Shown: positions 1 through 64,000 of the stretch, piece by piece
How positions within the stretch are numbered: position 1 is the stretch's first letter
How the letters are laid out: each line of letters opens with the position of its first letter
The notes under the pieces: model-generated
Told to the model about the DNA's origin: nothing
Seen by the model: only the letters and a program-made list of their open reading frames with translations
Database searches by the model: none
Assembly: GCA_021648725.1 (NCBI GenBank)
Contig: JAKISF010000002.1
Span: forward strand, 32,002 to 96,001
Origin: Bacteroidales bacterium
GTDB taxonomy: Bacteria; Bacteroidota; Bacteroidia; Bacteroidales; JAADGE01
Reading direction: 5' to 3'
DNA length: 64,000 bases
Translations under genes and position numbers: made by a program

Positions 1-125
1 GCTTTTTCAAAAGAAGTCATTATGTAAAAGAAATTGATTTGACAAAAGTTTCAAGCGGGTTTTATACCATTAAAATAAAATCTAAAAAATATACGGAGGC
101 ATTAAAATTAATATTAAGCAATTAA
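1..125 (+). CDS. 3' end of an upstream gene; the tail resembles a T9SS (Por) C-terminal sorting domain
   Basis: The frame starting at nt 3 is open from the window edge to TAA at 123-125. It reads FFKRSHYVKEIDLTKVSSGFYTIKIKSKKYTEALKLILSN*, which fits the usual G-x-Y-x-hydrophobic-K ... K-hydrophobic ending of Bacteroidota T9SS cargo. It is too short for the ORF track. Confidence 0.5.
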   Translation, partial: FFKRSHYVKEIDLTKVSSGFYTIKIKSKKYTEALKLILSN

Positions 126-143
126 ATTGTAAAATATTATAAA

Positions 144-3100
144 ATGGGACTCTTTTCAAAAAATCGAACTAAAATATTGTTGATAGGAATCATTTCATTT
201 GCTTTAATATTTATATCGGTAGGAAAAAATGATTTAATAGTCAACTCAATATTCTTGTTTAAAAAGAGTCCTAAGTCTGATGCACCGCATAATGTTACAT
301 GCAATGCTTGTCATATTACACACACAAGCCCTGGTATTTCATTAACTTCGGTGCAAGGAAATGCTAATTTATGTATGAGTTGCCATAATCCTCTCGGAAC
401 AGCAGCCGCAAAAACAATATCAAATGCTGATAAAGCCGTCCCGGGAGTTTCCGGAACATCTCATTCATGGGATATATCAGCAATAAGCAGCACATATGAT
501 GCCCAGCTTCCGGTAAACCCCGCAATGCTTTCACGTATATTAAATGATACAATTATTTGCTCAACCTGTCATAATCAACATTCTCAAACATATACTTTCT
601 TTTTAAGAGCCAACAATACAGGCGATGCAATTTGTAAAGATTGCCATTTGCCGAGAAACATCGGCCGGTATGAAGACGATAATATAAACAACAGAGGAAG
701 TCATCCTGTCGGACTTACATATGACGGAAATGACCCTCGTTTCTTTTCTTCACCGTCTGCACCTTTACAAATTTTAGATTCAAAGATTGAATGTTCAAGT
801 TGTCATAAGCTGCATTTTTCTGCTACAAATGACGGAAATCTTTTAAGGATAACAAATGATGATAACTTATGTCAAAGTTGCCATACATATACAGGACATA
901 TTACAATGGGTTGCAATACCTGCCATCAAGTTCACAACAGCAACAAATCTAATATTTATCTGATAAAAGACACAATAAGCACTCCCAACAGCGGCAACAT
1001 ATCTGTTGTTTTTACTTCAACAAATGGTACTAATTCTTTTGCTGACGGGGATTTAACCTACGACGGAATTTGTGAAGCGTGTCACACAACAACAAACTAT
1101 CATCAAAATAATACAGCAGGAAACCACACACATAACGTAGGTACAAATTGTATAAATTGCCATTCACATCAAAATAACTTCCTGCACGGCGGAGATTGTA
1201 AAAAATGTCATGGCCATGATGCCGGTTATGAATATGAACCCGGTCTTTATTGTGTAGGAAACGGCACTTTTCAAAGTCATTCTACCCATACAGAAATTGA
1301 TACAGATGATCTAATCGGACCGAACATCAGCTGTGAAACCTGTCATGACACAACAGATTTTCCTTATTTCATTTCCGGAACTGATGTAAATGCAGATACA
1401 AGATTCGATTTATCAGAAACAGATGTTTGTGATAATTGCCACAGCCCGGGAGGTCTTTTTGACGGCGTTAACAATAATAACCTCGGAGCAAAAAACAATT
1501 GGAATAACGGAATTTATTCCGGAAACAATCTTCAATCAGGAAAAAACAATTGGTGTGCAACATGCCACGACTCAGACAGAGCAAGCAGTAACCAAGACGG
1601 AACAGGAACTCCGGCTCCGGATGTTGCCGGCGATTCAATAAATTACGGCTACTATTATTCCGGACACGGAAAAAATCAGATAATAAATTGTACTGATTGC
1701 CATGACCCTCTAAGTAGTCATTTAGACGGAAACATAAGAACATACACATTCTCTGATGCAATTGCTAATTTAACCGGCTCAGAATATCGAGCAGGCTACA
1801 GATTAAAACAAATAAACGGACTTGAACCTATGCGTATTCCTCTGAACGATCCTTTAATCTCTCAACTTGACTCTGCAAACTTCAGATTATGTATCAGTTG
1901 CCATAATTGGGACAGCATTTCAAGTAACACGGTTCCTTATTCAACAAATTTTAATCATTCGGGAGCAAATGCGGCTTATTCTTTCGGATATGGCGTTGTT
2001 ACGGAAAGAAACAATCATTTATTCAATCATCTGGATTTTCAAGCACACGGAAGAATTGAGCCTTATTGGGATTCTGATTGGGATAGTAATACAACAGCAA
2101 CAGTAGCAGGAAGTTCAAACCCGGAAGTTAACGGTTATGATTCATATATCACATGCGTTACCTGCCATGATGTTCACGGAGGACAAGCATTCGGAGGAAA
2201 TACTGAAGGAAATATGATGCGAGACGGAAGACTGCAAAACAGGGAACCGGGTCTTAAATTTACTTTTCTTATAGAAGCTGCAGGAGGCTTACCTTTAGTT
2301 ACATCTGTAGGTGCAAATAAGGAAAACAGTATAGGAGGTGTAATAAGAAGCGGTGTTGACTATAGAGCCGGGTATAATGATGCAATTCCTCAGGCAAATG
2401 CAATATGCGGCGGTTGTCATTCTGAAACTTATCCTGTTACAGATGAATATAATGCTTCCGGAAACGGAGGAAACAGCTGTACTCCTTGTCATCCGTTTTC
2501 TTCTTCCTCCAATTATTATATGGAATATTACAGAGTTCCGAAGCCTTTGAGTTGTACGCTTTGCCACGAACAACCTCCTGACGGAGCAAGTTTCCCGAAT
2601 TCATCAGGTTCTCATGAAACTCACATGAACAGTACTAAAGGACCTAACATTTCCGACTGCTCTGTTTGTCATGCAAGTTCAGGGAATGTTACTCACATTA
2701 ATCAAATTGCAAGCTTTGCCTCCGGAATTGACTCTGACGGTAACGGAAACATAGAACTTTCTGAAACCGATGTATGTAATAATTGTCACAGCCCCGGCGG
2801 TACTTATGACGGAGTAAATGATCCAGAAATCGGAGCAAAAAACAATTGGCAATCCGGCGTTTATTCAGGCAACGATTTAACGGCAGGTAAAGAAAAATGG
2901 TGTGCAACATGCCACGATGAAAACCCTGCAAACAGTATGTATGACGGAACGGGAATTTTTGCATCAAAAGTTATCGGAGATGAAAGTGCATCATATATAT
3001 ACGGAACAGGTTACGGTTATTATAAAACAGGACACGGATTACCCGATACTGTAAGCTATCCTGCAAGCGGCGGTGTTACAAGCGGAGCCGGACTAACTTG

Positions 3101-6050
3101 CAGTGCTTGTCATGATTACTCCTCTGTACACATTGATCATATTCAACGAACATTTAACGACGGAGATGTCAGTACAACAAGTCCGAGCACATACACGGCA
3201 GGGTATCGTTTAAAATTAATAGGCGGTCTTGACCCGATGCAAATACCGTTAGCTCTAAATACTGTTCCTTTGAATAACAGCAATCAGTTTTTATTATGCT
3301 ACAGTTGTCACAATTCCGGTCCGTTTTTAACTTCTTCTGATATGAATACAAATTTGGTAACAGACGGAATAAACAGACATGAATATCATTTGAGAATGAA
3401 TCAAATAAGATATTCATCTGATTGGGACGGTAATTTAAACAGCAGAATAACTTGTGTTTCATGTCACAATGTGCATGGTTCAAAATTCTTAACAATGGTT
3501 AGGGACGGAGAACTTATTGACAGCGTACCCGGTTTACAAATTTGGTATAATAATGATGCAATTGCAACATACAACACCTCTAACCCTGAGCCGCCGGAAC
3601 CTCAAAACATAGACCTTGCAGCAAGTACCGGCACTGTTTGGATCGGCAGAAGTTCAAGTAACTTATGTACTCATTGTCACAATAACGGAAATACAACACC
3701 CGAATACAGAAATCCTTATCAAGATGTAAATATTGCTCCTTGGTTGGAATGGGCAGGAGATTTAGATTTTGAAAATGACGGAGTAACGGCTGACACAGCA
3801 AAAGCAAATTCTGATTTTCTTTTCAGGGTTAATTATTTTGATGTCAACAATGATTTTCCGTCAATATATAAGATGTTAGCAGATGTAAACGGAGACGGAA
3901 TTACAGATTCTGTTGATATGATTGTTAAAGAAGGTGATAATAATTTTACCGACGGAAGTACATATTACAAAACTATAAATATAACTCGCCCTGCAAACGG
4001 TTCCGGAAACGTAGATTATAAGTTTTACTTTGTTTCTACTGATTCAGTTGCAACGGGTGAGCCTACAATCAATCATCAGTTTTATGTTGAAAATAATTCC
4101 CCGACATTAAACTGGGCAGGTAATTTATTTTTTGAATCTGACGGAATCCACCCAAATACCGGACCTGTCGGAAATTTCGATTTTGAGATTGTATATACTG
4201 ATATTGACGGCGACAATCCGTCAACAATGAATCTGATTATAGATGGTGTCTTACCCGGATATACGATGACAGCCGGAACAGGAAGTGTTGTATCCGGAAG
4301 AACATACTCAACAACTGTTTCAATTGCAACACCCGGAAATCACACATACCGTTTCTTTGCTGTTGATAATGCAATATGGGGAGATACTGCGATTTTTGAA
4401 ACCCTACCTGTAACAAACAATTCATTTACGGTTACAAATACCGCAAACAATGTTCCTACGCTTGATTATGAAAACAGTTCATGCTTTACAAAAAGTGTAA
4501 TGCCTGTACGTGGTCCTGTTGATGGAGATTATGATTTCAACATTGTTTATACAGATTTAGATAATGAAGTTCCTGTTGAGATAAAAGTTGTTGTTGACGG
4601 CACAAATGAATACCCGCTTTCTCCGATAAGCGGAAACATTTTAACAGGAATGACATACGGTACAACAATACAGATAAATAGTGCAGGGGAGCATTATTAT
4701 AATTTTTATGCAAATGACGGAATAGATATTGCAATCGGAGAACCGACAATACTAAACGGAGATACATTAATCGTAATTAACGCTTTGAAAGTCAAGCTTA
4801 ATGACACTCGACCCGGTTGGTACGGATCAATTCAATCGGCAATTGATGCTTTTTCAGATACTATAATAATGGTATATCCGGATACTTATAATGAAAAACT
4901 CAGTTTCTTAGGTACGGGTGATGATAAAATAATATTGGAAGCAGTTTGTTCTCCCGAAAATACAATTATTGATTCAACCGGAAATACAATTTTTATTCAA
5001 AATGTGCCTACATATACAAAGATAATCGGATTTACTGTAACCGGAGGAACAAACGGAATTTATATTAACAACGGGAAAACAGAAATTATCGACTGCATAA
5101 TCAGAAATAATACCGAAAGAGGTATTAATTCCGGTAATCCGGGAAATATTTTGACCGTTTCGAACACAACAATAAGAAATAATAATGCAAGCGGAACAAG
5201 TGCAAATATATACGGAGCAGGTATATTTTTCAACGGCGGGACATCCCATATTATATCAGGGTGTATTATCAAAAATAACCATGCCTCAGTAAGAGGCGGA
5301 GGTGTATATGCACAAAATATCAGTAGCGGAAATCTGACTTTAATAAATACAGAAGTTTCCGATAATATTTCTGATAATGCCGGAGGCGGAATAGGTGTTA
5401 ATGCTGCAAATATTGTTATTGACAAATGTAAGATATTCTCAAATACAGCTTCAGGGACAAGTGTTGCCGGAGGATTGTTTGCCCAAGGAACAGCTTACTC
5501 TGTTGACATAACAAACAGTATTTTTGCAAACAATGCAGGCAAAGACGGCGGAGCCTTTTGGTTTAATTCCGATATGATTGTTTCAATTGCAAACTCAGTA
5601 TTCACGGAAAATACAACTTCTGACCTAATCGGAGGAAGGGGCGGAGCATTATTTACTTATGACAGCGACCCGACAATAATTAATTCTATTTTTTGGAACA
5701 ATACTGCCGGCAGTAATTATCAAACGGGGCATGATTGTTATGCACATCAATCCGGTTCAGTTTTTACAATTACATATAGTGACTTGATAAACAACAAAGC
5801 AATGTTATCGGGTAGCGGAACGTTTAATGTCGGCTCAAATAACATAGGGTATAATCCTCAATTTGAAAATCCCTCGTTAAAAGATTATCGACTAAAATCT
5901 GTTTCTCCGTGTATTGATATAGGAACTTCAGTAAATGCTCCGTTTGATGATATTAACGGAAAAATAAGAGGTTTTGACGGCAGAGGAGACGGAAATATTA
6001 CCGGAGACTCATCAGATTATGATATAGGTGCTTATGAATATGCCCCGTAA
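144..6050 (+). CDS. giant multihaem c-type cytochrome (26 CxxCH) fused to three Ig-like repeats and a C-terminal right-handed parallel beta-helix domain
   Basis: 1968-aa ORF with an N-terminal hydrophobic anchor/signal (ILLIGIISFALIFISVG). I count 26 CxxCH motifs up to nt ~3680 (CNACH ... CTHCH), many as CxxCHxxH. Three ~110-120 aa repeats follow at nt ~3735-4790 (WAG.L.FE.DG ... Y.F.A.D). Nt ~4790-6050 shows repeated N-N-x-A/GGG turns typical of parallel beta-helices and ends DYDIGAYEYAP. Confidence 0.9.
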   Translation: MGLFSKNRTKILLIGIISFALIFISVGKNDLIVNSIFLFKKSPKSDAPHNVTCNACHITHTSPGISLTSVQGNANLCMSCHNPLGTAAAKTISNADKAVPGVSGTSHSWDISAISSTYDAQLPVNPAMLSRILNDTIICSTCHNQHSQTYTFFLRANNTGDAICKDCHLPRNIGRYEDDNINNRGSHPVGLTYDGNDPRFFSSPSAPLQILDSKIECSSCHKLHFSATNDGNLLRITNDDNLCQSCHTYTGHITMGCNTCHQVHNSNKSNIYLIKDTISTPNSGNISVVFTSTNGTNSFADGDLTYDGICEACHTTTNYHQNNTAGNHTHNVGTNCINCHSHQNNFLHGGDCKKCHGHDAGYEYEPGLYCVGNGTFQSHSTHTEIDTDDLIGPNISCETCHDTTDFPYFISGTDVNADTRFDLSETDVCDNCHSPGGLFDGVNNNNLGAKNNWNNGIYSGNNLQSGKNNWCATCHDSDRASSNQDGTGTPAPDVAGDSINYGYYYSGHGKNQIINCTDCHDPLSSHLDGNIRTYTFSDAIANLTGSEYRAGYRLKQINGLEPMRIPLNDPLISQLDSANFRLCISCHNWDSISSNTVPYSTNFNHSGANAAYSFGYGVVTERNNHLFNHLDFQAHGRIEPYWDSDWDSNTTATVAGSSNPEVNGYDSYITCVTCHDVHGGQAFGGNTEGNMMRDGRLQNREPGLKFTFLIEAAGGLPLVTSVGANKENSIGGVIRSGVDYRAGYNDAIPQANAICGGCHSETYPVTDEYNASGNGGNSCTPCHPFSSSSNYYMEYYRVPKPLSCTLCHEQPPDGASFPNSSGSHETHMNSTKGPNISDCSVCHASSGNVTHINQIASFASGIDSDGNGNIELSETDVCNNCHSPGGTYDGVNDPEIGAKNNWQSGVYSGNDLTAGKEKWCATCHDENPANSMYDGTGIFASKVIGDESASYIYGTGYGYYKTGHGLPDTVSYPASGGVTSGAGLTCSACHDYSSVHIDHIQRTFNDGDVSTTSPSTYTAGYRLKLIGGLDPMQIPLALNTVPLNNSNQFLLCYSCHNSGPFLTSSDMNTNLVTDGINRHEYHLRMNQIRYSSDWDGNLNSRITCVSCHNVHGSKFLTMVRDGELIDSVPGLQIWYNNDAIATYNTSNPEPPEPQNIDLAASTGTVWIGRSSSNLCTHCHNNGNTTPEYRNPYQDVNIAPWLEWAGDLDFENDGVTADTAKANSDFLFRVNYFDVNNDFPSIYKMLADVNGDGITDSVDMIVKEGDNNFTDGSTYYKTINITRPANGSGNVDYKFYFVSTDSVATGEPTINHQFYVENNSPTLNWAGNLFFESDGIHPNTGPVGNFDFEIVYTDIDGDNPSTMNLIIDGVLPGYTMTAGTGSVVSGRTYSTTVSIATPGNHTYRFFAVDNAIWGDTAIFETLPVTNNSFTVTNTANNVPTLDYENSSCFTKSVMPVRGPVDGDYDFNIVYTDLDNEVPVEIKVVVDGTNEYPLSPISGNILTGMTYGTTIQINSAGEHYYNFYANDGIDIAIGEPTILNGDTLIVINALKVKLNDTRPGWYGSIQSAIDAFSDTIIMVYPDTYNEKLSFLGTGDDKIILEAVCSPENTIIDSTGNTIFIQNVPTYTKIIGFTVTGGTNGIYINNGKTEIIDCIIRNNTERGINSGNPGNILTVSNTTIRNNNASGTSANIYGAGIFFNGGTSHIISGCIIKNNHASVRGGGVYAQNISSGNLTLINTEVSDNISDNAGGGIGVNAANIVIDKCKIFSNTASGTSVAGGLFAQGTAYSVDITNSIFANNAGKDGGAFWFNSDMIVSIANSVFTENTTSDLIGGRGGALFTYDSDPTIINSIFWNNTAGSNYQTGHDCYAHQSGSVFTITYSDLINNKAMLSGSGTFNVGSNNIGYNPQFENPSLKDYRLKSVSPCIDIGTSVNAPFDDINGKIRGFDGRGDGNITGDSSDYDIGAYEYAP

Positions 6051-6112
6051 TTATTCTCGAGAAGGGATAATTTTAAATAAAAAAACGTATATTAGTAAAA
6101 AATAATGAAAAT

Positions 6113-8635
6113 ATGAAGACTTTTACAAAAAACAAAAACAGATTATTTGCAATATTAGTAATATTATTCAGCAGCATTGTTATAGCTTTAAGTATGAATA
6201 ATTTTTCTTTGAATTCAATACTCAACTCAAAGGTTAACCCGAAATCAGATTTTCCGCATAACTTTACGTGTAATGCATGCCACATTCTGCACACAAGCCC
6301 CGGAATATCATTAACATCTGTTCAGGGTAATGCAAATCTTTGTATGAGTTGTCATAATCCCACTGGTGTCGCAAATTTAAAACCTTTTTCAGTTAATGAT
6401 AAAGCTGTTCCGGGTACAAAAGGAACTTCACACTCATGGGATGTATCTGGTATAAATAACCTTTATGCTGCAAACCTCCCGACAGAAGCAAATATGCTTT
6501 TACGCATTATAAATGATACAATTATTTGTTCAACATGTCATAATCAACATTCTCAAGCATTTACTCCTTTTTTAAGAGCTGACAATACAGCAGATGCAAT
6601 GTGCAAAGATTGCCACTCGGCAAGAAATCTCGGATTATATGCTACTGATAATACAAATAACAGAGGAACACATCCTGTCGGAGTAGTTTATAACGGTGCA
6701 GATTCTCGGTTATTCTCTGTGCCTAATGCCCCGCTTCTCGCAATAGGCGGAAATGTTGAATGTTCAAGTTGTCATAAATTACATTATGCAACAACTACTG
6801 ACGGAAATCTGTTAAGAAAAACAAATGATGCAAGTTTATGCACATCTTGCCATGTATATAAAAACTTCGGAACATCATTAGACCATGAAAGTATGACTTG
6901 TGTAACTTGTCATTATGCACATCAAAACAATTCCGGTAATATTTTCTTAGTCCGAGATGTAATTAATACTCCTAACAGCGGAGCTCAAAATGTCGTTTTT
7001 ACGGCAAATACAAGTGCTGATAATTATGCAGACGCAACAGGTACTTTCGACGGTGTTTGTGAAGTTTGCCATACACTTACCGACCATTATACAAATACAA
7101 CAGGCGGAACCGCTGATGCAAGACATGTTCCCGCAACCCAAACATGTATATCTTGTCACCCTCACGATAATGCTTTTTATGCTCAGTCAAACTGCTTCGA
7201 TTGTCACAACACCGTTCAAGATAAGCCCGCTGTAGGACCTGTCGGAGGAAGAAGGCAAATTGTAGATGACAGCGGCGACGGGCTCGGAACAGGGGGTGAT
7301 TTTAAAAGATCATCACATCATGTATCAGGAGCAATTCCGAATGTAAGTGATTGTTTAAAATGCCATTATATGGGAGATCATAAAAACGGAGAGGTTAAAT
7401 TATTTGATCCTGACCAAGGATATTTAAATGTAATAACTTACGACCCGGTAAACAAAGCAAGTATCGAAGATTTTTGTCTGAATTGTCATGATGCCGACGG
7501 TTCTAACGGAGATACAACTCCTTTCAGTGACGGCATTGCAGTACCGTTGGTTGATAAAACTTTATGGAACGGTTCTTCTCACAAAACAAGTGTTTATACT
7601 TGTCTTGATTGCCATGACAACGGACACGGTTCTAATAAAAGCAAATTACTCGAACCTTTTGATTATACTGCAGATGCAACTCCCGACCCGATGAATGACC
7701 AAGAAGAATTCTGTGAAAGATGCCACAGTGCAGCAGGTGCAGCAACATCAGATATCGAATCTGAATTTAACCTTACTCATTCTCATCAAGTTGATGAAGT
7801 TGCAGAAATGGGAACAAATTCAGGTCTTGAATGTATTAATTGTCATAATCCGCATCAAAATACCGCAGTAAACCCTGTCAGCGACCCTGATAATAATGCA
7901 ACCCTAATGTCAATCAATAACGGAGCAAACGGAACACGAGATTTCTGTTTACGTTGTCATGACGGAACACCTCCTGCCGGCATTTCTTTCCCCGCAACTT
8001 CTTACGGCACGGGGTGGAATAAATCAAGTTATGTTAGTTCTCGCCACGATGCAACAATAAATATCGGCGAAACAAATTTTACGGGAACAAAAGATGATTG
8101 TTTATCGTGTCATCAGCATCACGCTGCCTCCGGTGTTGCAGAAACAAATAAAACAGGAATATACACCATGATACGAGGCAAATACGACAAAAGCGGTAAT
8201 GCAACCTCTGATGCTTGTAATCCGTGGGATAATAACGATAACGGAGATTACCAATTATGTTGGGATTGCCATTTTAAAGAAATGGTTGATAAGAATGACG
8301 GAACTTATGGTGTAAATGCCTTTGATGACAGGCATGACACACATGTTGACGGAGAAGAATCTCCGTGTATCATTTGTCATGATGTGCATAATCCTTATGA
8401 TATAGGCGAACCTGGACATATAAATTTTGTATATGGTTCAAGTGCAAAAGCAAGTAACGATAATAATTTATTCAGCGGTCAGTCCGGCTCATTTTATATC
8501 TCCGGTTCCAGAGGATACTGTAGTTTAAGGTGTCATGAAACATTTTCAGGCGGCTGCGGCAGAAAAGGGCATAACCCTAAAAATTACGATCGTTTTCCGC
8601 TTACATATCCGTGGGGGTATTTGTGGCCGAAATAA
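6113..8635 (+). CDS. multihaem c-type cytochrome (19 CxxCH plus one CxxxCH), paralog of the upstream gene
   Basis: 840-aa ORF with an N-terminal hydrophobic segment (LFAILVILFSSIVIALS). The first ~365 aa are collinear with the 144..6050 product, carrying the same 10 haem motifs in the same order. The alignment starts at residue 43 in both (P-K-S-D-x-P-H-N-x-T-C-N-A-C-H). The C-terminal half is different but still haem-rich (CLKCH ... CIICH, then CSLRCH). Confidence 0.9.
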   Translation: MKTFTKNKNRLFAILVILFSSIVIALSMNNFSLNSILNSKVNPKSDFPHNFTCNACHILHTSPGISLTSVQGNANLCMSCHNPTGVANLKPFSVNDKAVPGTKGTSHSWDVSGINNLYAANLPTEANMLLRIINDTIICSTCHNQHSQAFTPFLRADNTADAMCKDCHSARNLGLYATDNTNNRGTHPVGVVYNGADSRLFSVPNAPLLAIGGNVECSSCHKLHYATTTDGNLLRKTNDASLCTSCHVYKNFGTSLDHESMTCVTCHYAHQNNSGNIFLVRDVINTPNSGAQNVVFTANTSADNYADATGTFDGVCEVCHTLTDHYTNTTGGTADARHVPATQTCISCHPHDNAFYAQSNCFDCHNTVQDKPAVGPVGGRRQIVDDSGDGLGTGGDFKRSSHHVSGAIPNVSDCLKCHYMGDHKNGEVKLFDPDQGYLNVITYDPVNKASIEDFCLNCHDADGSNGDTTPFSDGIAVPLVDKTLWNGSSHKTSVYTCLDCHDNGHGSNKSKLLEPFDYTADATPDPMNDQEEFCERCHSAAGAATSDIESEFNLTHSHQVDEVAEMGTNSGLECINCHNPHQNTAVNPVSDPDNNATLMSINNGANGTRDFCLRCHDGTPPAGISFPATSYGTGWNKSSYVSSRHDATINIGETNFTGTKDDCLSCHQHHAASGVAETNKTGIYTMIRGKYDKSGNATSDACNPWDNNDNGDYQLCWDCHFKEMVDKNDGTYGVNAFDDRHDTHVDGEESPCIICHDVHNPYDIGEPGHINFVYGSSAKASNDNNLFSGQSGSFYISGSRGYCSLRCHETFSGGCGRKGHNPKNYDRFPLTYPWGYLWPK

Positions 8636-8645
8636 ATTATAAAAA

Positions 8646-8690
8646 CTAATCTGCTTAAAGAAAAAAGTATAATTTCTTTAAGCAGATTAG
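8646..8690 (+). terminator. long perfect hairpin after the cytochrome pair
   Basis: CTAATCTGCTTAAAGAAA (8646-8663) and TTTCTTTAAGCAGATTAG (8673-8690) form a perfect 18-bp inverted repeat with a 9-nt loop, 11 nt after the stop codon. No clear T-run follows. Confidence 0.55.
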
Positions 8691-8749
8691 CCGGATTTAT
8701 AACAAAACATTAAAAAATAAAATTTCCTTTTTATTTTAAAAAAAAAGTA

Positions 8750-8757
8750 TAATTTTG
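8750..8757 (+). promoter_or_regulatory. Bacteroidota-type -7 box (TAnnTTTG)
   Basis: TAATTTTG lies ~23 nt upstream of the ATG at 8780. This argues against the GTG at 8759 that the ORF track uses as the start. Confidence 0.4.
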
Positions 8758-8779
8758 CGTGCTTGTTTTAAAAAGGGTA

Positions 8780-9292
8780 ATGAATAGGTTTATAATTAAG
8801 TTCAGAGGTTTAAGCGAAGAAAAGTACCGTTTTGAAGCAGATGATACTTTTTTTAATCAATTTAAAGAAAGTGAAATAAAAAAAGGAACGGTTCACTTTG
8901 ATGTGAAAATGGTTTTTAACAAAAACTTGATTACATTAAATATATCGTTAAAAGGAAATGTTTTTGTTGAATGCGACAGATGTTTAGATTACTTTTATCA
9001 GAAAATAAAACATAAAACCATTCTTTATGTTGAGTTCGGGTATGAAAACTCGGACATAACAGATGTTGACAATAAAATAATATTGAGTAACAAAGAAAAC
9101 GAAATAGTTCTTGATAAGCATTTTTACGATTATATACATTTAAGTTTACCGTATCAAAAAGTTCACCCGAAACACAATAACGGTAATTCAGGTTGTAATA
9201 TTGAAATGATTAATAAAATGGCGGAATTTTCTTCCGTAAATAATAAGAAAACAGACCCCAGATGGGATCAATTAAAAAATCTTTTTAATTAA
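8780..9292 (+). CDS. DUF177 (YceD-like) protein
   Basis: It sits in the conserved position immediately upstream of rpmF. Size, acidic composition and the C.RC... pattern (VECDRCLDYF) fit the DUF177 family. The start is moved to the ATG at 8780 because of the -7 box; the track ORF begins at GTG 8759. Confidence 0.75.
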   Translation: MNRFIIKFRGLSEEKYRFEADDTFFNQFKESEIKKGTVHFDVKMVFNKNLITLNISLKGNVFVECDRCLDYFYQKIKHKTILYVEFGYENSDITDVDNKIILSNKENEIVLDKHFYDYIHLSLPYQKVHPKHNNGNSGCNIEMINKMAEFSSVNNKKTDPRWDQLKNLFN

Positions 9293-9320
9293 AAATAACA
9301 GACTATTAAAATAAATAAAC

Positions 9321-9506
9321 ATGGCACATCCTAAAAGAAAAATATCTAAACAAAGAAGAGATAAACGTCGAACACACATTAAAGCAACAACCCAACAACT
9401 GTCAACGTGTTCAAATTGCGGAGCAACCGTAAGGTATCATACAGTTTGCTCTGAATGCGGTCATTACAGAGGAAAATTGGCAATTGAGAAAGAAGAAGCA
9501 TTGTAG
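9321..9506 (+). CDS. rpmF: 50S ribosomal protein L32
   Basis: MAHPKRKISKQRRDKRRTH is the canonical L32 N-terminus. The four-Cys zinc ribbon CSNCG...CSECG is present. Confidence 0.95.
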   Translation: MAHPKRKISKQRRDKRRTHIKATTQQLSTCSNCGATVRYHTVCSECGHYRGKLAIEKEEAL

Positions 9507-9559
9507 TTACGTATTTATAGGTTTCTCCATCGGAAATTTATAACATATAACAATCAAAG

Positions 9560-9587
9560 CCGGTATTTTAATCAATACCGGTTTTTG
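9560..9587 (+). terminator. rho-independent terminator after rpmF
   Basis: CCGGTATT (9560-9567) pairs with AATACCGG (9574-9581) and is followed by TTTTT. Confidence 0.7.
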
Positions 9588-9689
9588 TCTTTGAATTATA
9601 TGAATTTATTAAACTAAAATTGATGAAAATATTTTGTTTCCTTTAAACTAAACTATATTTTCGTGCTTATTTTCAAAATAATATATAAA

Positions 9690-10685
9690 ATGACAAAAAT
9701 AAATGCAGCAATTACCGGAATAGGCGGATATGTCCCCGATTATATTTTAACAAATGACGAACTATCTACTATGGTTGACACGTCTGACGAATGGATAATG
9801 ACACGAATCGGAATAAAAGAAAGACATATACTCAAAGAAGAAGGAAAAGGAACTTCTGACATGGGTGCAGAAGCAGTAAAACAATTATTAACAAAAACCG
9901 GAACAAAACCGGAAGAAGTTGATTTGTTAATTTGTACAACAGTTACACCTGATATGCAATTTCCGGCAACTGCAAATATTATTTCAGATAAAATAGGTAT
10001 AAAAAATGCTTTCAGTTTTGACTTAAATGCAGGATGTTCGGGATTTTTATTCGGAATGTCAACCGCATCTAAATTCATTCAATCCGGTCATTATAAGAAA
10101 GTTGTGCTGGTAGGTGCAGATAAAATGTCTTCAATTGTTGATTATACCGATCGCTCCGTAAGCCCGATATTTGGAGACGGTGCCGGAGCTGTTTTATTTG
10201 AGCCCACAACTGAAGACGTAGGATTTATTGACGAAAAATTACATGTTGACGGTTCAGGACGTGTACACCTCCATCAAAAAGCCGGGGGTTCGGTAAAACC
10301 GGCTTCACATGAAACGGTTGATGCTCGTGAACACTTTATTTATCAGGAAGGACAGGCTGTTTTTAAGGCTGCTGTAAAAGGAATGGCTGACATTTCCGTT
10401 GAGATGATGAAAAAACATAATTTATCTTCCGATGATATTGCATGGCTTGTTCCCCACCAAGCTAATAACAGAATTATTTCCGCAACAGCTAAAAGAATGA
10501 ATCTATCCCCCGAAAAAGTTATGATTAATATTGAACGTTACGGAAATACAACAGACGGAACCCTTCCTCTGCTTCTGTGGGAATGGGAAAAAAAGCTTAA
10601 AAAAGGTGACAAATTAATTTTTGCAACATTCGGTGCCGGCTTTACATGGGGTGCTATATATTTTAAATGGGCATACAATTCATAA
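9690..10685 (+). CDS. fabH: 3-oxoacyl-ACP synthase III (KAS III)
   Basis: [22 protein letters not shown], active-site NAGCSGF, HQAN and GNT motifs are all present. The start is placed at ATG 9690; the track ORF begins at an upstream GTG 9663. Confidence 0.95.
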
Positions 10686-10766
10686 TTTAACATTTTTTAA
10701 CAAAGGGAAATAACTTAAAAAATAGATATTTCAATATATTTACAGAAATTTATAAAAAATATTCTC

Positions 10767-11282
10767 ATGGACTATAAAGAATTAAAAGATTTTATAAAAG
10801 CGGTTGCAAAATCCGGTGTAAGCGAAGTTGACATAAAAACAGAAAAAATGAGGTTAAGCGTCAAAGTAGGGACAGGTGGAAAAGGAGCAACACATACAGA
10901 AACAATTATTCAGCAAGTTCCTGTACACACAGCCCTTACAACAGGTCCTATTTTACAACAACCGATGCAGCAAAACTTGCAAACACAAGTACAGCCCCCT
11001 GTTAATACTGACGCAAAAGCTGAAACAGAGGATAATTCTAAATATATTACAGTTAAATCTCCGATGGTAGGAACTTTTTACAGAAAACCTTCTCCCGATA
11101 AAGATACATTTGTTAATATCGGTGATAATGTTAAAGAAAATACGGTTGTTTGTATTATTGAAGCCATGAAATTATTTAACGAAATTGAAGCAGAAGTATC
11201 CGGTAAAATTGTGAAGGTTTTAGTTGAGGATGCCAGTCCGGTTGAATTTGGACAAGATTTATTTTTGGTTGACCCAAGCTAA
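10767..11282 (+). CDS. accB: acetyl-CoA carboxylase biotin carboxyl carrier protein
   Basis: A Pro/Gln-rich linker is followed by a biotinyl-lysine motif ([12 protein letters not shown]). The gene lies directly upstream of accC. Confidence 0.93.
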
Positions 11283-11333
11283 ATAAATTAAATTCTAAAC
11301 ATTTTTTCTAAAATTCAAATTACTTAAACTCAG

Positions 11334-12671
11334 ATGTTTAAAAAAATTCTAATTGCAAACAGAGGTGAAATTGCTCTTCGTATTATTCGCACATGCAAAG
11401 AAATGGGTATAAAAACCGTTGCTGTTTATTCAACAGCTGACAAAGAAAGTTTACATGTAAGATTTGCAGATGAAGCAGTTTGTATAGGACCTCCGCCCGC
11501 AAGTCAATCATATCTTGATATACCCAAAATTATTGCTGCCGCTGAAATTACAGATGCTGATGCAATTCATCCCGGTTACGGGTTTTTAGCAGAAAATGCA
11601 AAATTTTCTGCAATTTGTGAAAAACACGAAATTAAGTTTATCGGTCCGTCTGAAGATATGATAAACATGATGGGTGATAAAGCAACTGCAAAAAAAACAA
11701 TGCGGAAAGCCGGAGTTCCTGTTGTTCCCGGCTCAAAAGACATTATTGACACACCGGAAGAAGGACTTAAACTTGCAAAGGAAATGTCTTATCCCGTTAT
11801 GCTTAAAGCGACTGCAGGCGGCGGAGGAAAAGGAATGAGAATTGTTTTAAATGAAGATGAATTCATAGAAAAATGGGATGCAGCTTCACAAGAATCTTCG
11901 GCTGCATTTGGAAACGGAGATTTATACATGGAAAAATTCATCAACAATCCGCGTCATATTGAAATTCAAATTGTGGGTGACCAATTCGGAAATGCTGCTC
12001 ATTTATCCGAAAGAGATTGTTCTGTTCAAAGACGTCATCAAAAACTAGTTGAAGAAACACCATCACCTTTTATGACAGACGAATTAAGAGAGAGAATGGG
12101 GGAAGCAGCTGTTCTTGCAGCTACGTCAATTAAGTATGAAGGAGTAGGAACTGTTGAGTTTTTGGTTGACAATAAACGCAATTTCTATTTCATGGAAATG
12201 AATACCAGAATTCAAGTTGAACACCCGATAACAGAGGAAGTTATTAACTTTGATTTAATTAAAGAACAAATTAAAGTTGCAGCAGGAGCTAAAATAAGCG
12301 GAAAAAATTATTATCCTAAGCAACATGCGATTGAATGTCGTATAAATGCAGAAGACCCTTATAATGATTTCAGACCTTCTCCCGGGAAAATAACAGTTTT
12401 ACACACGCCCGGAGGACACGGCGTACGTGTTGATACTCACGTATATGCCGGATACACTATTCCTCCCCATTACGATTCAATGATTGCAAAATTAATAATT
12501 ACGGCAAGAACAAGAGAAGAGGCAATTAAAAAAATGAGACGTGCATTAGATGAATTTGTAATTGAAGGAATTAAAACAACTATCCCTTTCCATGCAAAAC
12601 TTATGAATGATAAAAAGTTTGCAGAAGGAGATTACACAACAAAGTTTATGGAAACATTTAAAATGGATTAA
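11334..12671 (+). CDS. accC: acetyl-CoA carboxylase biotin carboxylase subunit
   Basis: [24 protein letters not shown], the ATP-grasp GGGGKGMR, and [11 protein letters not shown] are present. Confidence 0.96.
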
Positions 12672-12689
12672 ATCATTAAATATAAACAG

Positions 12690-13073
12690 ATGAAGAAGCA
12701 AAATAATATTATTTCGGAACCGGGACTTACAAACCAACTTAAAAAAGGAACAACGATAAACGGTGATTTAACATCAGAAAGTGATGCAAGAATAGACGGA
12801 ATTGTTAACGGAAATTTAAATGTTAAAGGTAAAATTATTATCGGCCCTACAGGAGAAGTTACCGGAGATATTACTTGCTCTGTTTGTGAAATTTCAGGAA
12901 AAGTTAAAGGGAAACTTAATATTGACAGCAGTTTAACTTTAAAATCCAGTGCAAATTATACCGGAGAAATGTCTTCAAACAAATTGATTATTGAGCCCGG
13001 TGCTGTCTTTAACGGTACATGCAAAATGGAATCTAAAAAAAATGCACCCGGATTTACGAACGAAAAAAAATAA
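12690..13073 (+). CDS. bactofilin-like polymer-forming cytoskeletal protein
   Basis: Repetitive beta-helical G-x-hydrophobic-x-G pattern (IDGIVNGNLNVKGKIIIGPTGEVTGDI...ISGKVKGKL) typical of the bactofilin (DUF583) domain. Confidence 0.7.
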   Translation: MKKQNNIISEPGLTNQLKKGTTINGDLTSESDARIDGIVNGNLNVKGKIIIGPTGEVTGDITCSVCEISGKVKGKLNIDSSLTLKSSANYTGEMSSNKLIIEPGAVFNGTCKMESKKNAPGFTNEKK

Positions 13074-13287
13074 AAGCTCAAAAAAACATAACCTGTCGTT
13101 AAAAAACTATGCAAAATATTCCGGCATTGCTTTTCAAATGGCGGCAATTATAATTATCGGAACATTCGGAGGATATAAATTAGACCAATATTTCGGTTTT
13201 GAAAAACACATTTTAACTCTTATTTTATCCTTGCTTTCTGTTATATTGGCTATTTATACTGCTATTAAAGATTTTCTGAAAAAATAA
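13042..13287 (+). CDS. AtpZ/AtpI-like small membrane protein
   Basis: YSGIAFQMAAIIIIGTFGGYKLDQYF plus a second TM helix matches the AtpZ pattern found ahead of Bacteroidota ATP synthase operons. The start is uncertain. The track ORF starts at 12991, inside the bactofilin gene; ATG 13042 gives a 32-nt overlap. Confidence 0.55.
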   Translation: MHPDLRTKKNKSSKKHNLSLKNYAKYSGIAFQMAAIIIIGTFGGYKLDQYFGFEKHILTLILSLLSVILAIYTAIKDFLKK

Positions 13288-13294
13288 TCAAGCT

Positions 13295-13720
13295 ATGGAA
13301 AAACTCATTCGTAAGTTCATTTTAAAAACTATATTTATTACATTAATTTTTGCCGTTATTGCAGGAGTTATTTTTTCTTTTCTTTTAAAAGACCGGTATT
13401 TTGACACATTTCCGTTTATGCTTTTAATTTTTCCGATTGTTTCGGTTATTGCCCACATTCAACTTTTAAAAGCTACAAAAAAATCATTAGCCCGGTTTAA
13501 TATTGCTTTTATGCTTAGTTTTATGTTGAAACTTTTTGTTTACATCGGGCTTGCTGCTACTATTATTTCTTTAGAAACAGAAAATAAAGCAACTTTTGTC
13601 ATCAGTATTCTTTTAATGTACCTGGTTTATACAGTATTTGATGTTAAAATGATTTTGGATGATATGAAAAAAATGACTCCCGGTAAAAAACCGAATGACA
13701 GTTCATCAAATAATATTTAA
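13295..13720 (+). CDS. hypothetical integral membrane protein (4 predicted TM helices)
   Basis: 141-aa hydrophobic ORF 8 nt after the AtpZ-like gene. No recognisable catalytic motif. Confidence 0.6.
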   Translation: MEKLIRKFILKTIFITLIFAVIAGVIFSFLLKDRYFDTFPFMLLIFPIVSVIAHIQLLKATKKSLARFNIAFMLSFMLKLFVYIGLAATIISLETENKATFVISILLMYLVYTVFDVKMILDDMKKMTPGKKPNDSSSNNI

Positions 13721-13738
13721 AAGAGCAAAATTATTTCT

Positions 13739-14512
13739 ATGAAGAATCTTCTTTCTGTAACATTTCTCTCAATCCTGCTATTTTTATCATATTCTTGCAA
13801 AAAAGATAATTTTAAACCTGAGAATATTGAACTTCCTGCTCCGGTAGGCAACCATCAAATTATTGAACATTATGCCTACACCCTTTCATATAATGAAGAA
13901 CATGAGCAAGCTGACTGGGTTGCCTATGAATTAACAAAAGAAGAGGTTCTTAATCAAACCTATGACAGAACTGATGACTTCAGAGAAGACCCCAATGTTA
14001 CAAGCACAAGTGCCCAACTTTCTGACTATGAGCCCACAAGCCAATCTTATGCCAGAGGGCATTTAGCACCTGCAGCAGATTTCAGGTGGTCTGAAACAGC
14101 AATGTCAGAAAGTTTTTATATGAGTAATATGTCTCCTATGTTACACGAATTTAACAGCGGTAAATGGTTTTATCTTGAAGCGGAAGTAAGAAATTGGGCT
14201 GAAATATATGACGGGGTTTATGTTATAACAGGGGGAATATTAAAAGACGGATTACCAACAATCGGAACAAGCGGAGTCAGCATTCCCGAAAAGTTTTACA
14301 AAATAATTTTAGACCCGGATGAAGAAAAAGCAATAGCTTTTATTATGCCAAACGAAGATATCAGAGACACATTTAAAAATTATGCTGTAACAATTGATAA
14401 AGTTGAAGAAGAAACCGGTCTTGATTTTTTTCCCGGTTTAGAAGATAAACTTGAAGAAAAAATTGAATCTACGCTAAATATGTCAAAATGGACATTTGAC
14501 TACTATAAATAG
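13739..14512 (+). CDS. secreted DNA/RNA non-specific endonuclease (Serratia NucA / EndoG family lipoprotein)
   Basis: Signal peptide with a lipobox-like SYSC. The active-site motif RGHLAPAADF and the downstream N..PM.. region are present. Confidence 0.85.
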   Translation: MKNLLSVTFLSILLFLSYSCKKDNFKPENIELPAPVGNHQIIEHYAYTLSYNEEHEQADWVAYELTKEEVLNQTYDRTDDFREDPNVTSTSAQLSDYEPTSQSYARGHLAPAADFRWSETAMSESFYMSNMSPMLHEFNSGKWFYLEAEVRNWAEIYDGVYVITGGILKDGLPTIGTSGVSIPEKFYKIILDPDEEKAIAFIMPNEDIRDTFKNYAVTIDKVEEETGLDFFPGLEDKLEEKIESTLNMSKWTFDYYK

Positions 14513-14519
14513 TTCATGT

Positions 14520-15626
14520 TTATTTAATATAATCTTCATACACATCTTTGATTCCCTCTTTTAGTCCTATCTTTTCTTTCCATCCCAAATTATTTAGCTT
14601 TTCTACATTAAGTAACTTTTGAAAAGTTCCGTCAGGTTTGTCTGTGTCCCAAATAATATTACCCTTATAATTAACAATTTCAGTTTTTATTAAATCTGCA
14701 AGCTCCGAAATTGAAATATCTCTTCCCGTACCGATATTAATATGTGTATTCCTTATTTCCTGATTTGTTAGAGGATAAACAGCTTTTTCAATATTGTAAT
14801 TATTCGATAATATCTTTTCAAAATCAATATTTTCTGCAATATGTACACATGCATCCGCCAAATCATCAGAATGTAAAAATTCTCTTCTCGGTTTTCCGCT
14901 TCCCCATAAAGTTATTGAATTTTCTGAAATACCGTACTTTTTTAAAACATTCAAAATTTCGCCTTGCCCGGCTTCACCGTTAACTCCCTCAATGGGCAAC
15001 TTATTCAAATCTTTTTTTATTGTTTCAAATTTATTTTCATTCAGAGCTTTGCCCAAATGCATCTTTCTGACCAGTGCAGGCAAAACATGAGATTTTTCTA
15101 AATCAAAATTATCGTTAAGTCCGTATAAATTTGTCGGCATTACGGCAATAAAATTTGTTCCGTATTGTAAATTATAACTTTCAATCATTTTAATTCCTGC
15201 AATTTTTGCAATTGCATAAGGTTCGTTTGTATATTCAAGTTCAGAAGTTAATAAAAAATCTTCCTCCATCGGTTGCGGGCTGTTTTTGGGGTAAATACAC
15301 GAACTTCCCAAAAAAACAAGTTTCTCGACATCCGCTAAATAAGATTGATGAATTATGTTGTTCTGAATTTGCAAATTATCATAAATAAATTCGGCTCTGT
15401 ATGTATTATTTGCTACAATACCGCCTACCTTTGCCGCTGCCAAAAAAACAACATCCGGTTTTTCCTTTTCAAAAAAATCCTTTACCGTTTGCTGGTTTCT
15501 TAAATCATATTCAGAATGAGGAGTAAAAATAAAATTAACATATCCGTTTGATTTTAAGCCCCTTACTATCGAGCTCCCGACTAAACCGTTTGCTCCTGCA
15601 ACATATATTTTTGAATCTTTATTCAT
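14520..15626 (-). CDS. fcl: GDP-L-fucose synthase (GDP-4-keto-6-deoxymannose 3,5-epimerase/4-reductase)
   Basis: N-terminal Rossmann motif IYVAGANGLVGSSIVR, then GSSCIYPK and YAIAK (the YxxxK catalytic motif). Confidence 0.88.
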   Translation of the reverse strand: MNKDSKIYVAGANGLVGSSIVRGLKSNGYVNFIFTPHSEYDLRNQQTVKDFFEKEKPDVVFLAAAKVGGIVANNTYRAEFIYDNLQIQNNIIHQSYLADVEKLVFLGSSCIYPKNSPQPMEEDFLLTSELEYTNEPYAIAKIAGIKMIESYNLQYGTNFIAVMPTNLYGLNDNFDLEKSHVLPALVRKMHLGKALNENKFETIKKDLNKLPIEGVNGEAGQGEILNVLKKYGISENSITLWGSGKPRREFLHSDDLADACVHIAENIDFEKILSNNYNIEKAVYPLTNQEIRNTHINIGTGRDISISELADLIKTEIVNYKGNIIWDTDKPDGTFQKLLNVEKLNNLGWKEKIGLKEGIKDVYEDYIK

Positions 15627-15673
15627 AATTTATTTATTCCTTTAAACAAAATTCAAAATAAGTAATAATTTTT

Positions 15674-15681
15674 TAACTTTG
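15674..15681 (+). promoter_or_regulatory. TAnnTTTG -7 box
   Basis: TAACTTTG lies 22 nt upstream of the ATG at 15704. Confidence 0.35.
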
Positions 15682-15703
15682 AGAACTTATAAAAACAAAA
15701 CCG

Positions 15704-16351
15704 ATGAAAGTACACCGATTAGTTTTCAGTTCATTTGAAGTTAACACTTACATTGTCAGCGATAAATCTAACGAATGTGTTATTATTGACCCTGCTTGCA
15801 AGAATAAACAAGAGCAAAATTATTTACTGAACTTTTTGAAGGAACAACGTTTAAAACCGGTAAAATTATTAAACACGCATTGCCATCTCGATCACGTTTT
15901 TGGGAATAAATTTGTAAGCGATACATTCAACCTTGAAACCGAAGCACATAAAGAAGAAGAATTTAATATTACAAATTCTGTCAATGCAGCAAATCTTTAC
16001 GGTGTACAAATGGAAAAACCTTACCCGGTAAAAAAATTTCTTAAAGAAGGCGATAAAATTAAGTTCGGGGTTTCAGAATTAGAAATGTTTCACGTCCCGG
16101 GGCATACAGCAGGAAGTATCGTTTTTTATAATAAAAAAGAAAAACTTGCAATAGTCGGAGATGTTCTTTTTAACGGCAGCATAGGAAGAACCGATCTTCC
16201 CGGCGGAGATTTCGATACTTTAATAAACGGCATAAAAACCAAATTATTTAAATTGGACGATTCGGTAACGGTATATCCGGGACACGGTCCGGCAACAAGC
16301 ATAGGAAAAGAAAAACAAACCAATCCGTTTTTATCCGGAACTCAATTATAA
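15704..16351 (+). CDS. MBL-fold metallo-hydrolase (glyoxalase II-like)
   Basis: THCHLDHVFG metal-binding motif, HVPGHTAGS, and GD.LF.GSIGRTD. Confidence 0.88.
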   Translation: MKVHRLVFSSFEVNTYIVSDKSNECVIIDPACKNKQEQNYLLNFLKEQRLKPVKLLNTHCHLDHVFGNKFVSDTFNLETEAHKEEEFNITNSVNAANLYGVQMEKPYPVKKFLKEGDKIKFGVSELEMFHVPGHTAGSIVFYNKKEKLAIVGDVLFNGSIGRTDLPGGDFDTLINGIKTKLFKLDDSVTVYPGHGPATSIGKEKQTNPFLSGTQL

Positions 16352-16498
16352 ACTGTTATCTCTTTTCTTAAACTATGTTTAAAAAATACTTTTTTTATTG
16401 ATAATTATCACCTCAAACAAAATAGTAATTACTAATTTTACTGAAAAACAGAAAAGAAATATAAGTATTTTATTTAACTTATAATAAGCACATTAACC

Positions 16499-19366
16499 AT
16501 GCAAACAGATAGGTTTTCAAATCGTCACATCGGCCCTCGCAACAATGACATTAAAGATATGTTATCAACAATCGGTTTAAATTCCGTTGATGAATTAATT
16601 GATAAAATTGTTCCTGATTCTATTCTTTTGAAAAAAGAATTAAAACTTGATAAAGCAATAAGTGAATATGATTATCAAAAGAATATTGCAAAAATAATTG
16701 CAAAAAATAAAATATATAAAACATATATAGGAACGGGATATTACAATACAATAAGCCCTGCCGTTATTATCAGAAATGTTCTTGAAAACCCTGTTTGGTA
16801 CACTTCTTACACACCTTATCAGGCAGAAATTTCACAAGGAAGATTAGAAGCTCTTTTAAATTTCCAAACCGTTATTACCGAATTAACAGCTTGCGAAATT
16901 GCAAATGCTTCTTTATTAGATGAAGCAACAGCAGCATCCGAAGCAATGATAATGATGGCAAATTCTCGTAACCGAAAAGCTGTTAAAGAAGGAACAAATG
17001 TTCTTTTTGTTGACGAAAACATTTTTCCGCAAACATTAGAAGTGATTCTCGGTAAAGCTGAGCCTTTGGACATTAAAATTGAAACCGGCAGCTTTAAAAG
17101 TTGCGAACTACATGATAAAATTTTTGGTGCAATAATTCAATATCCTGCAAATGACGGAAAAATTTATAATTATTCCGAGTTCACAAAAGCAGCACATGAA
17201 AAAGGAATTTTAGTAAGTGTCGCAGCTGATTTATTAAGCCTTGCAATTTTAACTCCTCCCGGAGAATGGGATGCCGACATTGTTTTCGGCACAACACAAC
17301 GTTTCGGAATTCCTATGGGCTACGGCGGACCTCATGCAGCATATTTTGCAACAAGAGAAAATTTCAAAAGAAAAATTCCCGGCAGAATTATAGGTGTTTC
17401 AAAAGATGTTCACGGTAACAAAGCATTACGTATGGCATTGCAAACTCGCGAGCAGCATATAAAACGAGAAAAAGCAACCTCAAACATTTGTACGGCACAG
17501 GCTCTTTTAGCAACAATGGCAGGGATGTATGCTGTTTATCACGGAAAAGAAGGTTTGATTGATATTGCTTCATCAATTCATGCAAAAGCAAACATTATTT
17601 CCGAACAAATTACAAAACTCGGCTATAAACAAGAAAATGAAAATTATTTTGACACACTAAAAATACAACTTCCCGATTCAGTACCGGTAAAAGAGCTTAA
17701 AAAAATTGCAATTAAGAAAAAAGTAAATTTCAGATATTTTTCCGAAAATAGAATAGGAATAAGTATAAACGAAACAACTTCAATTCTTGATATAAACAAT
17801 ATACTTCGTGTATTTTCATTAGCAATCGGGAAAGACATTAAAAAAATTACTAAAATTGAAAATAGTTTCAGCTTTAATTCAAAATTTAAACGGCGAACAT
17901 CTTTTTTAAAGCAGGACGTTTTCAAAAAATATCATTCCGAAACAGAAATGATGCGCTACATTAAAATGCTTGAACGCAAAGATATGTCATTAACACATTC
18001 TATGATTTCTTTGGGTTCTTGCACAATGAAACTTAACCCTGCAACTCTGATGATGCCTTTAAGCAGTCCGTATCTTGGAGAAATTCATCCTTTTGTTCCG
18101 AAAAATCAAGCAAAAGGTTATCATCAGATATTTGAAGAACTAAAAAATGATTTATTAGAAATCACAGGTTTTGATGATATTACATTTCAGCCTAATTCCG
18201 GAGCATCGGGAGAATACACCGGACTAATGATTATCAGAGAATACCAAAAAACAACTATAGAAGAAAACAGGAATATTGTACTAATTCCGGCATCTGCTCA
18301 CGGTACAAATCCGGCAAGTGCAGTTATGGCAGGTATGGAAGTTGTTATTGTTAAATGCGATGAAAACGGTAATATTGATGTTGAAGATTTAAAAGCAAAA
18401 GCAGAAGAGCATAAAGAAAATTTATCTGCAATGATGATTACATATCCTTCTACACACGGTGTGTTTGAAACAGAAGTTGTTGAGATGTGTAAAATAATTC
18501 ACAAAAACGGAGGGCAAGTATATATGGACGGTGCAAACATGAACGCACAAGTAGGAATAACAAATCCGGCAAAAATTGGTGCTGATGTTTGCCACCTTAA
18601 CTTACATAAAACATTTGCAATTCCTCACGGCGGAGGCGGTCCCGGAGTAGGTCCCGTTGCAGTTGCAAAACACCTTTCAGGATTCTTACCCGGACACCCG
18701 ACAGTAAAAACAGGAGGAAAAAATGCAATTAAAGCTGTTTCGGCAGCACCTTGGGGCAGTGCAAGTATTCTTGGTATCACACACGGATACTTGAAAATGT
18801 TGGGAGCAGACGGGCTGCTTAATTCAACAAAAACAGCAATTTTAAATGCAAATTATATTGCCGCTTCCTTAAAAAACTATTTTAAAATTCTTTATACCGG
18901 AAAAAACGGTTATGTTGCACATGAAATGATTTTAGAATGTCGAAACTTCAAACAAGAAGCCGATATAAATGAAGCCGACATAGCAAAACGGCTTATGGAT
19001 TACGGCTTTCATGCTCCTACACTTTCATTTCCCGTTCACGGAACATTAATGGTTGAGCCTACGGAGAGCGAGTCGAAACAAGAAATGGATAAGTTCATTG
19101 AATCAATGATTTCAATATACAACGAAATTCAAGACATAAAAAACGGCAAATGTGATAAACATGATAATATGTTGAAAAATGCACCACATTGCGAGCAAGT
19201 GCTAATTTCTGACAACTGGGAACATAAATATTCCCGAGAAACAGCGGCTTATCCTTTATCGCATATCAGAACAAATAAGTTTCAAATTCCGGTAGGCAGG
19301 ATTGATGATGCATACGGTGACCGAAATTTGTTTTGTACATGCGACCCCGTTGAAAGTTTTGAATGA
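16499..19366 (+). CDS. gcvP: glycine dehydrogenase (decarboxylating), single-chain P protein
   Basis: 955 aa. Contains FSNRHIGP, YTPYQAEISQGRLEALLNFQT, and the PLP-lysine region HLNLHKTFAIPHGGGGPG. Confidence 0.96.
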   Translation: MQTDRFSNRHIGPRNNDIKDMLSTIGLNSVDELIDKIVPDSILLKKELKLDKAISEYDYQKNIAKIIAKNKIYKTYIGTGYYNTISPAVIIRNVLENPVWYTSYTPYQAEISQGRLEALLNFQTVITELTACEIANASLLDEATAASEAMIMMANSRNRKAVKEGTNVLFVDENIFPQTLEVILGKAEPLDIKIETGSFKSCELHDKIFGAIIQYPANDGKIYNYSEFTKAAHEKGILVSVAADLLSLAILTPPGEWDADIVFGTTQRFGIPMGYGGPHAAYFATRENFKRKIPGRIIGVSKDVHGNKALRMALQTREQHIKREKATSNICTAQALLATMAGMYAVYHGKEGLIDIASSIHAKANIISEQITKLGYKQENENYFDTLKIQLPDSVPVKELKKIAIKKKVNFRYFSENRIGISINETTSILDINNILRVFSLAIGKDIKKITKIENSFSFNSKFKRRTSFLKQDVFKKYHSETEMMRYIKMLERKDMSLTHSMISLGSCTMKLNPATLMMPLSSPYLGEIHPFVPKNQAKGYHQIFEELKNDLLEITGFDDITFQPNSGASGEYTGLMIIREYQKTTIEENRNIVLIPASAHGTNPASAVMAGMEVVIVKCDENGNIDVEDLKAKAEEHKENLSAMMITYPSTHGVFETEVVEMCKIIHKNGGQVYMDGANMNAQVGITNPAKIGADVCHLNLHKTFAIPHGGGGPGVGPVAVAKHLSGFLPGHPTVKTGGKNAIKAVSAAPWGSASILGITHGYLKMLGADGLLNSTKTAILNANYIAASLKNYFKILYTGKNGYVAHEMILECRNFKQEADINEADIAKRLMDYGFHAPTLSFPVHGTLMVEPTESESKQEMDKFIESMISIYNEIQDIKNGKCDKHDNMLKNAPHCEQVLISDNWEHKYSRETAAYPLSHIRTNKFQIPVGRIDDAYGDRNLFCTCDPVESFE

Positions 19367-19435
19367 TTAATTTCTGTTTGTCTTTAGAAGCTGTTAAAAA
19401 ATAAAGATTTTTAACACAAGAAGACAAAAAATGAA

Positions 19436-20938
19436 TTAACCTTTTTTTGCAGACAATAGTCTCAGGTACAGCTTTTCTTTTAAAACAACGAAAATTATAA
19501 AGCTCAAAATAAAACCTGTGTTTACTAAATACTTAACAGAGCCTTTAAATTCAAAAAATAAACTTCCGGCGTAGATTGCTCCGGCAAACAGTACATAAAT
19601 AAATATATCTTTTAAGGGGTAGTTTATTCTGTAATATTTTCTTCCTAAGAAATATGAAATAATCATCATTGCCAAATAGCAAGAAAAATGAGCCCATGCC
19701 GAACCGAGATAACCGAAAACAGGAATTAACACCGTGTTTACGCCAATGGTTATTAATGCCCCTACTCCTGCGATGTATGCTCCGTATTTAGTTTTATCGG
19801 TAAGCTTAAACCAAACAGATAAATTATATACAACACCCAAAAACAAATTGGCAACCAGCAAAATCGGTATAATATCCAAGCCCACCCAATAACTTTCATT
19901 GCTGATGAAATATTTAACAATATCAATATAAAGCATTATGCTTAAGAAGATAAATAATCCGAAAATCACAAAATATTTCATTACTGCAGCATAAACTTTT
20001 TTTGCATTTTCTTTTTTCTCTTGGCTGAAAAAGAATGGTTCCGCAGCATATCTGAAAGCTTGAATAAACAAAATAACCAAAACAGACAATTTATAGTTTG
20101 CTCCGTATATTCCTATTTGCGACATAACATATTCATGAGCGTTTTCAATTCCTTCGGGAATAACAATTAGGTATTTTAATAAAATCCTGTCGATTACTTC
20201 ATTAATCATTCCCGCCAAACCTGCGAACAACAAAGGGAAGCCGTAAAACAAAAGTTGTTTTAATAACTTTTTTGAAAAAATAAGTTTAGCTTTTAAAAAA
20301 TCAGGTAAAAATAATAACAGCGTAACGGAAGATGCAATTAAATTAGAAATGAAAATATATCCTATACCTATGTTCTTCGAATAAAAGCCGGAAATAAAAG
20401 AATCGGGATTGTTTTCTGATAAAATAGGACATAACAGTAAGAAAAATAAATTTAACCCTATGTTTAACCCTATATTTATAAATTTAAAGGTTACAAATTT
20501 AATTGCTTTATTTTCCCGTCTTAATTTAGCAAACGGAATTGCAGTTATTGAATCAAGCCCGATAATAAAAGCAAACCAAACGATATATTCAACATTATCA
20601 GGGTATTGCAAGGTGTCAGCAATAGATTTTGAAAACAAAATTACAACTGCAATAAAAAGACTTGAAGTAAAAAGAATAGGTGAAACAGCTGTTGAAAAAA
20701 CTTTTGAGGGGTTGTCGTGTTTTTCGGAAAACCTGAAGTATGCAGTTTCCATTCCGTATGTTAAAAAAACCATTAAAAATCCGGCATAGGCAAATAATTC
20801 TGTAACAATCCCGTATTCAGACGTTACAAACAGGCTTGTGTATAACGGAACCAGAAGGTAATTTAAAAACCTTCCGACAATACTGCTTAAACCGTAAACA
20901 GCTGTTTGTCCTATCAGTTTTTTTATCGGACTTGCCAT
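19436..20938 (-). CDS. oligosaccharide/polysaccharide flippase (MOP/Wzx family)
   Basis: 500 aa with ~12-14 TM helices. The N-terminus (LIGQTAVYGLSSIVGRFLNYLLVPLYT) is typical of Bacteroidota polysaccharide biosynthesis flippases. Confidence 0.75.
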   Translation of the reverse strand: MASPIKKLIGQTAVYGLSSIVGRFLNYLLVPLYTSLFVTSEYGIVTELFAYAGFLMVFLTYGMETAYFRFSEKHDNPSKVFSTAVSPILFTSSLFIAVVILFSKSIADTLQYPDNVEYIVWFAFIIGLDSITAIPFAKLRRENKAIKFVTFKFINIGLNIGLNLFFLLLCPILSENNPDSFISGFYSKNIGIGYIFISNLIASSVTLLLFLPDFLKAKLIFSKKLLKQLLFYGFPLLFAGLAGMINEVIDRILLKYLIVIPEGIENAHEYVMSQIGIYGANYKLSVLVILFIQAFRYAAEPFFFSQEKKENAKKVYAAVMKYFVIFGLFIFLSIMLYIDIVKYFISNESYWVGLDIIPILLVANLFLGVVYNLSVWFKLTDKTKYGAYIAGVGALITIGVNTVLIPVFGYLGSAWAHFSCYLAMMIISYFLGRKYYRINYPLKDIFIYVLFAGAIYAGSLFFEFKGSVKYLVNTGFILSFIIFVVLKEKLYLRLLSAKKG

Positions 20939-21032
20939 AAATGTAAAATTTTGCCAAAATTAATATTATCCTAAAAAAACTCTCTGATAAAAGAGAGTTT
21001 TTGTTTTTTAATTTTTTGGTCTGTTCATTTTA

Positions 21033-22007
21033 TTACTTTTTTCTGGTAGTAATATATTCAACCAAATCCGATAATGCTTTTTTTGCTTCTGATTCCGGAA
21101 AAGTTATTAACTTACCAAGAGCCATATTTTTATATTCATTCATTTTTTCTTCCGTATATTCTAATCCTCCTTTTGATTTAACGAAATTCATTACAATTTC
21201 AACCTTTTCTTTGTTTGAATTATGCTTTTGAATTATTCTCAGGATATGTCTTTTTTCTGACTTTTCAGCTTTGCTTAACGCAAAAATAAGCGGCAGTGTT
21301 ATTTTTTTTTCTTGAATATCATTCCCGGTAGGTTTTCCGGTAAGGTTTGTTTTTTGATAGTCAAATAAATCATCTTTAATTTGAAATGCAATACCTGCAT
21401 ATTTCCCGAATTCTTTTAAATGTTGCATTTCATCATCATTTGCACCTGCTGATTTTGCACCCGCTGCACTGCAAGAAGCAATTAAGGTTGCCGTTTTTTT
21501 GTAAATAATCTCAAAATATGTTTCTTCGGTAATATCTAATTTTCTCGATTTTTCGATTTGTAAAAGCTCTCCTTCCGCCATTTCTTTCACTGCCTCGGAA
21601 ACAATTTCCAAAAGCTTATATTCTTTATTGTTAACGGCAAGCAATAATCCTTTCGAAAGCAAGAAATCACCGGTAAGAACTGCAATTTTTGATTTCCATA
21701 AAGCATTTATTGAGAAAAAACCACGTCGTTTATCAGCATCATCAACCACATCATCATGTATAAGAGTAGCAGTATGCATCAATTCAATTAAAGTTGCTGC
21801 GGTATAAGTGCTTTTTTTGATGTCTCCGAATAGTTTTGCTGCCAAAAACACAAACATAGGTCTCATTTGTTTTCCTTTTCGTCTGATAATGTAGTTCATA
21901 ACAATATCAAGCAAAGGAACTTTACTTTTTACGGCTTTTTTAAAGAAACCGTCAAATTCTTTCATTTCTTCCCCGATAAGAGCCTTTATTTCTTTAATTT
22001 TTGACAT
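21033..22007 (-). CDS. polyprenyl diphosphate synthase (long-chain, IspB-like)
   Basis: First aspartate-rich motif LIHDDVVDDADKRRG and second motif FQIKDDLFDY. Confidence 0.9.
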   Translation of the reverse strand: MSKIKEIKALIGEEMKEFDGFFKKAVKSKVPLLDIVMNYIIRRKGKQMRPMFVFLAAKLFGDIKKSTYTAATLIELMHTATLIHDDVVDDADKRRGFFSINALWKSKIAVLTGDFLLSKGLLLAVNNKEYKLLEIVSEAVKEMAEGELLQIEKSRKLDITEETYFEIIYKKTATLIASCSAAGAKSAGANDDEMQHLKEFGKYAGIAFQIKDDLFDYQKTNLTGKPTGNDIQEKKITLPLIFALSKAEKSEKRHILRIIQKHNSNKEKVEIVMNFVKSKGGLEYTEEKMNEYKNMALGKLITFPESEAKKALSDLVEYITTRKK

Positions 22008-22012
22008 TAAAA

Positions 22013-22762
22013 TTATTTAAACAACATAAAACGACCTCTTCCGCATGAAGCATCTCCCCAGAAAGCAAAGAAATAATTAACCTCTAAAATTATTTGAACT
22101 GATGCCGGATTTGTCGGATAGCTTTTTGCATAGTTCGGAAAATAATAACCGTCACCCGTAACATTATATGCTGCATTTGGTGTAATATCAGTAAAAGAAT
22201 AAGATAATCTTGCTCCCAAATTAACATCAAGTCGTTCGTTACTGTATAAGCCGGCACCGAAACCTAAAACAATACTTGTAAATTTAGGCTCATAATTTCC
22301 GATTAAATTAGGTCTGACTATTGCAGATGTTGTTGTATTCGTTTCTTCTATTGATTTTATTGTTGAAAGTTTAGGCCCCACCTCTATGTAAACTCCGGTA
22401 TTCCCCGTATATCTGAAAAACGGCAATATGTCCAATGTTTTCATTGCTAAATCTTTATCATACACTTCATTTGTGTTAATAATTGTGTATTTCTGGTTGT
22501 ATTTTGAAAATAACAAATCAGCCCCGAAACCTATATTGTCTCCTATTGTAAAAGTAAACCTTCCGCCGAATGATTGGCTCATTGAAAAATAGTTTAAATC
22601 AACATTTCCGTCTTCAATAATATCAACATTTAAAAGGACCGAGTTTCCTATTCCGGTTTTTGCCGCTAAGCTGAACCATTTTACTGTTTGTGTTCGTCTT
22701 TGAGAACTTGCTGTGTTTATAAAAAAAACACCTACTAAAAAAAATAATAAAAACTTTTTCAT
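22013..22762 (-). CDS. small outer-membrane beta-barrel protein (PorT/OmpA-barrel-like)
   Basis: Signal peptide, an alternating amphipathic beta-strand pattern, and an aromatic C-terminus region. 249 aa. Confidence 0.6.
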   Translation of the reverse strand: MKKFLLFFLVGVFFINTASSQRRTQTVKWFSLAAKTGIGNSVLLNVDIIEDGNVDLNYFSMSQSFGGRFTFTIGDNIGFGADLLFSKYNQKYTIINTNEVYDKDLAMKTLDILPFFRYTGNTGVYIEVGPKLSTIKSIEETNTTTSAIVRPNLIGNYEPKFTSIVLGFGAGLYSNERLDVNLGARLSYSFTDITPNAAYNVTGDGYYFPNYAKSYPTNPASVQIILEVNYFFAFWGDASCGRGRFMLFK

Positions 22763-22834
22763 TTCAGTCTGTATTTAAATTTAAAAATATAAAAGTAATA
22801 ATTTTTTCGGTTTTTATATTAAATTAAGTTTTAA

Positions 22835-22842
22835 TAGCTTTG
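22835..22842 (+). promoter_or_regulatory. TAnnTTTG -7 box
   Basis: TAGCTTTG lies 22 nt upstream of the ATG at 22865. Confidence 0.35.
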
Positions 22843-22864
22843 GGGCATAAAAAACAAATTAATT

Positions 22865-23920
22865 ATGACAGAATTTTTTGATAAAACATTTTACGGAAAT
22901 ACAATTGCAGAATGGTTAGTTGCATTGTTAATTATTGTAGGAACTTTTGTTTTGGCAAAGGCTCTTTACTGGGTTTCGGGAAATATTATAAAGAAGCTTA
23001 CTAAGAAATCAAAGTCGCAATTAGATGATTTAATTGTAGATAAAATTGAAGAACCGATTATTTTAGCCCTTGTTTTAGGCGGTTTTTGGTTTGGTGTAGC
23101 TTATTTAAACCTCTCGGAAGGATTTGCAGCATTTATGGACAAAGCATTTTATGTTGCAATAACATTTGATGTTTCGTGGTTAATTGTGAGGCTTGTTGAT
23201 GCTATAATAGTTGAATATTTAACACCGCTCGTTAAAAAAACAGACGGAGACTTAGACGACCAACTTCTTCCGATAATAAGAAAAAGTTTAAAAGCTGTTA
23301 TATGGATTGTTGCCATAGTTGTGGGGTTGAATAATGCAGGATATGACGTAGGGGCTTTAATTGCAGGGCTCGGATTAGGAGGTTTGGCATTTGCAATGGC
23401 AGCAAAAGATTCTGTTGCAAATCTTTTCGGAGGAGTTTCGGTTTTTATGGATAAACCGTTTAAAATTAATGACAGAATTCAATTAGACGGGTTTGACGGA
23501 ACAATCACGGACATAGGATTAAGAAGCACAAAATTAAAAACATTAAACGGAAGAATTGTAACAATTCCGAACCATAAATTTACGGGATCATACATTGAAA
23601 ATGTCAGTTCCGAACCCAGCAGAAAAATGGCATTGTCATTAGGTTTAACTTATGATATGACAGCAGACGATATTCAAAGAGGAATTGAGATTCTTAAAGA
23701 AATTGATAAGAATAGTAAATATACGGAAGACGAATGTGTTGCCATTTTTGAAACATTCGGAGATTTTTCTTTAAATATTACTTATATATATTACATAAAA
23801 CCGGGAGAAGACATTTGGGCGGCAATCAATGATACAAATTTTGAGATTTTAAGGAAATTCAATGAAGCAAAATTAGGCTTTGCATTTCCCACACAAACTA
23901 TTATTACTCAAAATAATTGA
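22865..23920 (+). CDS. mechanosensitive ion channel (MscS family)
   Basis: TM helices are followed by the conserved pore-lining/beta domain: GLGGLAFAMAAKDSVANLFGG, PFKINDRI...G.I.DIGLRSTKL...G..V.IPN. Confidence 0.88.
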   Translation: MTEFFDKTFYGNTIAEWLVALLIIVGTFVLAKALYWVSGNIIKKLTKKSKSQLDDLIVDKIEEPIILALVLGGFWFGVAYLNLSEGFAAFMDKAFYVAITFDVSWLIVRLVDAIIVEYLTPLVKKTDGDLDDQLLPIIRKSLKAVIWIVAIVVGLNNAGYDVGALIAGLGLGGLAFAMAAKDSVANLFGGVSVFMDKPFKINDRIQLDGFDGTITDIGLRSTKLKTLNGRIVTIPNHKFTGSYIENVSSEPSRKMALSLGLTYDMTADDIQRGIEILKEIDKNSKYTEDECVAIFETFGDFSLNITYIYYIKPGEDIWAAINDTNFEILRKFNEAKLGFAFPTQTIITQNN

Positions 23921-23951
23921 ACTTAGTTGACGAAAAATATAGAAAACATTT

Positions 23952-24875
23952 ATGAAAAATCCTTTTTTTGAACAAACAAGTGCTCCGCTAAAGATTATTT
24001 TTTTTATGTTTATTATTGTGGGGTCTTTTTTTGTGCTTTTATTTTTAGGTACTGTTATTTCAATTCTTGTTTTTCAAATTGACTTTTCAAATTTTGCTTC
24101 TTCTTTTGATTTTTCAAATCCCGGTAATATTTCTTTTATAAAGTTTATGCAGGCGGTTCAGCACTTGGGGATATTTGTATTGCCTCCGATTATTGCTGCA
24201 TATTTATTTTCTAAAAAACCTAAAACTTATTTAAGTGCCGATAAAAGCAGTTCGGCATTTTTATTTTTGGTTACTTTTTTAATTGTTCTTTTTATTATTC
24301 CGATAAGCGGCTATTTAGGGAGTTTAAACTCTCAAATGTCTTTGCCTGAAAGCTTAGCCGGCTTAGAAGAAAAGATGAGATTAGCCGAAAAAAGTGCTGA
24401 AATTGCAACTTCTGCATTTTTAGATGTTTCGACAATAGGCGGTTTGCTGGTAAATTTATTTGTTATAGCTGTTTTACCTGCCGTAGGAGAAGAGTTCTTT
24501 TTTCGGGGAATTTTGCAGAAATTATTTAAAGATTGGACTAAAAACATTCATGTTTCCGTATTTATTACAGCAATATTGTTTAGTGCAGTTCATATGCAGT
24601 TTTTTACTTTTTTACCAAGATTTATTTTAGGCTTATTGTTCGGATATTTGTTGGTTTGGTCTAAAAATATATGGATCCCCGTTTTTGCACATTTTGTTAA
24701 TAATGCAATTTCTGTATTAGTTTATTTTTTTACCGAAAGTGCCGAAAAAGTTGAACAAACGGAAGATGCCATAGCACAACCGACGGCTTTATTCATGACG
24801 TTTGCTTTATTCGGGATATTTTTATTTCTGTTTTACAGAAGGACACATAAAAAAGTGCCTAATCCGGAATTATGA
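23952..24875 (+). CDS. CPBP family intramembrane glutamic endopeptidase (CAAX protease-like)
   Basis: EEFFFRG motif, FSAVHM and HFVNN motifs, polytopic membrane protein. Confidence 0.85.
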   Translation: MKNPFFEQTSAPLKIIFFMFIIVGSFFVLLFLGTVISILVFQIDFSNFASSFDFSNPGNISFIKFMQAVQHLGIFVLPPIIAAYLFSKKPKTYLSADKSSSAFLFLVTFLIVLFIIPISGYLGSLNSQMSLPESLAGLEEKMRLAEKSAEIATSAFLDVSTIGGLLVNLFVIAVLPAVGEEFFFRGILQKLFKDWTKNIHVSVFITAILFSAVHMQFFTFLPRFILGLLFGYLLVWSKNIWIPVFAHFVNNAISVLVYFFTESAEKVEQTEDAIAQPTALFMTFALFGIFLFLFYRRTHKKVPNPEL

Positions 24876-24911
24876 CTGTTCGTTTTAATGCTTAACTTTA
24901 TGAAATTATAT

Positions 24912-24919
24912 TAATTTTG
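24912..24919 (+). promoter_or_regulatory. TAnnTTTG -7 box
   Basis: TAATTTTG lies 31 nt upstream of the ATG at 24951. Confidence 0.35.
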
Positions 24920-24950
24920 ATACCTTGATTTTACAAATAAATATAACCAG

Positions 24951-26069
24951 ATGCCAAAAACAGCTTTCATTACAGGAATTACAGGGCAAGACGGAGCATA
25001 TCTTGCAGAATTTTTATTGAAAAAAGGATACATTGTCCACGGTTTAAAAAGAAGAAGTTCTTTGTTCAATACGGACAGAATAGACCATTTATATCTTGAC
25101 CCGCATGTTGAAAATCGTAAATTTATTCTGCATTACGGAGATTTAACAGACTCAACAAATCTTATTCGGATTATTCAAGAGGTTCAACCGGATGAAATCT
25201 ATAACTTGGCAGCTATGAGCCATGTTAAAGTCAGTTTTGAAACCCCGGAATATACTGCTAATGCCGACGGAATCGGAACCCTAAGAATTTTAGAGGCCGT
25301 AAGACTATTAAACCTGACTAAAAAAACTAAAATATATCAAGCCTCAACAAGTGAATTGTTCGGACTTGTTCAAGAAGTTCCTCAAAAAGAAACTACGCCT
25401 TTCTATCCTCGAAGTCCATACGGTGTTGCAAAAATGTATGCTTACTGGATAACGGTAAATTATCGAGAAGCTTATAATATGTTTGCTTGTAACGGCATTT
25501 TATTTAATCATGAATCTCCAATCAGAGGAGAAACCTTTGTAACCAGAAAAATTACAAGAGCAACATCCAAAATTGCATTGGGCTTGCAGGAAGTTCTTTA
25601 TGTCGGGAATCTTTCGGCAAAACGAGACTGGGGGCATGCAAAAGACTATGTAAAAGCCATGTACCTGATGATGCAACAAGACAAACCGGAAGATTTTGTA
25701 ATAGCAACCGGAAAAACTACATCCGTTCGAGATATGATTAAAATGGCCTTCAAAGAAGTCGGTGCAGAACTGGAGTTTAAAAATCAAGGTCAGGATGAAA
25801 TAGGAATTATCAAGTCTGCAACGGGAGAATTTTCCGACAACTTAACAGAAGGAAAAGTTGTAATAAAAGTTGATCCGTCATATTTCCGCCCTACGGAAGT
25901 AGATTTATTAATAGGCGACCCGACAAAAGCAAATACTAAACTCGGGTGGAAACCGGAATATACTCTCGAACAATTAATCACAGAAATGGTTCAAAGCGAC
26001 TTAAAATTGATGAAAAAGGATAAGTTTTTGAAAAATTCCGGGTATGAAATAAAGAATTATTTTGAGTAA
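24951..26069 (+). CDS. gmd: GDP-mannose 4,6-dehydratase
   Basis: [37 protein letters not shown] and LFNHESP are diagnostic. Confidence 0.95.
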
Positions 26070-26079
26070 AACACAAACA

Positions 26080-27006
26080 TCAGCGATTTTTAAGACGAGT
26101 AAAAAGAGAAAAAATAAAACCGAGATTATTCCGGGAATAGTTCTGATATGTGTGCTTTATGCTTCCAAAACCACTATTAAAATCTGCGATTCCTTTAATA
26201 TTCGACCCGGCAAAATCTAAAACAAGATCTGTTCCTGCATAATTTTTAAGAAATAAATCAACTAATAAATACCCGACCTTATTTTTTCGACCCGTTTCGT
26301 TTATTGCAGAAAAGATAACAGCTCTTTTATATTTTATTATAAAGCCGGCTGAACCACAAATATTTCCGCTTTTATCATAAGCATTATACAAAATAAAGCA
26401 GTCATTTTTTTGAGCGAAACTTAAAACATCTCGCATTCTTTCAAATAGGTAATTCGGAATTTTGTTGCCCGTAAGCTGTTTTTTTAAAAAAATAAGTCCG
26501 GAAATGTTTTGTTCTTTTTTCACGGCAATATTTTTTTTATAACTCCTGTTAACGTTTTTTCTGTGGTTTTTTGAATAGCTCTTTTTGAGTTCGTTATACT
26601 GTTTTTTAAGTTGGAGTTCGTAAGTTATGTTTTCTGTATGTGTGAAGTTTGGAACTTCAATAATTTCAAAAGAGTTTTGCTTAATGTTAATTACCTTAAA
26701 TTTAGGCGGAATTTTTGAGAAAAACTTGTTTAACAGATCAAAGTCAATTTCTTTTTCAGAAAAAACACCCAGCCTGGCAGAAAAAAAAGGATTATAAATA
26801 TAGTTTATAAAAAACTTTCTTTTATGTATTATAGGCATTACAGATATATAATCATTTTCAACTATGGCGTCCCATCCCGGGCATAGCCTGTCTAAGTACC
26901 AAGAAAGGGCATAAACAATTCTGTTTTTTGAAACACTGATACAATTATCCCATTTCTTTTTATCAATATTTTTGTGTTTTATATATCTCAAAATATCCGT
27001 TGTCAA
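26080..27006 (-). CDS. hypothetical protein, possibly a FemAB/GNAT-fold acyl- or aminoacyl-transferase
   Basis: 308 aa. The weak call rests only on overall layout and the C-terminal G..LLVD....A.....LDF.G pattern, which resembles GNAT-type (BioF2-like) transferases found in polysaccharide loci. Confidence 0.35.
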   Translation of the reverse strand: MTTDILRYIKHKNIDKKKWDNCISVSKNRIVYALSWYLDRLCPGWDAIVENDYISVMPIIHKRKFFINYIYNPFFSARLGVFSEKEIDFDLLNKFFSKIPPKFKVINIKQNSFEIIEVPNFTHTENITYELQLKKQYNELKKSYSKNHRKNVNRSYKKNIAVKKEQNISGLIFLKKQLTGNKIPNYLFERMRDVLSFAQKNDCFILYNAYDKSGNICGSAGFIIKYKRAVIFSAINETGRKNKVGYLLVDLFLKNYAGTDLVLDFAGSNIKGIADFNSGFGSIKHTYQNYSRNNLGFIFSLFTRLKNR

Positions 27007-27027
27007 TAGTAGTATTATTCTGGTATT

Positions 27028-27561
27028 TTAACTTTTATATGCCCCGAGTTTCTTCAAAACTTTTGCAGGATTTCCTCCTATAAGTTGATTGTTTTCAGGA
27101 AAAGATTTTGTTACAACAGAACCGGCTGCAACAATCGTGTGTTCTCCAAGTTCAACTCCGGGCAAAATTATACTGTTTGCCAGAAGTAAAGAGTTTTTTC
27201 TGATAATTATAGGCATTCCCGGCATATAATCGTTATAATTATCGGGCGAGTGATTCTTGCTTATAATATATACTCCCGGACCTATCCAAACATTTTCTTC
27301 TATAATAATTCCGTTTCTTCCGTCAATATAGCAATTAACAGCTCCGCCGGGGTTCTTTTCCGTATTTTTTTTTATTTTTTTGTGGCAAATAATTTGAGAA
27401 GTAAAATGTACAGGCCAAGGAACCTTTCTGTTTATTCCTATTATTTTTTGCATAATAAACAAAATTGTCAACTTTTTAACAGAGTAATAAACAGACAAAT
27501 CCATTTGTTTGTAAAACAAGCGGAAAAATTTCAGAACCAATAATTTAAAAAAACTTTTCAT
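27028..27561 (-). CDS. hexapeptide-repeat (left-handed beta-helix) acyl/acetyltransferase
   Basis: The C-terminal half shows hexapeptide periodicity (VWIGPGVYIISKN ... ANSIILPGVELGEHTIVAAGSVVTKSF). Confidence 0.75.
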   Translation of the reverse strand: MKSFFKLLVLKFFRLFYKQMDLSVYYSVKKLTILFIMQKIIGINRKVPWPVHFTSQIICHKKIKKNTEKNPGGAVNCYIDGRNGIIIEENVWIGPGVYIISKNHSPDNYNDYMPGMPIIIRKNSLLLANSIILPGVELGEHTIVAAGSVVTKSFPENNQLIGGNPAKVLKKLGAYKS

Positions 27562-27570
27562 CTGATGTAT

Positions 27571-28929
27571 TTATATTTTAAAACGGTGTTTTTTTAAAAC
27601 AAGATAACCGATAATCCCCAAAACAATATACAAAGATGCTCCGAAAAATGAAAAATAAGTCAATAAAATAATAAGTTTTTGTCCTTTGCATAAAATAAAA
27701 ATTAAAATAGCCGTCCCTAAAAAAACAATTTGCCAAATTAAAAGAATTTGTTGAAGTTTAAGAAATGAAAAAACACTGCTTACATTTCTTGTTGCAAATC
27801 CGGCAACTGCAATTGGTATAAGAGCTTGTGCAATATTGCCCGAAAAAGCCCAATTTTCTCCCAAAACAAAACCAAAAAGCTCTCTTCCCCAAATCAACAC
27901 CGGAAACAGAATTAATAAAGCTGAAAGAAAAGAAATTAAATATGAATAAAAATATAAGCGAAGCTTGTTTTTTGTGGTTGTAATTTTTTGATAAAAAACC
28001 GTTGTAAAAGAACTGCTTATAAAGTTAAGCGGGTAATTTATGACTTTACTTGCCTGTAAATACAGCCCGACAATTGTTGTGTTGAACAGAAATGTAAGAA
28101 CATATATAAGAATGTCAACAGAAATAGAGTTTAGGAATGCCATAGGCATTGAAAAAATCGGAAAATTCTTATTTTCTTTTATTTCTTTTTTTAAAGTTGC
28201 TTTATTAATAACTAAATTTTTTAATGGATTAAGCCTTCTGTTTTTTAAGAATAACAGAAAAACAGAAGAAAACTGTCCGATAATTTCCCCCGCAATAAGA
28301 CCAAACTCTTTTAATATAAAAAACCCAAAGCCTATTTTTGAGGATACAGATGTGCTGTTTTTTGCAATATAGGAAAAGGCAATACTTTTAAATTCTTTTT
28401 TTCGACTGAACCAGTTGTAAAAAATTTTATATGTTCCCAGAAAAAAAACAGACAGCGGAACAAAATACAAAACAGACTTGTAACCTTCGGTGTTCAGCAA
28501 ACCGGAAATTTGTTCATTGAAGATTAAAACAAAAAAAAGGCTTAAAACAGAAGTAACTACAACCAAACCAAAACTTAAAGCAAAAAGGTGTAACGCTCGG
28601 GTATCTTCTTTCGGCAACATTATTGCTAACTCAAAGCGACCGGAAGATATTGACGCAATAACTGATGAAAGACTAAAAAATACTCCGAATATTCCAAATT
28701 CCTCCGGAGTATATATTCTTGTTAATATCGGTATTGCCAGAATACTGATTATTTGGGCAATTGCTGTTCCCGACATTAATGTTAGAAGGCTTTTCGCAAA
28801 ATCTTTTTTAATTACCTTTTTTAAATTAAAACTGATCAATTTCTTTGTTTTAGGAATAAGTTTATCTTCGTCTCCGAAAAGAAACAATAAACTTGTTAAT
28901 TTTTTTCGCTGTTTTTCTTGCAAAAACAC
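27571..28929 (-). CDS. oligosaccharide flippase (Wzx/MOP family)
   Basis: 452 aa, polytopic. The N-terminal LMSGTAIAQIISILAIPILTRIYTPEEFG motif is typical of O-antigen/EPS flippases. Confidence 0.8.
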   Translation of the reverse strand: MFLQEKQRKKLTSLLFLFGDEDKLIPKTKKLISFNLKKVIKKDFAKSLLTLMSGTAIAQIISILAIPILTRIYTPEEFGIFGVFFSLSSVIASISSGRFELAIMLPKEDTRALHLFALSFGLVVVTSVLSLFFVLIFNEQISGLLNTEGYKSVLYFVPLSVFFLGTYKIFYNWFSRKKEFKSIAFSYIAKNSTSVSSKIGFGFFILKEFGLIAGEIIGQFSSVFLLFLKNRRLNPLKNLVINKATLKKEIKENKNFPIFSMPMAFLNSISVDILIYVLTFLFNTTIVGLYLQASKVINYPLNFISSSFTTVFYQKITTTKNKLRLYFYSYLISFLSALLILFPVLIWGRELFGFVLGENWAFSGNIAQALIPIAVAGFATRNVSSVFSFLKLQQILLIWQIVFLGTAILIFILCKGQKLIILLTYFSFFGASLYIVLGIIGYLVLKKHRFKI

Positions 28930-28973
28930 AACAACCGTCTTTTATATCAATATCCTCTATGCTTCAATTTTCA

Positions 28974-29852
28974 TTATCTTGTGAAATCTATATTGTATGT
29001 TTTTTTTAAGTTTAAAATATCCTCTTCTAACATTTTGTATGCAAACGAATATTCCTCGTCATTTATTTTATTATATTCTTTAGCCTGCTTGTTCATGTCT
29101 GCAATTTTTTTTACTGTCCCGGTTTTAATGAGAAAACGATTAATAAAGGAAGGAATAATTTTCTTTAAAAAAAGTCTTGTCGGATTATTTCTGTTAACTA
29201 AAAACTGTTGAAGCTTTTTTGAGCGAACTTTAAAGGCTTTATTTTTAATATTGTCGTTTATATTTAGATTTTTATATTCTATGTTAAAGAAACCGGATAT
29301 TTGCCTGAGAACAAACGGAATATTATCTTTTAAATCAGACGTTTTTAATAAAAGAAAGTTTTCTTTCGGAAAAAATTGCATCCAATATTGAAGCCCGGAA
29401 TAATACTTACTTCGTAAAATATTACACATATTGTTTTTCTGTACAATATCATCAGAATTTTCAAACTCTTTTTCTTGCTGACAAGCATCAATAAAACTAA
29501 TGTTTTTATTTATGTAACCGTTTCTGACAGAGTAATTATAACCTGAAAATGCACGTAAAACAGGATCTCGCAGAACCAATACAATCTTCATATTCGGATT
29601 ATATTGTTTTGTTTTTTCTGGGGCATTTTTATCAATTAAAAGATATGTGTCTGCAGTAATTTTACATCTTCCGTCATTTTTAAAAAACGAATTAAGGTAT
29701 GTGTCTCCTTTTTGAAATAGATCTTCAAACGCAAAAAAGTGAACTTCTTTTTCTTTGGAGAAATCAATTGAAGGATGCACATCCATATATGATGCAAGTG
29801 TTGTTGTGCCTGCTCTGGCAGCTCCGATTATTATACCTTCAACTTTTTTCAT
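28974..29852 (-). CDS. PAPS-dependent sulfotransferase
   Basis: 5'-phosphosulfate binding loop IIGAARAGTTTL at the N-terminus and a 3'-phosphate motif LRDPVLRAFSGYNY. Confidence 0.8.
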   Translation of the reverse strand: MKKVEGIIIGAARAGTTTLASYMDVHPSIDFSKEKEVHFFAFEDLFQKGDTYLNSFFKNDGRCKITADTYLLIDKNAPEKTKQYNPNMKIVLVLRDPVLRAFSGYNYSVRNGYINKNISFIDACQQEKEFENSDDIVQKNNMCNILRSKYYSGLQYWMQFFPKENFLLLKTSDLKDNIPFVLRQISGFFNIEYKNLNINDNIKNKAFKVRSKKLQQFLVNRNNPTRLFLKKIIPSFINRFLIKTGTVKKIADMNKQAKEYNKINDEEYSFAYKMLEEDILNLKKTYNIDFTR

Positions 29853-29998
29853 TTTGTATTGCCAAAAATAAAAAACAATTTTTCTTTTTCAACGACTTAT
29901 ATTGATATTATTCAGAAATCAAAAAAAGAATATATACAATATGCTAACTTTTTGTTAATTTTACAAAATTATCTTTTTAATAAAGAGGCTTTGTTAAA

Positions 29999-31243
29999 AT
30001 GACAAAAACACAACAACTTAAAAACTTCAGTTACTTCGGAGGTTCCCATATCGGAAATGTCCGTGAAGAAAATGAAGACGCATTTACTCATTTTGAAACA
30101 GTTAACGGAAGTTTTTTTGTGTTGTGTGATGGCATGGGAGGAATTAAGGGCGGAAAAAAGGCCGCAGAAATTACAATTAAGCAAATTGAAAAATACTTGT
30201 CGGAAGAATGGGAGGAAAATCCACAAATTCTGATAAAAAACGCAATAGAATTTGCAAACAACAAGGTTTTCGAATATTTTGAAAAAAGAAGTCTCGGACA
30301 AAAGCCCGGAACAACAATTGTTTTAGTTCTTATCCGAAATAATAAGGTTTATTATGCACATGTCGGCGACAGCAGAGTTTATTACCAAACCGGAAAAAAA
30401 ATATTTGCATTAACACAAGACCATTCTTTCGTAATGAACTTAGTAAACCGAAAAATTATTACGGAAAATGAGGCAAGAGAGCATATCAGGCGAAACGAAA
30501 TTACAAAAGCAGTCGGAATTAAGGAATTTGCCGACCCGTCAGTTTGTAAAGATTTTATTAGTCCCGTTGATAATGATTACATTCTTTTATGCTCTGACGG
30601 ACTAACCAACGAACTGACAAACAAAGAAATACTTAACATTTTATTAAATAATAAAGATATTGACAAAAAAGTTAATTTGCTGATTAACAATGCTCTTGAT
30701 AACGGGGGAGACGATAATATAACAGTACAACTGATTCGCTTTTATAATACCGGAAAAGAAACAAATACTGATTTTTTAAAAAAACAGTCAAAGTCGAAAA
30801 AAGTTAAAACGCGTTTTTTTTATTTGTTCGTTTTCCTTTTTTTAGTCTCATCAGTGCTTATTATTCGATATTTTATTAAAGACCCCGTTGTAGTAAAAAA
30901 GGACAACAAGTCAAGTTCTGCATTACTTATATACAAAAAGCAAAGTAACGACACTTTAATAAATGTTTTCATAAAAGCAGGGTCAAAAACGAATGATATT
31001 CATAAAAGATTCAATATACAGCCTGAAGAAATAGGTCGTGCAACCGGATTATCGGAACATAAAAGTTTTATTAAATACTATATCCCCGTAAAAGATGTTT
31101 ATAAAAAAAGAGTCGGGAAATATATTTATTCGTATCCGGATATTAAAAAACGTAATATGATTGACATCTTAATTGCAAATAAAAAGAACGAACTTTTTTT
31201 TATCCCGGGGGAAATAATAATAATACCGAAAAAACAAAAATAA
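29999..31243 (+). CDS. PP2C-family Ser/Thr protein phosphatase with a TM segment and an extracytoplasmic C-terminal domain
   Basis: RE.NEDAF, VLCDGMGG, LLCSDGL and GGDDNITV motifs, then the TM helix FYLFVFLFLVSSVLIIRYFI. Confidence 0.88.
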   Translation: MTKTQQLKNFSYFGGSHIGNVREENEDAFTHFETVNGSFFVLCDGMGGIKGGKKAAEITIKQIEKYLSEEWEENPQILIKNAIEFANNKVFEYFEKRSLGQKPGTTIVLVLIRNNKVYYAHVGDSRVYYQTGKKIFALTQDHSFVMNLVNRKIITENEAREHIRRNEITKAVGIKEFADPSVCKDFISPVDNDYILLCSDGLTNELTNKEILNILLNNKDIDKKVNLLINNALDNGGDDNITVQLIRFYNTGKETNTDFLKKQSKSKKVKTRFFYLFVFLFLVSSVLIIRYFIKDPVVVKKDNKSSSALLIYKKQSNDTLINVFIKAGSKTNDIHKRFNIQPEEIGRATGLSEHKSFIKYYIPVKDVYKKRVGKYIYSYPDIKKRNMIDILIANKKNELFFIPGEIIIIPKKQK

Positions 31244-32974
31244 ATGGTCGGCGAATACATAAATGATTACGAAATAGACGAAATTATTGATGAGGGCGGC
31301 ATGGCAATTGTTTATCTCGGTATTCATAAAGTTTTGAAACGAAGAGTTGCCGTAAAAATGCTAAATCCTATATTAGAAAAAAATCCTCAATATAAAAAAC
31401 GCTTTATAAATGAAGCGAAATTACTTTCCAAGCTTAACCACCCGAATATAATCGGTTTATATGATTTTGTTGAAAACGATCTGGGAACATTTCTAATAAC
31501 CGAATATGTAAAAGGACAAACGCTTGATGCTTATGTTGATTTGGTATCAGGCCCGATGCCGGAAACAAAAGCTGTCAAATTAATTGTTCAAATTTTAGAT
31601 GCTGTCGGACACATGCACTCAAAAAACATGATACACAGGGATATAAAACCGTCGAATATTATGATAACTTCCGACAATACCATAAAATTAATTGACTTCG
31701 GAATAGCAAAACATTTAAGGAAAAACCAAGCATTGGTCACACAAGACGGAGCAAAACTCGGAACAACAATTTTTATGAGCCCGCAGCAAGTAAAAGGAAA
31801 GGTGCTCGACAGAAGGACTGATATTTATTCAATCGGAGCAACACTTTTTTATATCTTAACAGGGCAATATCCGTATGATAAAAACAAAAGTGAATATGAA
31901 ATTTACAATAAAATTGTTACGCAACCCTTCCCAGACCCTCACAGGTTTTATGTCGGAGTTTCCGACAAAATGCGAAACATAATCAGTAAAGCAACACAAA
32001 ATCAACCGTTAAACAGGTTCCAGTCTTGCGACGAATTAAGCATAGCTCTTTTAAATACACAAACAAAAAAAACAAAATCAGCAACAATTTCTTTGCAAAC
32101 AAAAATAATCGATGCTGCAGAAATAGATATAAGAAAACCCGTACTCGGAAATGAATTTAAACAAAATATTATAATGCTTTTTGCTGCAATTGTATTCACG
32201 GCAATGATTATTACGGGCTTATATTTTTTGTCAAAAAAAGATGAGCGACAAATAATTGATAACAATGCATATTTACTTGAAGCAGACAGCTTAGGTGCAA
32301 AAAAAACAGAAAAACTTCATTATGGTGAAACTGTCAGAATAATCAAGAAGCCCGAAGACGGAATAATTAAAAAACCGTGGTATAAAGTAAGAAGTTTAAG
32401 AAATAATGTCGGTTATGTTTATGCGGACTATGTTGAGGTATCTCCTGTTTTCGCACAAATAAATGCAATTTTTGGAAATAGTTTGGCAGGAACAATAATC
32501 CCGGCCAAGTATAAAAAAGCCTTGCGAGAATTTTTTGTTGAAAACAGATATTTTGAAGACAACAAAACAAGCTGGAAATTATATCCCGATGATGTTAAAA
32601 CTTTTGAATTAAATACCGTAGCATTCGGCTTTTTTGATAATAACGATATTGAAGATTTTGCTTGTATCATTGAAAATAAAGAAAAAGAGGAAACCCAAAT
32701 GTTGATATTTTTTGATAATAAAGAAAATATTTCCGTTATTATTAACGAAAAAGTTAAAATAAAAACAATAGAAGCCGGAAGGCACGGCGGAAGATGGTTG
32801 CTCGGGAACTCAACCGTAAGAACAAAAGAAAACGGAGATAAATACGAAGCCGGAAAATATGAATATTTGAAAACAGACGGAATATTGCTTTTTAAACAAG
32901 AAAACAATGAAAACATTGTATATGTTTATAATCCGGAAGAAAAAATGATACGGTTTTACTCACAAACAAAGTGA
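31244..32974 (+). CDS. Hanks-type Ser/Thr protein kinase with a TM segment and a C-terminal SH3b-like domain
   Basis: VAVKML, HRDIKPSNIM and DFGIAK motifs, then the TM helix IIMLFAAIVFTAMIITGLYFL. An SH3-like stretch follows (HYGETVRIIKK...WYKVRSLRNNVGYVYADYVEV). The ATG directly abuts the phosphatase stop codon. Confidence 0.9.
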   Translation: MVGEYINDYEIDEIIDEGGMAIVYLGIHKVLKRRVAVKMLNPILEKNPQYKKRFINEAKLLSKLNHPNIIGLYDFVENDLGTFLITEYVKGQTLDAYVDLVSGPMPETKAVKLIVQILDAVGHMHSKNMIHRDIKPSNIMITSDNTIKLIDFGIAKHLRKNQALVTQDGAKLGTTIFMSPQQVKGKVLDRRTDIYSIGATLFYILTGQYPYDKNKSEYEIYNKIVTQPFPDPHRFYVGVSDKMRNIISKATQNQPLNRFQSCDELSIALLNTQTKKTKSATISLQTKIIDAAEIDIRKPVLGNEFKQNIIMLFAAIVFTAMIITGLYFLSKKDERQIIDNNAYLLEADSLGAKKTEKLHYGETVRIIKKPEDGIIKKPWYKVRSLRNNVGYVYADYVEVSPVFAQINAIFGNSLAGTIIPAKYKKALREFFVENRYFEDNKTSWKLYPDDVKTFELNTVAFGFFDNNDIEDFACIIENKEKEETQMLIFFDNKENISVIINEKVKIKTIEAGRHGGRWLLGNSTVRTKENGDKYEAGKYEYLKTDGILLFKQENNENIVYVYNPEEKMIRFYSQTK

Positions 32975-33022
32975 TTTCTTTCACATAATACTAAATATCA
33001 TTCAGAGCAAATATTAAAAAAT

Positions 33023-34915
33023 ATGCAAAACTTCATAAACAAAATTGAACAAGCCGAAGAACTAATCAGAATAAAATCTCGGGTTAATCCTGAGCTCGAA
33101 ATTGCCGAAATTGCTGACCGAATGTCAAAATCAAAAGGCGGAGGCAAAGCTCTGCTGTTTGAAAATACAGGAACTGATTTCCCTGTTCTGATCAATGCTC
33201 TCGGTTCAGTTAAAAGAATGCAAATTGCTCTTAATGTAAATAACTTTAACGAAATTGGCAAAGAGTTAGAAACAATGTTCAAAAGTATGACTTCTCCCAA
33301 GAAAGGGATTTTCGATAAGCTGAAAATGTTGCCCGAACTTGCTGCCTTGTCTTCTTTTATGCCGAAAACCGTTTCCGGAAAAGGACGTTCACAAGAAGTA
33401 ATTCACAAAAACCCGGACTTATCAACATTTCCTATTTTAAAAACATGGAGCAGAGACGGAGGTAAATTTATTACACTTCCCCAAGTTATTACAAAAGACC
33501 CGATTACAAACATCCGGAATGTCGGAATGTATCGAATGCAAGTTTTTGAAAAAGATTTGACCGGGATGCACTGGCACAAACACAAAGTTGGGGCGAGACA
33601 TTTTTCGGAATATAAAAAACTCGGTAAAAAAATGCCGGTTGCTGTTGCTCTCGGAGGACATCCGACATTAACTTACGCTGCAACAGCTCCGCTACCTGAT
33701 AATATTGACGAATATATGCTTGCCGGTTTTTTGCGAAAGCAAAAAGTAAAAATGGTAAAAGCAATTACTCAAGAAATTGAAGTTCCCGCAGAAGCAGATA
33801 TAATTATCGAAGGGTATGTTGACCCGCAAGAAGATTTTATTTGGGAGGGTCCTTTCGGAGATCATACCGGTTTTTTCTCTTTGCCCGATTGGTATCCTAA
33901 ATTTCACGTAACCTGTATAACACATAAAAAAAATGCAATATATCCTGCCACGGTTGTCGGGATTCCGCCTATGGAAGATGCATATATAGCACGTGCAACC
34001 GAAAGAATATTTCTTGCTCCCATAAAACTGGCAATGCTGCCCGAACTAAAAGACATGAATATACCCGATGCAGGGGTTGCTCACAATTTAACTCTTGTAA
34101 GTATTGAAAAAACATTTTCCGGGCAAGCTCAAAAAGTTATGAATTCGCTTTGGGGTGCCGGACAAATGATGTTTAATAAAATGCTTACTGTTTTCGACAA
34201 AAATGTTAATATCTCTGACTATAAAGACCTTGCAAAAGCTTTTTCGGAAAACGTAAACCCTGAAAACGACATTGTTTTTATGAAGGGGCCTTTGGATGTT
34301 CTTGACCATTCGTCAAGCAAATTTGCATACGGGAGTAAACTCGGAGTTGATGCAACAAAAAAATTTGATGAGGAAAAAAGCGATAACAAATCGGTTAAGA
34401 TAAATACCAAAACGGTAGAAATAGACCTTATCAATATTAAAAAAAAATATCCGGAAATTAAAGAAATAAATGACGACCTTTTAAAAGACGATATTTCATT
34501 TCTTTTTATATCGGTTGAAAAAAGTAAAAAAGAACACGTAAAAGAGCTTTCAAAAAAACTGATAAATGAAGTCGGCATTACTAAAGTTAAATTTTTAATC
34601 TTTGTAGATTATCCGGTTAACGTATTTGATATTGAACAAACAACCTGGATTTTTGCAAATAATATTGAGCCTTTACGAGATTGTTATATTTTTAATTCGC
34701 AAGATCGCTTTTCTCATTTAATAATTGACGGAACACGAAAAAGAGCCGATATTGATAATTTCAAAAGAGATTGGCCTGATATTGTAACTTCCGATGAGAC
34801 TACAATTAAATTAGTTGACAAGAAATGGAATGAATACGAAATCGGAGAATTTATTTCATCGCCTTCCGAAAAATATAAACATTTAATAATGAGCAAAACA
34901 GCAGTTGTAGAATAA
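33023..34915 (+). CDS. UbiD-family (prenyl-FMN dependent) decarboxylase, menaquinone/ubiquinone-type
   Basis: YR.QV......MHWH.HK....H, GGHP, and EGPFGDHTG.. motifs. The long 630-aa form is common in Bacteroidota. Confidence 0.85.
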   Translation: MQNFINKIEQAEELIRIKSRVNPELEIAEIADRMSKSKGGGKALLFENTGTDFPVLINALGSVKRMQIALNVNNFNEIGKELETMFKSMTSPKKGIFDKLKMLPELAALSSFMPKTVSGKGRSQEVIHKNPDLSTFPILKTWSRDGGKFITLPQVITKDPITNIRNVGMYRMQVFEKDLTGMHWHKHKVGARHFSEYKKLGKKMPVAVALGGHPTLTYAATAPLPDNIDEYMLAGFLRKQKVKMVKAITQEIEVPAEADIIIEGYVDPQEDFIWEGPFGDHTGFFSLPDWYPKFHVTCITHKKNAIYPATVVGIPPMEDAYIARATERIFLAPIKLAMLPELKDMNIPDAGVAHNLTLVSIEKTFSGQAQKVMNSLWGAGQMMFNKMLTVFDKNVNISDYKDLAKAFSENVNPENDIVFMKGPLDVLDHSSSKFAYGSKLGVDATKKFDEEKSDNKSVKINTKTVEIDLINIKKKYPEIKEINDDLLKDDISFLFISVEKSKKEHVKELSKKLINEVGITKVKFLIFVDYPVNVFDIEQTTWIFANNIEPLRDCYIFNSQDRFSHLIIDGTRKRADIDNFKRDWPDIVTSDETTIKLVDKKWNEYEIGEFISSPSEKYKHLIMSKTAVVE

Positions 34916-35389
34916 ATGTCGCAAGAATATATATCATACAAAAAAGCATTAAACAAAGCGATGTATTTCTGCAGCAAAGCCGAAAAATGCAAATCAGATA
35001 TTAGTAAGAAGTTATATGACTGGAAGGCCAAACCTGATGAACATGAAAAAATAATTTCCGAGCTTGAAAAACAAAAATTTATAGACGAAAAAAGGTATGC
35101 AAACTTTTATGTTAAAGATAAAATTAAGTTTAATAACTGGGGGAAAATAAAAATAAAAACAATGTTGTTTCAAAAACAAATACCCGAAAAAATAATTGCT
35201 GAGGCAATAAGCGAAATTAAACAAGAAGAATATCTTGAAATGTTAAAAAATGTTATAAAAGAAAAAAGAGAAAAATTAAAAGAAAAAGACCCGTATAAAG
35301 AGAAAACAAAGCTTTTGCGGTTTGCTTCAAGCAGAGGTTTTGAGCCGAATATTATTATAAAATTGCTTGAAAATGAAAAAAAGCACTAA
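34916..35389 (+). CDS. recX: RecX-like regulatory protein
   Basis: 157 aa. ALNKAMYFCSKAEKCKSDISKKL and repeated helical DE.RYA..Y... units fit RecX. The ATG abuts the preceding stop codon. Confidence 0.7.
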   Translation: MSQEYISYKKALNKAMYFCSKAEKCKSDISKKLYDWKAKPDEHEKIISELEKQKFIDEKRYANFYVKDKIKFNNWGKIKIKTMLFQKQIPEKIIAEAISEIKQEEYLEMLKNVIKEKREKLKEKDPYKEKTKLLRFASSRGFEPNIIIKLLENEKKH

Positions 35390-35412
35390 ATTAGCTTTGT
35401 AAAACAAAAAAA

Positions 35413-36375
35413 ATGTTCGAAAAGTTCAACTTACTGCTTCAACCTTTAGATGAAATTAAATTAAATTTTAACGAAGCCGGGCTTATGGTCATGAATATTA
35501 CCATAGCATTTATTATGTTCGGTGTTGCTCTCGGAATAAAACGAGAACACTTTGTTCAAATAACAAAAAACCCAAAATCGGTTATGATAGGGTTAATTGC
35601 ACAGTTTTTATTGCTCCCGGCAATAACTTATTTGTTAGTTATATTACTAAAGTTTCCTGTTTCTATTTCTTTGGGAATGTTGCTTGTTGCATCCTGTCCC
35701 GGCGGAAACATTTCAAACTTTATGACATCATTGGCAAAAGGAAACACCGCACTGTCAGTAACATTAACCGCATTTTCTGATTTGCTTTCAATTATAATGA
35801 CTCCTTTAAACTTCGTTTTTTGGAGCGAACTATACATAAGCTCCGTTCCTTTAGCAAACCCTCTTGAAATTCCCTGGCAACATGTTTTTCAAACAATAAT
35901 AATATTAATGGGAGTTCCGTTGACAGCAGGACTATGGTTTGCACGAAGATTTCCGAAATTAACAGAAAAAATATTTAAACCCATAAAATGGATTTCAATA
36001 ATTGCATTTCTCGGCTTTATTGCCGGTGCCGTTGTTGCAAACTTCGGACATTTTATGGGCTATTTCTTACTGCTTTTACCTATCGTTTTCTTTCATAATG
36101 TCATTGCCTTCGGAATGGGAAATGCAATTGCACGGGCATCTTTTTTGCCTGTCTTAGACAGAAAAACAATTACGATAGAAACCGGAATTCAAAACTCCGG
36201 CATCGCTTTAGTCCTAATTTTTAATAAAAACATTTTTCCGGACGGTTACGGTGGCATTGCTTTTATTGCTGCAACGTGGGGCATTTGGCACATTGTTTCC
36301 GGTTTAATCTTAAGTTCTTGGTGGTCAAGAAGAACAAACGGTCTTAATCAAAAAAAAGAGGCAAAACTTCAATAG
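35413..36375 (+). CDS. bile acid:sodium symporter (BASS) family transporter
   Basis: Polytopic; SCPGGNISN signature and ETGIQNSG.A motif. Confidence 0.85.
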   Translation: MFEKFNLLLQPLDEIKLNFNEAGLMVMNITIAFIMFGVALGIKREHFVQITKNPKSVMIGLIAQFLLLPAITYLLVILLKFPVSISLGMLLVASCPGGNISNFMTSLAKGNTALSVTLTAFSDLLSIIMTPLNFVFWSELYISSVPLANPLEIPWQHVFQTIIILMGVPLTAGLWFARRFPKLTEKIFKPIKWISIIAFLGFIAGAVVANFGHFMGYFLLLLPIVFFHNVIAFGMGNAIARASFLPVLDRKTITIETGIQNSGIALVLIFNKNIFPDGYGGIAFIAATWGIWHIVSGLILSSWWSRRTNGLNQKKEAKLQ

Positions 36376-36510
36376 TCTTGGTTTCGGCTTATTATTTTTA
36401 TTTTTAATGAATATCAAGCTCTCTTTGTTTCATTTTTTCTTTTTATACAAATTATAATATTTATTTCTTTAAATTTTTATTATTTTGCATTTTAAAGGGT
36501 TTTAAAATAA

Positions 36511-38337
36511 ATGAGCGATATTATACAATTATTACCGGATTCGGTTGCAAACCAAATTGCTGCGGGTGAAGTTATCCAGCGTCCCGCTTCGGTTATAAAA
36601 GAACTGATTGAGAATGCAACAGATGCCGGAACAAATAATATAATTGTAAATATAACAGATGCCGGAAGAACATTAATACAAGTAATCGATAACGGTAAAG
36701 GAATGTCGGAAACAGATGCTCGAATGGCTTTTGAACGACACGCAACTTCTAAAATAAGAGAAGCAAAAGATTTGTTTGCCATAAATTCTATGGGATTCCG
36801 AGGAGAAGCTCTTGCATCAATTGCTGCTGTTGCAGATGTTGAGCTAAAGACAAAACAAGAAGGAAGTGATCTCGGAACATTTATTCATATCAAAGGTTCT
36901 GAAATAATTAAGCAGGAAACAGTTTCCGTTTCTATAGGAAGCAACTTTTCCGTTCGTAATTTGTTTTTTAATATTCCGGCAAGACGAAAGTTTTTGAAAG
37001 CTGATAACACAGAATTTCGACATATTGTTTCTGAATTTAAAAAGGTTGCTCTGGCTCGTCCGGATATTTCGTTAAGCCTTATTCATAATGATAATATTAT
37101 TTACAAACTGAGCAGCGGAAAATTAATACACCGTATTTCTGAATTATTCGGAAAAACTATCAGTAAGAATTTGATTCCTGTTGAAAGTAATACAAGTATT
37201 CTGAAAATATCAGGGTATATCGGTAAACCGGAAATTGCAAAAAAAAGAAATGAAGAACAGTATTTTTTTGTAAATATGCGTTTTATGAAGCACCCTTATT
37301 TTTACAAGGCAATTTCCCTCGCATATGAGCAAATAATAAAGCCGGATATACATCCTTCGTTTTTTTTATATTTTGAAATTGACCCGGCAAAAATTGATAT
37401 TAACATTCACCCGGCAAAAATTCAAATTAATTTTGATGATTCAACGGGAATATTTCAGTTACTTCGAGCATCAATAAAAAAAGCTTTGGGCAGTTTCAAT
37501 ATTGTTCCTTCAATTGATTTTGACAGAGACGGCTATATTGAAATGCCGTACTCCGGGAATGAAAAAGATGATTTAAAAATTCCGGCTATAACAAATTCAG
37601 GAAATTATAATCCTTTTAACGAAAAGGGTCGTGAGGCAAAAATGTCTTTTACGGGCTCATCTTTTAAAAAAGAACCGGTTCCTGAAAATTGGGATTTGTT
37701 ATATAACAGTTTTGAATCAAGCCTCAACAATGAAACAAAGACTCCTGAACAAAATACAATTTCTGCCGAAGCCCAAGCATTTTCAAAATTATTTCAGGTT
37801 AAAAATAAATATATTGCAACTCCGGTAAAATCCGGAATTATGTTGATTCACATAACAAGAGCACACGAACGTATTCTTTTTGAATCTTTATTAAGTTCAA
37901 TGCAATCCGGGAATGTTTCAATACAAAAAATTCTGTATCCTGTAAAAATTCAATTGACATCTGAAGATTTTGAGTTTTTGAAAAGTGCTGAAAAAAGTCT
38001 TAAAAGCATCGGTTTTGACATTTCTTTTAACAAAAACGAAGAAGTTGTTATTTCCGGAGTTCCGTCACATATAAAAAATGCAAACCCAAAAGAGCTCTTA
38101 GAAGTTGTTCTGGTCCAAATTAAAGATGATACTAATTTTTTATCTGAATCCATTCAGGAGAACCTTTCTGAATTATTGGCAAAAAAAGCATCTCTAAGTT
38201 TTGCTAAACCGCTTGCATCAGAAGAAATGTTGCATATTATAAATAACTTATTTTCATGCAGAATGCCCAACTTTACTAACAACGGCAGAAAAATCATTGA
38301 AATCATTAAGTTTGATGAAATTGAGAAACTGTTTTAA
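36511..38337 (+). CDS. mutL: DNA mismatch repair protein MutL
   Basis: IAAGEVIQRPASVIKELIENATDAG, DNGKGM, and FGFRGEALASI-type (MGFRGEALASI) GHKL ATPase motifs. Confidence 0.95.
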   Translation: MSDIIQLLPDSVANQIAAGEVIQRPASVIKELIENATDAGTNNIIVNITDAGRTLIQVIDNGKGMSETDARMAFERHATSKIREAKDLFAINSMGFRGEALASIAAVADVELKTKQEGSDLGTFIHIKGSEIIKQETVSVSIGSNFSVRNLFFNIPARRKFLKADNTEFRHIVSEFKKVALARPDISLSLIHNDNIIYKLSSGKLIHRISELFGKTISKNLIPVESNTSILKISGYIGKPEIAKKRNEEQYFFVNMRFMKHPYFYKAISLAYEQIIKPDIHPSFFLYFEIDPAKIDINIHPAKIQINFDDSTGIFQLLRASIKKALGSFNIVPSIDFDRDGYIEMPYSGNEKDDLKIPAITNSGNYNPFNEKGREAKMSFTGSSFKKEPVPENWDLLYNSFESSLNNETKTPEQNTISAEAQAFSKLFQVKNKYIATPVKSGIMLIHITRAHERILFESLLSSMQSGNVSIQKILYPVKIQLTSEDFEFLKSAEKSLKSIGFDISFNKNEEVVISGVPSHIKNANPKELLEVVLVQIKDDTNFLSESIQENLSELLAKKASLSFAKPLASEEMLHIINNLFSCRMPNFTNNGRKIIEIIKFDEIEKLF

Positions 38338-38347
38338 GTTCGACTGA

Positions 38348-39457
38348 TTACCTGAACATTTGAACCCAATATGTTCCGGAATGACCTATTCCCATATATT
38401 TATGATTGCCCATAATGTTTTTGCAATGTCCCGGGCTTTGCAACCATCCTCCTAACACTTCAGAAACATTTGCATAACCTGCAGCAATATTTTCTCCGTC
38501 GGAATAACAACCTTCGTCACGAGCACGTTCCCACGGAGATTTTCCGTCGGGTCCGTAATGAGAATAATGATCTTCTTTTTTCATTGTATCGGCATATTTT
38601 TGTGCTGTTTTTACCAAACAATTACATAATACCAACGGCAGTTGTTTTTTTATTGATTTTTCTCCGCAGATGTAACCGGTTGCTCTTTTTTTGTTTACCA
38701 TAACCAATAAGTCAATTTGCCAATATTTTTCTTGAAATTTTCTCGACAGCTCCTTTGCTTTGGTGCTTGACTTATAGTTCCTTTTCAAAAAAACCAACAG
38801 TGTGCTTGCAGTTTCAATATCACACTTCTCTTGCAAAAAAAGGGTTTCCAAAGCATTTTCAAGTTCACCCCTTCCGCCTTTTTTCAAATAAATAAAGCTC
38901 TCACTTACAACATCATATATTGTTTCGTGTAAATCCGCTTCGTCTATATTTGGGGTGTTTTTTAAAATATCCCGGCTCTTAAAATTGTATGCTTTGGCAA
39001 GCTTAAATAAGTACACCTTTTCAGCAGGATAAATTTGCATAAGTTTTTTATATATTTTCTTTGCTCTCTTTGAATTCCCTTTTATAAAGAACGAATCTGC
39101 AGCAACCAGGACATTGTCTTTAATACGTTTTATTTTTCTTTTGTTTGTTCTGTAAAATGAGTCTTTCGGCTTTTTCTTGTTGTAAGATTCAAGTTTACTT
39201 ATTCCTTTCAGGGATTCGTATATCGAATATTCATATAATTTGATAATTTTCTCATCTCTGAAAGCGTCTGTTAATACTAAGCTTTTGTAAAGAATCGAAC
39301 CCTGTTTGTCTTTATTTTCTTTAATGTTTTTATCACAAAGGATTAGGCATTTTTCATATTTCTTTGCATCATATAGTTTTTGAACTTTTGTTTGAGAAAA
39401 GGCTGTTACAAAATAAAACATTAATAATAGAAGTGTGATTCCGGCTTTTGTTTTCAT
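38348..39457 (-). CDS. secreted CAP/SCP (PR-1-like) domain protein with an N-terminal TPR-like helical region
   Basis: The C-terminal HYSHYGPDG...GENIAAGY...V..GW..SPGHC.NIM......GIG is the CAP-domain signature. The start is set at the internal ATG 39457, which gives a signal peptide (MKTKAGITLLLLMFYFVTAFSQ); the track ORF starts at 39544. Confidence 0.8.
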   Translation of the reverse strand: MKTKAGITLLLLMFYFVTAFSQTKVQKLYDAKKYEKCLILCDKNIKENKDKQGSILYKSLVLTDAFRDEKIIKLYEYSIYESLKGISKLESYNKKKPKDSFYRTNKRKIKRIKDNVLVAADSFFIKGNSKRAKKIYKKLMQIYPAEKVYLFKLAKAYNFKSRDILKNTPNIDEADLHETIYDVVSESFIYLKKGGRGELENALETLFLQEKCDIETASTLLVFLKRNYKSSTKAKELSRKFQEKYWQIDLLVMVNKKRATGYICGEKSIKKQLPLVLCNCLVKTAQKYADTMKKEDHYSHYGPDGKSPWERARDEGCYSDGENIAAGYANVSEVLGGWLQSPGHCKNIMGNHKYMGIGHSGTYWVQMFR

Positions 39458-39611
39458 TGAGAAATATTTTTGATTCGAAATACAAGTTAATTGTTTTTTA
39501 TAAATAAAACAACCCGATATGAATTGTAACGATTTCCCTTTCATTTAAATTATATTTTTTGTGTTGTAAATCCTATTTGAAGGTTTAAATTATTAATTAA
39601 TTTGTTTTATT

Positions 39612-40435
39612 ATGAGAGTTACTAAACTTAAGCTCCTTTTCTTTCTGCCGCTTTTCTTGTTCTTTATTTTTAGTTGCGGAGATGAAGATGCTGCATCCGA
39701 AAAAACCAATGATGTTGTTTCCGAGGAATATGTTGTTGATGACCCCGCCCAAGAAGACGATACTGACAAGATAAAAAATATTATTTGTATGTGGAAAGCA
39801 GTTTCTTTGAAAGAAACTCCGTCTTCAAAAGGAAAATACATAGGGCTTGCAGAAAAGCTCACAGGTGCATTAGATTTCAAGTTTCTCGTTTGAAGTCGTA
39901 TATAAATACTGCGAAATAAGAGAAATTTGAAAGATAGTGTGCCTGTGGGCAGCTAAAATATTTTACACAAGTACCGGGAAATAGGACGAAATGAATTAAA
40001 AACCTTGCACCTGTATATGTAAACAATCCTATAAATGGCTGAAAACAAACATATTAGTGTTTTTCGGCAAGCCCTACATAACCACAATATACTTAGGTGA
40101 AGTTGCAACAACATTCGGAGAAATTGTTCCCGATTCAAGTACATCAAAAGTTCGAGATTATATTAAGATTAAATTGGGCGACGTAACAGAAGGCTGGATT
40201 CAAGAAAGCCTCATATTTAACAAGTTCTGACGTTGATATTGCCGTTGCAATTCTTGCCGACAGAGCAATGAATATTGATGATAAAAATAAAACAGTTGGT
40301 GCTTTAAATGAAATCTTTGAAAATCCTGACTTTTCAGAATCTCAGTTTATTTCAGACATACAAGATGTTATTGACAACCTTACGATGGAAGACCTTGAGC
40401 CCGATTCCGGTTTCGACGGAGATGGTGAATATTAA
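39612..40435 (+). pseudogene. disrupted SH3b-type lipoprotein gene (MITE insertion plus a later frame break)
   Basis: The intact 5' part has a lipoprotein signal (LFFIFSCG). The reading frame is broken at 39843 by a 232-bp insert. Joining 39842 to 40081 restores ...SSKGKYI|TTIYLGEVATTFGEIVPDSSTSKVRDYIKIKLGDVTEGWIQESLI. A TGA occurs at 40228-40230, and the coding-looking sequence continues in another frame (SSDVDIAVAILADRAMNIDD...GDGEY*) to 40435. Confidence 0.6.
39843..40074. mobile_element. MITE-like non-autonomous insertion (232 bp)
   Basis: Terminal inverted repeats are GGGCTTGCAGAAAA (39843-39856) and TTTTCGGCAAGCCC (40061-40074), matching 13/14 as reverse complements. The element is flanked by the direct repeat TACATA (39837-39842 and 40075-40080). 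It has no long ORF, and its removal restores the host reading frame. Confidence 0.7.
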
Positions 40436-40481
40436 ATATTCCCGAAAGAAAAGGGATAGAAAAATATAATCAAAAATGCAA

Positions 40482-40509
40482 AGCGTAGCTTTTTCGGCTG
40501 CGTTTTTTT
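40482..40509 (+). terminator. rho-independent terminator downstream of the pseudogene
   Basis: AGCGTAGC / GCTGCGTT form a stem with G-U wobbles around a TTTTTCG loop, followed by a T-run (TTTTTTT). Confidence 0.45.
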
Positions 40510-40610
40510 ATTATAACCTTATCTGTCTTATTTCAATGTAAGGTACTCAGTTCGGAATAATATAAACTTTAAACAAATCAAAAAACAATAAATAAATCAT
40601 TAAATTTAAT

Positions 40611-40618
40611 TAATTTTG
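40611..40618 (+). promoter_or_regulatory. TAnnTTTG -7 box
   Basis: TAATTTTG lies 47 nt upstream of the ATG at 40666. Confidence 0.35.
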
Positions 40619-40665
40619 TCGCTTATTAAGGATAATTACGACCTTCCCTTATATTTTTTACAACT

Positions 40666-42018
40666 ATGAACAACCTCGAAGATATAAATATTTCAAAAGC
40701 TCTTATTAATGCAATTTCTGATTTGGGTTTTACAAGTTTAACCCCTATTCAAAAAAAAGCTTTTCCTATAATCCGTTCAGGCAAAAATATTGTAGGAATT
40801 TCACAAACCGGAACAGGAAAAACTTTAGCATATATGTTGCCGATACTGCAAGATTTAAAATTTTCAAAGCAACTAACACCCCGAATTTTAATAATGGTTC
40901 CTACCAGAGAACTGGTTTTACAACTTACAGAGCAAACAAAAACTTATGCAAAATACATGAGTCTGAGAGTGTTGGGCGTTTACGGAGGAACTAACATCAA
41001 CACACAAAAAAAAGCTGTTTTAAAAGGTGCTGACATTCTGATTTCGACACCCGGAAGGTTATATGATTTAGCTGTAAGCGGTGTCTTAAGATTAAAATCA
41101 ATAAGTAAATTAGTTATTGACGAAGTTGATGTAATGTTAGATTTAGGCTTTCGTTACCAACTAAAAAACATTTTTGAGCTTTTGCCGAAACGCAGACAAA
41201 ATATAATGTTTTCTGCTACAATGACATTAGAAGTTGATACTTTGATTAATGATTATTTTATTGCTCCTGCAAAAATATCTGTTGCCGTAAGCGGAACTCG
41301 CCTTGAAAACATAGAACAACAGTGCTTTAAAGCCCCCAACTTTTATACTAAAATAAATTTACTTTCTTATCTTATTGAAAATAAAGAAGAGTATAAGAAA
41401 GTGCTGGTTTTTACCTATAGTAAAAAAAGTGCAGATAAAATATTTGAAACTTTAGAAGAAACTTTCGGAATTGAAATGGGGGTTATACACTCAAATAAAT
41501 CTCAAAATTACAGAATTCGCACAATAAAGCAATTTAATGAAGGGAAAAATCGAATATTAATAACTACAGATATAATGGCAAGAGGATTAGACTTAGAAAA
41601 CATCTCTCATGTTGTTAATATTGATACTCCGAACTTTCCCGAAAATTATATGCACCGTATTGGAAGAACCGGGAGAGCAGAAAAGCAAGGAAAATCAATT
41701 TTATTTTTTACCGAAAAAGAGCAAAAAGCAAAAGAAGCAATAGAAAAATTAATGTCATACAAAATTCCGGAAGTTGATTTCCCGAAAGAGGTTAAAATTT
41801 CGAAAGACCTTACTCCCGAAGAACAACCCTCTGTTAAAGGAAAAATTATTAAACATCGTATTCCCGATAAAGATGTTAAAGGTCCGGCTTTTCATGAAAA
41901 GAAAGATAAAAACAAAAAAACTAATCAAGGGGGTTCATATTTAAGAAAAATGAAAAAATATAAAAGACCTAAAACAAAAGGAGATAAAAATTTTAACCGG
42001 CGTAATAAAAAGAAATAA
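40666..42018 (+). CDS. DEAD-box ATP-dependent RNA helicase with a basic C-terminal tail
   Basis: Q-motif (GFTSLTPIQ), SQTGTGKT, PTRELV, DEVD, SAT, and HRIGRTGRA. The tail is Lys/Arg-rich. Confidence 0.93.
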   Translation: MNNLEDINISKALINAISDLGFTSLTPIQKKAFPIIRSGKNIVGISQTGTGKTLAYMLPILQDLKFSKQLTPRILIMVPTRELVLQLTEQTKTYAKYMSLRVLGVYGGTNINTQKKAVLKGADILISTPGRLYDLAVSGVLRLKSISKLVIDEVDVMLDLGFRYQLKNIFELLPKRRQNIMFSATMTLEVDTLINDYFIAPAKISVAVSGTRLENIEQQCFKAPNFYTKINLLSYLIENKEEYKKVLVFTYSKKSADKIFETLEETFGIEMGVIHSNKSQNYRIRTIKQFNEGKNRILITTDIMARGLDLENISHVVNIDTPNFPENYMHRIGRTGRAEKQGKSILFFTEKEQKAKEAIEKLMSYKIPEVDFPKEVKISKDLTPEEQPSVKGKIIKHRIPDKDVKGPAFHEKKDKNKKTNQGGSYLRKMKKYKRPKTKGDKNFNRRNKKK

Positions 42019-42042
42019 TAATAACATTTTTTAAAAAGTTTA

Positions 42043-42050
42043 TATCTTTG
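42043..42050 (+). promoter_or_regulatory. TAnnTTTG -7 box very close to the start codon
   Basis: TATCTTTG ends 7 nt before the ATG at 42058, implying a leaderless or near-leaderless mRNA. Confidence 0.35.
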
Positions 42051-42057
42051 TTAAGCA

Positions 42058-42627
42058 ATGAAAACATCACTCTACATAAAAAACATGGTTTGCCCGCGTT
42101 GTATATCTTCCGTAAGACAAATACTTATTAAACTGAACATTCCTTTCTCGGATATTAGATTGGGCGAAGTAACAATAACTATTAAAAAAGAAGAAATAGA
42201 TTTTTTGTCGCTTGATAAAGAATTAAGAGCCGTAGGTTTTGAACTTATTGACGATAAAAAAAGCAAAATTATAAGTCAAATTAAAACCGAAGTTATTAAT
42301 TACATCAGATATTCGCCTGATTTTACAAGAAAAGTAAATTTTTCGGATTACCTTGCCGGAAAAGTAGGACACGATTATCCGTATTTAAGCAAACTCTTCT
42401 CTTCCGTTGAAGCCCAAACCATTGAAAAATATATCATTCTGCAAAAAATAGAAAGAGTTAAAGAATTGTTGATATACAACGAATTATCTTTGTCTGAAAT
42501 TTCTTATGAAATGGAATACAGCAGTGTTCAGCATCTTTCTCGGCAATTTAAAGACGTTACGGGCATAACACCTACCGCTTTTAAAAAATTGGAAAGCGGT
42601 AAAAGGAAGTCATTAGACGAAATATAA
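42058..42627 (+). CDS. AraC-family transcriptional regulator with an N-terminal HMA-like (CxxC) metal-binding domain
   Basis: The N-terminus IKNMVCPRCISSV has an HMA-type ferredoxin-fold CxxC. The C-terminal AraC HTH is present (LSLSEISYEMEYSSVQHLSRQFKDVTGITPTAFK). The gene lies directly upstream of copA. Confidence 0.85.
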   Translation: MKTSLYIKNMVCPRCISSVRQILIKLNIPFSDIRLGEVTITIKKEEIDFLSLDKELRAVGFELIDDKKSKIISQIKTEVINYIRYSPDFTRKVNFSDYLAGKVGHDYPYLSKLFSSVEAQTIEKYIILQKIERVKELLIYNELSLSEISYEMEYSSVQHLSRQFKDVTGITPTAFKKLESGKRKSLDEI

Positions 42628-42687
42628 TCCCCCGAAAATATATAAATCATATTCTTAATTGTATGAAAGATTTTGTTGTTGCAGGCA

Positions 42688-42695
42688 TAACTTTG
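42688..42695 (+). promoter_or_regulatory. TAnnTTTG -7 box for copA
   Basis: TAACTTTG lies 22 nt upstream of the ATG at 42718. It sits between the two arms of an 11-bp inverted repeat (see findings). Confidence 0.4.
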
Positions 42696-42717
42696 CAGTA
42701 AATAAAATCATACAATT

Positions 42718-45216
42718 ATGACACATACATATAAAATTGACGGCATGACCTGCATGGGTTGTAAAACTAGTGTTGAAGATGCTCTGAATTCTCTTAACGA
42801 AATTACCGATTTAAAAGTAAACTTAAAGAAGTCGGAAGTTACAATTGAAATGTCGAAACACATCTCGCTTGAAAAATTGCAGGAAACCCTGATGAAAGCT
42901 GGCTTACATTATACAATTCAGATGCCCGGTAACGAGCCCGTAAACAAACACGAACATAAACACCATATTAAGAAAGCAGATTTTAATAAAACCGGTATTT
43001 TTTACTGCCCGATGCAATGCGAAGGTGATAAAACTTATGATAAATTCGGAGCATGTCCAAAATGCGGAATGGATTTGATAGAGCAAAAACAAGTAAGTAC
43101 GAAAACAGAATATACTTGTCCTATGCACCCGGAAGTTATTAAAGATGTTCCCGGTGCTTGTCCTAAATGCGGAATGGATTTAGTTCCGAAAGAACCCGAA
43201 GAAAGTGAAGAGGACAAAACCTATTTGAAACTTCTTAAAAAAATGAAGATAGCTGTAATTTTTACTGTCCCTATCTTTCTTATTGCAATGGCGGATATTC
43301 TGCCTAATAATCCTTTGTCTGATATTACAAATCAGCAAAATTGGAATATATTGCAATTAATATTATCCTTGCCTGTTGTTTTTTATGCAACTCGAATGTT
43401 CTTTGAAAGAGCCTGGACATCAATCGTTACTTGGAACTTAAATATGTTCACGCTTATAGGCATCGGTGCGGGTGTTGCTTTTATATTCAGCATATTTGCA
43501 CTGTTTTTTCCGGATATTTTCCCTGCTCAATTTAAAACCGACAGCGGAACAGTATATGTTTATTTCGAGGCAGTTACCGTAATTCTTACATTGGTTCTTC
43601 TCGGGCAGCTTTTGGAAGCAAAAGCACACAGTAAAACAAGCGGAGCAATAAAAGAACTTATGAAGTTAGCTCCGACAGAAGCAACCGTAATTATTGACGG
43701 TGTTGAAAAAGTAATTTCAATTCACGATATAAAAAAAGGTGATTTAATTCGGGTTAAACCCGGTGAGAAAATTCCCGTTGACGGAATTATTACAGAAGGC
43801 GGCAGCCATATTGACGAAAGTATGATTACCGGTGAACCTGTTCCCGTAGATAAAACAATTAACGATAATGTCAGTTCCGGAACAATTAACGGTAATAAGT
43901 CTTTTGTAATGAAAGCCGAAAAAGTAGGTTCCGAAACTTTATTGTCGCAAATAATAAAATTGGTTAACGAAGCAAGTCGCTCGCGTGCACCTATCCAAAA
44001 ACTTGCCGATAAAATTTCAAAATACTTTGTACCTATCGTAGTGGTCATTGCCGGAACTACATTTGCCGTATGGGCAATTTTCGGTCCCGAGCCGGCTTAC
44101 GTTTATGCTTTTGTGAATGCAGTTGCCGTTCTTATTATTGCTTGCCCTTGTGCATTGGGGCTTGCAACGCCTATGGCGGTTATGGTAGGTGTGGGCAAAG
44201 GTGCTCAATCCGGAATTTTAATAAAAAATGCCGAAGCCATTGAAAAAATGGACAAAATCAATGTTTTGATTACCGATAAAACAGGAACACTTACCGAAGG
44301 TAAACCCTCTGTCGAGAAAATTGTTGCTCTAAATGCCGGTAAAGAAGAATATTTATTACAAAAAGCAGCATCTTTAAATTCACAAAGTGAACATCCGCTT
44401 GCCGAGGCAGTTGTGAAATATGCAAAAAATAAAAAAATTGCTTTAAATGAAGCTGAAAATTTTGAATCCGTTACCGGAAAAGGTGTTATCGGAGTTGTTG
44501 CAGGAGAAAATATTGCGATAGGAAATTCAAAATTAATGTCCGAAATCGGTGCGGATATACCCGAAAACTTAAAAAATCAAGTTGAAAAAGAACAAAAACT
44601 TGGTAAAACGGTTTCATATATTGCAGAAAATAAAAATGTTGCCGGTTTTATTACCATAAGCGATGCAATTAAGAAAACAAGCAAAGAAGCTGTTCAAGAA
44701 CTTATCCGACAAGGTGTTGAAGTAATTATGCTTACAGGCGACAATAAAAATACTGCAAAAGCAGTTGCCGATGAACTTAACATCTCCGGCTTTAAAGCCG
44801 AATGTATGCCCGAAGATAAACTCAATGAAATAAAACGATTGCAAGCCGAAGGTAAAATTGTTGCAATGGCGGGCGACGGAATAAATGATGCTCCGGCTCT
44901 GGCACAATCCGATATCGGTATTGCTATGGGAACCGGCACGGATGTCGCAATTGAAAGCGGCGAAATCACATTAATGAAAGGCGATTTAAACGGTATTGTT
45001 AAAGCCAAAAAGTTAAGTCATTCTATAATGAAAAACATCAAACAAAACTTATTTTTTGCATTTATTTATAATGTATTAGGTGTCCCGATTGCCGCAGGTG
45101 TATTATTCCCGGTATTCGGACTTTTATTGTCACCTATGATTGCAGCAGCAGCCATGAGCTTCAGTTCTGTTTCGGTAATTACAAATTCTTTACGATTAAA
45201 AAATCTGAAATTGTAA
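42718..45216 (+). CDS. copA: copper(I)/silver-translocating P1B-type ATPase
   Basis: N-terminal HMA (GMTCMGC). Two C-P-x-C-G-M-D-L zinc-ribbon-like metal-binding modules follow (YCPMQCEGD...CPKCGMDL; CPMHPEV...CPKCGMDL). The TM CPC motif (ACPCALGLATP), DKTGTLT, MLTGD and GDGINDAP are all present. Confidence 0.96.
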   Translation: MTHTYKIDGMTCMGCKTSVEDALNSLNEITDLKVNLKKSEVTIEMSKHISLEKLQETLMKAGLHYTIQMPGNEPVNKHEHKHHIKKADFNKTGIFYCPMQCEGDKTYDKFGACPKCGMDLIEQKQVSTKTEYTCPMHPEVIKDVPGACPKCGMDLVPKEPEESEEDKTYLKLLKKMKIAVIFTVPIFLIAMADILPNNPLSDITNQQNWNILQLILSLPVVFYATRMFFERAWTSIVTWNLNMFTLIGIGAGVAFIFSIFALFFPDIFPAQFKTDSGTVYVYFEAVTVILTLVLLGQLLEAKAHSKTSGAIKELMKLAPTEATVIIDGVEKVISIHDIKKGDLIRVKPGEKIPVDGIITEGGSHIDESMITGEPVPVDKTINDNVSSGTINGNKSFVMKAEKVGSETLLSQIIKLVNEASRSRAPIQKLADKISKYFVPIVVVIAGTTFAVWAIFGPEPAYVYAFVNAVAVLIIACPCALGLATPMAVMVGVGKGAQSGILIKNAEAIEKMDKINVLITDKTGTLTEGKPSVEKIVALNAGKEEYLLQKAASLNSQSEHPLAEAVVKYAKNKKIALNEAENFESVTGKGVIGVVAGENIAIGNSKLMSEIGADIPENLKNQVEKEQKLGKTVSYIAENKNVAGFITISDAIKKTSKEAVQELIRQGVEVIMLTGDNKNTAKAVADELNISGFKAECMPEDKLNEIKRLQAEGKIVAMAGDGINDAPALAQSDIGIAMGTGTDVAIESGEITLMKGDLNGIVKAKKLSHSIMKNIKQNLFFAFIYNVLGVPIAAGVLFPVFGLLLSPMIAAAAMSFSSVSVITNSLRLKNLKL

Positions 45217-45255
45217 TAAAAACATTATTTTCGTGCCTAAATACAAAGTAAAATA

Positions 45256-45891
45256 ATGAAAGAAATTGCAAAAAATAAAGATTTAAGGCATCATTGGAAT
45301 AAAAAATACACAAAAACTCCCGATGAACAGCTTGGTTGGTATGAAACAGATTTGAGTAAAACAATTGAATTAATAGAAAAAACAAACTTAAATAAAGATT
45401 CAAATATATTAATTATCGGAGCGGGAACAACAACCCTTATTGATGAATTACTTAAAAAAAATTATACGAATATAACGGCAACCGATATCAGTGAAGTTGC
45501 ATTACAAAAACTAAAAGACCGAATAAATACGGATAAAGTTAAATTTATAATTGACGATTTAACAAAACCGAAAGAAATTAACAAAATACAAAAAGTTGAT
45601 TTATGGATAGACAGAGCTGTTTTGCATTTCTTTACCGAAAAAAAAGACAGGGAAACATATTTTAATCTGTTAAAAAGAAATATTAAAAGTAACGGATTTG
45701 CCTTGATTGCTCAATTTAACACAGATGGTGCCGAAACCTGTTCGGGACTTCCGGTTTTCAGGTACAATAAAGAAATGCTTGTTATAGAACTCGGTAAGGA
45801 GTTTGATTTAACTGAAAGTTTTAATCATACATATATAATGCCTTCCGGTAACGAAAGACCGTATATTTATACTTTATTTAAAAAGAAATAG
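45256..45891 (+). CDS. class I SAM-dependent methyltransferase
   Basis: Motif I ILIIGAGTTTLIDELL, an acidic residue after beta-2 (ITATDIS), and motif-II-like DLWIDRAVLHF. Confidence 0.75.
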   Translation: MKEIAKNKDLRHHWNKKYTKTPDEQLGWYETDLSKTIELIEKTNLNKDSNILIIGAGTTTLIDELLKKNYTNITATDISEVALQKLKDRINTDKVKFIIDDLTKPKEINKIQKVDLWIDRAVLHFFTEKKDRETYFNLLKRNIKSNGFALIAQFNTDGAETCSGLPVFRYNKEMLVIELGKEFDLTESFNHTYIMPSGNERPYIYTLFKKK

Positions 45892-45985
45892 CCTTAAAAT
45901 TATATAAAATACTTTCAAAATTATATGAAAGAAACAAAAAATAACATTTTAATTTTACACCGAATAATACCTTAAGTTATATGCT

Positions 45986-46183
45986 ATGCTTAAAAAAGCA
46001 GCTTATTATATAATGACTTTTATTTTGTTACTCTCTGTAATAGGAATAACCGTGAATAAACATTATTCGGGAAATAAATTATTTTCAGTATCTCTTTTTC
46101 TTGAAGCTGACAGTTGCTGTGATAATCCTTGTGATTGTTGCAGTAACACATCAGAAACACACAGCCTGACAGACAGTTTTGTC
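45986..46183 (+). repeat. direct repeat copy A (5' ~198 nt of the small Cys-rich gene)
   Basis: Aligns without gaps to 51337-51534 with about 14 mismatches by hand count (~93% identity). Similarity collapses after ...GACAGACAGTTTTGT. Confidence 0.8.
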
Positions 46184-46345
46184 AGAACGTTTTTTGAATT
46201 CGGTATAAATTCCTTCAGCTACATTACTAATACAAATGAAATAATTTCGAGTTTGTCTGAAAACACTGTTTTTTCGGCAACATATAAAAATATCAAATAT
46301 AGCGCAAACACTTCTCCTGCATATTTGCAGAGTTTCAGGTTGTAG
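45986..46345 (+). CDS. small Cys-rich single-pass membrane protein, paralog 1 of 3
   Basis: 119 aa. TM helix (AAYYIMTFILLLSVIGITV), then KHYSGNKLFS, then the Cys cluster SCCDNPCDCC. The C-terminus is LQSFRL. Paralogs are at 51337 and 55136. Confidence 0.7.
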   Translation: MLKKAAYYIMTFILLLSVIGITVNKHYSGNKLFSVSLFLEADSCCDNPCDCCSNTSETHSLTDSFVRTFFEFGINSFSYITNTNEIISSLSENTVFSATYKNIKYSANTSPAYLQSFRL

Positions 46346-46606
46346 AGTAATCAGATACCTGAATAGTCTGTTTTTTTTTATAAATAAACCTAATAGAATA
46401 GATTATACTTCCGGAATTTAACCTCCGATACAGCAAAACGATTATTGTAAATACACTTTGTGTCGACAAATAACTTATCTAATCGTACCTGATATAAAAA
46501 AACTCGCATAACAATAAAATACATTTTCATACAAATATATTTTATACAATAATAAAACATATCTTCATCCGAATATACTTTATATAACAGTTTAAACAAA
46601 AATAAT

Positions 46607-47083
46607 ATGAAACAAAAAAAAACAATTACATACATTGCGTTTTTGCTCTTAGGAATAGGAGGATTACACGCACAAGAAAGCCCGGTTGCCGCAGGCGGTA
46701 AGGCAACAGGAGCTGGCGGAACAGTCAGTTACTCCGTAGGACAAGTAGTTTATACTGCTCACACGGGCACAACAGGAAGCATTTCACAAGGTGTTCAACA
46801 ACCTTACGAAATTTATACAACAGTAGGAATAAACGAAATATCTGTCAATTTGGAACTTTCCGTTTATCCCAATCCTACCGACGGTTATTTAACTTTAAAA
46901 TCAGAAGACAGCAGCAATTTGAGTTATCAATTATTTAACATACAAGGAAAAATAATTGAAGACAAAATAATAAGCAGCACTTCTACAGACATTAGTTTGG
47001 AAAGCCAAGCATCAGCCGCTTACTTTTTAAACGTATTAAAAAATAACCAAGTAATAAAAACATTTAAAATAATCAAAAACTAA
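46607..47083 (+). CDS. small secreted T9SS cargo protein (type A sorting domain)
   Basis: Signal peptide ending LHAQ, then a Gly-rich AAGGKATGAGGTVSYSVGQVVYT module. The T9SS CTD reads LSVYPNPTDGYLTLK ... AAYFLNVLKNNQVIKTFKIIKN. Confidence 0.8.
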   Translation: MKQKKTITYIAFLLLGIGGLHAQESPVAAGGKATGAGGTVSYSVGQVVYTAHTGTTGSISQGVQQPYEIYTTVGINEISVNLELSVYPNPTDGYLTLKSEDSSNLSYQLFNIQGKIIEDKIISSTSTDISLESQASAAYFLNVLKNNQVIKTFKIIKN

Positions 47084-47087
47084 AATT

Positions 47088-48320
47088 ATGAAACGAATAT
47101 TAAAAATAGCAAGTGCTTTACTTTTAACTTTTAGCTTTGGGCTTTCCGTTGTTTACGCCCAAGCTCCGGAAAAAATGAGTTACCAAGCGGTAATAAGAGA
47201 TGCCGGTAACAACTTAATAGCCAATCAAACCGTAGAAATGCAAATAAGCATTTTACAAGGCTCTGCAACAGGCACGGAAGTTTATGTAGAAACACAAAGC
47301 CCTACAACCAATGCTAACGGATTGGTAAGCATTGAAATAGGAACGGGAACCGTGGTAAGTGGCAATTTTACCGCCATAGACTGGGCAAACGACACTTATT
47401 TTATAAAAACAGAAACCGACCCGACAGGCGGAACAAATTACACAATTACGGGAACAAGCCAGTTGTTAAGTGTACCTTATGCTTTGCATGCTAAAACAGC
47501 CGAAAGTTTAACGGGAACAGTAAATTATACCGAAACCGACCCGGTTTTCGGAGCATCTATTGCCAATGGTATTACAGCAGCAGATACCGCCAATTGGAAC
47601 AACCACACCGTTGATACCGATACACATATTGATTCAACAGGAATAGCAGGTTTAGGGTATGTTGCAGGAGCACACACTGTTGACACCGATACACACATAG
47701 ATTCTGCCGGTATTGCAGGTTTAGGATATGTAGCAGGAGCACACGTTGATTCTACTGCTATAGCCAATATGGGATTTGTAGCAGGTGGTGGTAGTGGTGG
47801 ATACTCTGTTGGCGATTTTGCACAAGGTGGTATAGTATTTTGGGTTGACGAAACAGGAAAACACGGATTGGTTTGTGCAAAATCTGACCAAAACGGAGAA
47901 AGTAGTGTAAGATGGTATGCAGGAACTTATGGTAATACTCAAGCAAAAGGAGACGGGCCTTATGCGGGAAAGGCAAATACAGCAATAATAATTGCCGCAC
48001 AAGTAGCAATTGGAGATGACGGAAATACCTATGCAGCTCGAATATGTAATGAATTACAAATTACCGAAGGCGGAAAAACTTATGGCGATTGGTATTTACC
48101 TTCAATAGCAGAACTTACTCTAATGTATCAAAATAGAGCAACTATTAATGCAACAGCTACAACAAATGGTGGTGCTAATTTTGTTAATAATATGCTCTAT
48201 TGGAGTTCTACAGATATCAATAATAATAACGCTTGGGGCTTCAATTTCTACTATGGTACCCCAGACAATATCGGCTTTAAGGACAACCCTTATAGAGTGA
48301 GAGCCGTCAGAGCTTTTTAA
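47088..48320 (+). CDS. secreted fibre-like protein with a C-terminal DUF1566 (Lcl C-terminal / lectin-like) domain
   Basis: Signal peptide (VVYAQA) and an N-terminal block shared with the next gene. 23-aa HTVDTDTHIDSxGIAGLGYVAGA repeats are present. The C-terminus GGIVFWVDETG.HGLV...WYLPSIAELTLMY...YWSST...AWGFNF..G......K.N.YRVRAVRAF matches the DUF1566 pattern. Confidence 0.75.
   Translation: MKRILKIASALLLTFSFGLSVVYAQAPEKMSYQAVIRDAGNNLIANQTVEMQISILQGSATGTEVYVETQSPTTNANGLVSIEIGTGTVVSGNFTAIDWANDTYFIKTETDPTGGTNYTITGTSQLLSVPYALHAKTAESLTGTVNYTETDPVFGASIANGITAADTANWNNHTVDTDTHIDSTGIAGLGYVAGAHTVDTDTHIDSAGIAGLGYVAGAHVDSTAIANMGFVAGGGSGGYSVGDFAQGGIVFWVDETGKHGLVCAKSDQNGESSVRWYAGTYGNTQAKGDGPYAGKANTAIIIAAQVAIGDDGNTYAARICNELQITEGGKTYGDWYLPSIAELTLMYQNRATINATATTNGGANFVNNMLYWSSTDINNNNAWGFNFYYGTPDNIGFKDNPYRVRAVRAF
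47160..47741 (+). repeat. shared N-terminal block, copy A (collinear with 48586-49167)
   Basis: There is a constant offset of 1426 nt to the copy in the next gene, with no indels over 582 nt. The last ~150 nt are almost identical. Confidence 0.8.
47604..47789 (+). repeat. in-frame 69-bp tandem repeat, ~2.7 copies
   Basis: Units at 47604-47672 and 47673-47741 both encode HTVDTDTHIDS(T/A)GIAGLGYVAGA. A degenerate partial unit encoding HVDSTAIANMGFVAGG runs to 47789. Confidence 0.85.
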
Positions 48321-48360
48321 CCTGGTGAAATAATTTTAAAAATGGATTTTTGCTAAGCAA

Positions 48361-48387
48361 CCTGTCAGGTTTTAAAAATCTGACAGG
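48361..48387 (+). terminator. hairpin between the two fibre-like genes
   Basis: CCTGTCAG (48361-48368) pairs with CTGACAGG (48380-48387) around an 11-nt loop. Only a weak T-run follows. Confidence 0.4.
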
Positions 48388-48513
48388 TTTACAAATAAAA
48401 CCCACAATGTGGGTAAAATAATTAAAAACGATATGAGACTGTCCGTTAAAATGAATTTTCTTTTTCAGAAAGTTTGTATCAAGGACACAATCATAACTTA
48501 AAAATTAAAAACA

Positions 48514-50991
48514 ATGAAAAAGATAATTCAATATACAGCAATGGTACTTTTTATTTGTACCGTTTCACTTTCAACTGCTTTTGCACAAGCACCCGAAAAA
48601 ATGAGTTACCAAGCCGTAATTCGCGATGCAAGTAATAATTTAGTAATTTCTCAATCCGTAGGAATGCAAATAAGCATTTTACAAAGCTCTGAAACAGGCA
48701 CGGAAGTTTATGTTGAAACACAAAACCCTACAACCAATACCAACGGATTGGTAAGTATTGAAATAGGAACGGGAACTGTGGTAAGCGGCGATTTCACTAC
48801 AATAGATTGGGCAAACGACACCTATTTTGTAAAAACAGAAACCGACCCGACAGGCGGAACAAACTATACCATAACGGGAACAAGCCAACTATTAAGTGTA
48901 CCTTACGCTTTGCACGCTAAAACAGCCGAAAACATTACAGGAACTGTAAGTTATACCGAAACTGACCCAATATTTGGAGCATCTATTGCCAATGGTATAA
49001 CAGCGGCAGACACAGCCAATTGGAACAACCACACCATTGATACCGATACACATATTGATTCAGCAGGAATAGCAGGTTTAGGGTATGTTGCAGGAGCACA
49101 CACTGTTGACACCGATACACACATAGATTCTGCCGGTATCGCAGTTTTTGGTTATGTAGCAGGAGGAATAACCGCAGAAGCAGACGGAGACCCAACCAAC
49201 GAAATACAAACCATATCAAAACCGGGCCCATCTCCGGTTGTTTATTTGTCTAATGGCGGAGGGAGTTTTGTTGATGCAGTAAACGATGCTGATGCTGACC
49301 CTCTGAACGAACTGCAAACAATATCCAGAATCTTAGATATCGTGACCTTATCCAATACAGGCGGTTCTTTTTCGGTAAACGATGTCGATGCTGACCCATT
49401 AAATGAACTTCAAGATATTTCGTTAAGCGGTAACAGTCTGAGCATTAGCAGCGGCTCTACGCTTGATTTATCCGGTATCGGTTTTGATGGTGATTTCAAT
49501 AATTTAACCAATGTACCCGTTAATTTAGACACAAATTTTACCGATGATTTTGACGGACAATACAGCAGTTTAACCGGCGTACCAACCAATGTAAGTGTGT
49601 TTACGAACGATGCAGGTTATTTGACATCTTTCTCAGAAACCGATCCGGCTTTTACAGCTGCGCCGGCATTTGGTATTACTAATACCTTAATGACCAATTG
49701 GAGCACCGCTTATTCTTGGGGAAACCATGCTGCACAAGGTTATTTAACTTCTTTTATTGAGGTAGATGGAGACTCTACCAATGAAATACAAAACTTATCA
49801 ATTAGTGGTAATAATTTAAGTATTTCCGGTACGGGGGGAAATACGGTTGCTTTACCAACAAGTTCTTCTCCTTGGACAATTAGCGGAAGTGATATTTACA
49901 GAGCAAGTGGTAACGTAGGAATAGGAACAACTACACCAAGCACAGTTGTAGAGGTTGCAGATAATTTTCCTCTTTTTTCATTAACGGATAATGATAATTT
50001 AGAAACAGATGGGAATTATCAATCTTATTTCCAAGGATTAGATATGGCAGGAACAGAAACATGGTATGTTGGTGAAGGATCTACAGGTAAATTAGTTGGT
50101 TTGATGGCTTCTCGCCCTAATTATGATTTGTTTTTAGGTACTAATTCTATTGAACAGATGACCATCAAAGCTGATGGGAAAACAGGAATAGGAACAACAA
50201 CACCATTAACTACTTTAGATGTTGACGGAGACATTAGAGGAACATCTTTTAAATTAGGTAACACAACTACTATCGGTAATTATTTTCATGTAGGTTTTAA
50301 TGCCAACGGTACAGATACCGATATAAAATACGGTTCAGGTTTAATAGCCTTTATACCGGGAGGAAGCAGTAATATTCCTTTAGCATTAAACAATACGGGA
50401 GATGCTTTAATGGCGTTAGGAAGCAGTAATGTGGGTATTGGCACTTTCTCTCCAACCGAAAAGTTAGAGGTAAGTGGTTCTGTTAAAATTACAGATGGAA
50501 CAGAAGGTGCAGGAAAAGTATTAACTTCTGATGCCAATGGTAAAGCAAGTTGGGTAACTCCGACAACTACCGGGGGTACAGGCGGTCTGGTTTCGCAAGG
50601 AGGTGAAGTTCGAAGAGATTTTATTACATTTAATACTACTGATAATACAGCTAATCCAATACATATCAAAACAAACATACCTGAATATTCAAACACCATG
50701 TACCGTATATTGGTTGAAGGTTATGCTTATGGAGTAAGTGCGGTAATTAATTCAGATGTAGCTGGTTATACATTTGGATCAACTGCAGGTATAAGTAATC
50801 CAAGTGCTAATAATTATGCTTCGGGGGTCTCAATATCTCAATACATCAGTTCTGATGGTTTTGTCGTTGTTAAATTAACTACAACATATAATTATTACTT
50901 AGGTTTTTCTGCCTCAGCTTGGTTTGTTAATCCTACAGGTACTAATTTCCCAATTAGTGCTACGGCAGTTGTTAGTGCAACTAATTTATAA
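48514..50991 (+). CDS. secreted long tail-fibre-like / adhesin-like protein
   Basis: Signal peptide (TAFAQA) and the same N-terminal block and 23-aa repeats as the previous gene. D-x-D-P-(L/T)-N-E-(L/I)-Q spacer motifs recur (x4). Repeated GIGTTTP....(L/V)(D/E)V motifs are of the kind seen in phage tail-fibre-like proteins. The C-terminal ~200 aa domain is distinct and unrecognised. Confidence 0.7.
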   Translation: MKKIIQYTAMVLFICTVSLSTAFAQAPEKMSYQAVIRDASNNLVISQSVGMQISILQSSETGTEVYVETQNPTTNTNGLVSIEIGTGTVVSGDFTTIDWANDTYFVKTETDPTGGTNYTITGTSQLLSVPYALHAKTAENITGTVSYTETDPIFGASIANGITAADTANWNNHTIDTDTHIDSAGIAGLGYVAGAHTVDTDTHIDSAGIAVFGYVAGGITAEADGDPTNEIQTISKPGPSPVVYLSNGGGSFVDAVNDADADPLNELQTISRILDIVTLSNTGGSFSVNDVDADPLNELQDISLSGNSLSISSGSTLDLSGIGFDGDFNNLTNVPVNLDTNFTDDFDGQYSSLTGVPTNVSVFTNDAGYLTSFSETDPAFTAAPAFGITNTLMTNWSTAYSWGNHAAQGYLTSFIEVDGDSTNEIQNLSISGNNLSISGTGGNTVALPTSSSPWTISGSDIYRASGNVGIGTTTPSTVVEVADNFPLFSLTDNDNLETDGNYQSYFQGLDMAGTETWYVGEGSTGKLVGLMASRPNYDLFLGTNSIEQMTIKADGKTGIGTTTPLTTLDVDGDIRGTSFKLGNTTTIGNYFHVGFNANGTDTDIKYGSGLIAFIPGGSSNIPLALNNTGDALMALGSSNVGIGTFSPTEKLEVSGSVKITDGTEGAGKVLTSDANGKASWVTPTTTGGTGGLVSQGGEVRRDFITFNTTDNTANPIHIKTNIPEYSNTMYRILVEGYAYGVSAVINSDVAGYTFGSTAGISNPSANNYASGVSISQYISSDGFVVVKLTTTYNYYLGFSASAWFVNPTGTNFPISATAVVSATNL
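48586..49167 (+). repeat. shared N-terminal block, copy B (collinear with 47160-47741)
   Basis: See copy A. This copy includes two 69-bp units at 49030-49098 and 49099-49167. Confidence 0.8.
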
Positions 50992-51040
50992 TAAAAATGT
51001 CTTTAAGCATCTATTTTGGAGCTTATAAAAAATAAAAATA

Positions 51041-51125
51041 ATGAAAAAAATAATAACAACAGTATTTACCATTCTTTTAGGATAAGGCCGGGAACTTGTA
51101 CGTTCGCGCAGTTCGGGCTTTTTAA
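51041..51125 (+). pseudogene. remnant of a third DUF1566-type gene (signal-peptide start joined to the last codons)
   Basis: ATG at 51041 encodes MKKIITTVFTILLG, then a stop at 51083-51085. A different frame then reads ...KAGNLYVRAVRAF* (stop 51123-51125). This is the same YRVRAVRAF* ending as the 47088 gene but with different codons. Confidence 0.5.
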
Positions 51126-51165
51126 CTATTTATCACTTTAACAATTAGCGTGGTAGTAGATTTTA

Positions 51166-51202
51166 TTTTTTTGAGTTGAGTAAATTGCTCAACTCAAAAA
51201 AA
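51166..51202. terminator. bidirectional-looking rho-independent terminator
   Basis: TTTTTTTGAGTTGAG (51166-51180), loop TAAATTG, then CTCAACTCAAAAAAA (51188-51202). The stem is perfect, with T- and A-runs on either side. Confidence 0.6.
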
Positions 51203-51294
51203 CTTTACAAATATGGCATTATCACATCCTTTACTATTTTAAAATAATATAAATATTAATCAAAATTATATGATAATAACACAATATTAAACAT

Positions 51295-51302
51295 TACTTT
51301 TG
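51295..51302 (+). promoter_or_regulatory. TAnnTTTG -7 box
   Basis: TACTTTTG lies 34 nt upstream of the ATG at 51337. Confidence 0.35.
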
Positions 51303-51336
51303 TGTTTACAGTTTAAATATTTATTCTAACATAAAA

Positions 51337-51534
51337 ATGCTTAAAAAAGCAGCCTATTATATAATGTCTTTTATCCTGTTACTCTCTGTAATAGGAATAA
51401 CCGTGAATAAACATTATTCGGGAAATAAATTATTTTCTGTATCTCTTTTTCTTGAAGCTGACAGTTGCTGTGACATTCCGTGCGATTGCTGCACCGACAC
51501 ATCAGAAACACACAGCCTGACAGACAGTTTTGTT
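51337..51534 (+). repeat. direct repeat copy B
   Basis: ~93% identical to 45986-46183. Confidence 0.8.
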
Positions 51535-51708
51535 AAATCAGATTTCATCTCTGATCAAAAAACTGTAGTTAAAACGGTTTCATTTTATGTCAATACCTTT
51601 AAGAGTTATTTTTTAACAGAAACAAAACATATTCTCTCGGACAACTTTAAATCCTTAAAGCAAATTGTCCTGAATTCCTCAGCCTTTCTTCAGTCTTTCA
51701 GACTATAG
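51337..51708 (+). CDS. small Cys-rich single-pass membrane protein, paralog 2 of 3
   Basis: 123 aa. The first ~66 aa are nearly identical to the 45986 product (SCCDIPCDCC cluster). The middle is divergent, and the C-terminus is the same (FLQSFRL). Confidence 0.7.
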   Translation: MLKKAAYYIMSFILLLSVIGITVNKHYSGNKLFSVSLFLEADSCCDIPCDCCTDTSETHSLTDSFVKSDFISDQKTVVKTVSFYVNTFKSYFLTETKHILSDNFKSLKQIVLNSSAFLQSFRL

Positions 51709-51839
51709 GATAAATCTGCATATACGGTAAACTTTACTTTTAGAGAAGTTATACCTTATCCGGGTTTATAGTAATATAACAAATAAAATAACTGCAAATT
51801 TCGGTTTATCCGAAATATAATAAAATTAATAATAAACAA

Positions 51840-52358
51840 ATGAAAACTTTTAAAATATTATCAATTACGGCAATTATTGCAATGTCTGTTGCAATAGTTT
51901 CATGTGATAAAAATAATCAAATTAAAGATTTGACAATTGATATAGTCGGGTCATATACAGGAACGGTTACAAGCAACAATAAAGCAGGAGTGTCTGATGC
52001 AACAGCAGATATTACAAGAACTGATGACAACCAAATAGAAATTCATTGTTACGGAAGTGAAATTGATACAACATTTATTCAACGTCTTTTTGAAGACGGA
52101 GATATGATACAAATGTGTACCGTGGGTAATGATTTTTATAATGAATACGGACACGACATGACAGATCAAAGCGAGCATCACAATATGATGAAAGATTCCG
52201 AAGGAATGTCTTGGGCACACCACATGGATGAAGAACATGAAAACGGTGATGAACATTACGGATTATATAATAGTAATTCAAATGTATTTACCTATACATT
52301 CAAAATTATGTCCGGAAACACATCATATACAGCCGAGTTTTTCGGTGAAAGGAATTAA
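51840..52358 (+). CDS. His/Met-rich periplasmic lipoprotein (probable metal-binding)
   Basis: Lipoprotein signal (AIVSCDKN). An acidic His/Met-rich stretch follows: HDMTDQSEHHNMMKDSEGMSWAHHMDEEHENGDEHY. Confidence 0.65.
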   Translation: MKTFKILSITAIIAMSVAIVSCDKNNQIKDLTIDIVGSYTGTVTSNNKAGVSDATADITRTDDNQIEIHCYGSEIDTTFIQRLFEDGDMIQMCTVGNDFYNEYGHDMTDQSEHHNMMKDSEGMSWAHHMDEEHENGDEHYGLYNSNSNVFTYTFKIMSGNTSYTAEFFGERN

Positions 52359-52365
52359 CAGAAAA

Positions 52366-52399
52366 CTGCATACAGGCGAAAAACATTGCCTGTATGCAG
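52366..52399 (+). terminator. hairpin after the His-rich lipoprotein gene
   Basis: CTGCATACAGGC (52366-52377) pairs with GCCTGTATGCAG (52388-52399), a perfect 12-bp stem with a 10-nt loop. Confidence 0.55.
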
Positions 52400-52438
52400 T
52401 ACAATTTTAAATAAATATAATAATTAAAATCTTTTAAA

Positions 52439-52864
52439 ATGAAAAAATCAGTATATATATTAGCCCTTTTGGTCTTCTCTGTTGCCGCAACAGCAATGAT
52501 GACACCAAAAAAAATGTTTAACTTTAACATCGGTCAAACTGATGAGTGGGTTGCTCCAAAAAGTGCCGATAATAATAAAAACCCATTTTCAGGAAATGAA
52601 GAAGCAGCCAAATTCGGAAAAAAACTTTACAAGCAAAACTGTGCAATTTGCCACGGAAACAAAGGTATGGGCGATGGGCTTGCAGGTATGAGTCTGAAGC
52701 CGAAACCGACAAACCTTACAACAGAAAATTTTAATAAACAATCAGACGGTGCAATTTTCTGGAAATTAACAGAGGGAAATTCTCCGATGCCTTCGTATAA
52801 AAAAACATTCACGGAAAAACAGCGTTGGCAGGTCGTAACTTATTTAAGAGAAATTAAGAAATAG
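52439..52864 (+). CDS. monohaem class I c-type cytochrome (periplasmic)
   Basis: Signal peptide; a single CAICH motif in the context LYKQNCAICHGNKGMGDG; a distal Met candidate (SPMPSY). Confidence 0.85.
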   Translation: MKKSVYILALLVFSVAATAMMTPKKMFNFNIGQTDEWVAPKSADNNKNPFSGNEEAAKFGKKLYKQNCAICHGNKGMGDGLAGMSLKPKPTNLTTENFNKQSDGAIFWKLTEGNSPMPSYKKTFTEKQRWQVVTYLREIKK

Positions 52865-52969
52865 CTTATAGGTTTTTTGTAATGAAATTAAGCGTACAAG
52901 GAATTTTATTACAAATTTCACAGATATCTAAATCTGTGATAACCTTTTAAGAATTTAAAAAATATACAA

Positions 52970-54172
52970 ATGAAAAACATACTGTTTGTCGTAATATTAA
53001 TTCTTTTTTCTGTATCTGGCATTTTTTCTCAAAATTACGATAATCAAAAATTTGAGAAAATGAGAAATGAAATTGACAGCCTGAAAGAATTAAGTAAACC
53101 CGGAAAAAGCAATTTTTTATTGAGAGGGTATTCTCATTCCGGTCTTGAAATAACAAAGGATAATACGTCTTTTGTTGGTGGGTCGTTTAACCCGATTTTT
53201 ATTTATAAACAATCTGACAGATTATTGTTTGAAAGTGAACTGGAGTTTGAACTTGAAGATAGAAATTTAGCTATAGGTCTGGAATATGCAAATATTTCCT
53301 ATCTGCTTACCAAGTCTTTAACTCTTCGATTCGGTAAAGTTCTTACACCTTTCGGAATTTTTGTTGACAGAATGCATCCGGCATGGATTGATAAGTTTTC
53401 TTCAAATCCGCTCGGCATAGGTCACGGAGGAATACTTCCGAGCTCCGATATAGGAATTGAATTGAGAGGTGCATCATATTTAGGGTCTTCAAAAGTTAAT
53501 TATTCAATTTATGTTATGAACGGACCTCGCCTGAATGAAGGCGATGAGGAGCCGGAAGAAGCCGGACAATTGCATTTTGATAACTTTCCCGATAACAACA
53601 GAGGTAAAACAGTCGGCGGAAGATTGGGATTTTTGCCCTTATCAAACTCTTCGTTAGAAGTCGGTTTTTCCGGAATGTACGGAAAAGTAGGATCCAAAGA
53701 TTCAGAATATTTAAATGTCGCTTCCGCTTTATATGCAATAGACCTTTCTTACATACAAAACTTACCGTTTATGCAAAGCGTACTCGATATAAAAGGTCAA
53801 TACAGCGGTATAGTTACGGATGACGCAAACTACACAGATACCGAAAATCTTTTAGACCCTACGGCTCTATATACTTTTGATAACCGTAGTTCAACATTTT
53901 TTGCACAATTGGCATTAAGACCTGCAATGGTAAACAACAAAATTCTGAGAAATTTTGAAGTAGCAGGAAGATATTCTGATATTGCTACACCTGTCGGTTC
54001 ATTATGGGAAACAAATCTTAATCAATGGGAGTTCAGCTTAAATTATTGGTTAAACTGGCGAACTGTTTTTAAACTCTCATACCGAACAACACAAGAAGAT
54101 GCCGAACAGGGTGAAAGTGCCGAAAGTCTTACCGGTAATGCGTTACTGTTTCATTGGGCAATCGGGTTTTAA
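52970..54172 (+). CDS. outer-membrane porin (OprO/P-like or uncharacterised beta-barrel)
   Basis: Signal peptide, a short coiled segment, then alternating beta-strand pattern throughout. The terminal residues are ...LLFHWAIGF with a C-terminal Phe. Confidence 0.65.
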   Translation: MKNILFVVILILFSVSGIFSQNYDNQKFEKMRNEIDSLKELSKPGKSNFLLRGYSHSGLEITKDNTSFVGGSFNPIFIYKQSDRLLFESELEFELEDRNLAIGLEYANISYLLTKSLTLRFGKVLTPFGIFVDRMHPAWIDKFSSNPLGIGHGGILPSSDIGIELRGASYLGSSKVNYSIYVMNGPRLNEGDEEPEEAGQLHFDNFPDNNRGKTVGGRLGFLPLSNSSLEVGFSGMYGKVGSKDSEYLNVASALYAIDLSYIQNLPFMQSVLDIKGQYSGIVTDDANYTDTENLLDPTALYTFDNRSSTFFAQLALRPAMVNNKILRNFEVAGRYSDIATPVGSLWETNLNQWEFSLNYWLNWRTVFKLSYRTTQEDAEQGESAESLTGNALLFHWAIGF

Positions 54173-54212
54173 TTATTTTCTAAAAACGTTTTAACTATTT
54201 AATCAATTTAAT

Positions 54213-54494
54213 ATGAAAAAGATAAAAAAAACAATACTGTTTAACGGCTTCGGATTATTTATTCTTATTTTTCTGATTTCCTTATTAAGTAATTGTGCCG
54301 TAAATGATGATGTGAAAGCTAAAAGCGGAGCACAACTATGGGGAGAAAGTTGTTTGAGATGCCACAATAATCCGTCACCGGAAACATTCGGAGATGTTGA
54401 TTGGGATGTTGCCGTTATGCATATGCGAATACGTGCAAATTTAACGGATGAAGAAGCCAAAAAAATTGCAAAGTTCCTGAAAACTGCAAATTAA
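54213..54494 (+). CDS. small lipoprotein with a single CxxCH (putative monohaem cytochrome)
   Basis: Lipobox (LLSNC). A single CLRCH motif occurs in QLWGESCLRCHNNPSP, with a downstream Met/His pair (VMHM). Confidence 0.6.
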   Translation: MKKIKKTILFNGFGLFILIFLISLLSNCAVNDDVKAKSGAQLWGESCLRCHNNPSPETFGDVDWDVAVMHMRIRANLTDEEAKKIAKFLKTAN

Positions 54495-54597
54495 ATTGCA
54501 ATGTTTCAAAATTTTATAAATATTATTCAGAATTTTATAAACAAATATGACAGAAAAATGTTTTATTTGTATTAATTATTAACTAACAATCAAAAAA

Positions 54598-55008
54598 ATG
54601 AAAAAAGTAATCTTTTTAGTATCAGCAATACTCTTTACAATCAGTTTTTCTGTTGTTTCGGCACAAAGTGGCGGATGTTGCAACAAATCATATTCAAAAT
54701 CATCTTGCAATAAAAATAAAAGCAAAGAAAGTTTCAACTCAACAAAAGGTGAGAAAGAAACAACCTTTAAAGTTGCAGGTAATTGTGGTATGTGTGAGGC
54801 AAGAATTGAAAAAGCAGCTCTCAATGTAAAAGATGTTAAATCCGCAGAATGGAATAAAGAAACCAAAATGCTGAAAATAACTTACACCGGAAATGTTAAT
54901 AAAGAAGAAGTGCAAAAATCAATTGCTGCGGCAGGTCATGATACCGGCAAGTTTAAGGCAAAAGATGCAGTTTATAATGCACTCCCCGGATGTTGCAAAT
55001 ACAGATAA
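54598..55008 (+). CDS. secreted heavy-metal-associated (HMA) domain protein with an N-terminal Cys cluster
   Basis: Signal peptide; GGCCNKSYSKSSC; HMA-like fold with FKVAGNCGMCEARIEKA; C-terminal PGCCKYR. Confidence 0.8.
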   Translation: MKKVIFLVSAILFTISFSVVSAQSGGCCNKSYSKSSCNKNKSKESFNSTKGEKETTFKVAGNCGMCEARIEKAALNVKDVKSAEWNKETKMLKITYTGNVNKEEVQKSIAAAGHDTGKFKAKDAVYNALPGCCKYR

Positions 55009-55030
55009 TCTGTTTCTTCAACAAACAATT

Positions 55031-55066
55031 AAAGGCTTGTAAATTATAACTTTACAAGCCTTTTTT
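55031..55066 (+). terminator. rho-independent terminator
   Basis: AAAGGCTTGTAAA (55031-55043) pairs with TTTACAAGCCTTT (55051-55063), running into a T-run. Confidence 0.7.
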
Positions 55067-55122
55067 GCAAAATAATGCACATTTTAAACTGAATTATGTG
55101 AAAACATCATCAAAAAACACAG

Positions 55123-55130
55123 TATATTTG
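55123..55130 (+). promoter_or_regulatory. TAnnTTTG -7 box very close to the start codon
   Basis: TATATTTG ends 5 nt before the ATG at 55136, implying a leaderless or near-leaderless mRNA. Confidence 0.35.
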
Positions 55131-55135
55131 TATCA

Positions 55136-55597
55136 ATGTTAAAAGCAATATCACATATCATAATTTCAATTTTAGTTCTGTTTCTGTCAATAGGAATAAC
55201 CGTCAGTAAACATTACTCAAACGGAAAACTGTATTCTCAATCAGTTTTTGGAGAAGCCGAAAGTTGCGAATCTGCCGAATCTGAAGTTTGCGAAATGCAA
55301 AATACGGCAATGCAATGTGAAATGCACAACGAACAAAATGAAAATAATAACACAGAACAATCCTGTTCTTGTGAAGACACATCGGAATATCTATATTTTG
55401 ATGCAATTTATACAGTTGCTGAAAAATTAACATTAAATCCTATTTATAAAAACTCAACTGTATTTTTTACAAGCAATATTATTGAAATATCCTCAATTGA
55501 GACCAACCGAAACACGCAATTTCAATTTTCAAACAGAAAAATGCCCGGTTTGAAAACACAAGACTTTGCTTCCTTATTCCAAATATTTCGTTGTTGA
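55136..55597 (+). CDS. small Cys/Glu-rich single-pass membrane protein, paralog 3 of 3 (divergent)
   Basis: 153 aa. It has the same architecture as the other two: a TM helix ending SIGITVSKHYSNGKLYSQSVFGEAESC, scattered Cys (VCEM, QCEM, SCSCED), and the C-terminus LFQIFRC. Confidence 0.65.
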   Translation: MLKAISHIIISILVLFLSIGITVSKHYSNGKLYSQSVFGEAESCESAESEVCEMQNTAMQCEMHNEQNENNNTEQSCSCEDTSEYLYFDAIYTVAEKLTLNPIYKNSTVFFTSNIIEISSIETNRNTQFQFSNRKMPGLKTQDFASLFQIFRC

Positions 55598-55756
55598 TTT
55601 TAGAATCAAACTAAAAGTTATCGTATTTTATTAAAAGTTCATTTTTATTAATGCTTTCAAATTAATATACGGTTTAATACGCAAGTTTTATTTAAGTATA
55701 TTTTAACTTAAATATTGCTCAACAAAAAACTTTTATACATTCTAAAATACAAAACA

Positions 55757-56281
55757 ATGAAAAATATAATAATAATTGCCGCAGCAGTTTTAATCAGTGT
55801 AACATCATATGCACAAATAAAACTCAGCAGCAAATTAAATTCAAATACAAAAGTTGTCAAAATAGATGAGAATAACTATAAATCTTACAATTTTAACTCA
55901 AAAGACAACACCGTTCAGATTTTCAACTTAGACAATACACTTTGGAAAACAGTAACTCTTAATATACCCGAAGATGCTTTTTTCGATGAAATTTTACACA
56001 TCTCAAACAGTATAATTAATAAAGACGAACAAGTTGAGATTGTTTATACAACCTACAAAGAAACATATTCCGATGTTTTCGATGAGGTAGAAAGCATTGC
56101 CTATGAAAATTACAACCTTATAATTATTAATGAAAAAGGTGAAGAACTCCTAAATGTAAAAGGAGGTATCTCTTTTAATATCTTAAACAAAAGTGATGCT
56201 TCCGATATCATTATTATCAATACACTTATAAAAAATGAATTCGATAATATTAAAAAAACACTTGTTTATTCAATATTCTGA
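55757..56281 (+). CDS. hypothetical secreted protein
   Basis: Start set at the ATG giving a clean signal peptide (MKNIIIIAAAVLISVTSYAQ); the track ORF starts at TTG 55715. No recognisable motifs. Confidence 0.6.
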   Translation: MKNIIIIAAAVLISVTSYAQIKLSSKLNSNTKVVKIDENNYKSYNFNSKDNTVQIFNLDNTLWKTVTLNIPEDAFFDEILHISNSIINKDEQVEIVYTTYKETYSDVFDEVESIAYENYNLIIINEKGEELLNVKGGISFNILNKSDASDIIIINTLIKNEFDNIKKTLVYSIF

Positions 56282-56330
56282 TAAATAATTGTAACTTTAA
56301 AAAAATATTAACATATAAAACTCTTTTAAA

Positions 56331-56714
56331 ATGGAATATTACAACAATAAATTTGTCGATACCGACATAGAAACAGCAACAGAACTAATAAAAACAGAAC
56401 TTCAAAAAGAAGGTTTCGGCATTGTTACCCAATTTGATGTCAACAAAGCATTAAAAGAAAAAATGGATTTGGATTTTCGACCATACAGAATTTTGGGAGC
56501 TTGTAATCCGCCGTTTGCATTAAAATCTATTAATGCCGAAGATAAAATAGGAACCTTATTGCCTTGCAATGTTATGTTACAGGAAGAAAACGGTAAAACC
56601 GAAATCGCTATTATTAATCCTGTTGCAATGATACAGTCAATTGAAAACAAAGAAATGAAAGAAATTGCAAAAGAAATTGCCGAAAAGTTAAATTCAGCAT
56701 TAAAAAATGTCTGA
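56331..56714 (+). CDS. DUF302 domain protein
   Basis: 127 aa. The GFGIVTQFDV...L........YRILGACNP..A pattern matches DUF302. Confidence 0.8.
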   Translation: MEYYNNKFVDTDIETATELIKTELQKEGFGIVTQFDVNKALKEKMDLDFRPYRILGACNPPFALKSINAEDKIGTLLPCNVMLQEENGKTEIAIINPVAMIQSIENKEMKEIAKEIAEKLNSALKNV

Positions 56715-56750
56715 TTATAATCTAATGTCTTAAATCTAAATTATAAAAAA

Positions 56751-59700
56751 ATGTTAAATAAAATTATAAAATTTTTCCTCGAAAATAAGCTGGTAACATT
56801 TATGTTTCTTGCCATATTTATAATGTGGGGAGTTGTATCATCGCCCTTCGGCTGGGAAACATTTTTACCCTCCGATCCGGTTCCGGTCGATGCCATTCCC
56901 GACATAGGAGAAAACCAACAAATAGTTTATACCGAATGGTCAGGACGATCACCGCGAGATATCGAAGATCAAATTTCATATCCGCTGACAACAGCATTAC
57001 TCGGCATTCCCGGCGTAAAAACAATAAGAAGTAATTCAATATTCGGATTATCAAGCATTTATTTAATTTTTGAAGACGGTGTCGATTTTTACTGGAGCAG
57101 AACAAGAATTCTTGAAAAATTAAATTCTTTGCCTCCCGGAACTTTGCCCGATGAAGTAAAGCCTGCATTAGGCCCTGATGCTACGGCTCTCGGCCAAATA
57201 TATTGGTACACGCTTGAAGGCAGAGATAAAGACGGGAATCCCGCAGGAGGTTGGGAACCGCATGAACTCCGAACAATACAAGATTTCTATGTTCGCTACG
57301 GACTGACTTCCGCAAAAGGAGTCTCCGAAGTTGCTTCAATCGGCGGTTTTGTGAAAGAATACCAAATCGACATTGACCCGAATGCCATGAAAGCATACGG
57401 AGTAAATGTTTCACAAATTATAAATGCCGTTAAAAACAGTAATCTTGATATAGGAGCAAGAACAATCGAATTTAACAGAACGGAATATCTTGTAAGAGCT
57501 TTGGGTTATATCAAAAACCTTGAAGATTTGGAAGAAAGCGTAGTTGCCGTAAATAGTAATACGCCCGTAAGGTTAAAAGATGTTGCAAAAATCTCTTTCG
57601 GACCGGCAACTCGAAGAGGCGGACTTGATAAAGGCGGCTCGGAAGCCGTTGGCGGTGTTGTAGTTGCTCGTTACGGTGCAAATCCGATGGAAGTTATCAA
57701 AAATCTGAAAGAAAAAATTAAAGAAATTTCTCCCGGTTTATCAAGCAAAACCCTTGCAGACGGAACAGTTTCAAAAGTAACAATTGTACCTTTTTACGAC
57801 CGTACAGGTTTAATAAAAGAAACGCTCGGAACGCTTGAAGAAGCTCTTACTCTCGAAATCCTTATCAGCATCATCGTTGTTTTGATTTTGGTTATGAACC
57901 TTCGAGCATCTTTCTTAATATCAAGTTTGCTTCCGATTGGTGTTTTAATGACATTCATCGTCATGCGGCGTTTCGGTGTTGATGCAAACATTGTTGCACT
58001 TTCCGGTATCGCAATTGCAATAGGCGTAATGGTCGATGTGGGGGTCGTCTTTACCGAAAATATTATCCGGCATCTCGAAATGGCGAAGAATGTCGGAGTA
58101 AGAGGTAAAAACCTCGTAAAAGTTATTTATGAAGGAACAACGGAAGTTGCCGGAGCTGTTATTACTGCTCTTACAACAACGGTTGTAAGTTTCTTGCCGG
58201 TATTTGCCATGCAAGCCGCAGAAGGAAAGCTATTTCGACCTTTAGCTTTTACCAAAACTTTTGCCATGATTTCGGCATTGGTAATCGGATTAATGTTTAT
58301 TCCGGTTCTTGCAAATATGGTTTTTTCGATAAGACCCTCAAAAAATCTTAAAAAATATATCTCAAACGGAGTTGTAATTGTAGCCGGTATTGTTTTGGCA
58401 ATTGCTGCAAAATCCGTCATTGCACTTGCTTTAGTTTTAATAGGAATAAACAATTTACTGTCTGAGAAGTGGAGTGAAAAACGAAAAAAATACACAAACC
58501 GTATAAATATTTTCATCACATTAAGTATTGTAATCTTCTTTTTAACAAGAGAATGGATGCCTTTGGGTGCTCAAAACAGCCTGTTTGTCAACTATATATT
58601 TGTTATGCTGATTATCGGGGTTGTTCTCGGGGCATTAATGTCTGTTGTTCATTATTATACACAGATTTTAACTTGGAGTTTAGAAAATAAAAAGAAATTT
58701 CTTGCAATTCCTGTTTTTGTAATTCTTTTCGGAATTTTATCCTGGCAAGGTGCAGAAAAACTGTTTGGTTTTATGCCTAAATTTGTAAAGGAAAGTAAAG
58801 CGTGGAGCTCTTTCGAAAAAGTTTTTCCCGGAACAGGAAAAGAATTTATGCCGAATTTAGATGAAGGCTCTTTCTTGTTGATGCCTACAACAATGCCTCA
58901 TTCAGGAATTGAAGAAAACCTTGACGTTATACAATTACTGGATAAAAGAGTAAACAACATTCCGGAGGTTAAAACCGTTGTCGGAAAATGGGGACGTGCA
59001 AATTCAGCACTTGACCCGGCACCTACCTCAATGTATGAAAATATCATAAACTACAGATCGGAGTTTATTGTTGATGAAGACGGTTCAAAACAAAGATTCC
59101 GAATTAATGATGACAATGACTTTGTTTTGAAAGACGGAACAACATTTAATCAAACAAAAGATGAGTTTCGTGTTATTGAAAGATCGGAACTTATTCCTGA
59201 TGAAGACGGTAAATATTTTCGCCAATGGCGACCCGAAATAAAATCCACCGATGATATTTGGAAAGAAATCGTAAGCAAATCCAAAATACCCGGCTTAACT
59301 TCCGCACCAAAATTACAACCGATTCAAACACGACTTGTGATGTTACAAACCGGTATGCGAGCACCAATGGGAATTAAAGTCTTCGGACCCGATTTGGAAA
59401 CTATTGAAAAAACGGCTTACGAAATAGAACACCATCTTAAATTTGTAAAAGGTGTAAAGGCATCTTCAGTTTTTGCCGACAGGGTCGTAGGAAAACCGTA
59501 TATTGAATTGAATATCAAACGAAAAGCTATTGCACGATACGGACTGACAATTAAGGATTTGCAAAGAGCAATAGGAACAACAATAGGCGGAATGCCTTTA
59601 ACTTCAACCGTTGAAGGTCGCGAACGTTTTCCGGTTCGTGTTCGATATGCTCGTGAGTTCAGAGATAGTCCGGATGAATTAAAGAAAATTCTGATACCGA

Positions 59701-60557
59701 CAAAAAGCGGAGCACAAATCCCTCTCGGAGAGCTTGTTGACATTGAATACACAAGAGGCCCGCAATTGATTAAAAGTGAAAACACTTTCCTTGTAGGCTA
59801 TGTTATTTTTGATAAAAAAGACGGATTTGCCGAAGTTGATGTTGTTGAAAGTGCTCAGAAATATTTAGAAGAAAAAATTGACAAAGGAGAACTTATAATT
59901 CCGGCAGGTGTAAACTATATATTTACAGGCAATTATGAAAATCAAGTAAGAGCAAGTAAAAGATTGCTGTTGGTTGTTCCTATTTCTTTATTATTGATTT
60001 TTTTAATCTTATATTTCCAATTCGGAAAAGTGCAACCTTCATTAATGGTATTTTCAGGGATTTTTGTTGCATTTTCCGGCGGTTTCATCATGATTTGGCT
60101 GTATGGTCAACCATGGTTTATGGATTTCTCCTTTGCCGGAGTTAACATTCGGGAAATGTTCAGCATGCATTCCATTAATTTAAGTGTAGCTGTTTGGGTC
60201 GGATTTATCGCCCTTTTCGGAATTGCAACCGACGACGGTGTAATTGTAGGAACCTATTTAAAGCAAGTTTTTGAACGTAACAATCCGCAGACCGTTGCTG
60301 AAGTCAGAAAATCGGTTATCGAAGCCGGCTCAAAACGAGTTCGTCCGGCAATGATGACTGCTGCAACAACAATCATAGCATTAATTCCGGTGCTCACATC
60401 AACCGGTAAAGGTGCTGATATTATGGTGCCGATGGCAATCCCGTCTTTTGGCGGAATGATCATTCAAGTAATGACCATGTTTGTTGTGCCGGTGCTTTAC
60501 AGCACCTGGCAAGAAGGAAAAGTTAAAAAAAATAACAAAACCCTACAGGAGGCTTAA
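56751..60557 (+). CDS. cusA: CusA/CzcA-family heavy-metal efflux RND permease (long form)
   Basis: 1268 aa. The N-terminus has FFLENKLVTFMF and DAIPDIGENQQIV. RND periplasmic and TM repeats are present, with the conserved GIATDDGV region near the C-terminus. Confidence 0.92.
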   Translation: MLNKIIKFFLENKLVTFMFLAIFIMWGVVSSPFGWETFLPSDPVPVDAIPDIGENQQIVYTEWSGRSPRDIEDQISYPLTTALLGIPGVKTIRSNSIFGLSSIYLIFEDGVDFYWSRTRILEKLNSLPPGTLPDEVKPALGPDATALGQIYWYTLEGRDKDGNPAGGWEPHELRTIQDFYVRYGLTSAKGVSEVASIGGFVKEYQIDIDPNAMKAYGVNVSQIINAVKNSNLDIGARTIEFNRTEYLVRALGYIKNLEDLEESVVAVNSNTPVRLKDVAKISFGPATRRGGLDKGGSEAVGGVVVARYGANPMEVIKNLKEKIKEISPGLSSKTLADGTVSKVTIVPFYDRTGLIKETLGTLEEALTLEILISIIVVLILVMNLRASFLISSLLPIGVLMTFIVMRRFGVDANIVALSGIAIAIGVMVDVGVVFTENIIRHLEMAKNVGVRGKNLVKVIYEGTTEVAGAVITALTTTVVSFLPVFAMQAAEGKLFRPLAFTKTFAMISALVIGLMFIPVLANMVFSIRPSKNLKKYISNGVVIVAGIVLAIAAKSVIALALVLIGINNLLSEKWSEKRKKYTNRINIFITLSIVIFFLTREWMPLGAQNSLFVNYIFVMLIIGVVLGALMSVVHYYTQILTWSLENKKKFLAIPVFVILFGILSWQGAEKLFGFMPKFVKESKAWSSFEKVFPGTGKEFMPNLDEGSFLLMPTTMPHSGIEENLDVIQLLDKRVNNIPEVKTVVGKWGRANSALDPAPTSMYENIINYRSEFIVDEDGSKQRFRINDDNDFVLKDGTTFNQTKDEFRVIERSELIPDEDGKYFRQWRPEIKSTDDIWKEIVSKSKIPGLTSAPKLQPIQTRLVMLQTGMRAPMGIKVFGPDLETIEKTAYEIEHHLKFVKGVKASSVFADRVVGKPYIELNIKRKAIARYGLTIKDLQRAIGTTIGGMPLTSTVEGRERFPVRVRYAREFRDSPDELKKILIPTKSGAQIPLGELVDIEYTRGPQLIKSENTFLVGYVIFDKKDGFAEVDVVESAQKYLEEKIDKGELIIPAGVNYIFTGNYENQVRASKRLLLVVPISLLLIFLILYFQFGKVQPSLMVFSGIFVAFSGGFIMIWLYGQPWFMDFSFAGVNIREMFSMHSINLSVAVWVGFIALFGIATDDGVIVGTYLKQVFERNNPQTVAEVRKSVIEAGSKRVRPAMMTAATTIIALIPVLTSTGKGADIMVPMAIPSFGGMIIQVMTMFVVPVLYSTWQEGKVKKNNKTLQEA

Positions 60558-60644
60558 AAGGCCTTGAAGCGTTTTAGAGTTTTGAATAAAAAAACGCTTT
60601 AGGTTTTCAAAAGCACCGGAAAGGTTTGTCAAAAATAAAAAAAG

Positions 60645-61868
60645 ATGAAACACATATTAATAACAATAATTATACTGGTTTCCGTAAAGATGTCCTCGGC
60701 ACAAAACAGTTTGCCGGATTATCTTGAAACAGCGGCAAAAAACAATCCGGAACTTGCATCAAAATTTAGTGACTATAATGCAAGTTTGCAAGTCGTTCCG
60801 CAGGTAAAAGTATTGCCCGATCCGCAAATTTCATTCGGTTATTTTATTATACCGGTAGAAACAAGAACGGGACCGCAACAATTTAAAATTTCGGGAAGTC
60901 AGTTTTTTCCTTGGTTCGGAACTTTAAAAGCAAAAGAAAACGCAGCAATTCACAATGCAAAAACAAAATATGAAGCATTTGAGCAAGCAAAATCAGATTT
61001 ATTTCTAAAAGTGAGAACTTCTTATTACACACTGTATTACATAGAAAAGTCAATCAATATAACAGAGGTAAACCTGATTATTCTGAGGTCATTTAAAAAA
61101 CTGGCAGCCGTAAAAGTTGAAGTCGGAAAAGCTTCGGCAACTGACGAATTAAGAATTGACATGGAGATTGCAGAACTCGAAAACAAATTGGCTTTGTTTA
61201 AAGACAGTTTTTACAGTGAAAAAGTCAAATTTAACAAACTGCTTAATGTTGATAAAGAAAGTTCAATTATAGTATCGGAAATTAAAGAGGATAATTTTAA
61301 AATTGACACACAAACGGTTCTCGACAGTATTTTGGTAAATAACCATGACCTAAAAGCATTAGATTTTAAACTAAATTCTCTGGAATACTCAAAAACAGCA
61401 GCAGAAAAAGAAGGAATGCCGAAATTTTCAGTTGGGGCAGATTATACATTTATCGGAACCGGAGAGAATAATCTTGCCGGAACCGATGCCTTTTTTGCTC
61501 CCAAAATAGGAGTTTCAATTCCTTTAAACAGAAAAAAATATAAAGCAAAAGTTTCGGAAGTTCGATTTAAACAAGATGCGGTAAAATCTAAAAAAGAAAA
61601 TATAGAAAACTTACTGGAAACCGCTCTTGAAAATGTTTTTAAGAACTATAACGATGCTGAAAGGCGTATTAAACTATATGAAAATCAAACAGAAATTGCC
61701 AAAAAAACGGTTCGATTATTAGAAAATGAATATGCCGTAAGTTCTGTTGGATTTGAAGAAATTTTACGAATGGAACGCAAAGTTCTTAATTATAACTTAT
61801 CTGTTGAGAAAGCAAAATCGGATAAAGAAAAAGCAAAAGCACAAATTTATTATTTAACGGGAAAATAG
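60645..61868 (+). CDS. TolC-family outer-membrane efflux protein
   Basis: Signal peptide and two repeat halves of coiled alpha-helical/beta segments. The N-terminal LPDYLETAAKNNPEL is typical of the TolC/CusC family. The gene sits between the RND pump and its adaptor. Confidence 0.88.
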   Translation: MKHILITIIILVSVKMSSAQNSLPDYLETAAKNNPELASKFSDYNASLQVVPQVKVLPDPQISFGYFIIPVETRTGPQQFKISGSQFFPWFGTLKAKENAAIHNAKTKYEAFEQAKSDLFLKVRTSYYTLYYIEKSINITEVNLIILRSFKKLAAVKVEVGKASATDELRIDMEIAELENKLALFKDSFYSEKVKFNKLLNVDKESSIIVSEIKEDNFKIDTQTVLDSILVNNHDLKALDFKLNSLEYSKTAAEKEGMPKFSVGADYTFIGTGENNLAGTDAFFAPKIGVSIPLNRKKYKAKVSEVRFKQDAVKSKKENIENLLETALENVFKNYNDAERRIKLYENQTEIAKKTVRLLENEYAVSSVGFEEILRMERKVLNYNLSVEKAKSDKEKAKAQIYYLTGK

Positions 61869-61946
61869 AACTGTACGATGATTCCGATATTTAATCAGTA
61901 CAAATCACAAAACCTCAGTGTACAATAAAAAACAAAATATAACATT

Positions 61947-63689
61947 ATGAAAAATCTAATTCAAAAAATAAAAGAAAATATCAAATACATACTCCCGAGT
62001 ATTCTAATCGGGTTATTATTCGGGTGGCTGTTTTTTGCCGGAGGCTCAAATTCCGGCGACACACATAATCATGACACGGAACAAACGAAAGAAACAAGGT
62101 GGACATGCTCAATGCATCCGCAAATTGATGAGCCCGAACCCGGACAATGCCCTATTTGCGGCATGGATCTGGTTCCTAAAAATACAGTAGTCTCCGATGA
62201 TGAAGCTGTTTCGGAAGATGAAATTCTGATGTCGCAATCAGCCATAAAACTTGCTGATATTCAAACCTATACCGTAGAAAAAGGAATGCCCGAGAAAAAA
62301 GTTTATTTATTGGGTAAGGCTCAGCCGGACGAACGTAAAATTGCCGAATTAACAGCACGTTTTTCAGGTAGAATTGAAAAGTTGTTCGTTAATTTTACCG
62401 GACAAAACGTAAAGAGGGGACAACGCTTAGCAACAATATATTCGCCGGAACTTGTTGCTGCACAAAAAGAATTAATGGAAGCGATTTCTTTTAAAGTTTC
62501 TAATCCGAGTTTTTATACCGCAGCACGAAGCAAACTAAAATTATGGGATTTAAGCGACCGGCAAATTGACGACATTGAAAAAAACGGAAAACCGAAGTTA
62601 TACTTTGATATCCTGTCGCCGATTTCGGGAACGGTTACAATGCGACACGTTGCTTTGGGCGATTATGTGAAAGAAGGCAATGCACTATTTCAAGTTGTAG
62701 ATTTAACAAAAATTTGGGTGCTTTTTGATGCCTATGAAAGTGATTTACCGTGGTTAAAAAAAGGCGATAAAATTAATTTTGTATTTCAATCAATACCCGG
62801 CGAAAACTTTAATGCCGAAATTACATTTATTGATCCCTTTATTAATCCGCAAACACGAGTTGCAAAAGTTCGTGTGGAATTAAAAAACCCGAACTTAAAA
62901 ATAAAACCCGAAATGTTTGTTGACGGCATTGTTCAATCAGAAATTTCAGAAGAAATGAATGATATTCTTATTCCTAAATCATCTGTATTATGGACAGGAA
63001 AACGTTCTGTTGTTTATGTGAAAGTTCCTAACAGAAAAAATCCGAGTTTCAAAATGAAAACGGTTGTTTTAGGACCGGAGGCAGGAAACTTTTATATTAT
63101 TAATTCAGGCCTGAAAGAAGGCGAAGTTATTGCGTCTAACGGAGTATTTAAAATTGATGCGGCTGCACAACTTGCCGGAGTTCCGAGCATGATGAATCCT
63201 GAAAAAGAAACAGCAGAAATTAATCTTTACAGACTGGATACTCCGAAAGAGTTTGTTTCTCAACTAAATACACTTCTCAACTCATATCTTAAAATGAAAG
63301 ATGGTTTCTTTAATGCAAAAAAAGAAGAAACTCAAAAACAAGCAAATGAGATTTTAAAAAATATTGAAAAGGTAAATATGGAACTTGTAAAAGGTGATGC
63401 TCACATGTTTTGGATGAAAAAAGCAAAAATCATAAAAAATAAAGCAAGAGTTATTGCCGAAGCTGAAAATATTGATACACAACGACGAGCATTTAAACCG
63501 CTTTCAGAAACAATGATTGATGTTTATAAAAGTTTCGGACTTGAAAACGAAACAGTATATGTTCAATTTTGCCCGATGTTTGATGAGAATAAAGGAGCTT
63601 CTTGGTTAAGTGCTCAAAAACAAATTCAAAACCCGTATTACGGCGACTTAATGCCTACTTGCGGAGAAATAAAGGATAGTATTCAATAA
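61947..63689 (+). CDS. efflux RND periplasmic adaptor (CusB-like) with an N-terminal metal-binding module and a C-terminal helical extension
   Basis: WTCSMHPQIDEPEPGQCPICGMDLVP module. The membrane-fusion-protein core is present (ARFSGRIEKLFVNFTGQNVKRGQ.LA.IYSPEL..AQ.E). About 170 extra C-terminal residues end in ...CPMFDENKGASWLS, resembling a DUF3347-type domain. Confidence 0.88.
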   Translation: MKNLIQKIKENIKYILPSILIGLLFGWLFFAGGSNSGDTHNHDTEQTKETRWTCSMHPQIDEPEPGQCPICGMDLVPKNTVVSDDEAVSEDEILMSQSAIKLADIQTYTVEKGMPEKKVYLLGKAQPDERKIAELTARFSGRIEKLFVNFTGQNVKRGQRLATIYSPELVAAQKELMEAISFKVSNPSFYTAARSKLKLWDLSDRQIDDIEKNGKPKLYFDILSPISGTVTMRHVALGDYVKEGNALFQVVDLTKIWVLFDAYESDLPWLKKGDKINFVFQSIPGENFNAEITFIDPFINPQTRVAKVRVELKNPNLKIKPEMFVDGIVQSEISEEMNDILIPKSSVLWTGKRSVVYVKVPNRKNPSFKMKTVVLGPEAGNFYIINSGLKEGEVIASNGVFKIDAAAQLAGVPSMMNPEKETAEINLYRLDTPKEFVSQLNTLLNSYLKMKDGFFNAKKEETQKQANEILKNIEKVNMELVKGDAHMFWMKKAKIIKNKARVIAEAENIDTQRRAFKPLSETMIDVYKSFGLENETVYVQFCPMFDENKGASWLSAQKQIQNPYYGDLMPTCGEIKDSIQ

Positions 63690-63849
63690 TAATTACAGAG
63701 TATTCGGATTGGTTTGAGCCAATCCCGGCATAATAGCTTTTAATTAAAATTTATATAAATGAAACTTCCGAATAAAATTTTTAATAATAAGAGCGAAGAC
63801 AGTTTTGGAAGTTCCTGTCTGACCTTTTAAAATATAAAAACAGAAAAAA

Positions 63850-64000
63850 ATGAAAAAATCAATTTTAGTATTAGTAGCTGCATTATTTTTATTCGCAGGA
63901 ACAGCAGTATTAACAAGCTGCGAAAGTGAAGAGTCTGAAAATACGGAGCATCATGAACATATGGACGGAGAAAATGCTGAAGCCGTATATGCCTGCCCTA
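63850..64000 (+). CDS. 5' end of a His-rich lipoprotein with a C-P-M-H type metal-binding module (truncated by the window edge)
   Basis: ATG at 63850 encodes MKKSILVLVAALFLFAGTAVLTSCESEESENTEHHEHMDGENAEAVYACP..., giving a lipobox LTSC, a His-rich stretch, and the beginning of a YxCPMHP-type module. It is not in the ORF track because it is open-ended. Confidence 0.6.
   Translation, partial: MKKSILVLVAALFLFAGTAVLTSCESEESENTEHHEHMDGENAEAVYACP

Follow-up and report, generated by a model that had tools for sequence, protein, structure and literature searches.

A 1968-residue Bacteroidales cytochrome with 26 haem c sites, three Ig-like repeats and a parallel beta-helix

The window analysed here, a 64,000-nt stretch of a Bacteroidales contig, opens with the end of one gene, followed on the same strand by two genes encoding multihaem cytochromes. 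The longer of these, ORF1 (144..6050, + strand), is open from an ATG start and encodes 1968 aa, and its product is identical to the NCBI entry 'MAG: hypothetical protein L3J35_01085 [Bacteroidales bacterium]'. The following features were assigned, with the evidence for each in brackets:

3..122, + strand: 3′ end of the upstream gene, last 39 codons and stop, truncated where the window begins; end part of a T9SS type-A C-terminal sorting domain (synteny, Pfam)
144..6050, + strand: whole gene for the 1968-aa multihaem cytochrome c with three Ig-like domains and a beta-helix (motif count, Pfam, NCBI identity, dN/dS)
144..224, + strand: Sec-type N-terminal signal, aa 1–27, a basic n-region followed by hydrophobic aa 9–27 (hydropathy scan)
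273..1238, + strand: N-module, aa ~44–365, 10 CxxCH (common to the 840-aa paralogue and 116 of the 120 best hits)
1275..2573, + strand: haem module M1, aa ~378–810, 9 CxxCH, first duplicate and linking haems (internal alignment)
2574..3728, + strand: haem module M2, aa ~811–1195, 7 CxxCH, the copy within the conserved cassette (segment BLAST)
3729..4823, + strand: three tandem Ig-like beta-sandwich repeats, aa 1196–1560 (AF2 model, Foldseek)
4824..5876, + strand: right-handed parallel beta-helix, aa ~1561–1911 (Pfam Beta_helix, AF2, Asn ladder)
5877..6047, + strand: C-terminal choice-of-anchor-Q motif, aa 1912–1968, ending DYDIGAYEYAP (NF041518)
6113..8635, + strand: paralogue ORF2, 840 aa, 19 CxxCH and one CxxxCH, no Ig repeats or beta-helix (62 nt 3′ of ORF1, same strand)

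A scan of genome contigs yielded two orthologues with 79% identity, in the loci L001 and L002. Because orthologues are equal in length to the 1968-aa protein, keep 26/26 CxxCH motifs at 61–79% identity and, for the one in L001, give a dN/dS of ~0.1 in each of five regions, we ruled out an artefact or a pseudogene. All five regions are under purifying selection, and ORF1 encodes a real, well-conserved and probably secreted protein of a metagenome-derived Bacteroidales. The origin is consistent with the initial annotation, which was made from the letters alone and had called the genome Bacteroidota-like; both the NCBI name and the T9SS sorting domains within the window back this assignment. A scan for promoters and terminators gave nothing above background, and no terminator was found between the three genes.

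The 26 CxxCH motifs that had been counted in the first ~1180 aa lie at aa 53–1179, about one per 45 residues. Residue shuffles of the protein contain on average 0.06 such motifs and at most 2, and 52 of its 60 Cys belong to them. The remark that many take the form CxxCHxxH was overstated, as this form occurs in six of the 26 (aa 53, 139, 217, 257, 671 and 1104), with two more of the form CxxCHxH. Outside the motifs, the haem region holds 33 further His and 14 Met, therefore distal ligands are sufficient in number; H379, H382, H964, H996, H1079, H1082 and H1111 are invariant non-motif His across 25 family members. The Pfam families Paired_CXXCH_1, Cytochrome_C7, Cytochrom_c3_2 and MtrC/MtrF II-IV all exceed their cut-offs in this region, the last of them standing for pentahaem domains of the MtrC/MtrF type and fitting best at aa 752–927. 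Judged by its motifs and families, the protein is a genuine multihaem c-type cytochrome.

These 26 sites are arranged as the 10-haem N-module plus an internally duplicated module of ~7–9 haems. Residues 1–365 share 56% identity with ORF2, which has the same signal and N-module. Below the respective cut-offs, the N-module resembles the DmsE/MtrA decahaem family TIGR03508 (74.5 vs 192.2 bits) and NrfH/NapC (TIGR03153, 34.5 vs 134.2 bits), the stretch matched by the latter being aa 128–252, away from the N-terminal helix. The duplication is evident from the alignment of aa 378–708 with aa 823–1135 (37% identity, E 1e-55). Its second copy, M2, is 41–69% identical to the single module of homologues with 10–23 haems, where it always directly precedes the Ig repeats. 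An AF2 model of aa 1–1195, built from a 25-sequence alignment, reached a pLDDT of 34.6, and a continuous haem chain is assumed here from family resemblance only.

The model of the C-terminal part (aa 1190–1968) has a pLDDT of 80 and contains three beta-sandwiches at aa ~1200–1309, 1311–1431 and 1439–1545. Together with Foldseek, where tandem-Ig proteins dominate the list of matches to this model and the beta-helix received no specific match, it bears out the three Ig-like repeats of the initial annotation. BLAST within the protein found no similarity among the three repeats, the pattern being visible by eye and in the model, and searches against Pfam and NCBIfam gave sub-threshold matches only, marking a repeat type without Pfam coverage. 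The family profile matches the non-catalytic beta module of xanthanase 6fhj (E 4e-8). Among 1.84 billion representatives, the repeat was found in 898 clusters, and it also occurs in haem-free giant proteins with CBM_4_9, Laminin_G_3, F5/8-C, fn3 and PKD domains.

The right-handed beta-helix, too, is borne out, by two matches to Pfam Beta_helix (PF13229; 42.2 and 52.7 bits vs a cut-off of 25.9), a regular short-strand pattern over aa ~1548–1917 of the AF2 model with a pLDDT mostly of 85–97, and an invariant Asn ladder in the family alignment. Over this domain the family profile matches Rhombotarget A (9cdu, E 4e-6) and pectinesterases. The last 55 aa match the choice_anch_Q model NF041518 with 27.4 bits for the domain alone and 23.9 for the whole protein, at a cut-off of 25, and an ending of the type D.G[AS].E is found in 44 of the 120 best hits. 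The final 45 residues are poorly ordered in the AF2 model (pLDDT ~33). As described earlier, the protein ends with DYDIGAYEYAP; neither a T9SS CTD nor another anchor follows the motif. A homologue named choice-of-anchor-Q by NCBI (P0039) and one scoring 29.8 bits against NF041518, in which a hydrophobic segment and a basic tail follow the motif (P0029), were also found. The haem-free half contains no redox cofactor motifs and only 7 Cys and 8 His. By sequence, its domains are of the kinds seen in extracellular and carbohydrate-binding proteins.

The gene upstream of ORF1 stops 21 nt before it. Its fragment (frame +3, ending ...IDLTKVSSGFYTIKIKSKKYTEALKLILSN before the stop) matches TIGR04183 and positions 43–74 of the 75 in Pfam Por_Secre_tail (E 4e-4), and it aligns with the end of a 637-aa NHL+PKD+Por_Secre_tail protein encoded directly 5′ of the orthologue in L001 and L002. 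By synteny, the upstream gene would thus encode an NHL/PKD beta-propeller protein with a T9SS tail. A second match to the T9SS sorting domain was found in ORF 46607..47083. ORF2 finds its best relatives among Bacteroidales proteins named 'cytochrome c3 family', which have PKD_6 domains fused to them, and it shares 33% identity with a 795-aa cytochrome adjoining cassette genes in the locus L005. The window contains two further cytochrome c genes. The ORFs scanned in the window include no Ccs/Ccm maturation genes, and no gene for an outer-membrane beta-barrel or porin lies beside ORF1 in the window, which starts 143 nt upstream.

A survey of relatives for the same fusion found the 7-haem module, three Ig repeats and beta-helix in this order in at least 51 cluster representatives among the 120 best hits. 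The hosts of this cassette are Bacteroidales/Chlorobi, Desulfobulbaceae, Desulfuromonadales and Nitrospirae MAGs. None of the cassette-bearing hits is a characterised protein. Thus, the view that the architecture has no characterised example holds, but it is not singular, given its presence in several phyla. Neither a solved or characterised close relative nor a close homologue known as a periplasmic enzyme was found; the sequence search of the PDB with the whole protein gave no match, and the family profile gave weak, partial matches only. Literature searches on multihaem cytochromes with a beta-helix, a choice-of-anchor domain or type IX secretion turned up no description of the fusion, nor did a term search of papers dealing with EET consortia and with the diversity of multihaem cytochromes retrieve any mention of it. 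ORF1 belongs to a widespread, unstudied family that probably exports electrons from the cell.

The pairing of a propeller gene with a cassette gene recurs in L001, L002 and L004, and a beta-propeller gene also lies upstream in L007, whereas in L005 an NHL gene precedes the 795-aa cytochrome and two cassette genes. Fusions of an NHL domain with related haem modules occur in other lineages (e.g., P0073-75, P0089 and P0106). The operon of L004 encodes CcmF-like and NapC/NrfH-like (6 haems) proteins, a 4-haem cytochrome, a Rieske protein, a cytochrome b, a 9-haem cytochrome, an NHL protein with T9SS tail and the cassette protein. In L001, the locus of the 79% orthologue, a 292-aa DUF5777 protein is encoded 1 kb downstream, between cytochromes and adjoining one with 6 haems; it ends in ...RFY, which we take to be typical of outer-membrane beta-barrels. 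Both in the window and in relatives, the surrounding genes appear to be those of an electron-export cluster and point to respiratory electron export. One Desulfobulbaceae relative is encoded by a solitary gene next to nickel/cobalt transport genes, and none of its neighbours has an electron-transfer function.

As to location, aa 9–27 form the sole hydrophobic segment of the protein in a hydropathy scan. Homologues carry canonical AxA signal peptides immediately before a conserved D[AY]PHN motif; an obvious AxA site is absent from ORF1 and from its closest Bacteroidales/Chlorobi-type relatives. The T9SS CTD models (Por_Secre_tail/TIGR04183, type B) have no match in ORF1 or in its C-terminal 408 aa at E values up to 5, and there is no lipobox, the first Cys being aa 53 within a CxxCH. 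With neither of these signals in place, retention in the periplasm is therefore possible. The protein could then be a periplasmic electron store or relay, Sec-exported and haem-loaded, either in soluble form or anchored through an N-terminal helix that is not cleaved off, acting as a capacitor or as a bridge from an inner-membrane quinol oxidase to an outer-membrane conduit, while its Ig repeats and beta-helix would bind peptidoglycan or a periplasmic partner. The absence of any other outer-membrane targeting signal, the missing AxA site, the weak NrfH-like and DmsE/MtrA-like similarities and the several homologues that match NosD, a periplasmic beta-helix protein, would all fit. However, the non-haem domains co-occur with extracellular modules, the tail is of the choice-of-anchor type and in P0029 is followed by a sorting-like tail, and the partner conserved beside it is a surface protein secreted by the T9SS; moreover, an extended protein of 26 haems, three Ig repeats and a beta-helix would, because of its domain sizes, probably exceed the width of the periplasm. 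We consider a periplasmic role rather unlikely. The choice-of-anchor models of NCBIfam are a class defined by their pairing with surface-sorting signals. As to the cell-surface conduit proposed in the initial annotation, the haem–Ig–beta-helix fusion and the electron-export gene context speak for it, but the known outer-membrane export signals of Bacteroidota, which would back surface exposure, are missing.

The beta-helix also invites a quite different reading, in which it is catalytic or handles a cofactor, as a CASH/pectin-lyase-fold domain or a NosD-like metal or sulfur handler, and the haems feed or drain electrons for a soluble or polymeric substrate. Matches of the family profile to pectinesterases and an alpha-1,3-glucanase over the beta-helix, matches of homologues to Pfam NosD, and the resemblance of the Ig repeat to a xanthanase accessory module are compatible with such a redox enzyme. 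Yet with E values of 1e-4 to 0.5 these matches are weak and mirror a common fold, Gly and Asn ladder positions make up most of the invariant columns, this half of the protein, with its few Cys and His, lacks both conserved Cys/His clusters and any known catalytic signature, and neither NosF/NosY nor carbohydrate-utilisation genes are nearby, so that an enzymatic function seems improbable. Equally improbable, in our assessment, is a wire for electron uptake or interspecies transfer. In consortia of sediments or vents, its electron source would be a mineral, a cathode-like surface or a syntrophic partner, and the beta-helix would bind surface glycans of the partner. Multihaem cytochromes are reversible conduits, homologues are encoded in MAGs of Desulfobulbaceae, Desulfuromonadales and others from sediments or vents, and the Rieske/cytochrome b modules of L004 could work in either direction; but the sequence gives no hint of direction or partner, and the scanned part of the window showed no genes specific to syntrophy.

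Compared with known systems, ORF1 is a variant of the modular extracellular multihaem cytochromes. With MtrC/OmcA/MtrF of Shewanella it shares the match of its haem segments to PF22113 (domains II/IV; 78.4 bits vs 30), the multidomain build in which haem domains alternate with beta-rich non-haem domains, and the proposed role as terminal extracellular reductase. It differs in its score against the MtrC/OmcA family TIGR03507 (25.7 bits vs a cut-off of 209.3), in lacking a lipobox and mtrAB neighbours in the window, in having 26 rather than 10 haems, and in its C-terminal Ig repeats and beta-helix in place of split beta-barrels. Unlike in porin-cytochrome conduits of the Mtr/Pcc type, no beta-barrel gene adjoins ORF1 in the window. 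Rhombotarget A (PDB 9cdu) and similar choice-of-anchor-Q proteins share the beta-helix fold and, at 27.4 bits for the domain alone against the cut-off of 25, the C-terminal motif, but possess no haem modules, and in ORF1 no sorting signal follows the motif. Giant multihaem cytochromes with an S-layer fusion are present in ANME archaea. Their likeness to ORF1 is one of concept, a long haem array covalently joined to a haem-free surface domain; they have an S-layer-type domain instead of Ig repeats, beta-helix and choice-of-anchor-Q motif, and belong to another lineage with another envelope. MccSep (a multihaem selenoenzyme; pentahaem polysulfide reductase) was dropped as a candidate for comparison, its architecture being unrelated.

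Profile positions 52–296 (N-module) align with residues 378–623 of PDB 6qvm, 'Multiheme cytochrome cf' (E 1.4e-5), a distant and partial match. From the equal length (681 aa) alone, we infer that 6qvm is OmhA of Carboxydothermus ferrireducens, a surface cytochrome important for ferrihydrite reduction (PMC7829351). Neither these two nor OcwA of Thermincola, all Gram-positive surface cytochromes, have the cassette of Ig repeats and beta-helix. Set beside ORF1 by description, the clusters DFE_0448-0451 and DFE_0461-0465 of Desulfovibrio ferrophilus likewise combine multihaem cytochrome and NHL beta-propeller genes with no obvious porin-cytochrome conduit and were regarded as candidate outer-surface electron-transfer loci, although Fe(III) oxide reduction was not lost when multihaem cytochrome genes of the NHL-type clusters were deleted (PMC9769857). 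Their cytochromes are not described as having a beta-helix, and the T9SS tail on the propeller sets the locus studied here apart.

On balance, we lean slightly towards ORF1 encoding a Sec-exported modular multihaem cytochrome that forms the outer end of a pathway for extracellular electron transfer in an anaerobic, marine member of the Bacteroidales. Electrons from the quinone pool would be taken up by membrane quinol-oxidising modules, represented in relatives by Rieske/cytochrome b and NapC/NrfH-like proteins, and would pass via small periplasmic multihaem cytochromes to the large cytochromes of the cluster. Within ORF1, ~26 bis-His (or His/Met) haems might conduct along an array of 10 + 9 + 7, which may have arisen by module addition and duplication. 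The Ig repeats as spacers, the beta-helix and the choice-of-anchor-Q motif would position or tether this array on a surface polymer or partner protein of the cell itself, or on an external polymer or solid; the conserved upstream beta-propeller, presumably delivered to the surface by T9SS, would be the likeliest partner. The motifs, domains, duplication, conservation, purifying selection and gene neighbourhoods behind this scheme are observed; we infer from them that haem is loaded, how the protein would cross the outer membrane, where and in which direction electrons would flow, and that the beta-helix would bind. The earlier picture of a haem wire coupled to an adhesin is plausible and partly supported; docking on a substrate is one reading of it, and the beta-helix could equally tether the protein to its own envelope or matrix. 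More speculatively, and with considerable doubt on our part, cassette and beta-propeller may represent a previously unrecognised class of surface electron conduits in several phyla, in which a haem chain is permanently joined to a beta-helix that binds glycans or solids and which Bacteroidota display without a known sorting signal, e.g., via the T9SS-delivered propeller.

Large multihaem cytochromes are the main known microbial route by which electrons reach minerals, electrodes and partner cells, and to our knowledge almost everything understood of their mechanism comes from Shewanella and Geobacter. The present results add that Bacteroidales of marine sediments or vents possess giant cytochromes of an unstudied family, that a fixed cassette of haem module, Ig repeats and beta-helix is common to at least four bacterial lineages, and that the family has a link to beta-propeller partners, joined in relatives by Rieske/cytochrome b modules. 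Were the beta-helix to serve for binding, the electron wire would come with a targeting device of its own, which bears on the way cells connect electrically to solids, polymers or other cells and would pose a concrete export puzzle for the Bacteroidota envelope. Should the surface-conduit class prove true, Bacteroidota would gain a mode of extracellular respiration not described for the phylum.

The longest ORF of the window, ORF1 (144..6050, +), encodes a 1968-aa protein identical to [quoted passage not shown] at NCBI, from a 171-kb contig. Its 26 CxxCH motifs, spanning aa 53 to 1179, were confirmed against a chance expectation of 0.06 (mean of residue-shuffled sequences; maximum 2), and 52 of its 60 cysteines lie inside them. 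The CxxCHxxH form does occur, but "many", as the initial annotation put it, was generous, with 6 of 26 motifs. The haem region holds 33 further His and 14 Met beyond the motifs, so that a sixth ligand is possible for every haem. Four multihaem Pfam families scored above cut-off: Paired_CXXCH_1, Cytochrome_C7, Cytochrom_c3_2 and MtrC/MtrF domain II/IV (PF22113, 78 bits vs a cut-off of 30). The N-terminal aa 1-365, comprising signal and 10 haems, share 56% identity with the start of the downstream paralogue ORF2, and BLAST revealed an internal duplication (aa 378-708 vs 823-1135; 37% identity, E 1e-55). Together, the shared N-terminal module and the duplication resolve the 26 haems into 10 + 9 + 7. 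Homologues with 17 haems (P0005-P0011) carry the N-terminal module plus a single copy of the repeated one.

The proposed succession of three Ig-like repeats and a beta-helix was borne out by the AF2 model of aa 1190-1968 (pLDDT 80, pTM 0.65), in which three beta-sandwich domains precede a long, regular beta-helix, by Foldseek, which returned tandem-Ig proteins, and by a match to Pfam Beta_helix (PF13229). The Ig-like repeats, at 3729-4823 (+) of the window, are covered by no Pfam or NCBIfam model. The last 55 residues are borderline members of NCBIfam choice-of-anchor Q (cut-off 25), scoring 27.4 bits as a region alone and 23.9 within the whole protein; no sorting signal follows this motif, in agreement with the earlier description of an end without further anchor. 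At the other end, aa 9-27 form the sole hydrophobic segment; the homologues from Desulfobacterota start with canonical signal peptides of the AxA type, directly followed by a conserved D[AY]PHN motif (aa 46-50 in ORF1).

The architecture is not unique. When five ORF1 regions were compared by BLAST with the 120 best database matches, 51 of these showed the cassette of 7-haem module, three Ig repeats and beta-helix in the same order (identities of 41-81%, 29-79% and 26-78%, respectively), and 44 of the 120 terminate in the choice-of-anchor-Q ending D.G[AS].E. Where these matches carry names, the names are all those of MAGs, from Bacteroidales, Chlorobi/Chlorobiota, Desulfobulbaceae, Desulfuromonadales, Thermodesulfobacteriota and Nitrospirae. 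ORF1 represents an uncharacterised cassette family spread over several phyla. Other database matches have NHL propellers fused to related haem modules. In the cassette homologue P0029, a hydrophobic segment and basic tail after the choice-of-anchor-Q motif have the format of a C-terminal sorting signal. All 26 motifs are kept in orthologues of 61-79% identity, and dN/dS against the 79% orthologue is about 0.1 in every region, at a dS of 1.1-1.9 that is near saturation. Judged from these comparisons, ORF1 is a real gene with each domain under constraint.

Searched exhaustively by phmmer, the Ig region on its own matched 898 cluster representatives at E ≤ 1e-3, of which 115 also passed E ≤ 1e-30. 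Among 135 new top matches (P0121-P0255), 28 combine at least 4 haems with a beta-helix and 96 lack any haem motif. These haem-free proteins are repeat-rich giants whose length reaches 6784 aa and in which as many as 27 stretches match. Sampled haem-free proteins contain CBM_4_9, Laminin_G_3, F5/8 type C, fn3, PKD and Beta_helix/NosD domains, among them carbohydrate-binding and adhesion-type modules. The repeat evidently belongs to a large family, mostly of haem-free giants, that Pfam and NCBIfam do not model. Two members, P0132 and P0226, end in PGF-CTERM-like tails (STPGF, a hydrophobic stretch, RKR), which suggests archaeal surface proteins.

The following features of the window bear on the setting of ORF1:
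first 122 nt: upstream gene fragment, end of a T9SS type-A sorting domain (profile matches)
6113-8635 (+): ORF2, 840-aa multihaem cytochrome, 19 CxxCH plus a single CxxxCH (CSLRCH, aa 803-808)
46607..47083 (+): T9SS cargo protein of 158 aa, Por_Secre_tail
52439..52864 (+): monohaem cytochrome c of 141 aa, Cytochrome_CBB3 / Cytochrom_C domains

The edge fragment aligns with the end of a 637-aa NHL + PKD + Por_Secre_tail protein whose gene directly precedes the orthologue in two relatives' loci, L001 and L002. Its stop lies 21 nt before ORF1, ORF2 follows after 62 nt, and a scan found no terminator-like sites between the three. The nearest ORF2 relatives are Bacteroidales "cytochrome c3 family" proteins with the haem part fused to N-terminal PKD_6 / Gly_rich_2; similar proteins occur in the cultured genera Carboxylicivirga, Aestuariivivens, Lutibacter and Lutimonas. 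Housekeeping genes lie downstream (yceD, fabH, accB, accC, a bactofilin gene). The cargo protein at 46607..47083 indicates that the organism uses a T9SS, and the gene at 52439..52864 that it makes another c-type cytochrome; the scanned ORFs of the window included no Ccs/Ccm genes. A short ORF with one CxxCH lies at about 54195-54491 (+). Elsewhere, the cargo gene is followed by genes for a 410-aa Lcl_C-domain protein and an 825-aa protein without Pfam match (46607-50991, +); a PP2C phosphatase adjoins a Ser/Thr kinase with an SH3_3 domain (29999-32974, +); a heavy-metal P-type ATPase has HMA and HMBD domains (42718-45216, +); and 39545-40665, about 1.1 kb flanked by the genes of a CAP-domain protein and of a DEAD-box helicase, hold only overlapping short ORFs, none over 100 aa, without Rfam match.

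The neighbourhoods in relatives were compared as well. Beyond the orthologue, L001 encodes a 6-haem cytochrome and a 292-aa DUF5777 protein, then small cytochromes and another NHL protein, then a cytochrome with 11 haems and a two-component system. At L001 16071-19412 (-), adjoining the 79% orthologue, the DUF5777 protein stands with the 6-haem cytochrome, whose N-terminus resembles that of a lipoprotein, and with cytochromes of 1 and 4 haems. The DUF5777 protein ends in NITVRFY, which we take to be outer-membrane-barrel-like, and the group in this relative's genome is possibly a small porin-cytochrome unit. The L004 operon reads CcmF-like, NapC/NrfH-like (6 haems), 4-haem cytochrome, Rieske, cytochrome b, 9-haem cytochrome, NHL-T9SS gene and cassette gene, and its Rieske/cytochrome b part resembles a bc-type complex of an unusual sort, reserved for multihaem partners. 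There (1401-9973, GCA_024278755.1), the 4-haem protein is cytochrome c554-like and the 9-haem one has a C-terminal hydrophobic tail. L005 contains an NHL gene, a 795-aa cytochrome (33% identity to ORF2) and two cassette paralogues; in L007 (Desulfuromonadales), the gene of a 988-aa beta-propeller lies upstream and that of a small cytochrome downstream. The exception to this clustering is L006 (Desulfobulbaceae MAG, 4458-9810), where the cassette cytochrome directly follows nikR and CbiMQO-type nickel/cobalt transporter genes, with no further electron-transfer genes nearby.

Most likely, the ORF1 protein would belong to a respiratory pathway that exports electrons, forming a long relay at its outer end. 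After Sec export it would be loaded with up to 26 haems, the Ig and beta-helix half would provide a spacer together with a tether or targeting device, and the propeller brought to the surface by the T9SS may be its partner; this presumes a continuous haem chain, passage across the outer membrane, outward electron flow and a ligand for the beta-helix. Localisation is the main weakness. The initial annotation described the protein correctly, and its reading as a surface adhesin joined to a haem wire is reasonable, though supported in part only. ORF1 has no T9SS CTD, no lipobox and no adjacent porin gene in the window. These absences make a periplasmic relay or capacitor a serious rival, if a rather improbable one. 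In the family profile, the beta-helix part finds Rhombotarget A (9cdu, E 4e-6) and pectinesterases, while the Ig-like repeat finds a Paenibacillus xanthanase, in a beta module without catalytic function (6fhj, E 4e-8). Lesser alternatives are that the beta-helix works as an enzyme, or that the protein serves electron uptake or transfer between species.

The outer-surface relay has parallels in MtrC/OmcA, OmhA/OcwA and the S-layer-fused cytochromes of ANME archaea, which similarly join a haem array to haem-free surface domains. ORF1 stays below the cut-offs of curated families (TIGR03507, 25.7 vs 209; TIGR03508, 74.5 vs 192; TIGR03153, 34.5 vs 134; GSU2203 family, 31.7 vs 325) and is not a member of them; its membership holds at the level of domains, for PF22113 and PF13229. 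No sequence-level relative was found in the PDB; the family profile aligns the N-terminal module to multihaem cytochrome 6qvm (E 1.4e-5). In Desulfovibrio ferrophilus, loci that group multihaem cytochromes with NHL proteins are candidates for electron transfer at the outer surface, although Fe(III) oxide was still reduced after their deletion (PMC9769857). Porin-cytochrome clusters were reported for Ignavibacteria (PMC7399161); the literature searched yielded no comparable report for Bacteroidales and no description of a multihaem cytochrome fused to a beta-helix. ORF1 encodes a genuine giant cytochrome under strong conservation. What its locus has to offer is a well-defined family, a candidate binding module open to testing and an export puzzle.

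Follow-up and report, generated by a model that had tools for sequence, protein, structure and literature searches.

Gene organisation and domain layout

Near the 5' end of the window, i.e., the whole 64-kb stretch of DNA that was analysed, two adjacent genes encode large multihaem c-type cytochromes (gene 1 and gene 2; Table 1), and they are preceded by the 3' end of a further gene that starts upstream of the window and went unmentioned in the preliminary description of this DNA. Both open reading frames and the gap between them lie where that description placed them. Its haem counts are also reproduced, with gene 2 carrying the atypical motif CSLRCH in addition to its CxxCH motifs, as are the limits of a shared ten-haem module, which begins in both proteins at residue 43, the P of PKSD.

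Table 1. Features of the cytochrome gene pair and its flanks (window coordinates)
Feature	Position	Strand	Details and basis
Partner gene, 3' end	3..125	+	last 40 codons and stop; frame-3 translation, HMM match
Gene 1, multihaem c-type cytochrome	144..6050	+	1968 aa, 26 CxxCH; ORF, motif count
Gene 1 signal peptide (putative)	144..224	+	residues 1-27; read from translation
Gene 1 shared ten-haem module	270..1211	+	residues 43-356; BLASTP, motifs
A-type six-haem unit, copy 1	1275..2267	+	residues 378-708; internal duplication
Three-haem linker	2268..2609	+	residues 709-822; CxxCH at 755, 779, 804
A-type six-haem unit, copy 2	2610..3548	+	residues 823-1135; internal duplication
Three repeated ~130-aa all-beta units, presumed Ig-like	3744..4973	+	residues 1201-1610; self-matches
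Right-handed beta-helix region	4974..6047	+	residues 1611-1968; Pfam Beta_helix, E 8.4e-11
Gap between gene 1 and gene 2	6051..6112	.	62 nt
Gene 2, multihaem cytochrome	6113..8635	+	840 aa, 19 CxxCH and one CX3CH
Gene 2 shared ten-haem module	6239..7207	+	residues 43-365; BLASTP, motifs
'2-type' tail of gene 2	7208..8632	+	residues 366-840; nine CxxCH
CSLRCH, atypical CX3CH haem-binding motif	8519..8536	+	gene 2 residue 803, near C-terminus
Perfect 18-bp hairpin 3' of gene 2	8646..8690	+	-22.8 kcal/mol, z = -7.0

Judging from the translations, both proteins would be exported with Sec-type signal peptides and have plausible signal-peptidase sites; that of gene 1 combines a basic n-region (KNRTK), a 17-residue hydrophobic core and S-V-G ahead of the likely cleavage site. 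Support is lacking for the membrane-proximal position that the preliminary description proposed for the shared module, as neither protein showed an anchor. Pfam and NCBIfam searches found no type IX secretion (T9SS) sorting domain, lipobox or other recognised surface-sorting signal in either cytochrome. Structure predictions reached a pLDDT of about 40.

Gene 1 matches Pfam Paired_CXXCH_1, Cytochrome_C7 and Beta_helix, the last in agreement with the beta-helix described previously. Behind the module it contains an internal duplication (37% identity, E 5e-58, between the two A-type units) that had been overlooked. Units homologous to the A-type unit follow the module in many relatives, and the three-haem linker is kept in one of them (P0059, 68% identity). 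The repeats that the preliminary description called Ig are recovered as three presumed Ig-like units which are 29-37% identical among themselves and predicted, with low confidence, to be all beta-strand; this region has 69% identity to P0076. The end of gene 1 has a borderline match to a choice-of-anchor Q domain (NCBIfam choice_anch_Q, 23.9 bits against a cutoff of 25). An orthologue of gene 1 in a Chlorobiota MAG (JAADGE010000015.1) is 79% identical without gaps.

The distal part of gene 2 belongs to a type of tail found in 24 proteins from several phyla. When these tails were aligned, C-x-L-x-C-H followed by a conserved His and Tyr was conserved in at least 90% of them. Orthologues of gene 2 occur in L008 (73% identity), L006 and L007. 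The strong hairpin reported behind gene 2 is real; it has no T-run, hence it was not listed by the terminator scan, and it is the probable end of the transcript. The same scan found no terminator-like hairpin in the gap between the genes; given this, and the strong hairpin behind gene 2, co-transcription of the pair is probable.

The shared ten-haem module and its family

BLASTP of gene 1 residues 1-356 against gene 2 residues 1-365 gave 205/365 identities (56%), 69% positives and an E value of 9e-128. The ten CxxCH motifs are collinear, as had been claimed, at residues 53, 77, 139, 164, 217, 243, 257/263, 310/316, 336/345 and 352/361 (gene 1/gene 2 where two are given). This collinearity is not a matter of motifs alone, as 147 of the 264 residues outside CxxCH are identical (55.7%), and homology extends back upstream of residue 43 into the signal peptide. 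The divergence noted behind the module is likewise borne out, with only weak local similarity past residue ~360 (24% identity, E 4e-4). Between the paralogues, which are 56-60% identical, dS is 1.58 and dN 0.33; synonymous sites are therefore saturated and the duplication is old. Orthologues have a dN of 0.11-0.18 against near-saturated dS, demonstrating purifying selection on all parts.

Across seven family members (50-60% identity), nine CxxCH motifs of the module never vary, and neither do nine His residues outside these motifs (His49, 107, 146, 187, 224, 252, 264, 330 and 342 in gene 1 numbering). This one-to-one match fits electron-transfer haems that would all be bis-His ligated, and a motif scan of genes 1 and 2 found no CxxCK motif.

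The family comprises 1401 representative proteins at E<1e-3, 100 of them at E<1e-30, and the module is found in many bacterial phyla. The ~310-residue module can stand alone (P0002, 368 aa), be N-terminal with tails of several types (600-1968 aa), lie internally behind PKD/Ig extensions, occur as two to three tandem copies per protein or follow an NHL propeller as a fusion. Quartet bootstraps cluster the modules by lineage in 100% of replicates, although the tails fall into two conserved types. This incongruence between module and tail phylogenies supports modular recombination, and with the range of architectures it upholds the earlier proposal that one module is combined with alternative distal parts. 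Modules within a lineage seem to have become homogenised or to have been re-paired. The window, M_MetaBat.100 and the L020/L026 genome each contain both tail types. On sequence grounds we would describe the family as widespread, uncharacterised, Sec-exported giant multihaem c-type cytochromes, set by an N-terminal module of ~310 residues with 9-10 putative bis-His haems.

The propeller partner gene

The frame-3 translation of the gene end upstream of gene 1 (...GFYTIKIKSKKYTEALKLILSN, then the stop codon) aligns with positions 612-649 of an HMM derived from the partners in loci L005 and L008 (E 1.3e-8), with 19 of 38 residues identical to the L005 partner. Full-length orthologous partners have NHL, Ig-like, PKD and Por_Secre_tail domains. 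By homology, the gene encodes a protein that combines a six-bladed NHL beta-propeller with Ig and PKD domains and ends in a sorting domain for type IX secretion, and a cell-surface location is therefore expected for it.

The pairing of propeller and cytochrome is recurrent. The L005 cassette has a 637-aa partner and a 1968-aa cytochrome, the L008 and L006 cassettes a 647-aa partner and an 835/840-aa cytochrome, and about 40 related loci have their module gene directly behind a propeller gene or, in Planctomycetota, fused to it. Nearly all surveyed module genes whose upstream sequence is intact either follow a propeller gene on the same strand at a distance of 5-139 nt or are fused to one. Propeller and module are fused in 12 representative proteins, and planctomycete chains run propeller, module, A unit and 2-type tail within one protein. 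Carriers of the cassette include the cultured Aestuariivivens sediminis (L032). In some loci (KSB1, Calditrichota and a few Bacteroidota) the partner is short and has no sorting domain. From this synteny and these fusions we infer that module and propeller are in contact.

Comparison with known systems

Among the closest described arrangements is that of Geobacter metallireducens, where the NHL repeat protein Gmet_0556 is encoded with the 4-haem Gmet_0557 and the 27-haem OmcO homologue Gmet_0558. Reduction of Fe(III) oxide reportedly requires Gmet_0557/0558, which are also reported as important in electron transfer between species (PMC10989804), and Gmet_0556 has been reported as important when iron is reduced outside the cell (bioRxiv 10.1101/2022.05.06.490989). 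As in the window, an NHL beta-propeller gene precedes a giant multihaem cytochrome on the same strand. Three Geobacteraceae loci (L076, L079, L080) encode an NHL protein, a tetrahaem and then a 23-30-haem cytochrome whose N-terminal ~370 residues cover module HMM positions 7-320 (94-110 bits, 25-28% identity). These loci would correspond to Gmet_0556-0558, to which they were matched by gene layout and haem counts rather than by those proteins' sequences. They differ from the window in their low identity to its module, in the tetrahaem gene between propeller and large cytochrome, and in the propeller protein, which is 860-920 aa and has no T9SS sorting domain.

NHL propellers are also encoded with multihaem cytochromes in Desulfovibrio ferrophilus IS5 (DFE_0448-0451 and DFE_0461-0465; PMC5815863) and in the Uet clusters of Tenderia and Gallionella (NHL proteins UetH/I with the undecahaem UetJ; bioRxiv 10.1101/2022.05.06.490989), both likened here by description, not sequence. 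It has been proposed that the propellers of these clusters make contacts between proteins and so stabilise a complex of outer-membrane cytochromes that takes up or releases electrons (PMC5815863; bioRxiv 10.1101/2022.05.06.490989; PMC10734462). The part played by some of these cytochromes is called into question by gene deletions in D. ferrophilus (PMC9769857). Unlike the window, these clusters hold other cytochromes, and Uet a beta-barrel porin.

A ten-haem unit is also shared by the Shewanella-type porin-cytochrome proteins MtrA/DmsE and MtrC/OmcA. However, matches are weak and far under the family cutoffs, both for TIGR03508 (74.5 and 58.4 against 192.2) and for Pfam MtrC/MtrF domain II/IV (25.7 and 25.1 against 209.3), and the window has no adjoining MtrB-type porin gene. 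Module haems 8-10 match the repeated c7-type units of GSU1996 (PDB 3ov0; E 1.7e-9). The shared front end is a reusable building block. Recombining haem modules with non-haem domains is part of the 'grafting and pruning' by which multihaem cytochromes are known to evolve (Soares et al. 2022, PMC9250108; bioRxiv 10.1101/2025.05.29.656830), but here the conserved unit is N-terminal and the C-terminal parts vary.

Proposed function and alternative explanations

Our preferred reading, to which we give a probability of roughly 0.55, is that the two cytochromes are old paralogues in which a constant module docks the propeller, forming parallel, probably co-transcribed conduits for extracellular or periplasm-spanning electron transfer. 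By analogy with Gmet_0556-0558 and the D. ferrophilus NHL-cytochrome clusters, this function is the most likely one. Each cytochrome would be linked by its module to the propeller protein as well as to the electron supply upstream, with the tails as interchangeable wire and contact parts: in gene 1 two six-haem units, three beta-sandwich repeats and a beta-helix, likely a binding or contact domain; in gene 2 the conserved nine-haem tail and the CX3CH haem. Electrons could thereby pass to or from insoluble partners. In this Bacteroidota/Chlorobiota-type lineage (~33-36% GC) the partner, with its Ig/PKD and type IX sorting domains, would sit at the cell surface. Against this reading, no porin/beta-barrel or quinol dehydrogenase gene was found within the 64-kb window, which also lacks the DUF5777 barrel and lipoprotein cytochrome that L005 has beside its gene 1 orthologue.

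It is also conceivable, albeit unlikely, that the products of genes 1 and 2 are subunits of a single stacked hetero-assembly, bound to each other or to the same propeller and passing electrons in series. The genes are adjacent with no terminator between them and share a single partner gene ahead of them, L020 and L034 likewise have tandem pairs behind one partner, and planctomycete chains (P0105, L039) combine an A-type unit with a 2-type tail, one after the other; these single chains with both tail types keep a shared assembly in play. Nevertheless, each protein has a complete module, and in the closest relative ~29 kb separates the orthologues, which are on opposite strands and have one partner each (the two partners being paralogous and 45% identical); this favours two parallel units. 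The gene 2 orthologue in L006 likewise has its own partner.

A further unlikely reading places the cytochromes in the periplasm as electron stores, periplasm-spanning wires or part of a reductase for soluble substrates, with the propeller an assembly or maturation helper and not a surface dock. Neither cytochrome has a recognised surface-sorting signal, which leaves export beyond the periplasm putative, several D. ferrophilus NHL-cluster cytochromes are predicted to be periplasmic (PMC9769857), and partners without a sorting domain exist. On the other hand, beta-helix, Ig-like and PKD-like domains and the T9SS domain of the partner are typical of surface proteins, and in some distant relatives the cytochrome itself ends in a FlgD_ig or weak Por_Secre_tail domain. 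The module, too, speaks against this reading, as it has no catalytic-type haem motif and its nine invariant haems each have a matching invariant His.

Known cytochrome filament subunits are small, with 4-8 haems. Local matches over the paired-CXXCH motif to OmcE (7tfs) and to a 16-chain multihaem entry (9yuq) could hint that the module polymerises into filaments like those of OmcS, OmcE or OmcZ, but they span just ~35 residues (E 1.6e-5 to 1.7e-3), the full gene 2 protein matches OmcE only at E 0.69, and proteins of 840-1968 aa with large non-haem domains make this very improbable. Finally, an artefact of assembly duplication, recent gene conversion or chance CxxCH spacing is refuted by the limited identity of the pair (56-60%) with saturated synonymous sites, by the 55.7% identity outside the motifs and by the separate orthologues that each gene has in other genomes.

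A shared ten-haem module in two paralogous cytochromes

Gene 1 and gene 2, the adjacent multihaem cytochrome genes at the start of the window, encode a common N-terminal unit of approximately 310 residues and ten haems, referred to here as the module. A BLASTP alignment of gene 1 residues 1-356 with gene 2 residues 1-365 gave 56% identity and 69% positives (E 9e-128), and the first ten CxxCH motifs follow the same order at nearly equal positions, so that the collinear front end claimed in the preliminary description is borne out by both alignment and motif order. This collinearity is not produced by the CxxCH motifs alone, the outcome named beforehand as fatal to the claim, as 147 of 264 positions outside the motifs are identical (55.7%). 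Beyond residue ~360 the two proteins diverge, as had also been described, with weak local similarity remaining (24%, E 4e-4).

Codon comparison showed many identical residues spelled by differing codons, Nei-Gojobori estimates were 1.58 for dS, i.e., near saturation, and 0.33 for dN, and purifying selection was found across all regions of both genes. Since the codons differ and dS is near saturation, the pair represents an old duplication held under purifying selection. Recent gene conversion between the two genes is ruled out by the saturated synonymous sites, and an assembly artefact as the source of their similarity by the codon differences together with the dS value.

Positions of the features discussed, in window coordinates
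Feature	Position (nt)	Strand	Remarks
Partner C-terminus	3-125	same strand as gene 1	ends 18 nt before gene 1; partner HMM match
Gene 1	144-6050	+, same as gene 2	ORF, 1968 aa
Module of gene 1	270-1211	+	ten haems
Gene 2	6113-8635	+, same as gene 1	ORF, 840 aa
Module of gene 2	6239-7207	+	ten haems
Aromatic C-terminus of gene 2	8570-8632	+	...PL.YPW.Y.WPK
Hairpin upstream of fabH	9556-9585	+	12 bp, GC-containing, followed by T's
Metal-handling gene set	42718-45216, 56751-60557, 61947-63689	+	three genes
Small ORF	46556-47080	+	C-terminal ~80 residues match sorting-domain part of partner HMM (E 1.5e-5)
Fibre-like ORF	48514-50991	+	825 aa

Haem counts agreed with those first reported, namely 26 CxxCH in gene 1 and 19 CxxCH plus one CX3CH in gene 2. 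The latter motif (CSLRCH at residue 803) is a genuine and conserved feature of gene 2-like tails (2-type tails), and the terminal C-x-L-x-C-H...H...Y motif is kept in at least 90% of 24 aligned examples. In the tail of gene 1 we found a duplication absent from the preliminary description: a six-haem unit (A-type unit) occurs twice in tandem, at residues 378-708 and 823-1135 (37% identity, E 5e-58), with a three-haem linker between the copies. This repeat was seen when the protein was split for BLASTP, whole-protein self-BLASTP giving only the trivial full-length match. Three repeated beta units of ~130 aa lie 3' of haem 26, and C-terminal to these is the beta-helix already noted, which is right-handed (Pfam E 8.4e-11); the C-terminus is a borderline match to the choice-of-anchor Q domain (23.9 bits; cutoff 25). 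Reading of the translations by eye suggests Sec-type N-termini on both proteins, with a basic n-region, a hydrophobic core of 16-17 residues and small residues at -3/-1. The aromatic C-terminus of gene 2 is conserved in gene 2-type proteins of Bacteroidota/Chlorobiota-type organisms, and tails of this type from other phyla do not have it; it could serve as a short tag for sorting or interaction.

AlphaFold2 models of the module (13-sequence alignment; mean pLDDT 39.8) and of gene 1 residues 1200-1968 (single sequence; pLDDT 40.0) were too poor for a fold search. In sequence searches of the PDB, the module and gene 2 gave only short local matches, and the C-terminal part of gene 1 gave none.

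Haem type and family assignment

In a 7-sequence alignment the module has nine invariant CxxCH and nine invariant additional His, covering nine of the ten haems, and this pairing fits the pattern of bis-His electron-transfer haems. A motif scan found no catalytic-type haem motif in gene 1 or gene 2. The two proteins scored above the curated cutoffs of two doubled CXXCH families, PF09699 (93.6 and 79.6 bits; cutoff 20.6) and TIGR01905 (58.7 and 66.4 bits; cutoff 25.2). Identity with the MtrA/DmsE decahaem cytochromes (TIGR03508; 74.5 and 58.4 bits, cutoff 192.2) and with the OmcA/MtrC family (TIGR03507; 25.7 and 25.1 bits, cutoff 209.3) was rejected, the scores being far below cutoff. The OmcS/OmcE/OmcZ nanowire subunits were likewise dismissed, with only a ~35-residue motif matching OmcE (7tfs) and 9yuq.

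A propeller partner upstream of gene 1

Frame 3 of the opening 125 nt of the window translates to ...GFYTIKIKSKKYTEALKLILSN*, which matches the C-terminal end of a partner protein (E 1.3e-8); the preliminary description did not include this partner. Its identity came from the nearest relative, the Chlorobiota MAG M_MetaBat.100 (contig JAADGE010000015.1), whose AccC and FabH are 85% identical to those of the window. There, the gene 1 orthologue (1968 aa, 79% identical, gap-free) is preceded by a 637-aa partner gene at a spacing of about 20-23 nt, while the gene 2 orthologue (835 aa, 73%) lies ~29 kb away on the opposite strand behind its own 647-aa partner paralogue. Both partners, mutually 45% identical, consist of an NHL six-bladed beta-propeller, two Ig-like domains, a PKD domain and a Por_Secre_tail (PF18962, E 1e-13), i.e., a type IX secretion (T9SS) sorting domain. 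The fragment in the window also bears this sorting domain and is nearer the gene 1-type partner (19/38 identical residues, against 7/38 for the other). Gene 1 is directly preceded on the same strand by an NHL propeller gene, forming a propeller-cytochrome cassette. Gene 2 has no partner gene of its own within the window. As the orthologues in the relative stand ~29 kb apart, on opposite strands and with their own partners, the tandem position of gene 2 behind gene 1 is a rearrangement specific to the lineage of the window. The yceD-fabH-accB-accC block also differs, lying on the other side and in reversed orientation in the relative.

The gene 1 orthologue locus of the relative (L005) holds, at 15939-20469, a convergent five-gene cluster that is absent from the window. 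Its products are a 324-aa multihaem cytochrome whose signal is of lipoprotein type (…LMTQC), a membrane beta-barrel of the DUF5777 family (E 7.5e-66), two small c-type cytochromes, of 128 and 165 aa, and an NHL propeller of 344 aa that has a hydrophobic helix at its N-terminus. Many loci have the small NHL protein close to the cassette, and several have the 165-aa cytochrome there. The cluster may represent the outer-membrane component that the system otherwise lacks. A search for a porin-cytochrome complex in the window found no outer-membrane beta-barrel gene beside the cytochromes and no homologue of the DUF5777 barrel, and the 64 kb contain neither a porin gene nor a quinol dehydrogenase gene. 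At another locus (L003, 1-2708), upstream of two propeller-module cassettes, a 926-aa protein has a Ni_hydr_CYTB (cytochrome b) domain in addition to its multihaem c-type motifs, a fusion that we take to resemble the CbcL-type inner-membrane quinol-linked cytochromes.

Spread and architectures of the module family

The module family was surveyed by a genome scan with a trimmed alignment, a metagenome scan and two protein searches. Among 1.84 billion representative proteins there were 1401 matches at E<1e-3 and 100 at E<1e-30; the metagenome scan gave no match closer than 56% identity, and gene 2 had no exact counterpart in the protein collection. Within Bacteroidota the module occurs in Bacteroidales, Marinilabiliales, Cytophagia and one cultured flavobacterium (Aestuariivivens sediminis), and it is also present in Chlorobiota-labelled MAGs, KSB1, Calditrichota and Planctomycetota. 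Remoter or partial matches came from Nitrospirota, Acidobacteriota, Gemmatimonadota, Desulfobacterota and Geobacteraceae.

A survey of relative loci (L numbers), combining ORF calling with HMMs of the module and of the partner, showed that nearly all module genes whose upstream DNA is intact follow a propeller gene on the same strand, at a distance of 5-139 nt. In a few of these loci, all that can be seen of the propeller gene is a sorting-domain fragment that is frameshifted or cut by the contig end. Planctomycetota have the propeller fused N-terminal to the module (L035, L036, L037, L039 and L091; 12 representative proteins). Besides the Geobacteraceae loci, in which a tetrahaem gene lies in between, the pattern is clearly broken by the second member of tandem pairs, namely gene 2, L020 9842-13726 and L034 8224-10479.

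The preliminary description had proposed a shared module with alternative distal modules, and the family displays this over more architectures than one stretch of DNA could reveal. Among the representative proteins (P numbers), the module stands alone in P0002 (368 aa, 9 CxxCH), is N-terminal to tails of 600-1968 aa in some, lies internally after PKD-like or Ig extensions in others, and is present in two or three tandem copies in P0050, P0051, P0053-55, P0057 and P0071. The recurrent tails are the A-type unit, the 2-type tail and a CxxxxCH-type tail. P0076 is gene 1-like, with one A unit and the same beta repeats and beta-helix, and in P0105 and L039 a single chain comprises propeller, module, A unit and 2-type tail.

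Some relatives stand out individually. The cultured flavobacterium (strain S-DT1-15, L032) has a 1403-aa partner with a sorting domain 5 nt before an 1825-aa cytochrome, in which the module is internal and is accompanied by a CxxxxCH-type region; it is a possible experimental model. Two Methanosarcinaceae archaeon MAGs (L043, L046) match module residues ~208-315 (haems 7-10) at 53-56% identity, and part of the module is therefore common to archaeal multihaem cytochromes. The distant relatives P0056, P0101 and P0108 have the final third of the module together with a 2-type tail, and bear a C-terminal FlgD_ig or weak Por_Secre_tail-like domain on the cytochrome itself; in some lineages the cytochrome, not the partner, may therefore be the sorted cargo.

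Module and tail histories

Module identity tracks lineage more than tail type, as illustrated by the window and by L020, where one A-type and one 2-type gene are adjacent.

Module identity within and between tail types
Comparison	Module identity
Gene 1 vs gene 2	60%
Gene 1 vs A-type proteins of other lineages	50-58%
Gene 2 vs 2-type proteins of other lineages	47-60%
L020 adjacent pair (one A-type, one 2-type)	73%
L020 genes vs same-type window genes	50%

In four-point bootstraps, all 2000 replicates (100%) joined modules from one genome or lineage, whether the window or M_MetaBat.100 was compared with L020, while with the closer relatives P0059 and L034_3864 the modules clustered by tail type (97.6%). 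The phylogenetic comparison of shared and distal parts, proposed earlier as a check for domain shuffling, thus finds that module and tail histories disagree at depth. As the trees are neighbour-joining and distance based, we regard this as good evidence for incongruent deep histories rather than proof. The incongruence could stem from either homogenisation of modules within a genome or repeated re-pairing of tails.

A proposed working of the cassette

Conserved synteny across phyla, together with gene fusion, is a classic sign of physical or functional interaction. Because the propeller and module genes show both, we infer that the module is the constant part coupling each cytochrome to its propeller partner. 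In type IX secretion, a protein bearing the sorting domain ends up on the cell surface, and the partner would be expected there. The tails would supply wire length and contact surface, and gene 1 and gene 2 would be parallel units with one docking solution in common. Neither cytochrome has a Por_Secre_tail or other sorting signal when examined as T9SS cargo. The two genes are probably co-transcribed in the window, since the 62-nt gap between them has no terminator-like hairpin and an 18-bp hairpin lies 3' of gene 2.

The boldest reading is that the module is a dedicated dock for the NHL propeller; that in Bacteroidota/Chlorobiota-type bacteria the partner, with its sorting domain, carries or tethers giant cytochromes that lack a sorting signal to the surface via T9SS; that interchangeable tails set the external partner; and that within-genome homogenisation keeps module and propeller matched. 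Taken as a whole this is doubtful, and we would give it roughly one chance in eight. If true, it would be a previously undescribed route for extracellular electron conduits in a large phylum.

Relation to known systems

NHL propellers have already been described in cytochrome clusters of D. ferrophilus IS5 (PMC5815863, PMC9769857) and in the Uet cluster, Tenderia and Gallionella (bioRxiv 10.1101/2022.05.06.490989; PMC10734462). In G. metallireducens, Gmet_0557 and Gmet_0558 are reported to be required for Fe(III) oxide reduction (PMC10989804) and the NHL protein Gmet_0556 to be important in extracellular iron reduction (bioRxiv 10.1101/2022.05.06.490989); genetic evidence that a cassette is needed for insoluble Fe(III) or interspecies electron transfer comes from Geobacter only (PMC10989804). 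The Geobacteraceae loci have this Gmet_0556-0558/OmcO-type layout, i.e., an 860-920-aa NHL protein, a ~270-aa tetrahaem cytochrome and a cytochrome with 23-30 haems. In L076, L079 and L080 the N-terminal region of the large cytochrome aligns over the entire module (HMM positions 7-320) with 94-110 bits, the correspondence to the named Gmet/GSU proteins being one of layout. These three loci have the tetrahaem gene between propeller and large cytochrome, whereas the window and all Bacteroidota-type loci do not. Modular evolution of multihaem cytochromes is likewise an established idea, known as 'grafting and pruning' (PMC9250108; bioRxiv 10.1101/2025.05.29.656830). The kind of system, NHL propeller-associated giant cytochromes evolving by module exchange, is known. 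What is new is the uncharacterised module family, the fact that it is nearly always paired or fused with a propeller in many phyla, the partner's T9SS domain in this lineage, and the disagreement between module and tail histories. In the literature library searched, we found no paper mentioning both type IX secretion and multihaem cytochromes.

The propeller partner and ten-haem module define a testable conserved unit across phyla, and the fusion proteins give a concrete basis for an NHL propeller role in cytochrome clusters, for which published papers give suggestions only. The type IX secretion link suggests how such cytochromes might reach or stay at the surface, and the module family offers the 'grafting and pruning' picture a clear natural case of module re-use with incongruent histories. 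The pathways of extracellular electron transfer are understood in detail for Geobacter and Shewanella, but to our knowledge hardly so for Bacteroidota, Ignavibacteria-type organisms, Calditrichota, KSB1 and Planctomycetota.

Other features of the window

Within the first 9.7 kb, the hairpin just upstream of fabH is the site most like a terminator, and a yceD (plus rpmF?) transcript probably stops there. The small ORF with a sorting domain is probably another type IX secretion cargo, lacking a propeller. The metal-handling set comprises a copper P-type ATPase of the CopA type, an RND pump of the CusA/CzcA type and a CzcB/CusB-type adaptor that has an additional C-terminal domain. The N-terminus of the fibre-like ORF weakly resembles the N-terminal domain of the Bdellovibrio 'mosaic adhesive trimer' fibre (E 1.7e-10; 40.9 bits, under the cutoff of 60).

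Follow-up and report, generated by a model that had tools for sequence, protein, structure and literature searches.

The metal island and its genes

Every gene between positions 40666 and 63689 of the 64-kb stretch of DNA analysed here (the window) lies on the + strand. In this metal island three small Cys-rich genes, designated p1, p2 and p3, are found among the following features:

42058..42627, + strand: AraC-family regulator with an N-terminal HMA-like domain (MVCPRC), adjoining copA
42632..42669, + strand: operator-like direct repeat AAAATATAT...N...AATTGTATGAAAG 5' of copA, position weight matrix (PWM) score 31.4 bits, the best in the window
42718..45216, + strand: CopA-type P1B ATPase with HMA and two HMBD domains (Pfam E1-E2_ATPase, Hydrolase, HMBD, HMA)
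45894..45931, + strand: operator-like direct repeat 5' of p1, 28.9 bits, also found as a pattern match
45986..46345, + strand: p1, 119 aa, HYS, CCxxxCxCC, no PP, TAG stop
46607..50991, + strand: fibre cassette of a T9SS-tail protein, an Lcl_C protein and an 825-aa protein (Pfam Por_Secre_tail, Lcl_C)
51239..51276, + strand: operator-like direct repeat 5' of p2, 23.9 bits
51295-51302: -7 box TACTTTTG (TAnnTTTG) of p2, 3' of the p2 operator
51337..51708, + strand: p2, 123 aa, HYS, CCxxxCxCC, no PP, TAG stop
51840..54494, + strand: run behind p2, consisting of a His-rich lipoprotein-like protein, a cytochrome c, a 400-aa porin-like protein and a small cytochrome c
54506..54543, + strand: fifth operator-like site, 5' of the HMA lipoprotein gene, 23.9 bits
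54598..55008, + strand: exported HMA-domain protein (Pfam HMA) with CxxC, and CC pairs at both ends
55031..55063, no strand assigned: terminator-like 13-bp hairpin with a T run on the + strand
55067..55104, + strand: operator-like direct repeat 5' of p3, 28.4 bits
55123-55130: -7 box TATATTTG (TAnnTTTG) of p3, ending 5 nt before the ATG
55136..55597, + strand: p3, 153 aa, HYS, a scattered C/E/M/H segment, CSC, no PP, TGA stop
55595..55751, + strand: structured spacer behind p3, with a closing stem of 55595-55606 and 55739-55751
55757..63689, + strand: Cu/Ag efflux unit behind p3, encoding a 188-aa exported protein, DUF302, CusA, a TolC-like OEP and CusB

The identities given to the neighbouring genes in the initial annotation agreed with Pfam and NCBIfam results. 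The cytochromes of the run behind p2 match Pfam Cytochrome_CBB3/Cytochrom_C, and the 400-aa protein is called porin-like from BBP2/Porin_O_P hints, all of them weak. In the unit behind p3, CusB carries HMBD and DUF3347 (Pfam), and CusA matches TIGR00914 (CusA/CzcA), its closest solved structure being E. coli CusA (634 bits; 370 for ZneA). The p1 product is identical to NCBI L3J35_01275 and to P0003, and that of p3 to L3J35_01320 (P0008 is also 100% identical); the exact p2 sequence was not among the protein search results. The first 198 nt of p2 agree with p1 at 184 positions. No fourth copy of the family was found in the 64-kb window.

Membership of the HYC_CC_PP family

The three ORFs share one design, as initially described: the translations contain the motif (S/V)IGITV.KHYS..KL(F/Y)S.S.F.EA.SC, the Cys-rich segments SCCDNPCDCC, SCCDIPCDCC and scattered VCEM-QCEM-SCSCED, and the ends LQSFRL or LFQIFRC. 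They belong to HYC_CC_PP (NCBIfam NF047658; Pfam DUF8199), a Bacteroidota family to which the initial annotation had correctly pointed from its motifs. Profile scores of p1, p2 and p3 were 45.1, 42.0 and 34.4 bits, all above the curated NF047658 cut-off of 28 bits, and homologues carry precomputed PF26622/DUF8199 annotation. The family comprises 1261 clusters at E<=1e-3.

Members begin with an N-terminal Sec-type hydrophobic segment and end in a conserved tail (..Q-x-F-[LR]-[LC]-stop); in between come a strand with conserved H-Y-(C/S), a Cys-rich loop and a spacer constant in length and variable in sequence. HYS occurs instead of HYC in about 44% of members (C 119 and S 98 after H-Y/F among 225 anchored members) and prevails among the best 150 representatives (78 HYS vs 51 HYC), and the PP motif, absent from p1, p2 and p3, is missing from 28%. 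The cysteines, initially suggested to serve as thiolates in metal binding, are conserved across homologues, C44, C45 and C52 being, like H26, (near-)invariant in diverse alignments; p3 is devoid of vicinal Cys. The predicted core consists of an N-terminal helix and a three-stranded sheet, a region strongly conserved in sequence and modelled with block-mean pLDDT of about 75-94, for which Foldseek returned no significant match to any solved structure in the PDB.

Operators and the AraC regulator

An operator PWM trained solely on nine sites of other loci gave exactly five matches in the window, of 24-31 bits, located 5' of copA, p1, p2, the HMA gene and p3. The sixth-ranked match reached only 9.9 bits, and the null maximum was 13.2 +/- 2.7 per 64 kb (largest 19.8). 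In 396 kb of related loci, matches scoring 18 bits or more are placed 32-62 nt 5' of a copA, family or HMA gene, with a sole exception of 18.2 bits in L008; the orthologous sites 5' of the HMA genes of L001 and L002 scored 21.8 and 30.3. The TAnnTTTG box reported before two of the three genes was found 5' of p2 and p3, and p1 has only TAATTTTA. The operator and box geometry of p3 is repeated in p3-type orthologues.

Since all genes of the island share one strand, the proposal that each small gene heads a run rests on promoters and not on strand changes. It holds in that an operator site precedes all three; the second run, however, is split by the operator before the HMA gene at 54598, and the terminator-like hairpin at 55031..55063 may part this gene from the p3 unit.

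The AraC-family regulator matches Pfam HTH_18/HTH_AraC over residues 99-177. Its N-terminal 70 residues resemble the CopA HMA domain (BLASTP E=6e-5, 30% identity, CxxC aligned), with no Pfam HMA match on this N-terminus, and homologues adjoin family genes in L004, L007, L010-L013, L015 and L025. This protein is a candidate cytoplasmic Cu/Ag sensor for the shared operator. Binding of the operator by a regulator with an HMA-like CxxC would make transcription answer to cytoplasmic Cu(I)/Ag(I).

Gene neighbourhood across relatives

The genomic context was surveyed for 33 family genes in 29 other loci, the downstream gene being readable for 31. A same-strand metal module lies directly 3' of the family gene in all 31, as expected for enrichment next to metal-handling genes: CusA in 18, DUF302-CusA in 5, the His-lipoprotein/cytochrome c/porin run in 2, a TonB-dependent receptor with HMA in 3, and a 258-aa protein with HMA and NHL in 3. 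In the window as in its relatives, family genes form the first cistron behind the promoter of metal-resistance units.

With the window included, the downstream gene is readable for 34 family genes, and p1 with its fibre cassette is the lone exception. The C-terminal half of p1 is 54-61% identical to the genes 5' of the His-rich lipoprotein run in L001 and L002, where the His-lipoprotein/cytochrome c/porin run comes after the p1-type gene; by this comparison, p1 is the orthologue of the gene preceding that run. The syntenic loci L001 and L002 have no copy of the fibre cassette, and the PWM scan of the window revealed no operator before it. The cassette is probably an insertion and not the functional partner of p1, which probably lost its original partner when the cassette and p2 were inserted. 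The suggestion that each small protein is dedicated to its downstream module is not supported for p1 and the fibre cassette.

Export signal, C-terminal ruler and stop codons

The hydrophobic segment of family members is flanked by charges of +2.7 on the N side and +1.4/-0.85 on the C side; over the C-terminal part the net charge averages -5. Judged solely from charge bias and the -3/-1 rule, on which topology and cleavage both depend, an N-in/C-out orientation is inferred. The hydrophobic run closes at about residue 20 with S/T/A, T/S, x, G, and this conserved signal-peptidase-like site suggests that the segment may be cleaved. The hydrophobic segment of the initial annotation is thus confirmed; its role as a membrane anchor is matched by the equal possibility of a cleavable signal peptide.

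The stretch separating CC from the C-terminus has a median length of 72 residues (IQR 71-73, range 67-77; 170 diverse members), in contrast to the variable HY-to-CC spacing of 23 to 63, and measures 67, 71 and 74 in p1, p2 and p3. Of 170 members with PP, 147 have it 14-15 residues before the C-terminus. Q at -5 (180/235 members) and F/Y at -3 (222/235) mark the tail, which is kept as a peptide despite synonymous codon changes. TAA stops are depleted in family genes (TAA 10, TAG 13, TGA 13) relative to neighbouring genes (144/33/30; Fisher p=3e-6); the loci in these statistics are phylogenetically related, so that p-values are optimistic.

The stop-to-start RNA stem

Counted between the 22 nt that begin at the stop codon and the 30 nt that lead up to the next start, the family averages 8.7 pairs, against 3.0 in shuffles and 1.8 in 67 other same-strand spacers. 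At least six pairs were reached in 61% vs 15% (Mann-Whitney p=1.4e-8), and the stem goes together with PP (two-by-two counts 16/3/3/9, Fisher p=0.0016), both across phylogenetically related loci. The arms differ in sequence from locus to locus.

In RNA folding of the window only p3 is followed by such a stem, none being found behind p1 and p2. The closing stem of p3 includes its stop codon and stops 5 nt short of the ATG of the following gene (55757); the spacer folds at -26.7 kcal/mol (z = -4.0; 0/200 shuffles as stable) with 17 end-to-end pairs, compared to 1.5 in shuffles. No stem was found in the p3-type orthologues of L001, L002, L013, L016 and L017.

Possible modes of action

Among the roles initially suggested, metal sensor, chaperone or leader protein, comparative evidence favours a cis-acting leader/sensor. 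The likeliest reading, at somewhat below an even chance, is that HYC_CC_PP is the Bacteroidota functional counterpart of the CutF/CruR/CopL/CzcI class, sensing metal in cis through its nascent chain. This chain would be directed to the Sec translocon, and by the time the ribosome arrives at the ORF end, the Cys cluster, some 72 residues earlier in the chain, would just have emerged on the periplasmic side. Metal on the cluster would alter ribosome dwell on the conserved tail and the weak (TAG/TGA) stop codon, and dwell would govern unfolding of the RNA stem in which the surroundings of the stop codon are paired with the start region of the following gene. A pump, receptor or HMA module encoded there would then be translated only with metal outside the cytoplasm. 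The CC-to-stop ruler, the conserved tail, TAA depletion and the PP-linked stem point to such a mechanism. p1 and p2, lacking both PP and stem, may act more weakly or differently, in a CzcI-like manner. The long spacers of the window (132-262 nt) would weaken direct coupling between ribosome and stem, and, since the operator already gives metal-controlled transcription, control at a further level would be dispensable.

The protein might instead act in trans as a thiolate chaperone or buffer for Cu(I)/Ag(I), either periplasmic or anchored in the inner membrane; this is the main rival reading, possible but less likely. Co-induced with its module, it would hand periplasmic metal to CusCBA or to the HMA, cytochrome and porin proteins and fill the role of CusF, of which no homologue was found among the annotated genes of the island; the spacer would only stabilise the upstream mRNA, so that more of the small protein is produced than of the pump. 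The conserved multi-Cys cluster with its His/Met/acidic variants, the inferred N-in/C-out topology and the acidic C-terminal part suit this role. The exported HMA protein likewise uses CxxC and CC pairs, indicating that periplasmic thiolate chemistry is in use in this island. Two observations favour a chaperone and speak against the cis-acting sensor: the window trio is PP-less, with p1 and p2 also stem-less, and the conserved, confidently modelled core is more in keeping with a stable mature protein than with a sensor that is rapidly degraded. A chaperone leaves unaccounted for, however, the fixed distance of 71-73 residues from CC to stop across a poorly conserved region, the conserved extreme C-terminal tail, TAA depletion, and the stop-to-start stem and its link to PP. 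A chaperone dedicated to CusCBA is not expected before TonB receptors and HMA-only modules too, and sequence and Foldseek searches matched the family to neither CusF nor any known metallochaperone fold.

The ruler, tail and stop-codon signals likewise stay unaccounted for by a CzcI-type accessory, in which the mature exported protein would modulate signalling or the pump by protein contact and not by its own translation. CzcI also heads an RND operon without a Pro motif (PMC9973294), the window proteins are PP-less, and paralogues with differing Cys-rich inserts precede differing modules. This role is nevertheless improbable: the island has no membrane sensor kinase or anti-sigma partner, its sole regulator being the soluble AraC type, and CzcI's own mechanism is not established. 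A MerT/MerF-like relay, with vicinal Cys pairs by a membrane helix passing soft metals across or along the inner membrane, could draw on the invariant CC pairs near the hydrophobic helix and on a weak MerTP_fusion hint (NCBIfam), confined to the neighbouring HMA protein. It is hardly credible, given the single and possibly cleaved hydrophobic segment, Cys residues outside the helix, the absence of vicinal Cys from p3 and of any mer gene from the island, and profile searches that found no MerT, MerF or MerC similarity for p1-p3.

Comparison with known systems

CusF of the E. coli cusCFBA operon, a small periplasmic Cu(I)/Ag(I) chaperone, illustrates the chaperone role. It is an OB-fold protein with a Met2His/Trp site, encoded between cusC and cusB, and differs from HYC_CC_PP in lacking any sequence match. 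The initial statement that no function is established for such small proteins stands for HYC_CC_PP, on which a literature search found nothing, experimental work included; an analogous proteobacterial class has, however, been characterised experimentally (PMC9973294, PMC9426467).

In Cupriavidus metallidurans (czcNICBA), the gene of the small exported protein CzcI immediately precedes a heavy-metal RND efflux operon, and CzcI, as p1-p3, has no C-terminal Pro motif (PMC9973294). It belongs to a Zn/Co/Cd system under two-component control and bears no sequence relation to the family. CopL of Xanthomonas (copLAB), a Cys/His-rich small ORF, is needed in cis, upstream of the copper-resistance gene, for the Cu-induced expression of that gene (PMC9973294); this proteobacterial ORF precedes a multicopper oxidase gene and is of another sequence family.

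CruR (Bp2923) of Bordetella pertussis is a DUF2946 uORF (Roy et al., 2022; PMC9426467) heading an operon with a TonB-dependent transporter, as do three family loci. The spacing between its Cys motif and arrest motif is conserved to 1-2 residues, similar to the 71-73 residue CC-to-stop ruler, and its spacer is also long (162 nt). CruR differs in its RAPP arrest motif three residues from the end, Rho-dependent termination, independence of its signal peptide and GC-rich genome; Cu represses an uptake system there, whereas the genes downstream of the family are mostly for efflux or resistance. Bacteroidota are reported to have no Cu-related RAPP/RGPP uORFs (PMC12992588).

CutF of Rhodobacter capsulatus (cutFOG; DUF2946 class) represents a similar arrangement (Ozturk et al., 2023; PMC9973294). 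CutF is small (< about 150 aa), carries a Sec signal at its N-terminus and a metal motif of Cys residues, and ends in a conserved Pro-containing tail; it is encoded by the first cistron before a copper-homeostasis gene, whose initiation region is occluded by a spacer stem-loop. CutF has a CxxxC motif, and HYC_CC_PP has HY(C/S) with CC...CC; sequence similarity is undetectable, with no DUF2946 match in 84 proteins searched. The canonical HYC_CC_PP tail has PP plus 14-15 further residues, ending Q-S-F-L-L, the window members p1-p3 are PP-less, and the stem joins the stop-codon region to the next start over 60-160 nt. Shine-Dalgarno sequences are not normally used by Bacteroidota. Of 5334 'CutF-like' proteins, 19% were from Bacteroidota, with ACR_tran, OEP and TonB-type neighbours, and the CutF list holds many Bacteroidota proteins encoded 5' of such genes (PMC9973294), as the family described here.

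The three genes and their surroundings

The three small reading frames of the initial annotation, here termed p1, p2 and p3, were found in place, with all quoted motifs present in their translations, and domain searches returned the neighbouring genes as they had been described. The features of the copper/silver resistance island that concern this analysis are:

42058-42627, AraC-type regulator, followed by CopA at 42718
between CopA and p1, methyltransferase gene
45986-46345, + strand, p1, 119 aa
between p1 and p2 (the fibre cassette), T9SS-tail protein, Lcl_C protein and 825-aa protein
51337-51708, + strand, p2, 123 aa
between p2 and p3, His-rich lipoprotein-like protein, cytochrome c, 400-aa porin-like protein, small cytochrome c and exported HMA protein
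55136-55597, + strand, p3, 153 aa
3' of p3, 188-aa exported protein, DUF302 protein, CusA, OEP and CusB

No fourth family copy was detected by a six-frame motif search of the 64 kb. Over their first 66 residues p1 and p2 share 94% identity (184/198 nt), which falls to 45% in the remainder, and p3 is about 30% identical to each of them. An artefact of ORF calling was ruled out by conservation across the family. In an NCBI Bacteroidales MAG, proteins identical to p1 and p3 are recorded as L3J35_01275 and L3J35_01320; the exact p2 sequence, unlike these two, was not among the protein-search matches. Because the locus tags between L3J35_01275 and L3J35_01320 are one fewer than the ORFs of that stretch of the window, the public annotation may have missed one small gene, perhaps p2 or the 93-aa cytochrome.

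The best solved relative of the window CusA is E. coli CusA (634 bits, versus 370 bits for ZneA), and by its sequence the pump is of the Cu/Ag type. The 188-aa exported protein (55715-56281) is not present in the five loci of other genomes that carry p3 orthologues (p3-type genes), where the p3-type gene directly precedes DUF302.

Family membership and predicted protein shape

The initial annotation had likened the proteins to a Bacteroidota family named for HYC, CC and PP motifs, and this proved correct: p1, p2 and p3 score 45.1, 42.0 and 34.4 bits with the curated model NF047658 of NCBIfam, "HYC_CC_PP family protein", whose cut-off of 28 bits was taken as the membership criterion. A Pfam scan of p1-p3, with models that did not include PF26622, gave no match at E<=1, and their closest homologues carry the precomputed assignment PF26622 (DUF8199). 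A profile search against 1.84 billion cluster representatives placed the size of the family at 1261 clusters at E<=1e-3; no paper on HYC_CC_PP or DUF8199 turned up in the literature searched.

The initial annotation had hesitated over the motifs HYS and PP. In the family, H-Y-C stands six residues past the invariant Gly that ends the N-terminal hydrophobic segment; G20 and H26-Y27 (p2 numbering) occur in p1, p2 and p3, where Ser takes the place of Cys at residue 28. Of 225 relatives, 119 have Cys at this position and 98 have Ser, so that HYS is a regular variant compatible with membership. The PP motif, placed in the family 14-15 residues before the C-terminus (positions -16/-15), is present in 170/235 relatives (72%) and missing from the other 65, as it is from p1, p2 and p3. 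Judged by the HMM cut-off, p1-p3 are PP-less subgroups of the family and, given how common HYS and PP-less relatives are, ordinary variants rather than outliers; their lengths (119-153 aa) fall within the family range of ~110-160 aa.

The cysteines, whose lack of conservation would have counted against the proposal of the initial annotation, are conserved: in diverse alignments C44, C45 and C52, together with G20 and H26, are invariant or nearly so. The first CC of the family follows E-A-x-S and the second precedes the third predicted strand; p1 and p2 contain C44-C45 and C51-C52, and p3 has C44 alone and then C77-S-C79, aligned with the second CC.

The N-terminal transmembrane helix that had been described is seen as a hydrophobic run of ~15 residues and as a modelled helix, but its nature is less certain. 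At about residue 20 it terminates in S/T/A, T/S, x, G, a pattern compatible with signal peptidase I cleavage under the -3/-1 rule, and the segment may thus be a cleaved signal peptide instead. Family members carry a charge of +2.7 in the N-terminal flank versus +1.4/-0.85 in the C-terminal flank, the remainder being acidic (mean net -5), and by the positive-inside rule an N-in/C-out orientation is favoured. AlphaFold2 models place a helix at residues 2-19 or 2-23 and then a three-stranded sheet, in which the first two strands flank HY(C/S), the third follows the second CC and the Cys-rich loop connects strands 2 and 3. The pLDDT is 60.7 for p2, with the C-terminal half below 50, and 72 for a canonical family member, again with a low-confidence C-terminal half. 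Foldseek against the PDB gave no significant relative (best E 2.1).

Gene neighbourhood in other genomes

Neighbourhoods were read in 23 genome loci (20 labelled as Bacteroidota lineages, two titled Chlorobi/Chlorobiota and one only "uncultured bacterium"), here numbered L001, L002 and so on, and in seven contexts of more distant members. As the genome loci were found with an 18-sequence alignment, the sample is biased to the KHYS branch, a bias partly offset by the seven distant HYC contexts. The downstream gene was readable for 31 of the 33 family genes outside the window, and in 31/31 a metal module comes next on the same strand.

Genes following the 31 readable family genes outside the window
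CusA directly: 18
DUF302, then CusA: 5
His-lipoprotein/cytochrome c/porin run: 2
TonB-dependent receptor, then HMA protein: 3
258-aa unknown protein, HMA protein, NHL protein: 3

The association of the family with metal genes is very strong, and the condition that the initial annotation had named as evidence against its proposal, no enrichment beside metal-handling genes, is contradicted by the 31 informative cases. Within the window, p2 and p3 also precede metal-homeostasis genes as first cistrons on the same strand. Of the 34 family genes whose downstream gene could be read (31 in other loci, three in the window), p1 alone breaks the pattern.

Several of these neighbourhoods have features of their own. 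Canonical HYC_CC_PP genes of the MHYCQGQLKS type head a conserved trio (L026 8534-10838, L027 5118-7416, L030 8513-10813), in which an exported protein of 258-260 aa that belongs to no Pfam family is followed by an HMA protein (~205 aa) and an NHL/TolB-like protein (~268 aa); MbnP, DUF305, a multicopper oxidase and two CCP_MauG peroxidases lie next to the L027 trio. TonB-dependent receptors encoded behind family genes (L005 7192-9450, L019 4146-6362, L024 10394-12592) have in common a plug-region motif, A/PCCNLSESFE, which contains a vicinal Cys pair. Modules of a family gene and cusA adjoin Rep3/ParA, ArdC/RadC or type I restriction-modification genes in L028 (1249-4286), L025 (2641-4185) and L031 (1-7702), so that these metal units are often on mobile elements. 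The copA gene, intact in the window, is split into two ORFs in the closest syntenic MAGs, L001 (6981-9484) and L002 (1419-~4000), by either a frameshift or pseudogene formation or an assembly error.

p1 and the fibre cassette

The initial annotation had p1 heading the fibre cassette. In L001 and L002 the gene order is AraC, CopA, small ORF, family gene, His-lipoprotein run, HMA, p3-type gene, DUF302 and CusA, with only two family genes and no fibre cassette. The C-terminal half of p1 is 54-61% identical to the family genes that precede the His-lipoprotein run in these two loci, and that of p2 resembles another subgroup. On the simplest reading, the fibre cassette and p2 would have come between p1 and its former partner, and the 5' halves of p1 and p2 would have been homogenised afterwards. 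That p1 truly controls the cassette was rejected on synteny and C-terminal-half orthology, and on the simplest reading p1 heads it in no functional sense.

Two proteins of the cassette (47088-48320 and 48514-50991) have near-identical N-terminal stretches of ~210 residues in common, with the repeat unit VDTDTHIDS(A/T)GIAGLGYVAGAH inside them. The 825-aa protein gave no Pfam match.

A shared operator and a candidate AraC regulator

Upstream of p1, p2 and p3 there is a direct repeat in a 21-nt register, AAAATWAT-N14-RAATTATRTGAWA. A 38-nt matrix, trained only on nine sites from outside the window to avoid circularity, found exactly five operator-like sites in the window, at 24-31 bits and all on the + strand, with half-sites of approximately AAAATTATAT in the 21-nt register:

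42632-42669, + strand, 5' of copA
45894-45931, + strand, 5' of p1
51239-51276, + strand, 5' of p2
54506-54543, + strand, 5' of the HMA gene
55067-55104, + strand, 5' of p3

The next best match scored 9.9 bits, and simulated 64-kb sequences reached a maximum of 13.2 +/- 2.7 bits (largest 19.8). In 396 kb of related loci, where part of the sites of at least 18 bits lay outside the training set, such matches sit 32-62 nt 5' of copA, family or HMA genes, with one exception, an 18.2-bit match in L008. The matrix sites 5' of p1, p2 and p3 indicate that transcription units begin where the initial annotation had put them, but the run headed by p2 is split by the separate operator of the HMA gene. The TAnnTTTG boxes (-7) claimed for two of the three genes follow the operators of p2 and p3.

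The AraC-type regulator at 42058 is the likely binder of the repeat. Its N-terminal 70 residues align with the HMA domain of CopA with the CxxC, here MVCPRC, in register (BLASTP E=6e-5); because this is a pairwise BLASTP alignment and Pfam HMA gave no match to the regulator's N-terminus, its HMA-like character is something that we infer. Literature searches found no description of a Cu-sensing AraC protein with an HMA-like domain in Bacteroidota, and neither the CueR nor the CusRS paradigm was seen in the island.

A different upstream repeat, CCTGTTAAAC ... TGTTAAAC, replaces the AAAATTATAT repeat in L004 (~690-740), L005 (~6640-6690 and ~9900-9950) and L010 (~8680-8720), which suggests a second regulator specificity within the same gene arrangement. 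The -7 box of p3 ends 5 nt before the ATG (55123-55138 for box and ATG together), as it does in all p3-type orthologues (L001 ~13870, L002 ~8180, L013 ~9985, L016 ~775, L017 ~2125), and the p3 and p3-type mRNAs would thus be leaderless or nearly so. A sigma-70 promoter scan gave no signal (51 sites versus 51.2 expected). Between 41900 and 57000 an Rfam scan found no known riboswitch; a sub-threshold match to the trpB motif at 54998-55071 (30.7 bits, with a gathering threshold of 59; E 0.67) overlaps the terminator-like hairpin after the HMA gene and is probably due to chance.

Signals for action in cis

The distance from the second CC to the C-terminus behaves as a ruler in the family, with a median of 72 residues (IQR 71-73, range 67-77) in 170 diverse members, and it spans the stretch where sequence conservation is lowest; the spacing from HY to CC, in contrast, ranges from 23 to 63. 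Among PP-bearing members, PP is 14-15 residues from the end in 147/170. The protein ends in a tail with Q at -5, F/Y at -3, L/R at -2 and L/C/I at -1, kept as a peptide through synonymous codon changes and conserved over the last seven residues of p1, p2 and p3 (Q-x-F-[RL]-[LC]). The window proteins have ruler values of 67, 71 and 74.

RNA features accompany those of the protein. Spacers behind family genes show more structure than other spacers on the same strand (median z -3.0 versus -1.7), and in minimum-energy folds the first 22 nt from the stop codon form on average 8.7 pairs with the 30 nt that precede the next start, whereas dinucleotide shuffles average 3.0 pairs and 67 control spacers 1.8; the arm sequences of these stop-to-start stems differ between loci. 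The loci are mutually related, which makes the following p-values optimistic: TAA is the stop codon of 10/36 family genes versus 144/207 other genes of the same loci (Fisher p=3e-6), at least 6 end pairs occur in 61% of family spacers versus 15% (p=1.4e-8), and stem and PP tend to go together (both in 16 cases, PP only in 3, stem only in 3, neither in 9; p=0.0016). The effects are large and mutually consistent.

The three window genes share these features unequally. Their stop codons are TAG, TAG and TGA. In the p3 spacer (-26.7 kcal/mol, z=-4.0, 0/200 shuffles as stable), the segment 55595-55606, which contains the UGA stop, is paired with 55739-55751, and five nt separate the latter from the next AUG. 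The p2 spacer forms two local hairpins and no closing stem (z=-2.3), and the 262-nt p1 spacer is weakly structured, also with no closing stem. The p3-type orthologues directly before DUF302 have no stop-to-start stem, and among p3-type loci a strong closing stem was seen only for p3 of the window.

Proposed mechanism and significance

CutF and CruR, both of DUF2946, are small exported proteins with a Cys motif, each the product of the first cistron in a copper operon; their nascent chain senses copper and controls the next gene via a C-terminal, Pro-containing arrest-like motif (PMC9973294, PMC9426467). In CutF a stem-loop over the initiation site of the next gene unfolds (Ozturk et al. 2023, PMC9973294), and CruR acts through Rho-dependent termination (Roy et al. 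2022, PMC9426467).

The ruler, tail, stop-codon and RNA signals described above came from testing on the HYC_CC_PP family what these two systems would predict, and a comparable scheme can be proposed for it. The ruler of ~72 nascent-chain residues would place the Cys cluster just outside the translocon while the ribosome sits on the conserved arrest-like tail and a weak stop codon, and metal binding would then decide whether the stop-to-start RNA stem opens for the next gene. Cytoplasmic metal would turn on transcription via the AraC-HMA sensor and its operator, and periplasmic metal would license translation of the pump or receptor. That HYC_CC_PP/DUF8199 proteins are independently evolved, Bacteroidota-specific co-translational periplasmic metal sensors forming such a two-compartment gate is a possibility that we regard as less likely than not.

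The initial annotation had left the choice among sensor, chaperone and leader. A sensor or leader acting in cis is best supported by the cis signals and the likeness to CutF and CruR, and a cis-acting sensor is the best single explanation for the family; for p1-p3 themselves, in which the ruler, the Q-x-F tail and a stop codon other than TAA are always retained and PP is always missing, it is held tentatively, with less than even confidence. A periplasmic Cu(I) chaperone or buffer acting in trans is a serious rival, only somewhat less likely. For p1-p3 there was no Pfam match to the CusF domain with its Met/His/Trp site (PF11604).

Regulation of Cu/Ag resistance in Bacteroidota is poorly understood, and literature searches found no characterised regulator of it in this phylum. 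The locus offers a candidate regulon of five sites under an AraC regulator whose sensor domain is HMA-like. It also offers an uncharacterised family of great size (>1200 clusters at 50% identity) that, in the loci read, always lies between a putative metal-responsive promoter and resistance genes. If cis-acting sensing of the CutF/CruR kind is true of the family, a second major Gram-negative phylum would be seen to sense extracytoplasmic metal through nascent chains, with motifs and RNA design different from those of CutF and CruR. Bacteroidota normally initiate translation without relying on Shine-Dalgarno sequences, and the family would then also be a natural system for translational coupling without them. 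In annotation, the family genes would be useful as markers of metal-resistance units carried by Bacteroidota mobile elements. The value lies in a testable family-wide mechanism and in the AraC-HMA operator, rather than in p1-p3 themselves.

Comparison with known systems

Bacteroidota supplied 19% of 5334 "CutF-like" proteins collected with jackhmmer, with ACR_tran, OEP and TonB neighbours (Ozturk et al., PMC9973294), and HYC_CC_PP/DUF8199 was probably already swept into that list. DUF2946 gave no match at E<=10 in 81 aligned family members. The Cu-related RAPP/RGPP uORFs were absent from Bacteroidota in a later survey (PMC12992588), which fits a different arrest design in that phylum. The Pro-rich or RAPP arrest-like motif of CutF/CruR is missing from p1-p3, whereas 72% of the HYC_CC_PP family has PP, and a spacer stem that might likewise occlude the next start is seen at family level and in p3 but not in p1 or p2. 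The common features are the position as first cistron on the same strand, 5' of metal-homeostasis genes, and a Cys motif, predicted to bind metal, at a conserved distance from the C-terminal region; in CruR the spacing between Cys motif and arrest motif is conserved within 1-2 residues (PMC9426467). On this comparison, the relation of HYC_CC_PP to CutF and CruR is best expressed as "works like" and not "is a", and p1-p3 are new PP-less members of a catalogued family for which the nearest kind of system is already known from Proteobacteria.
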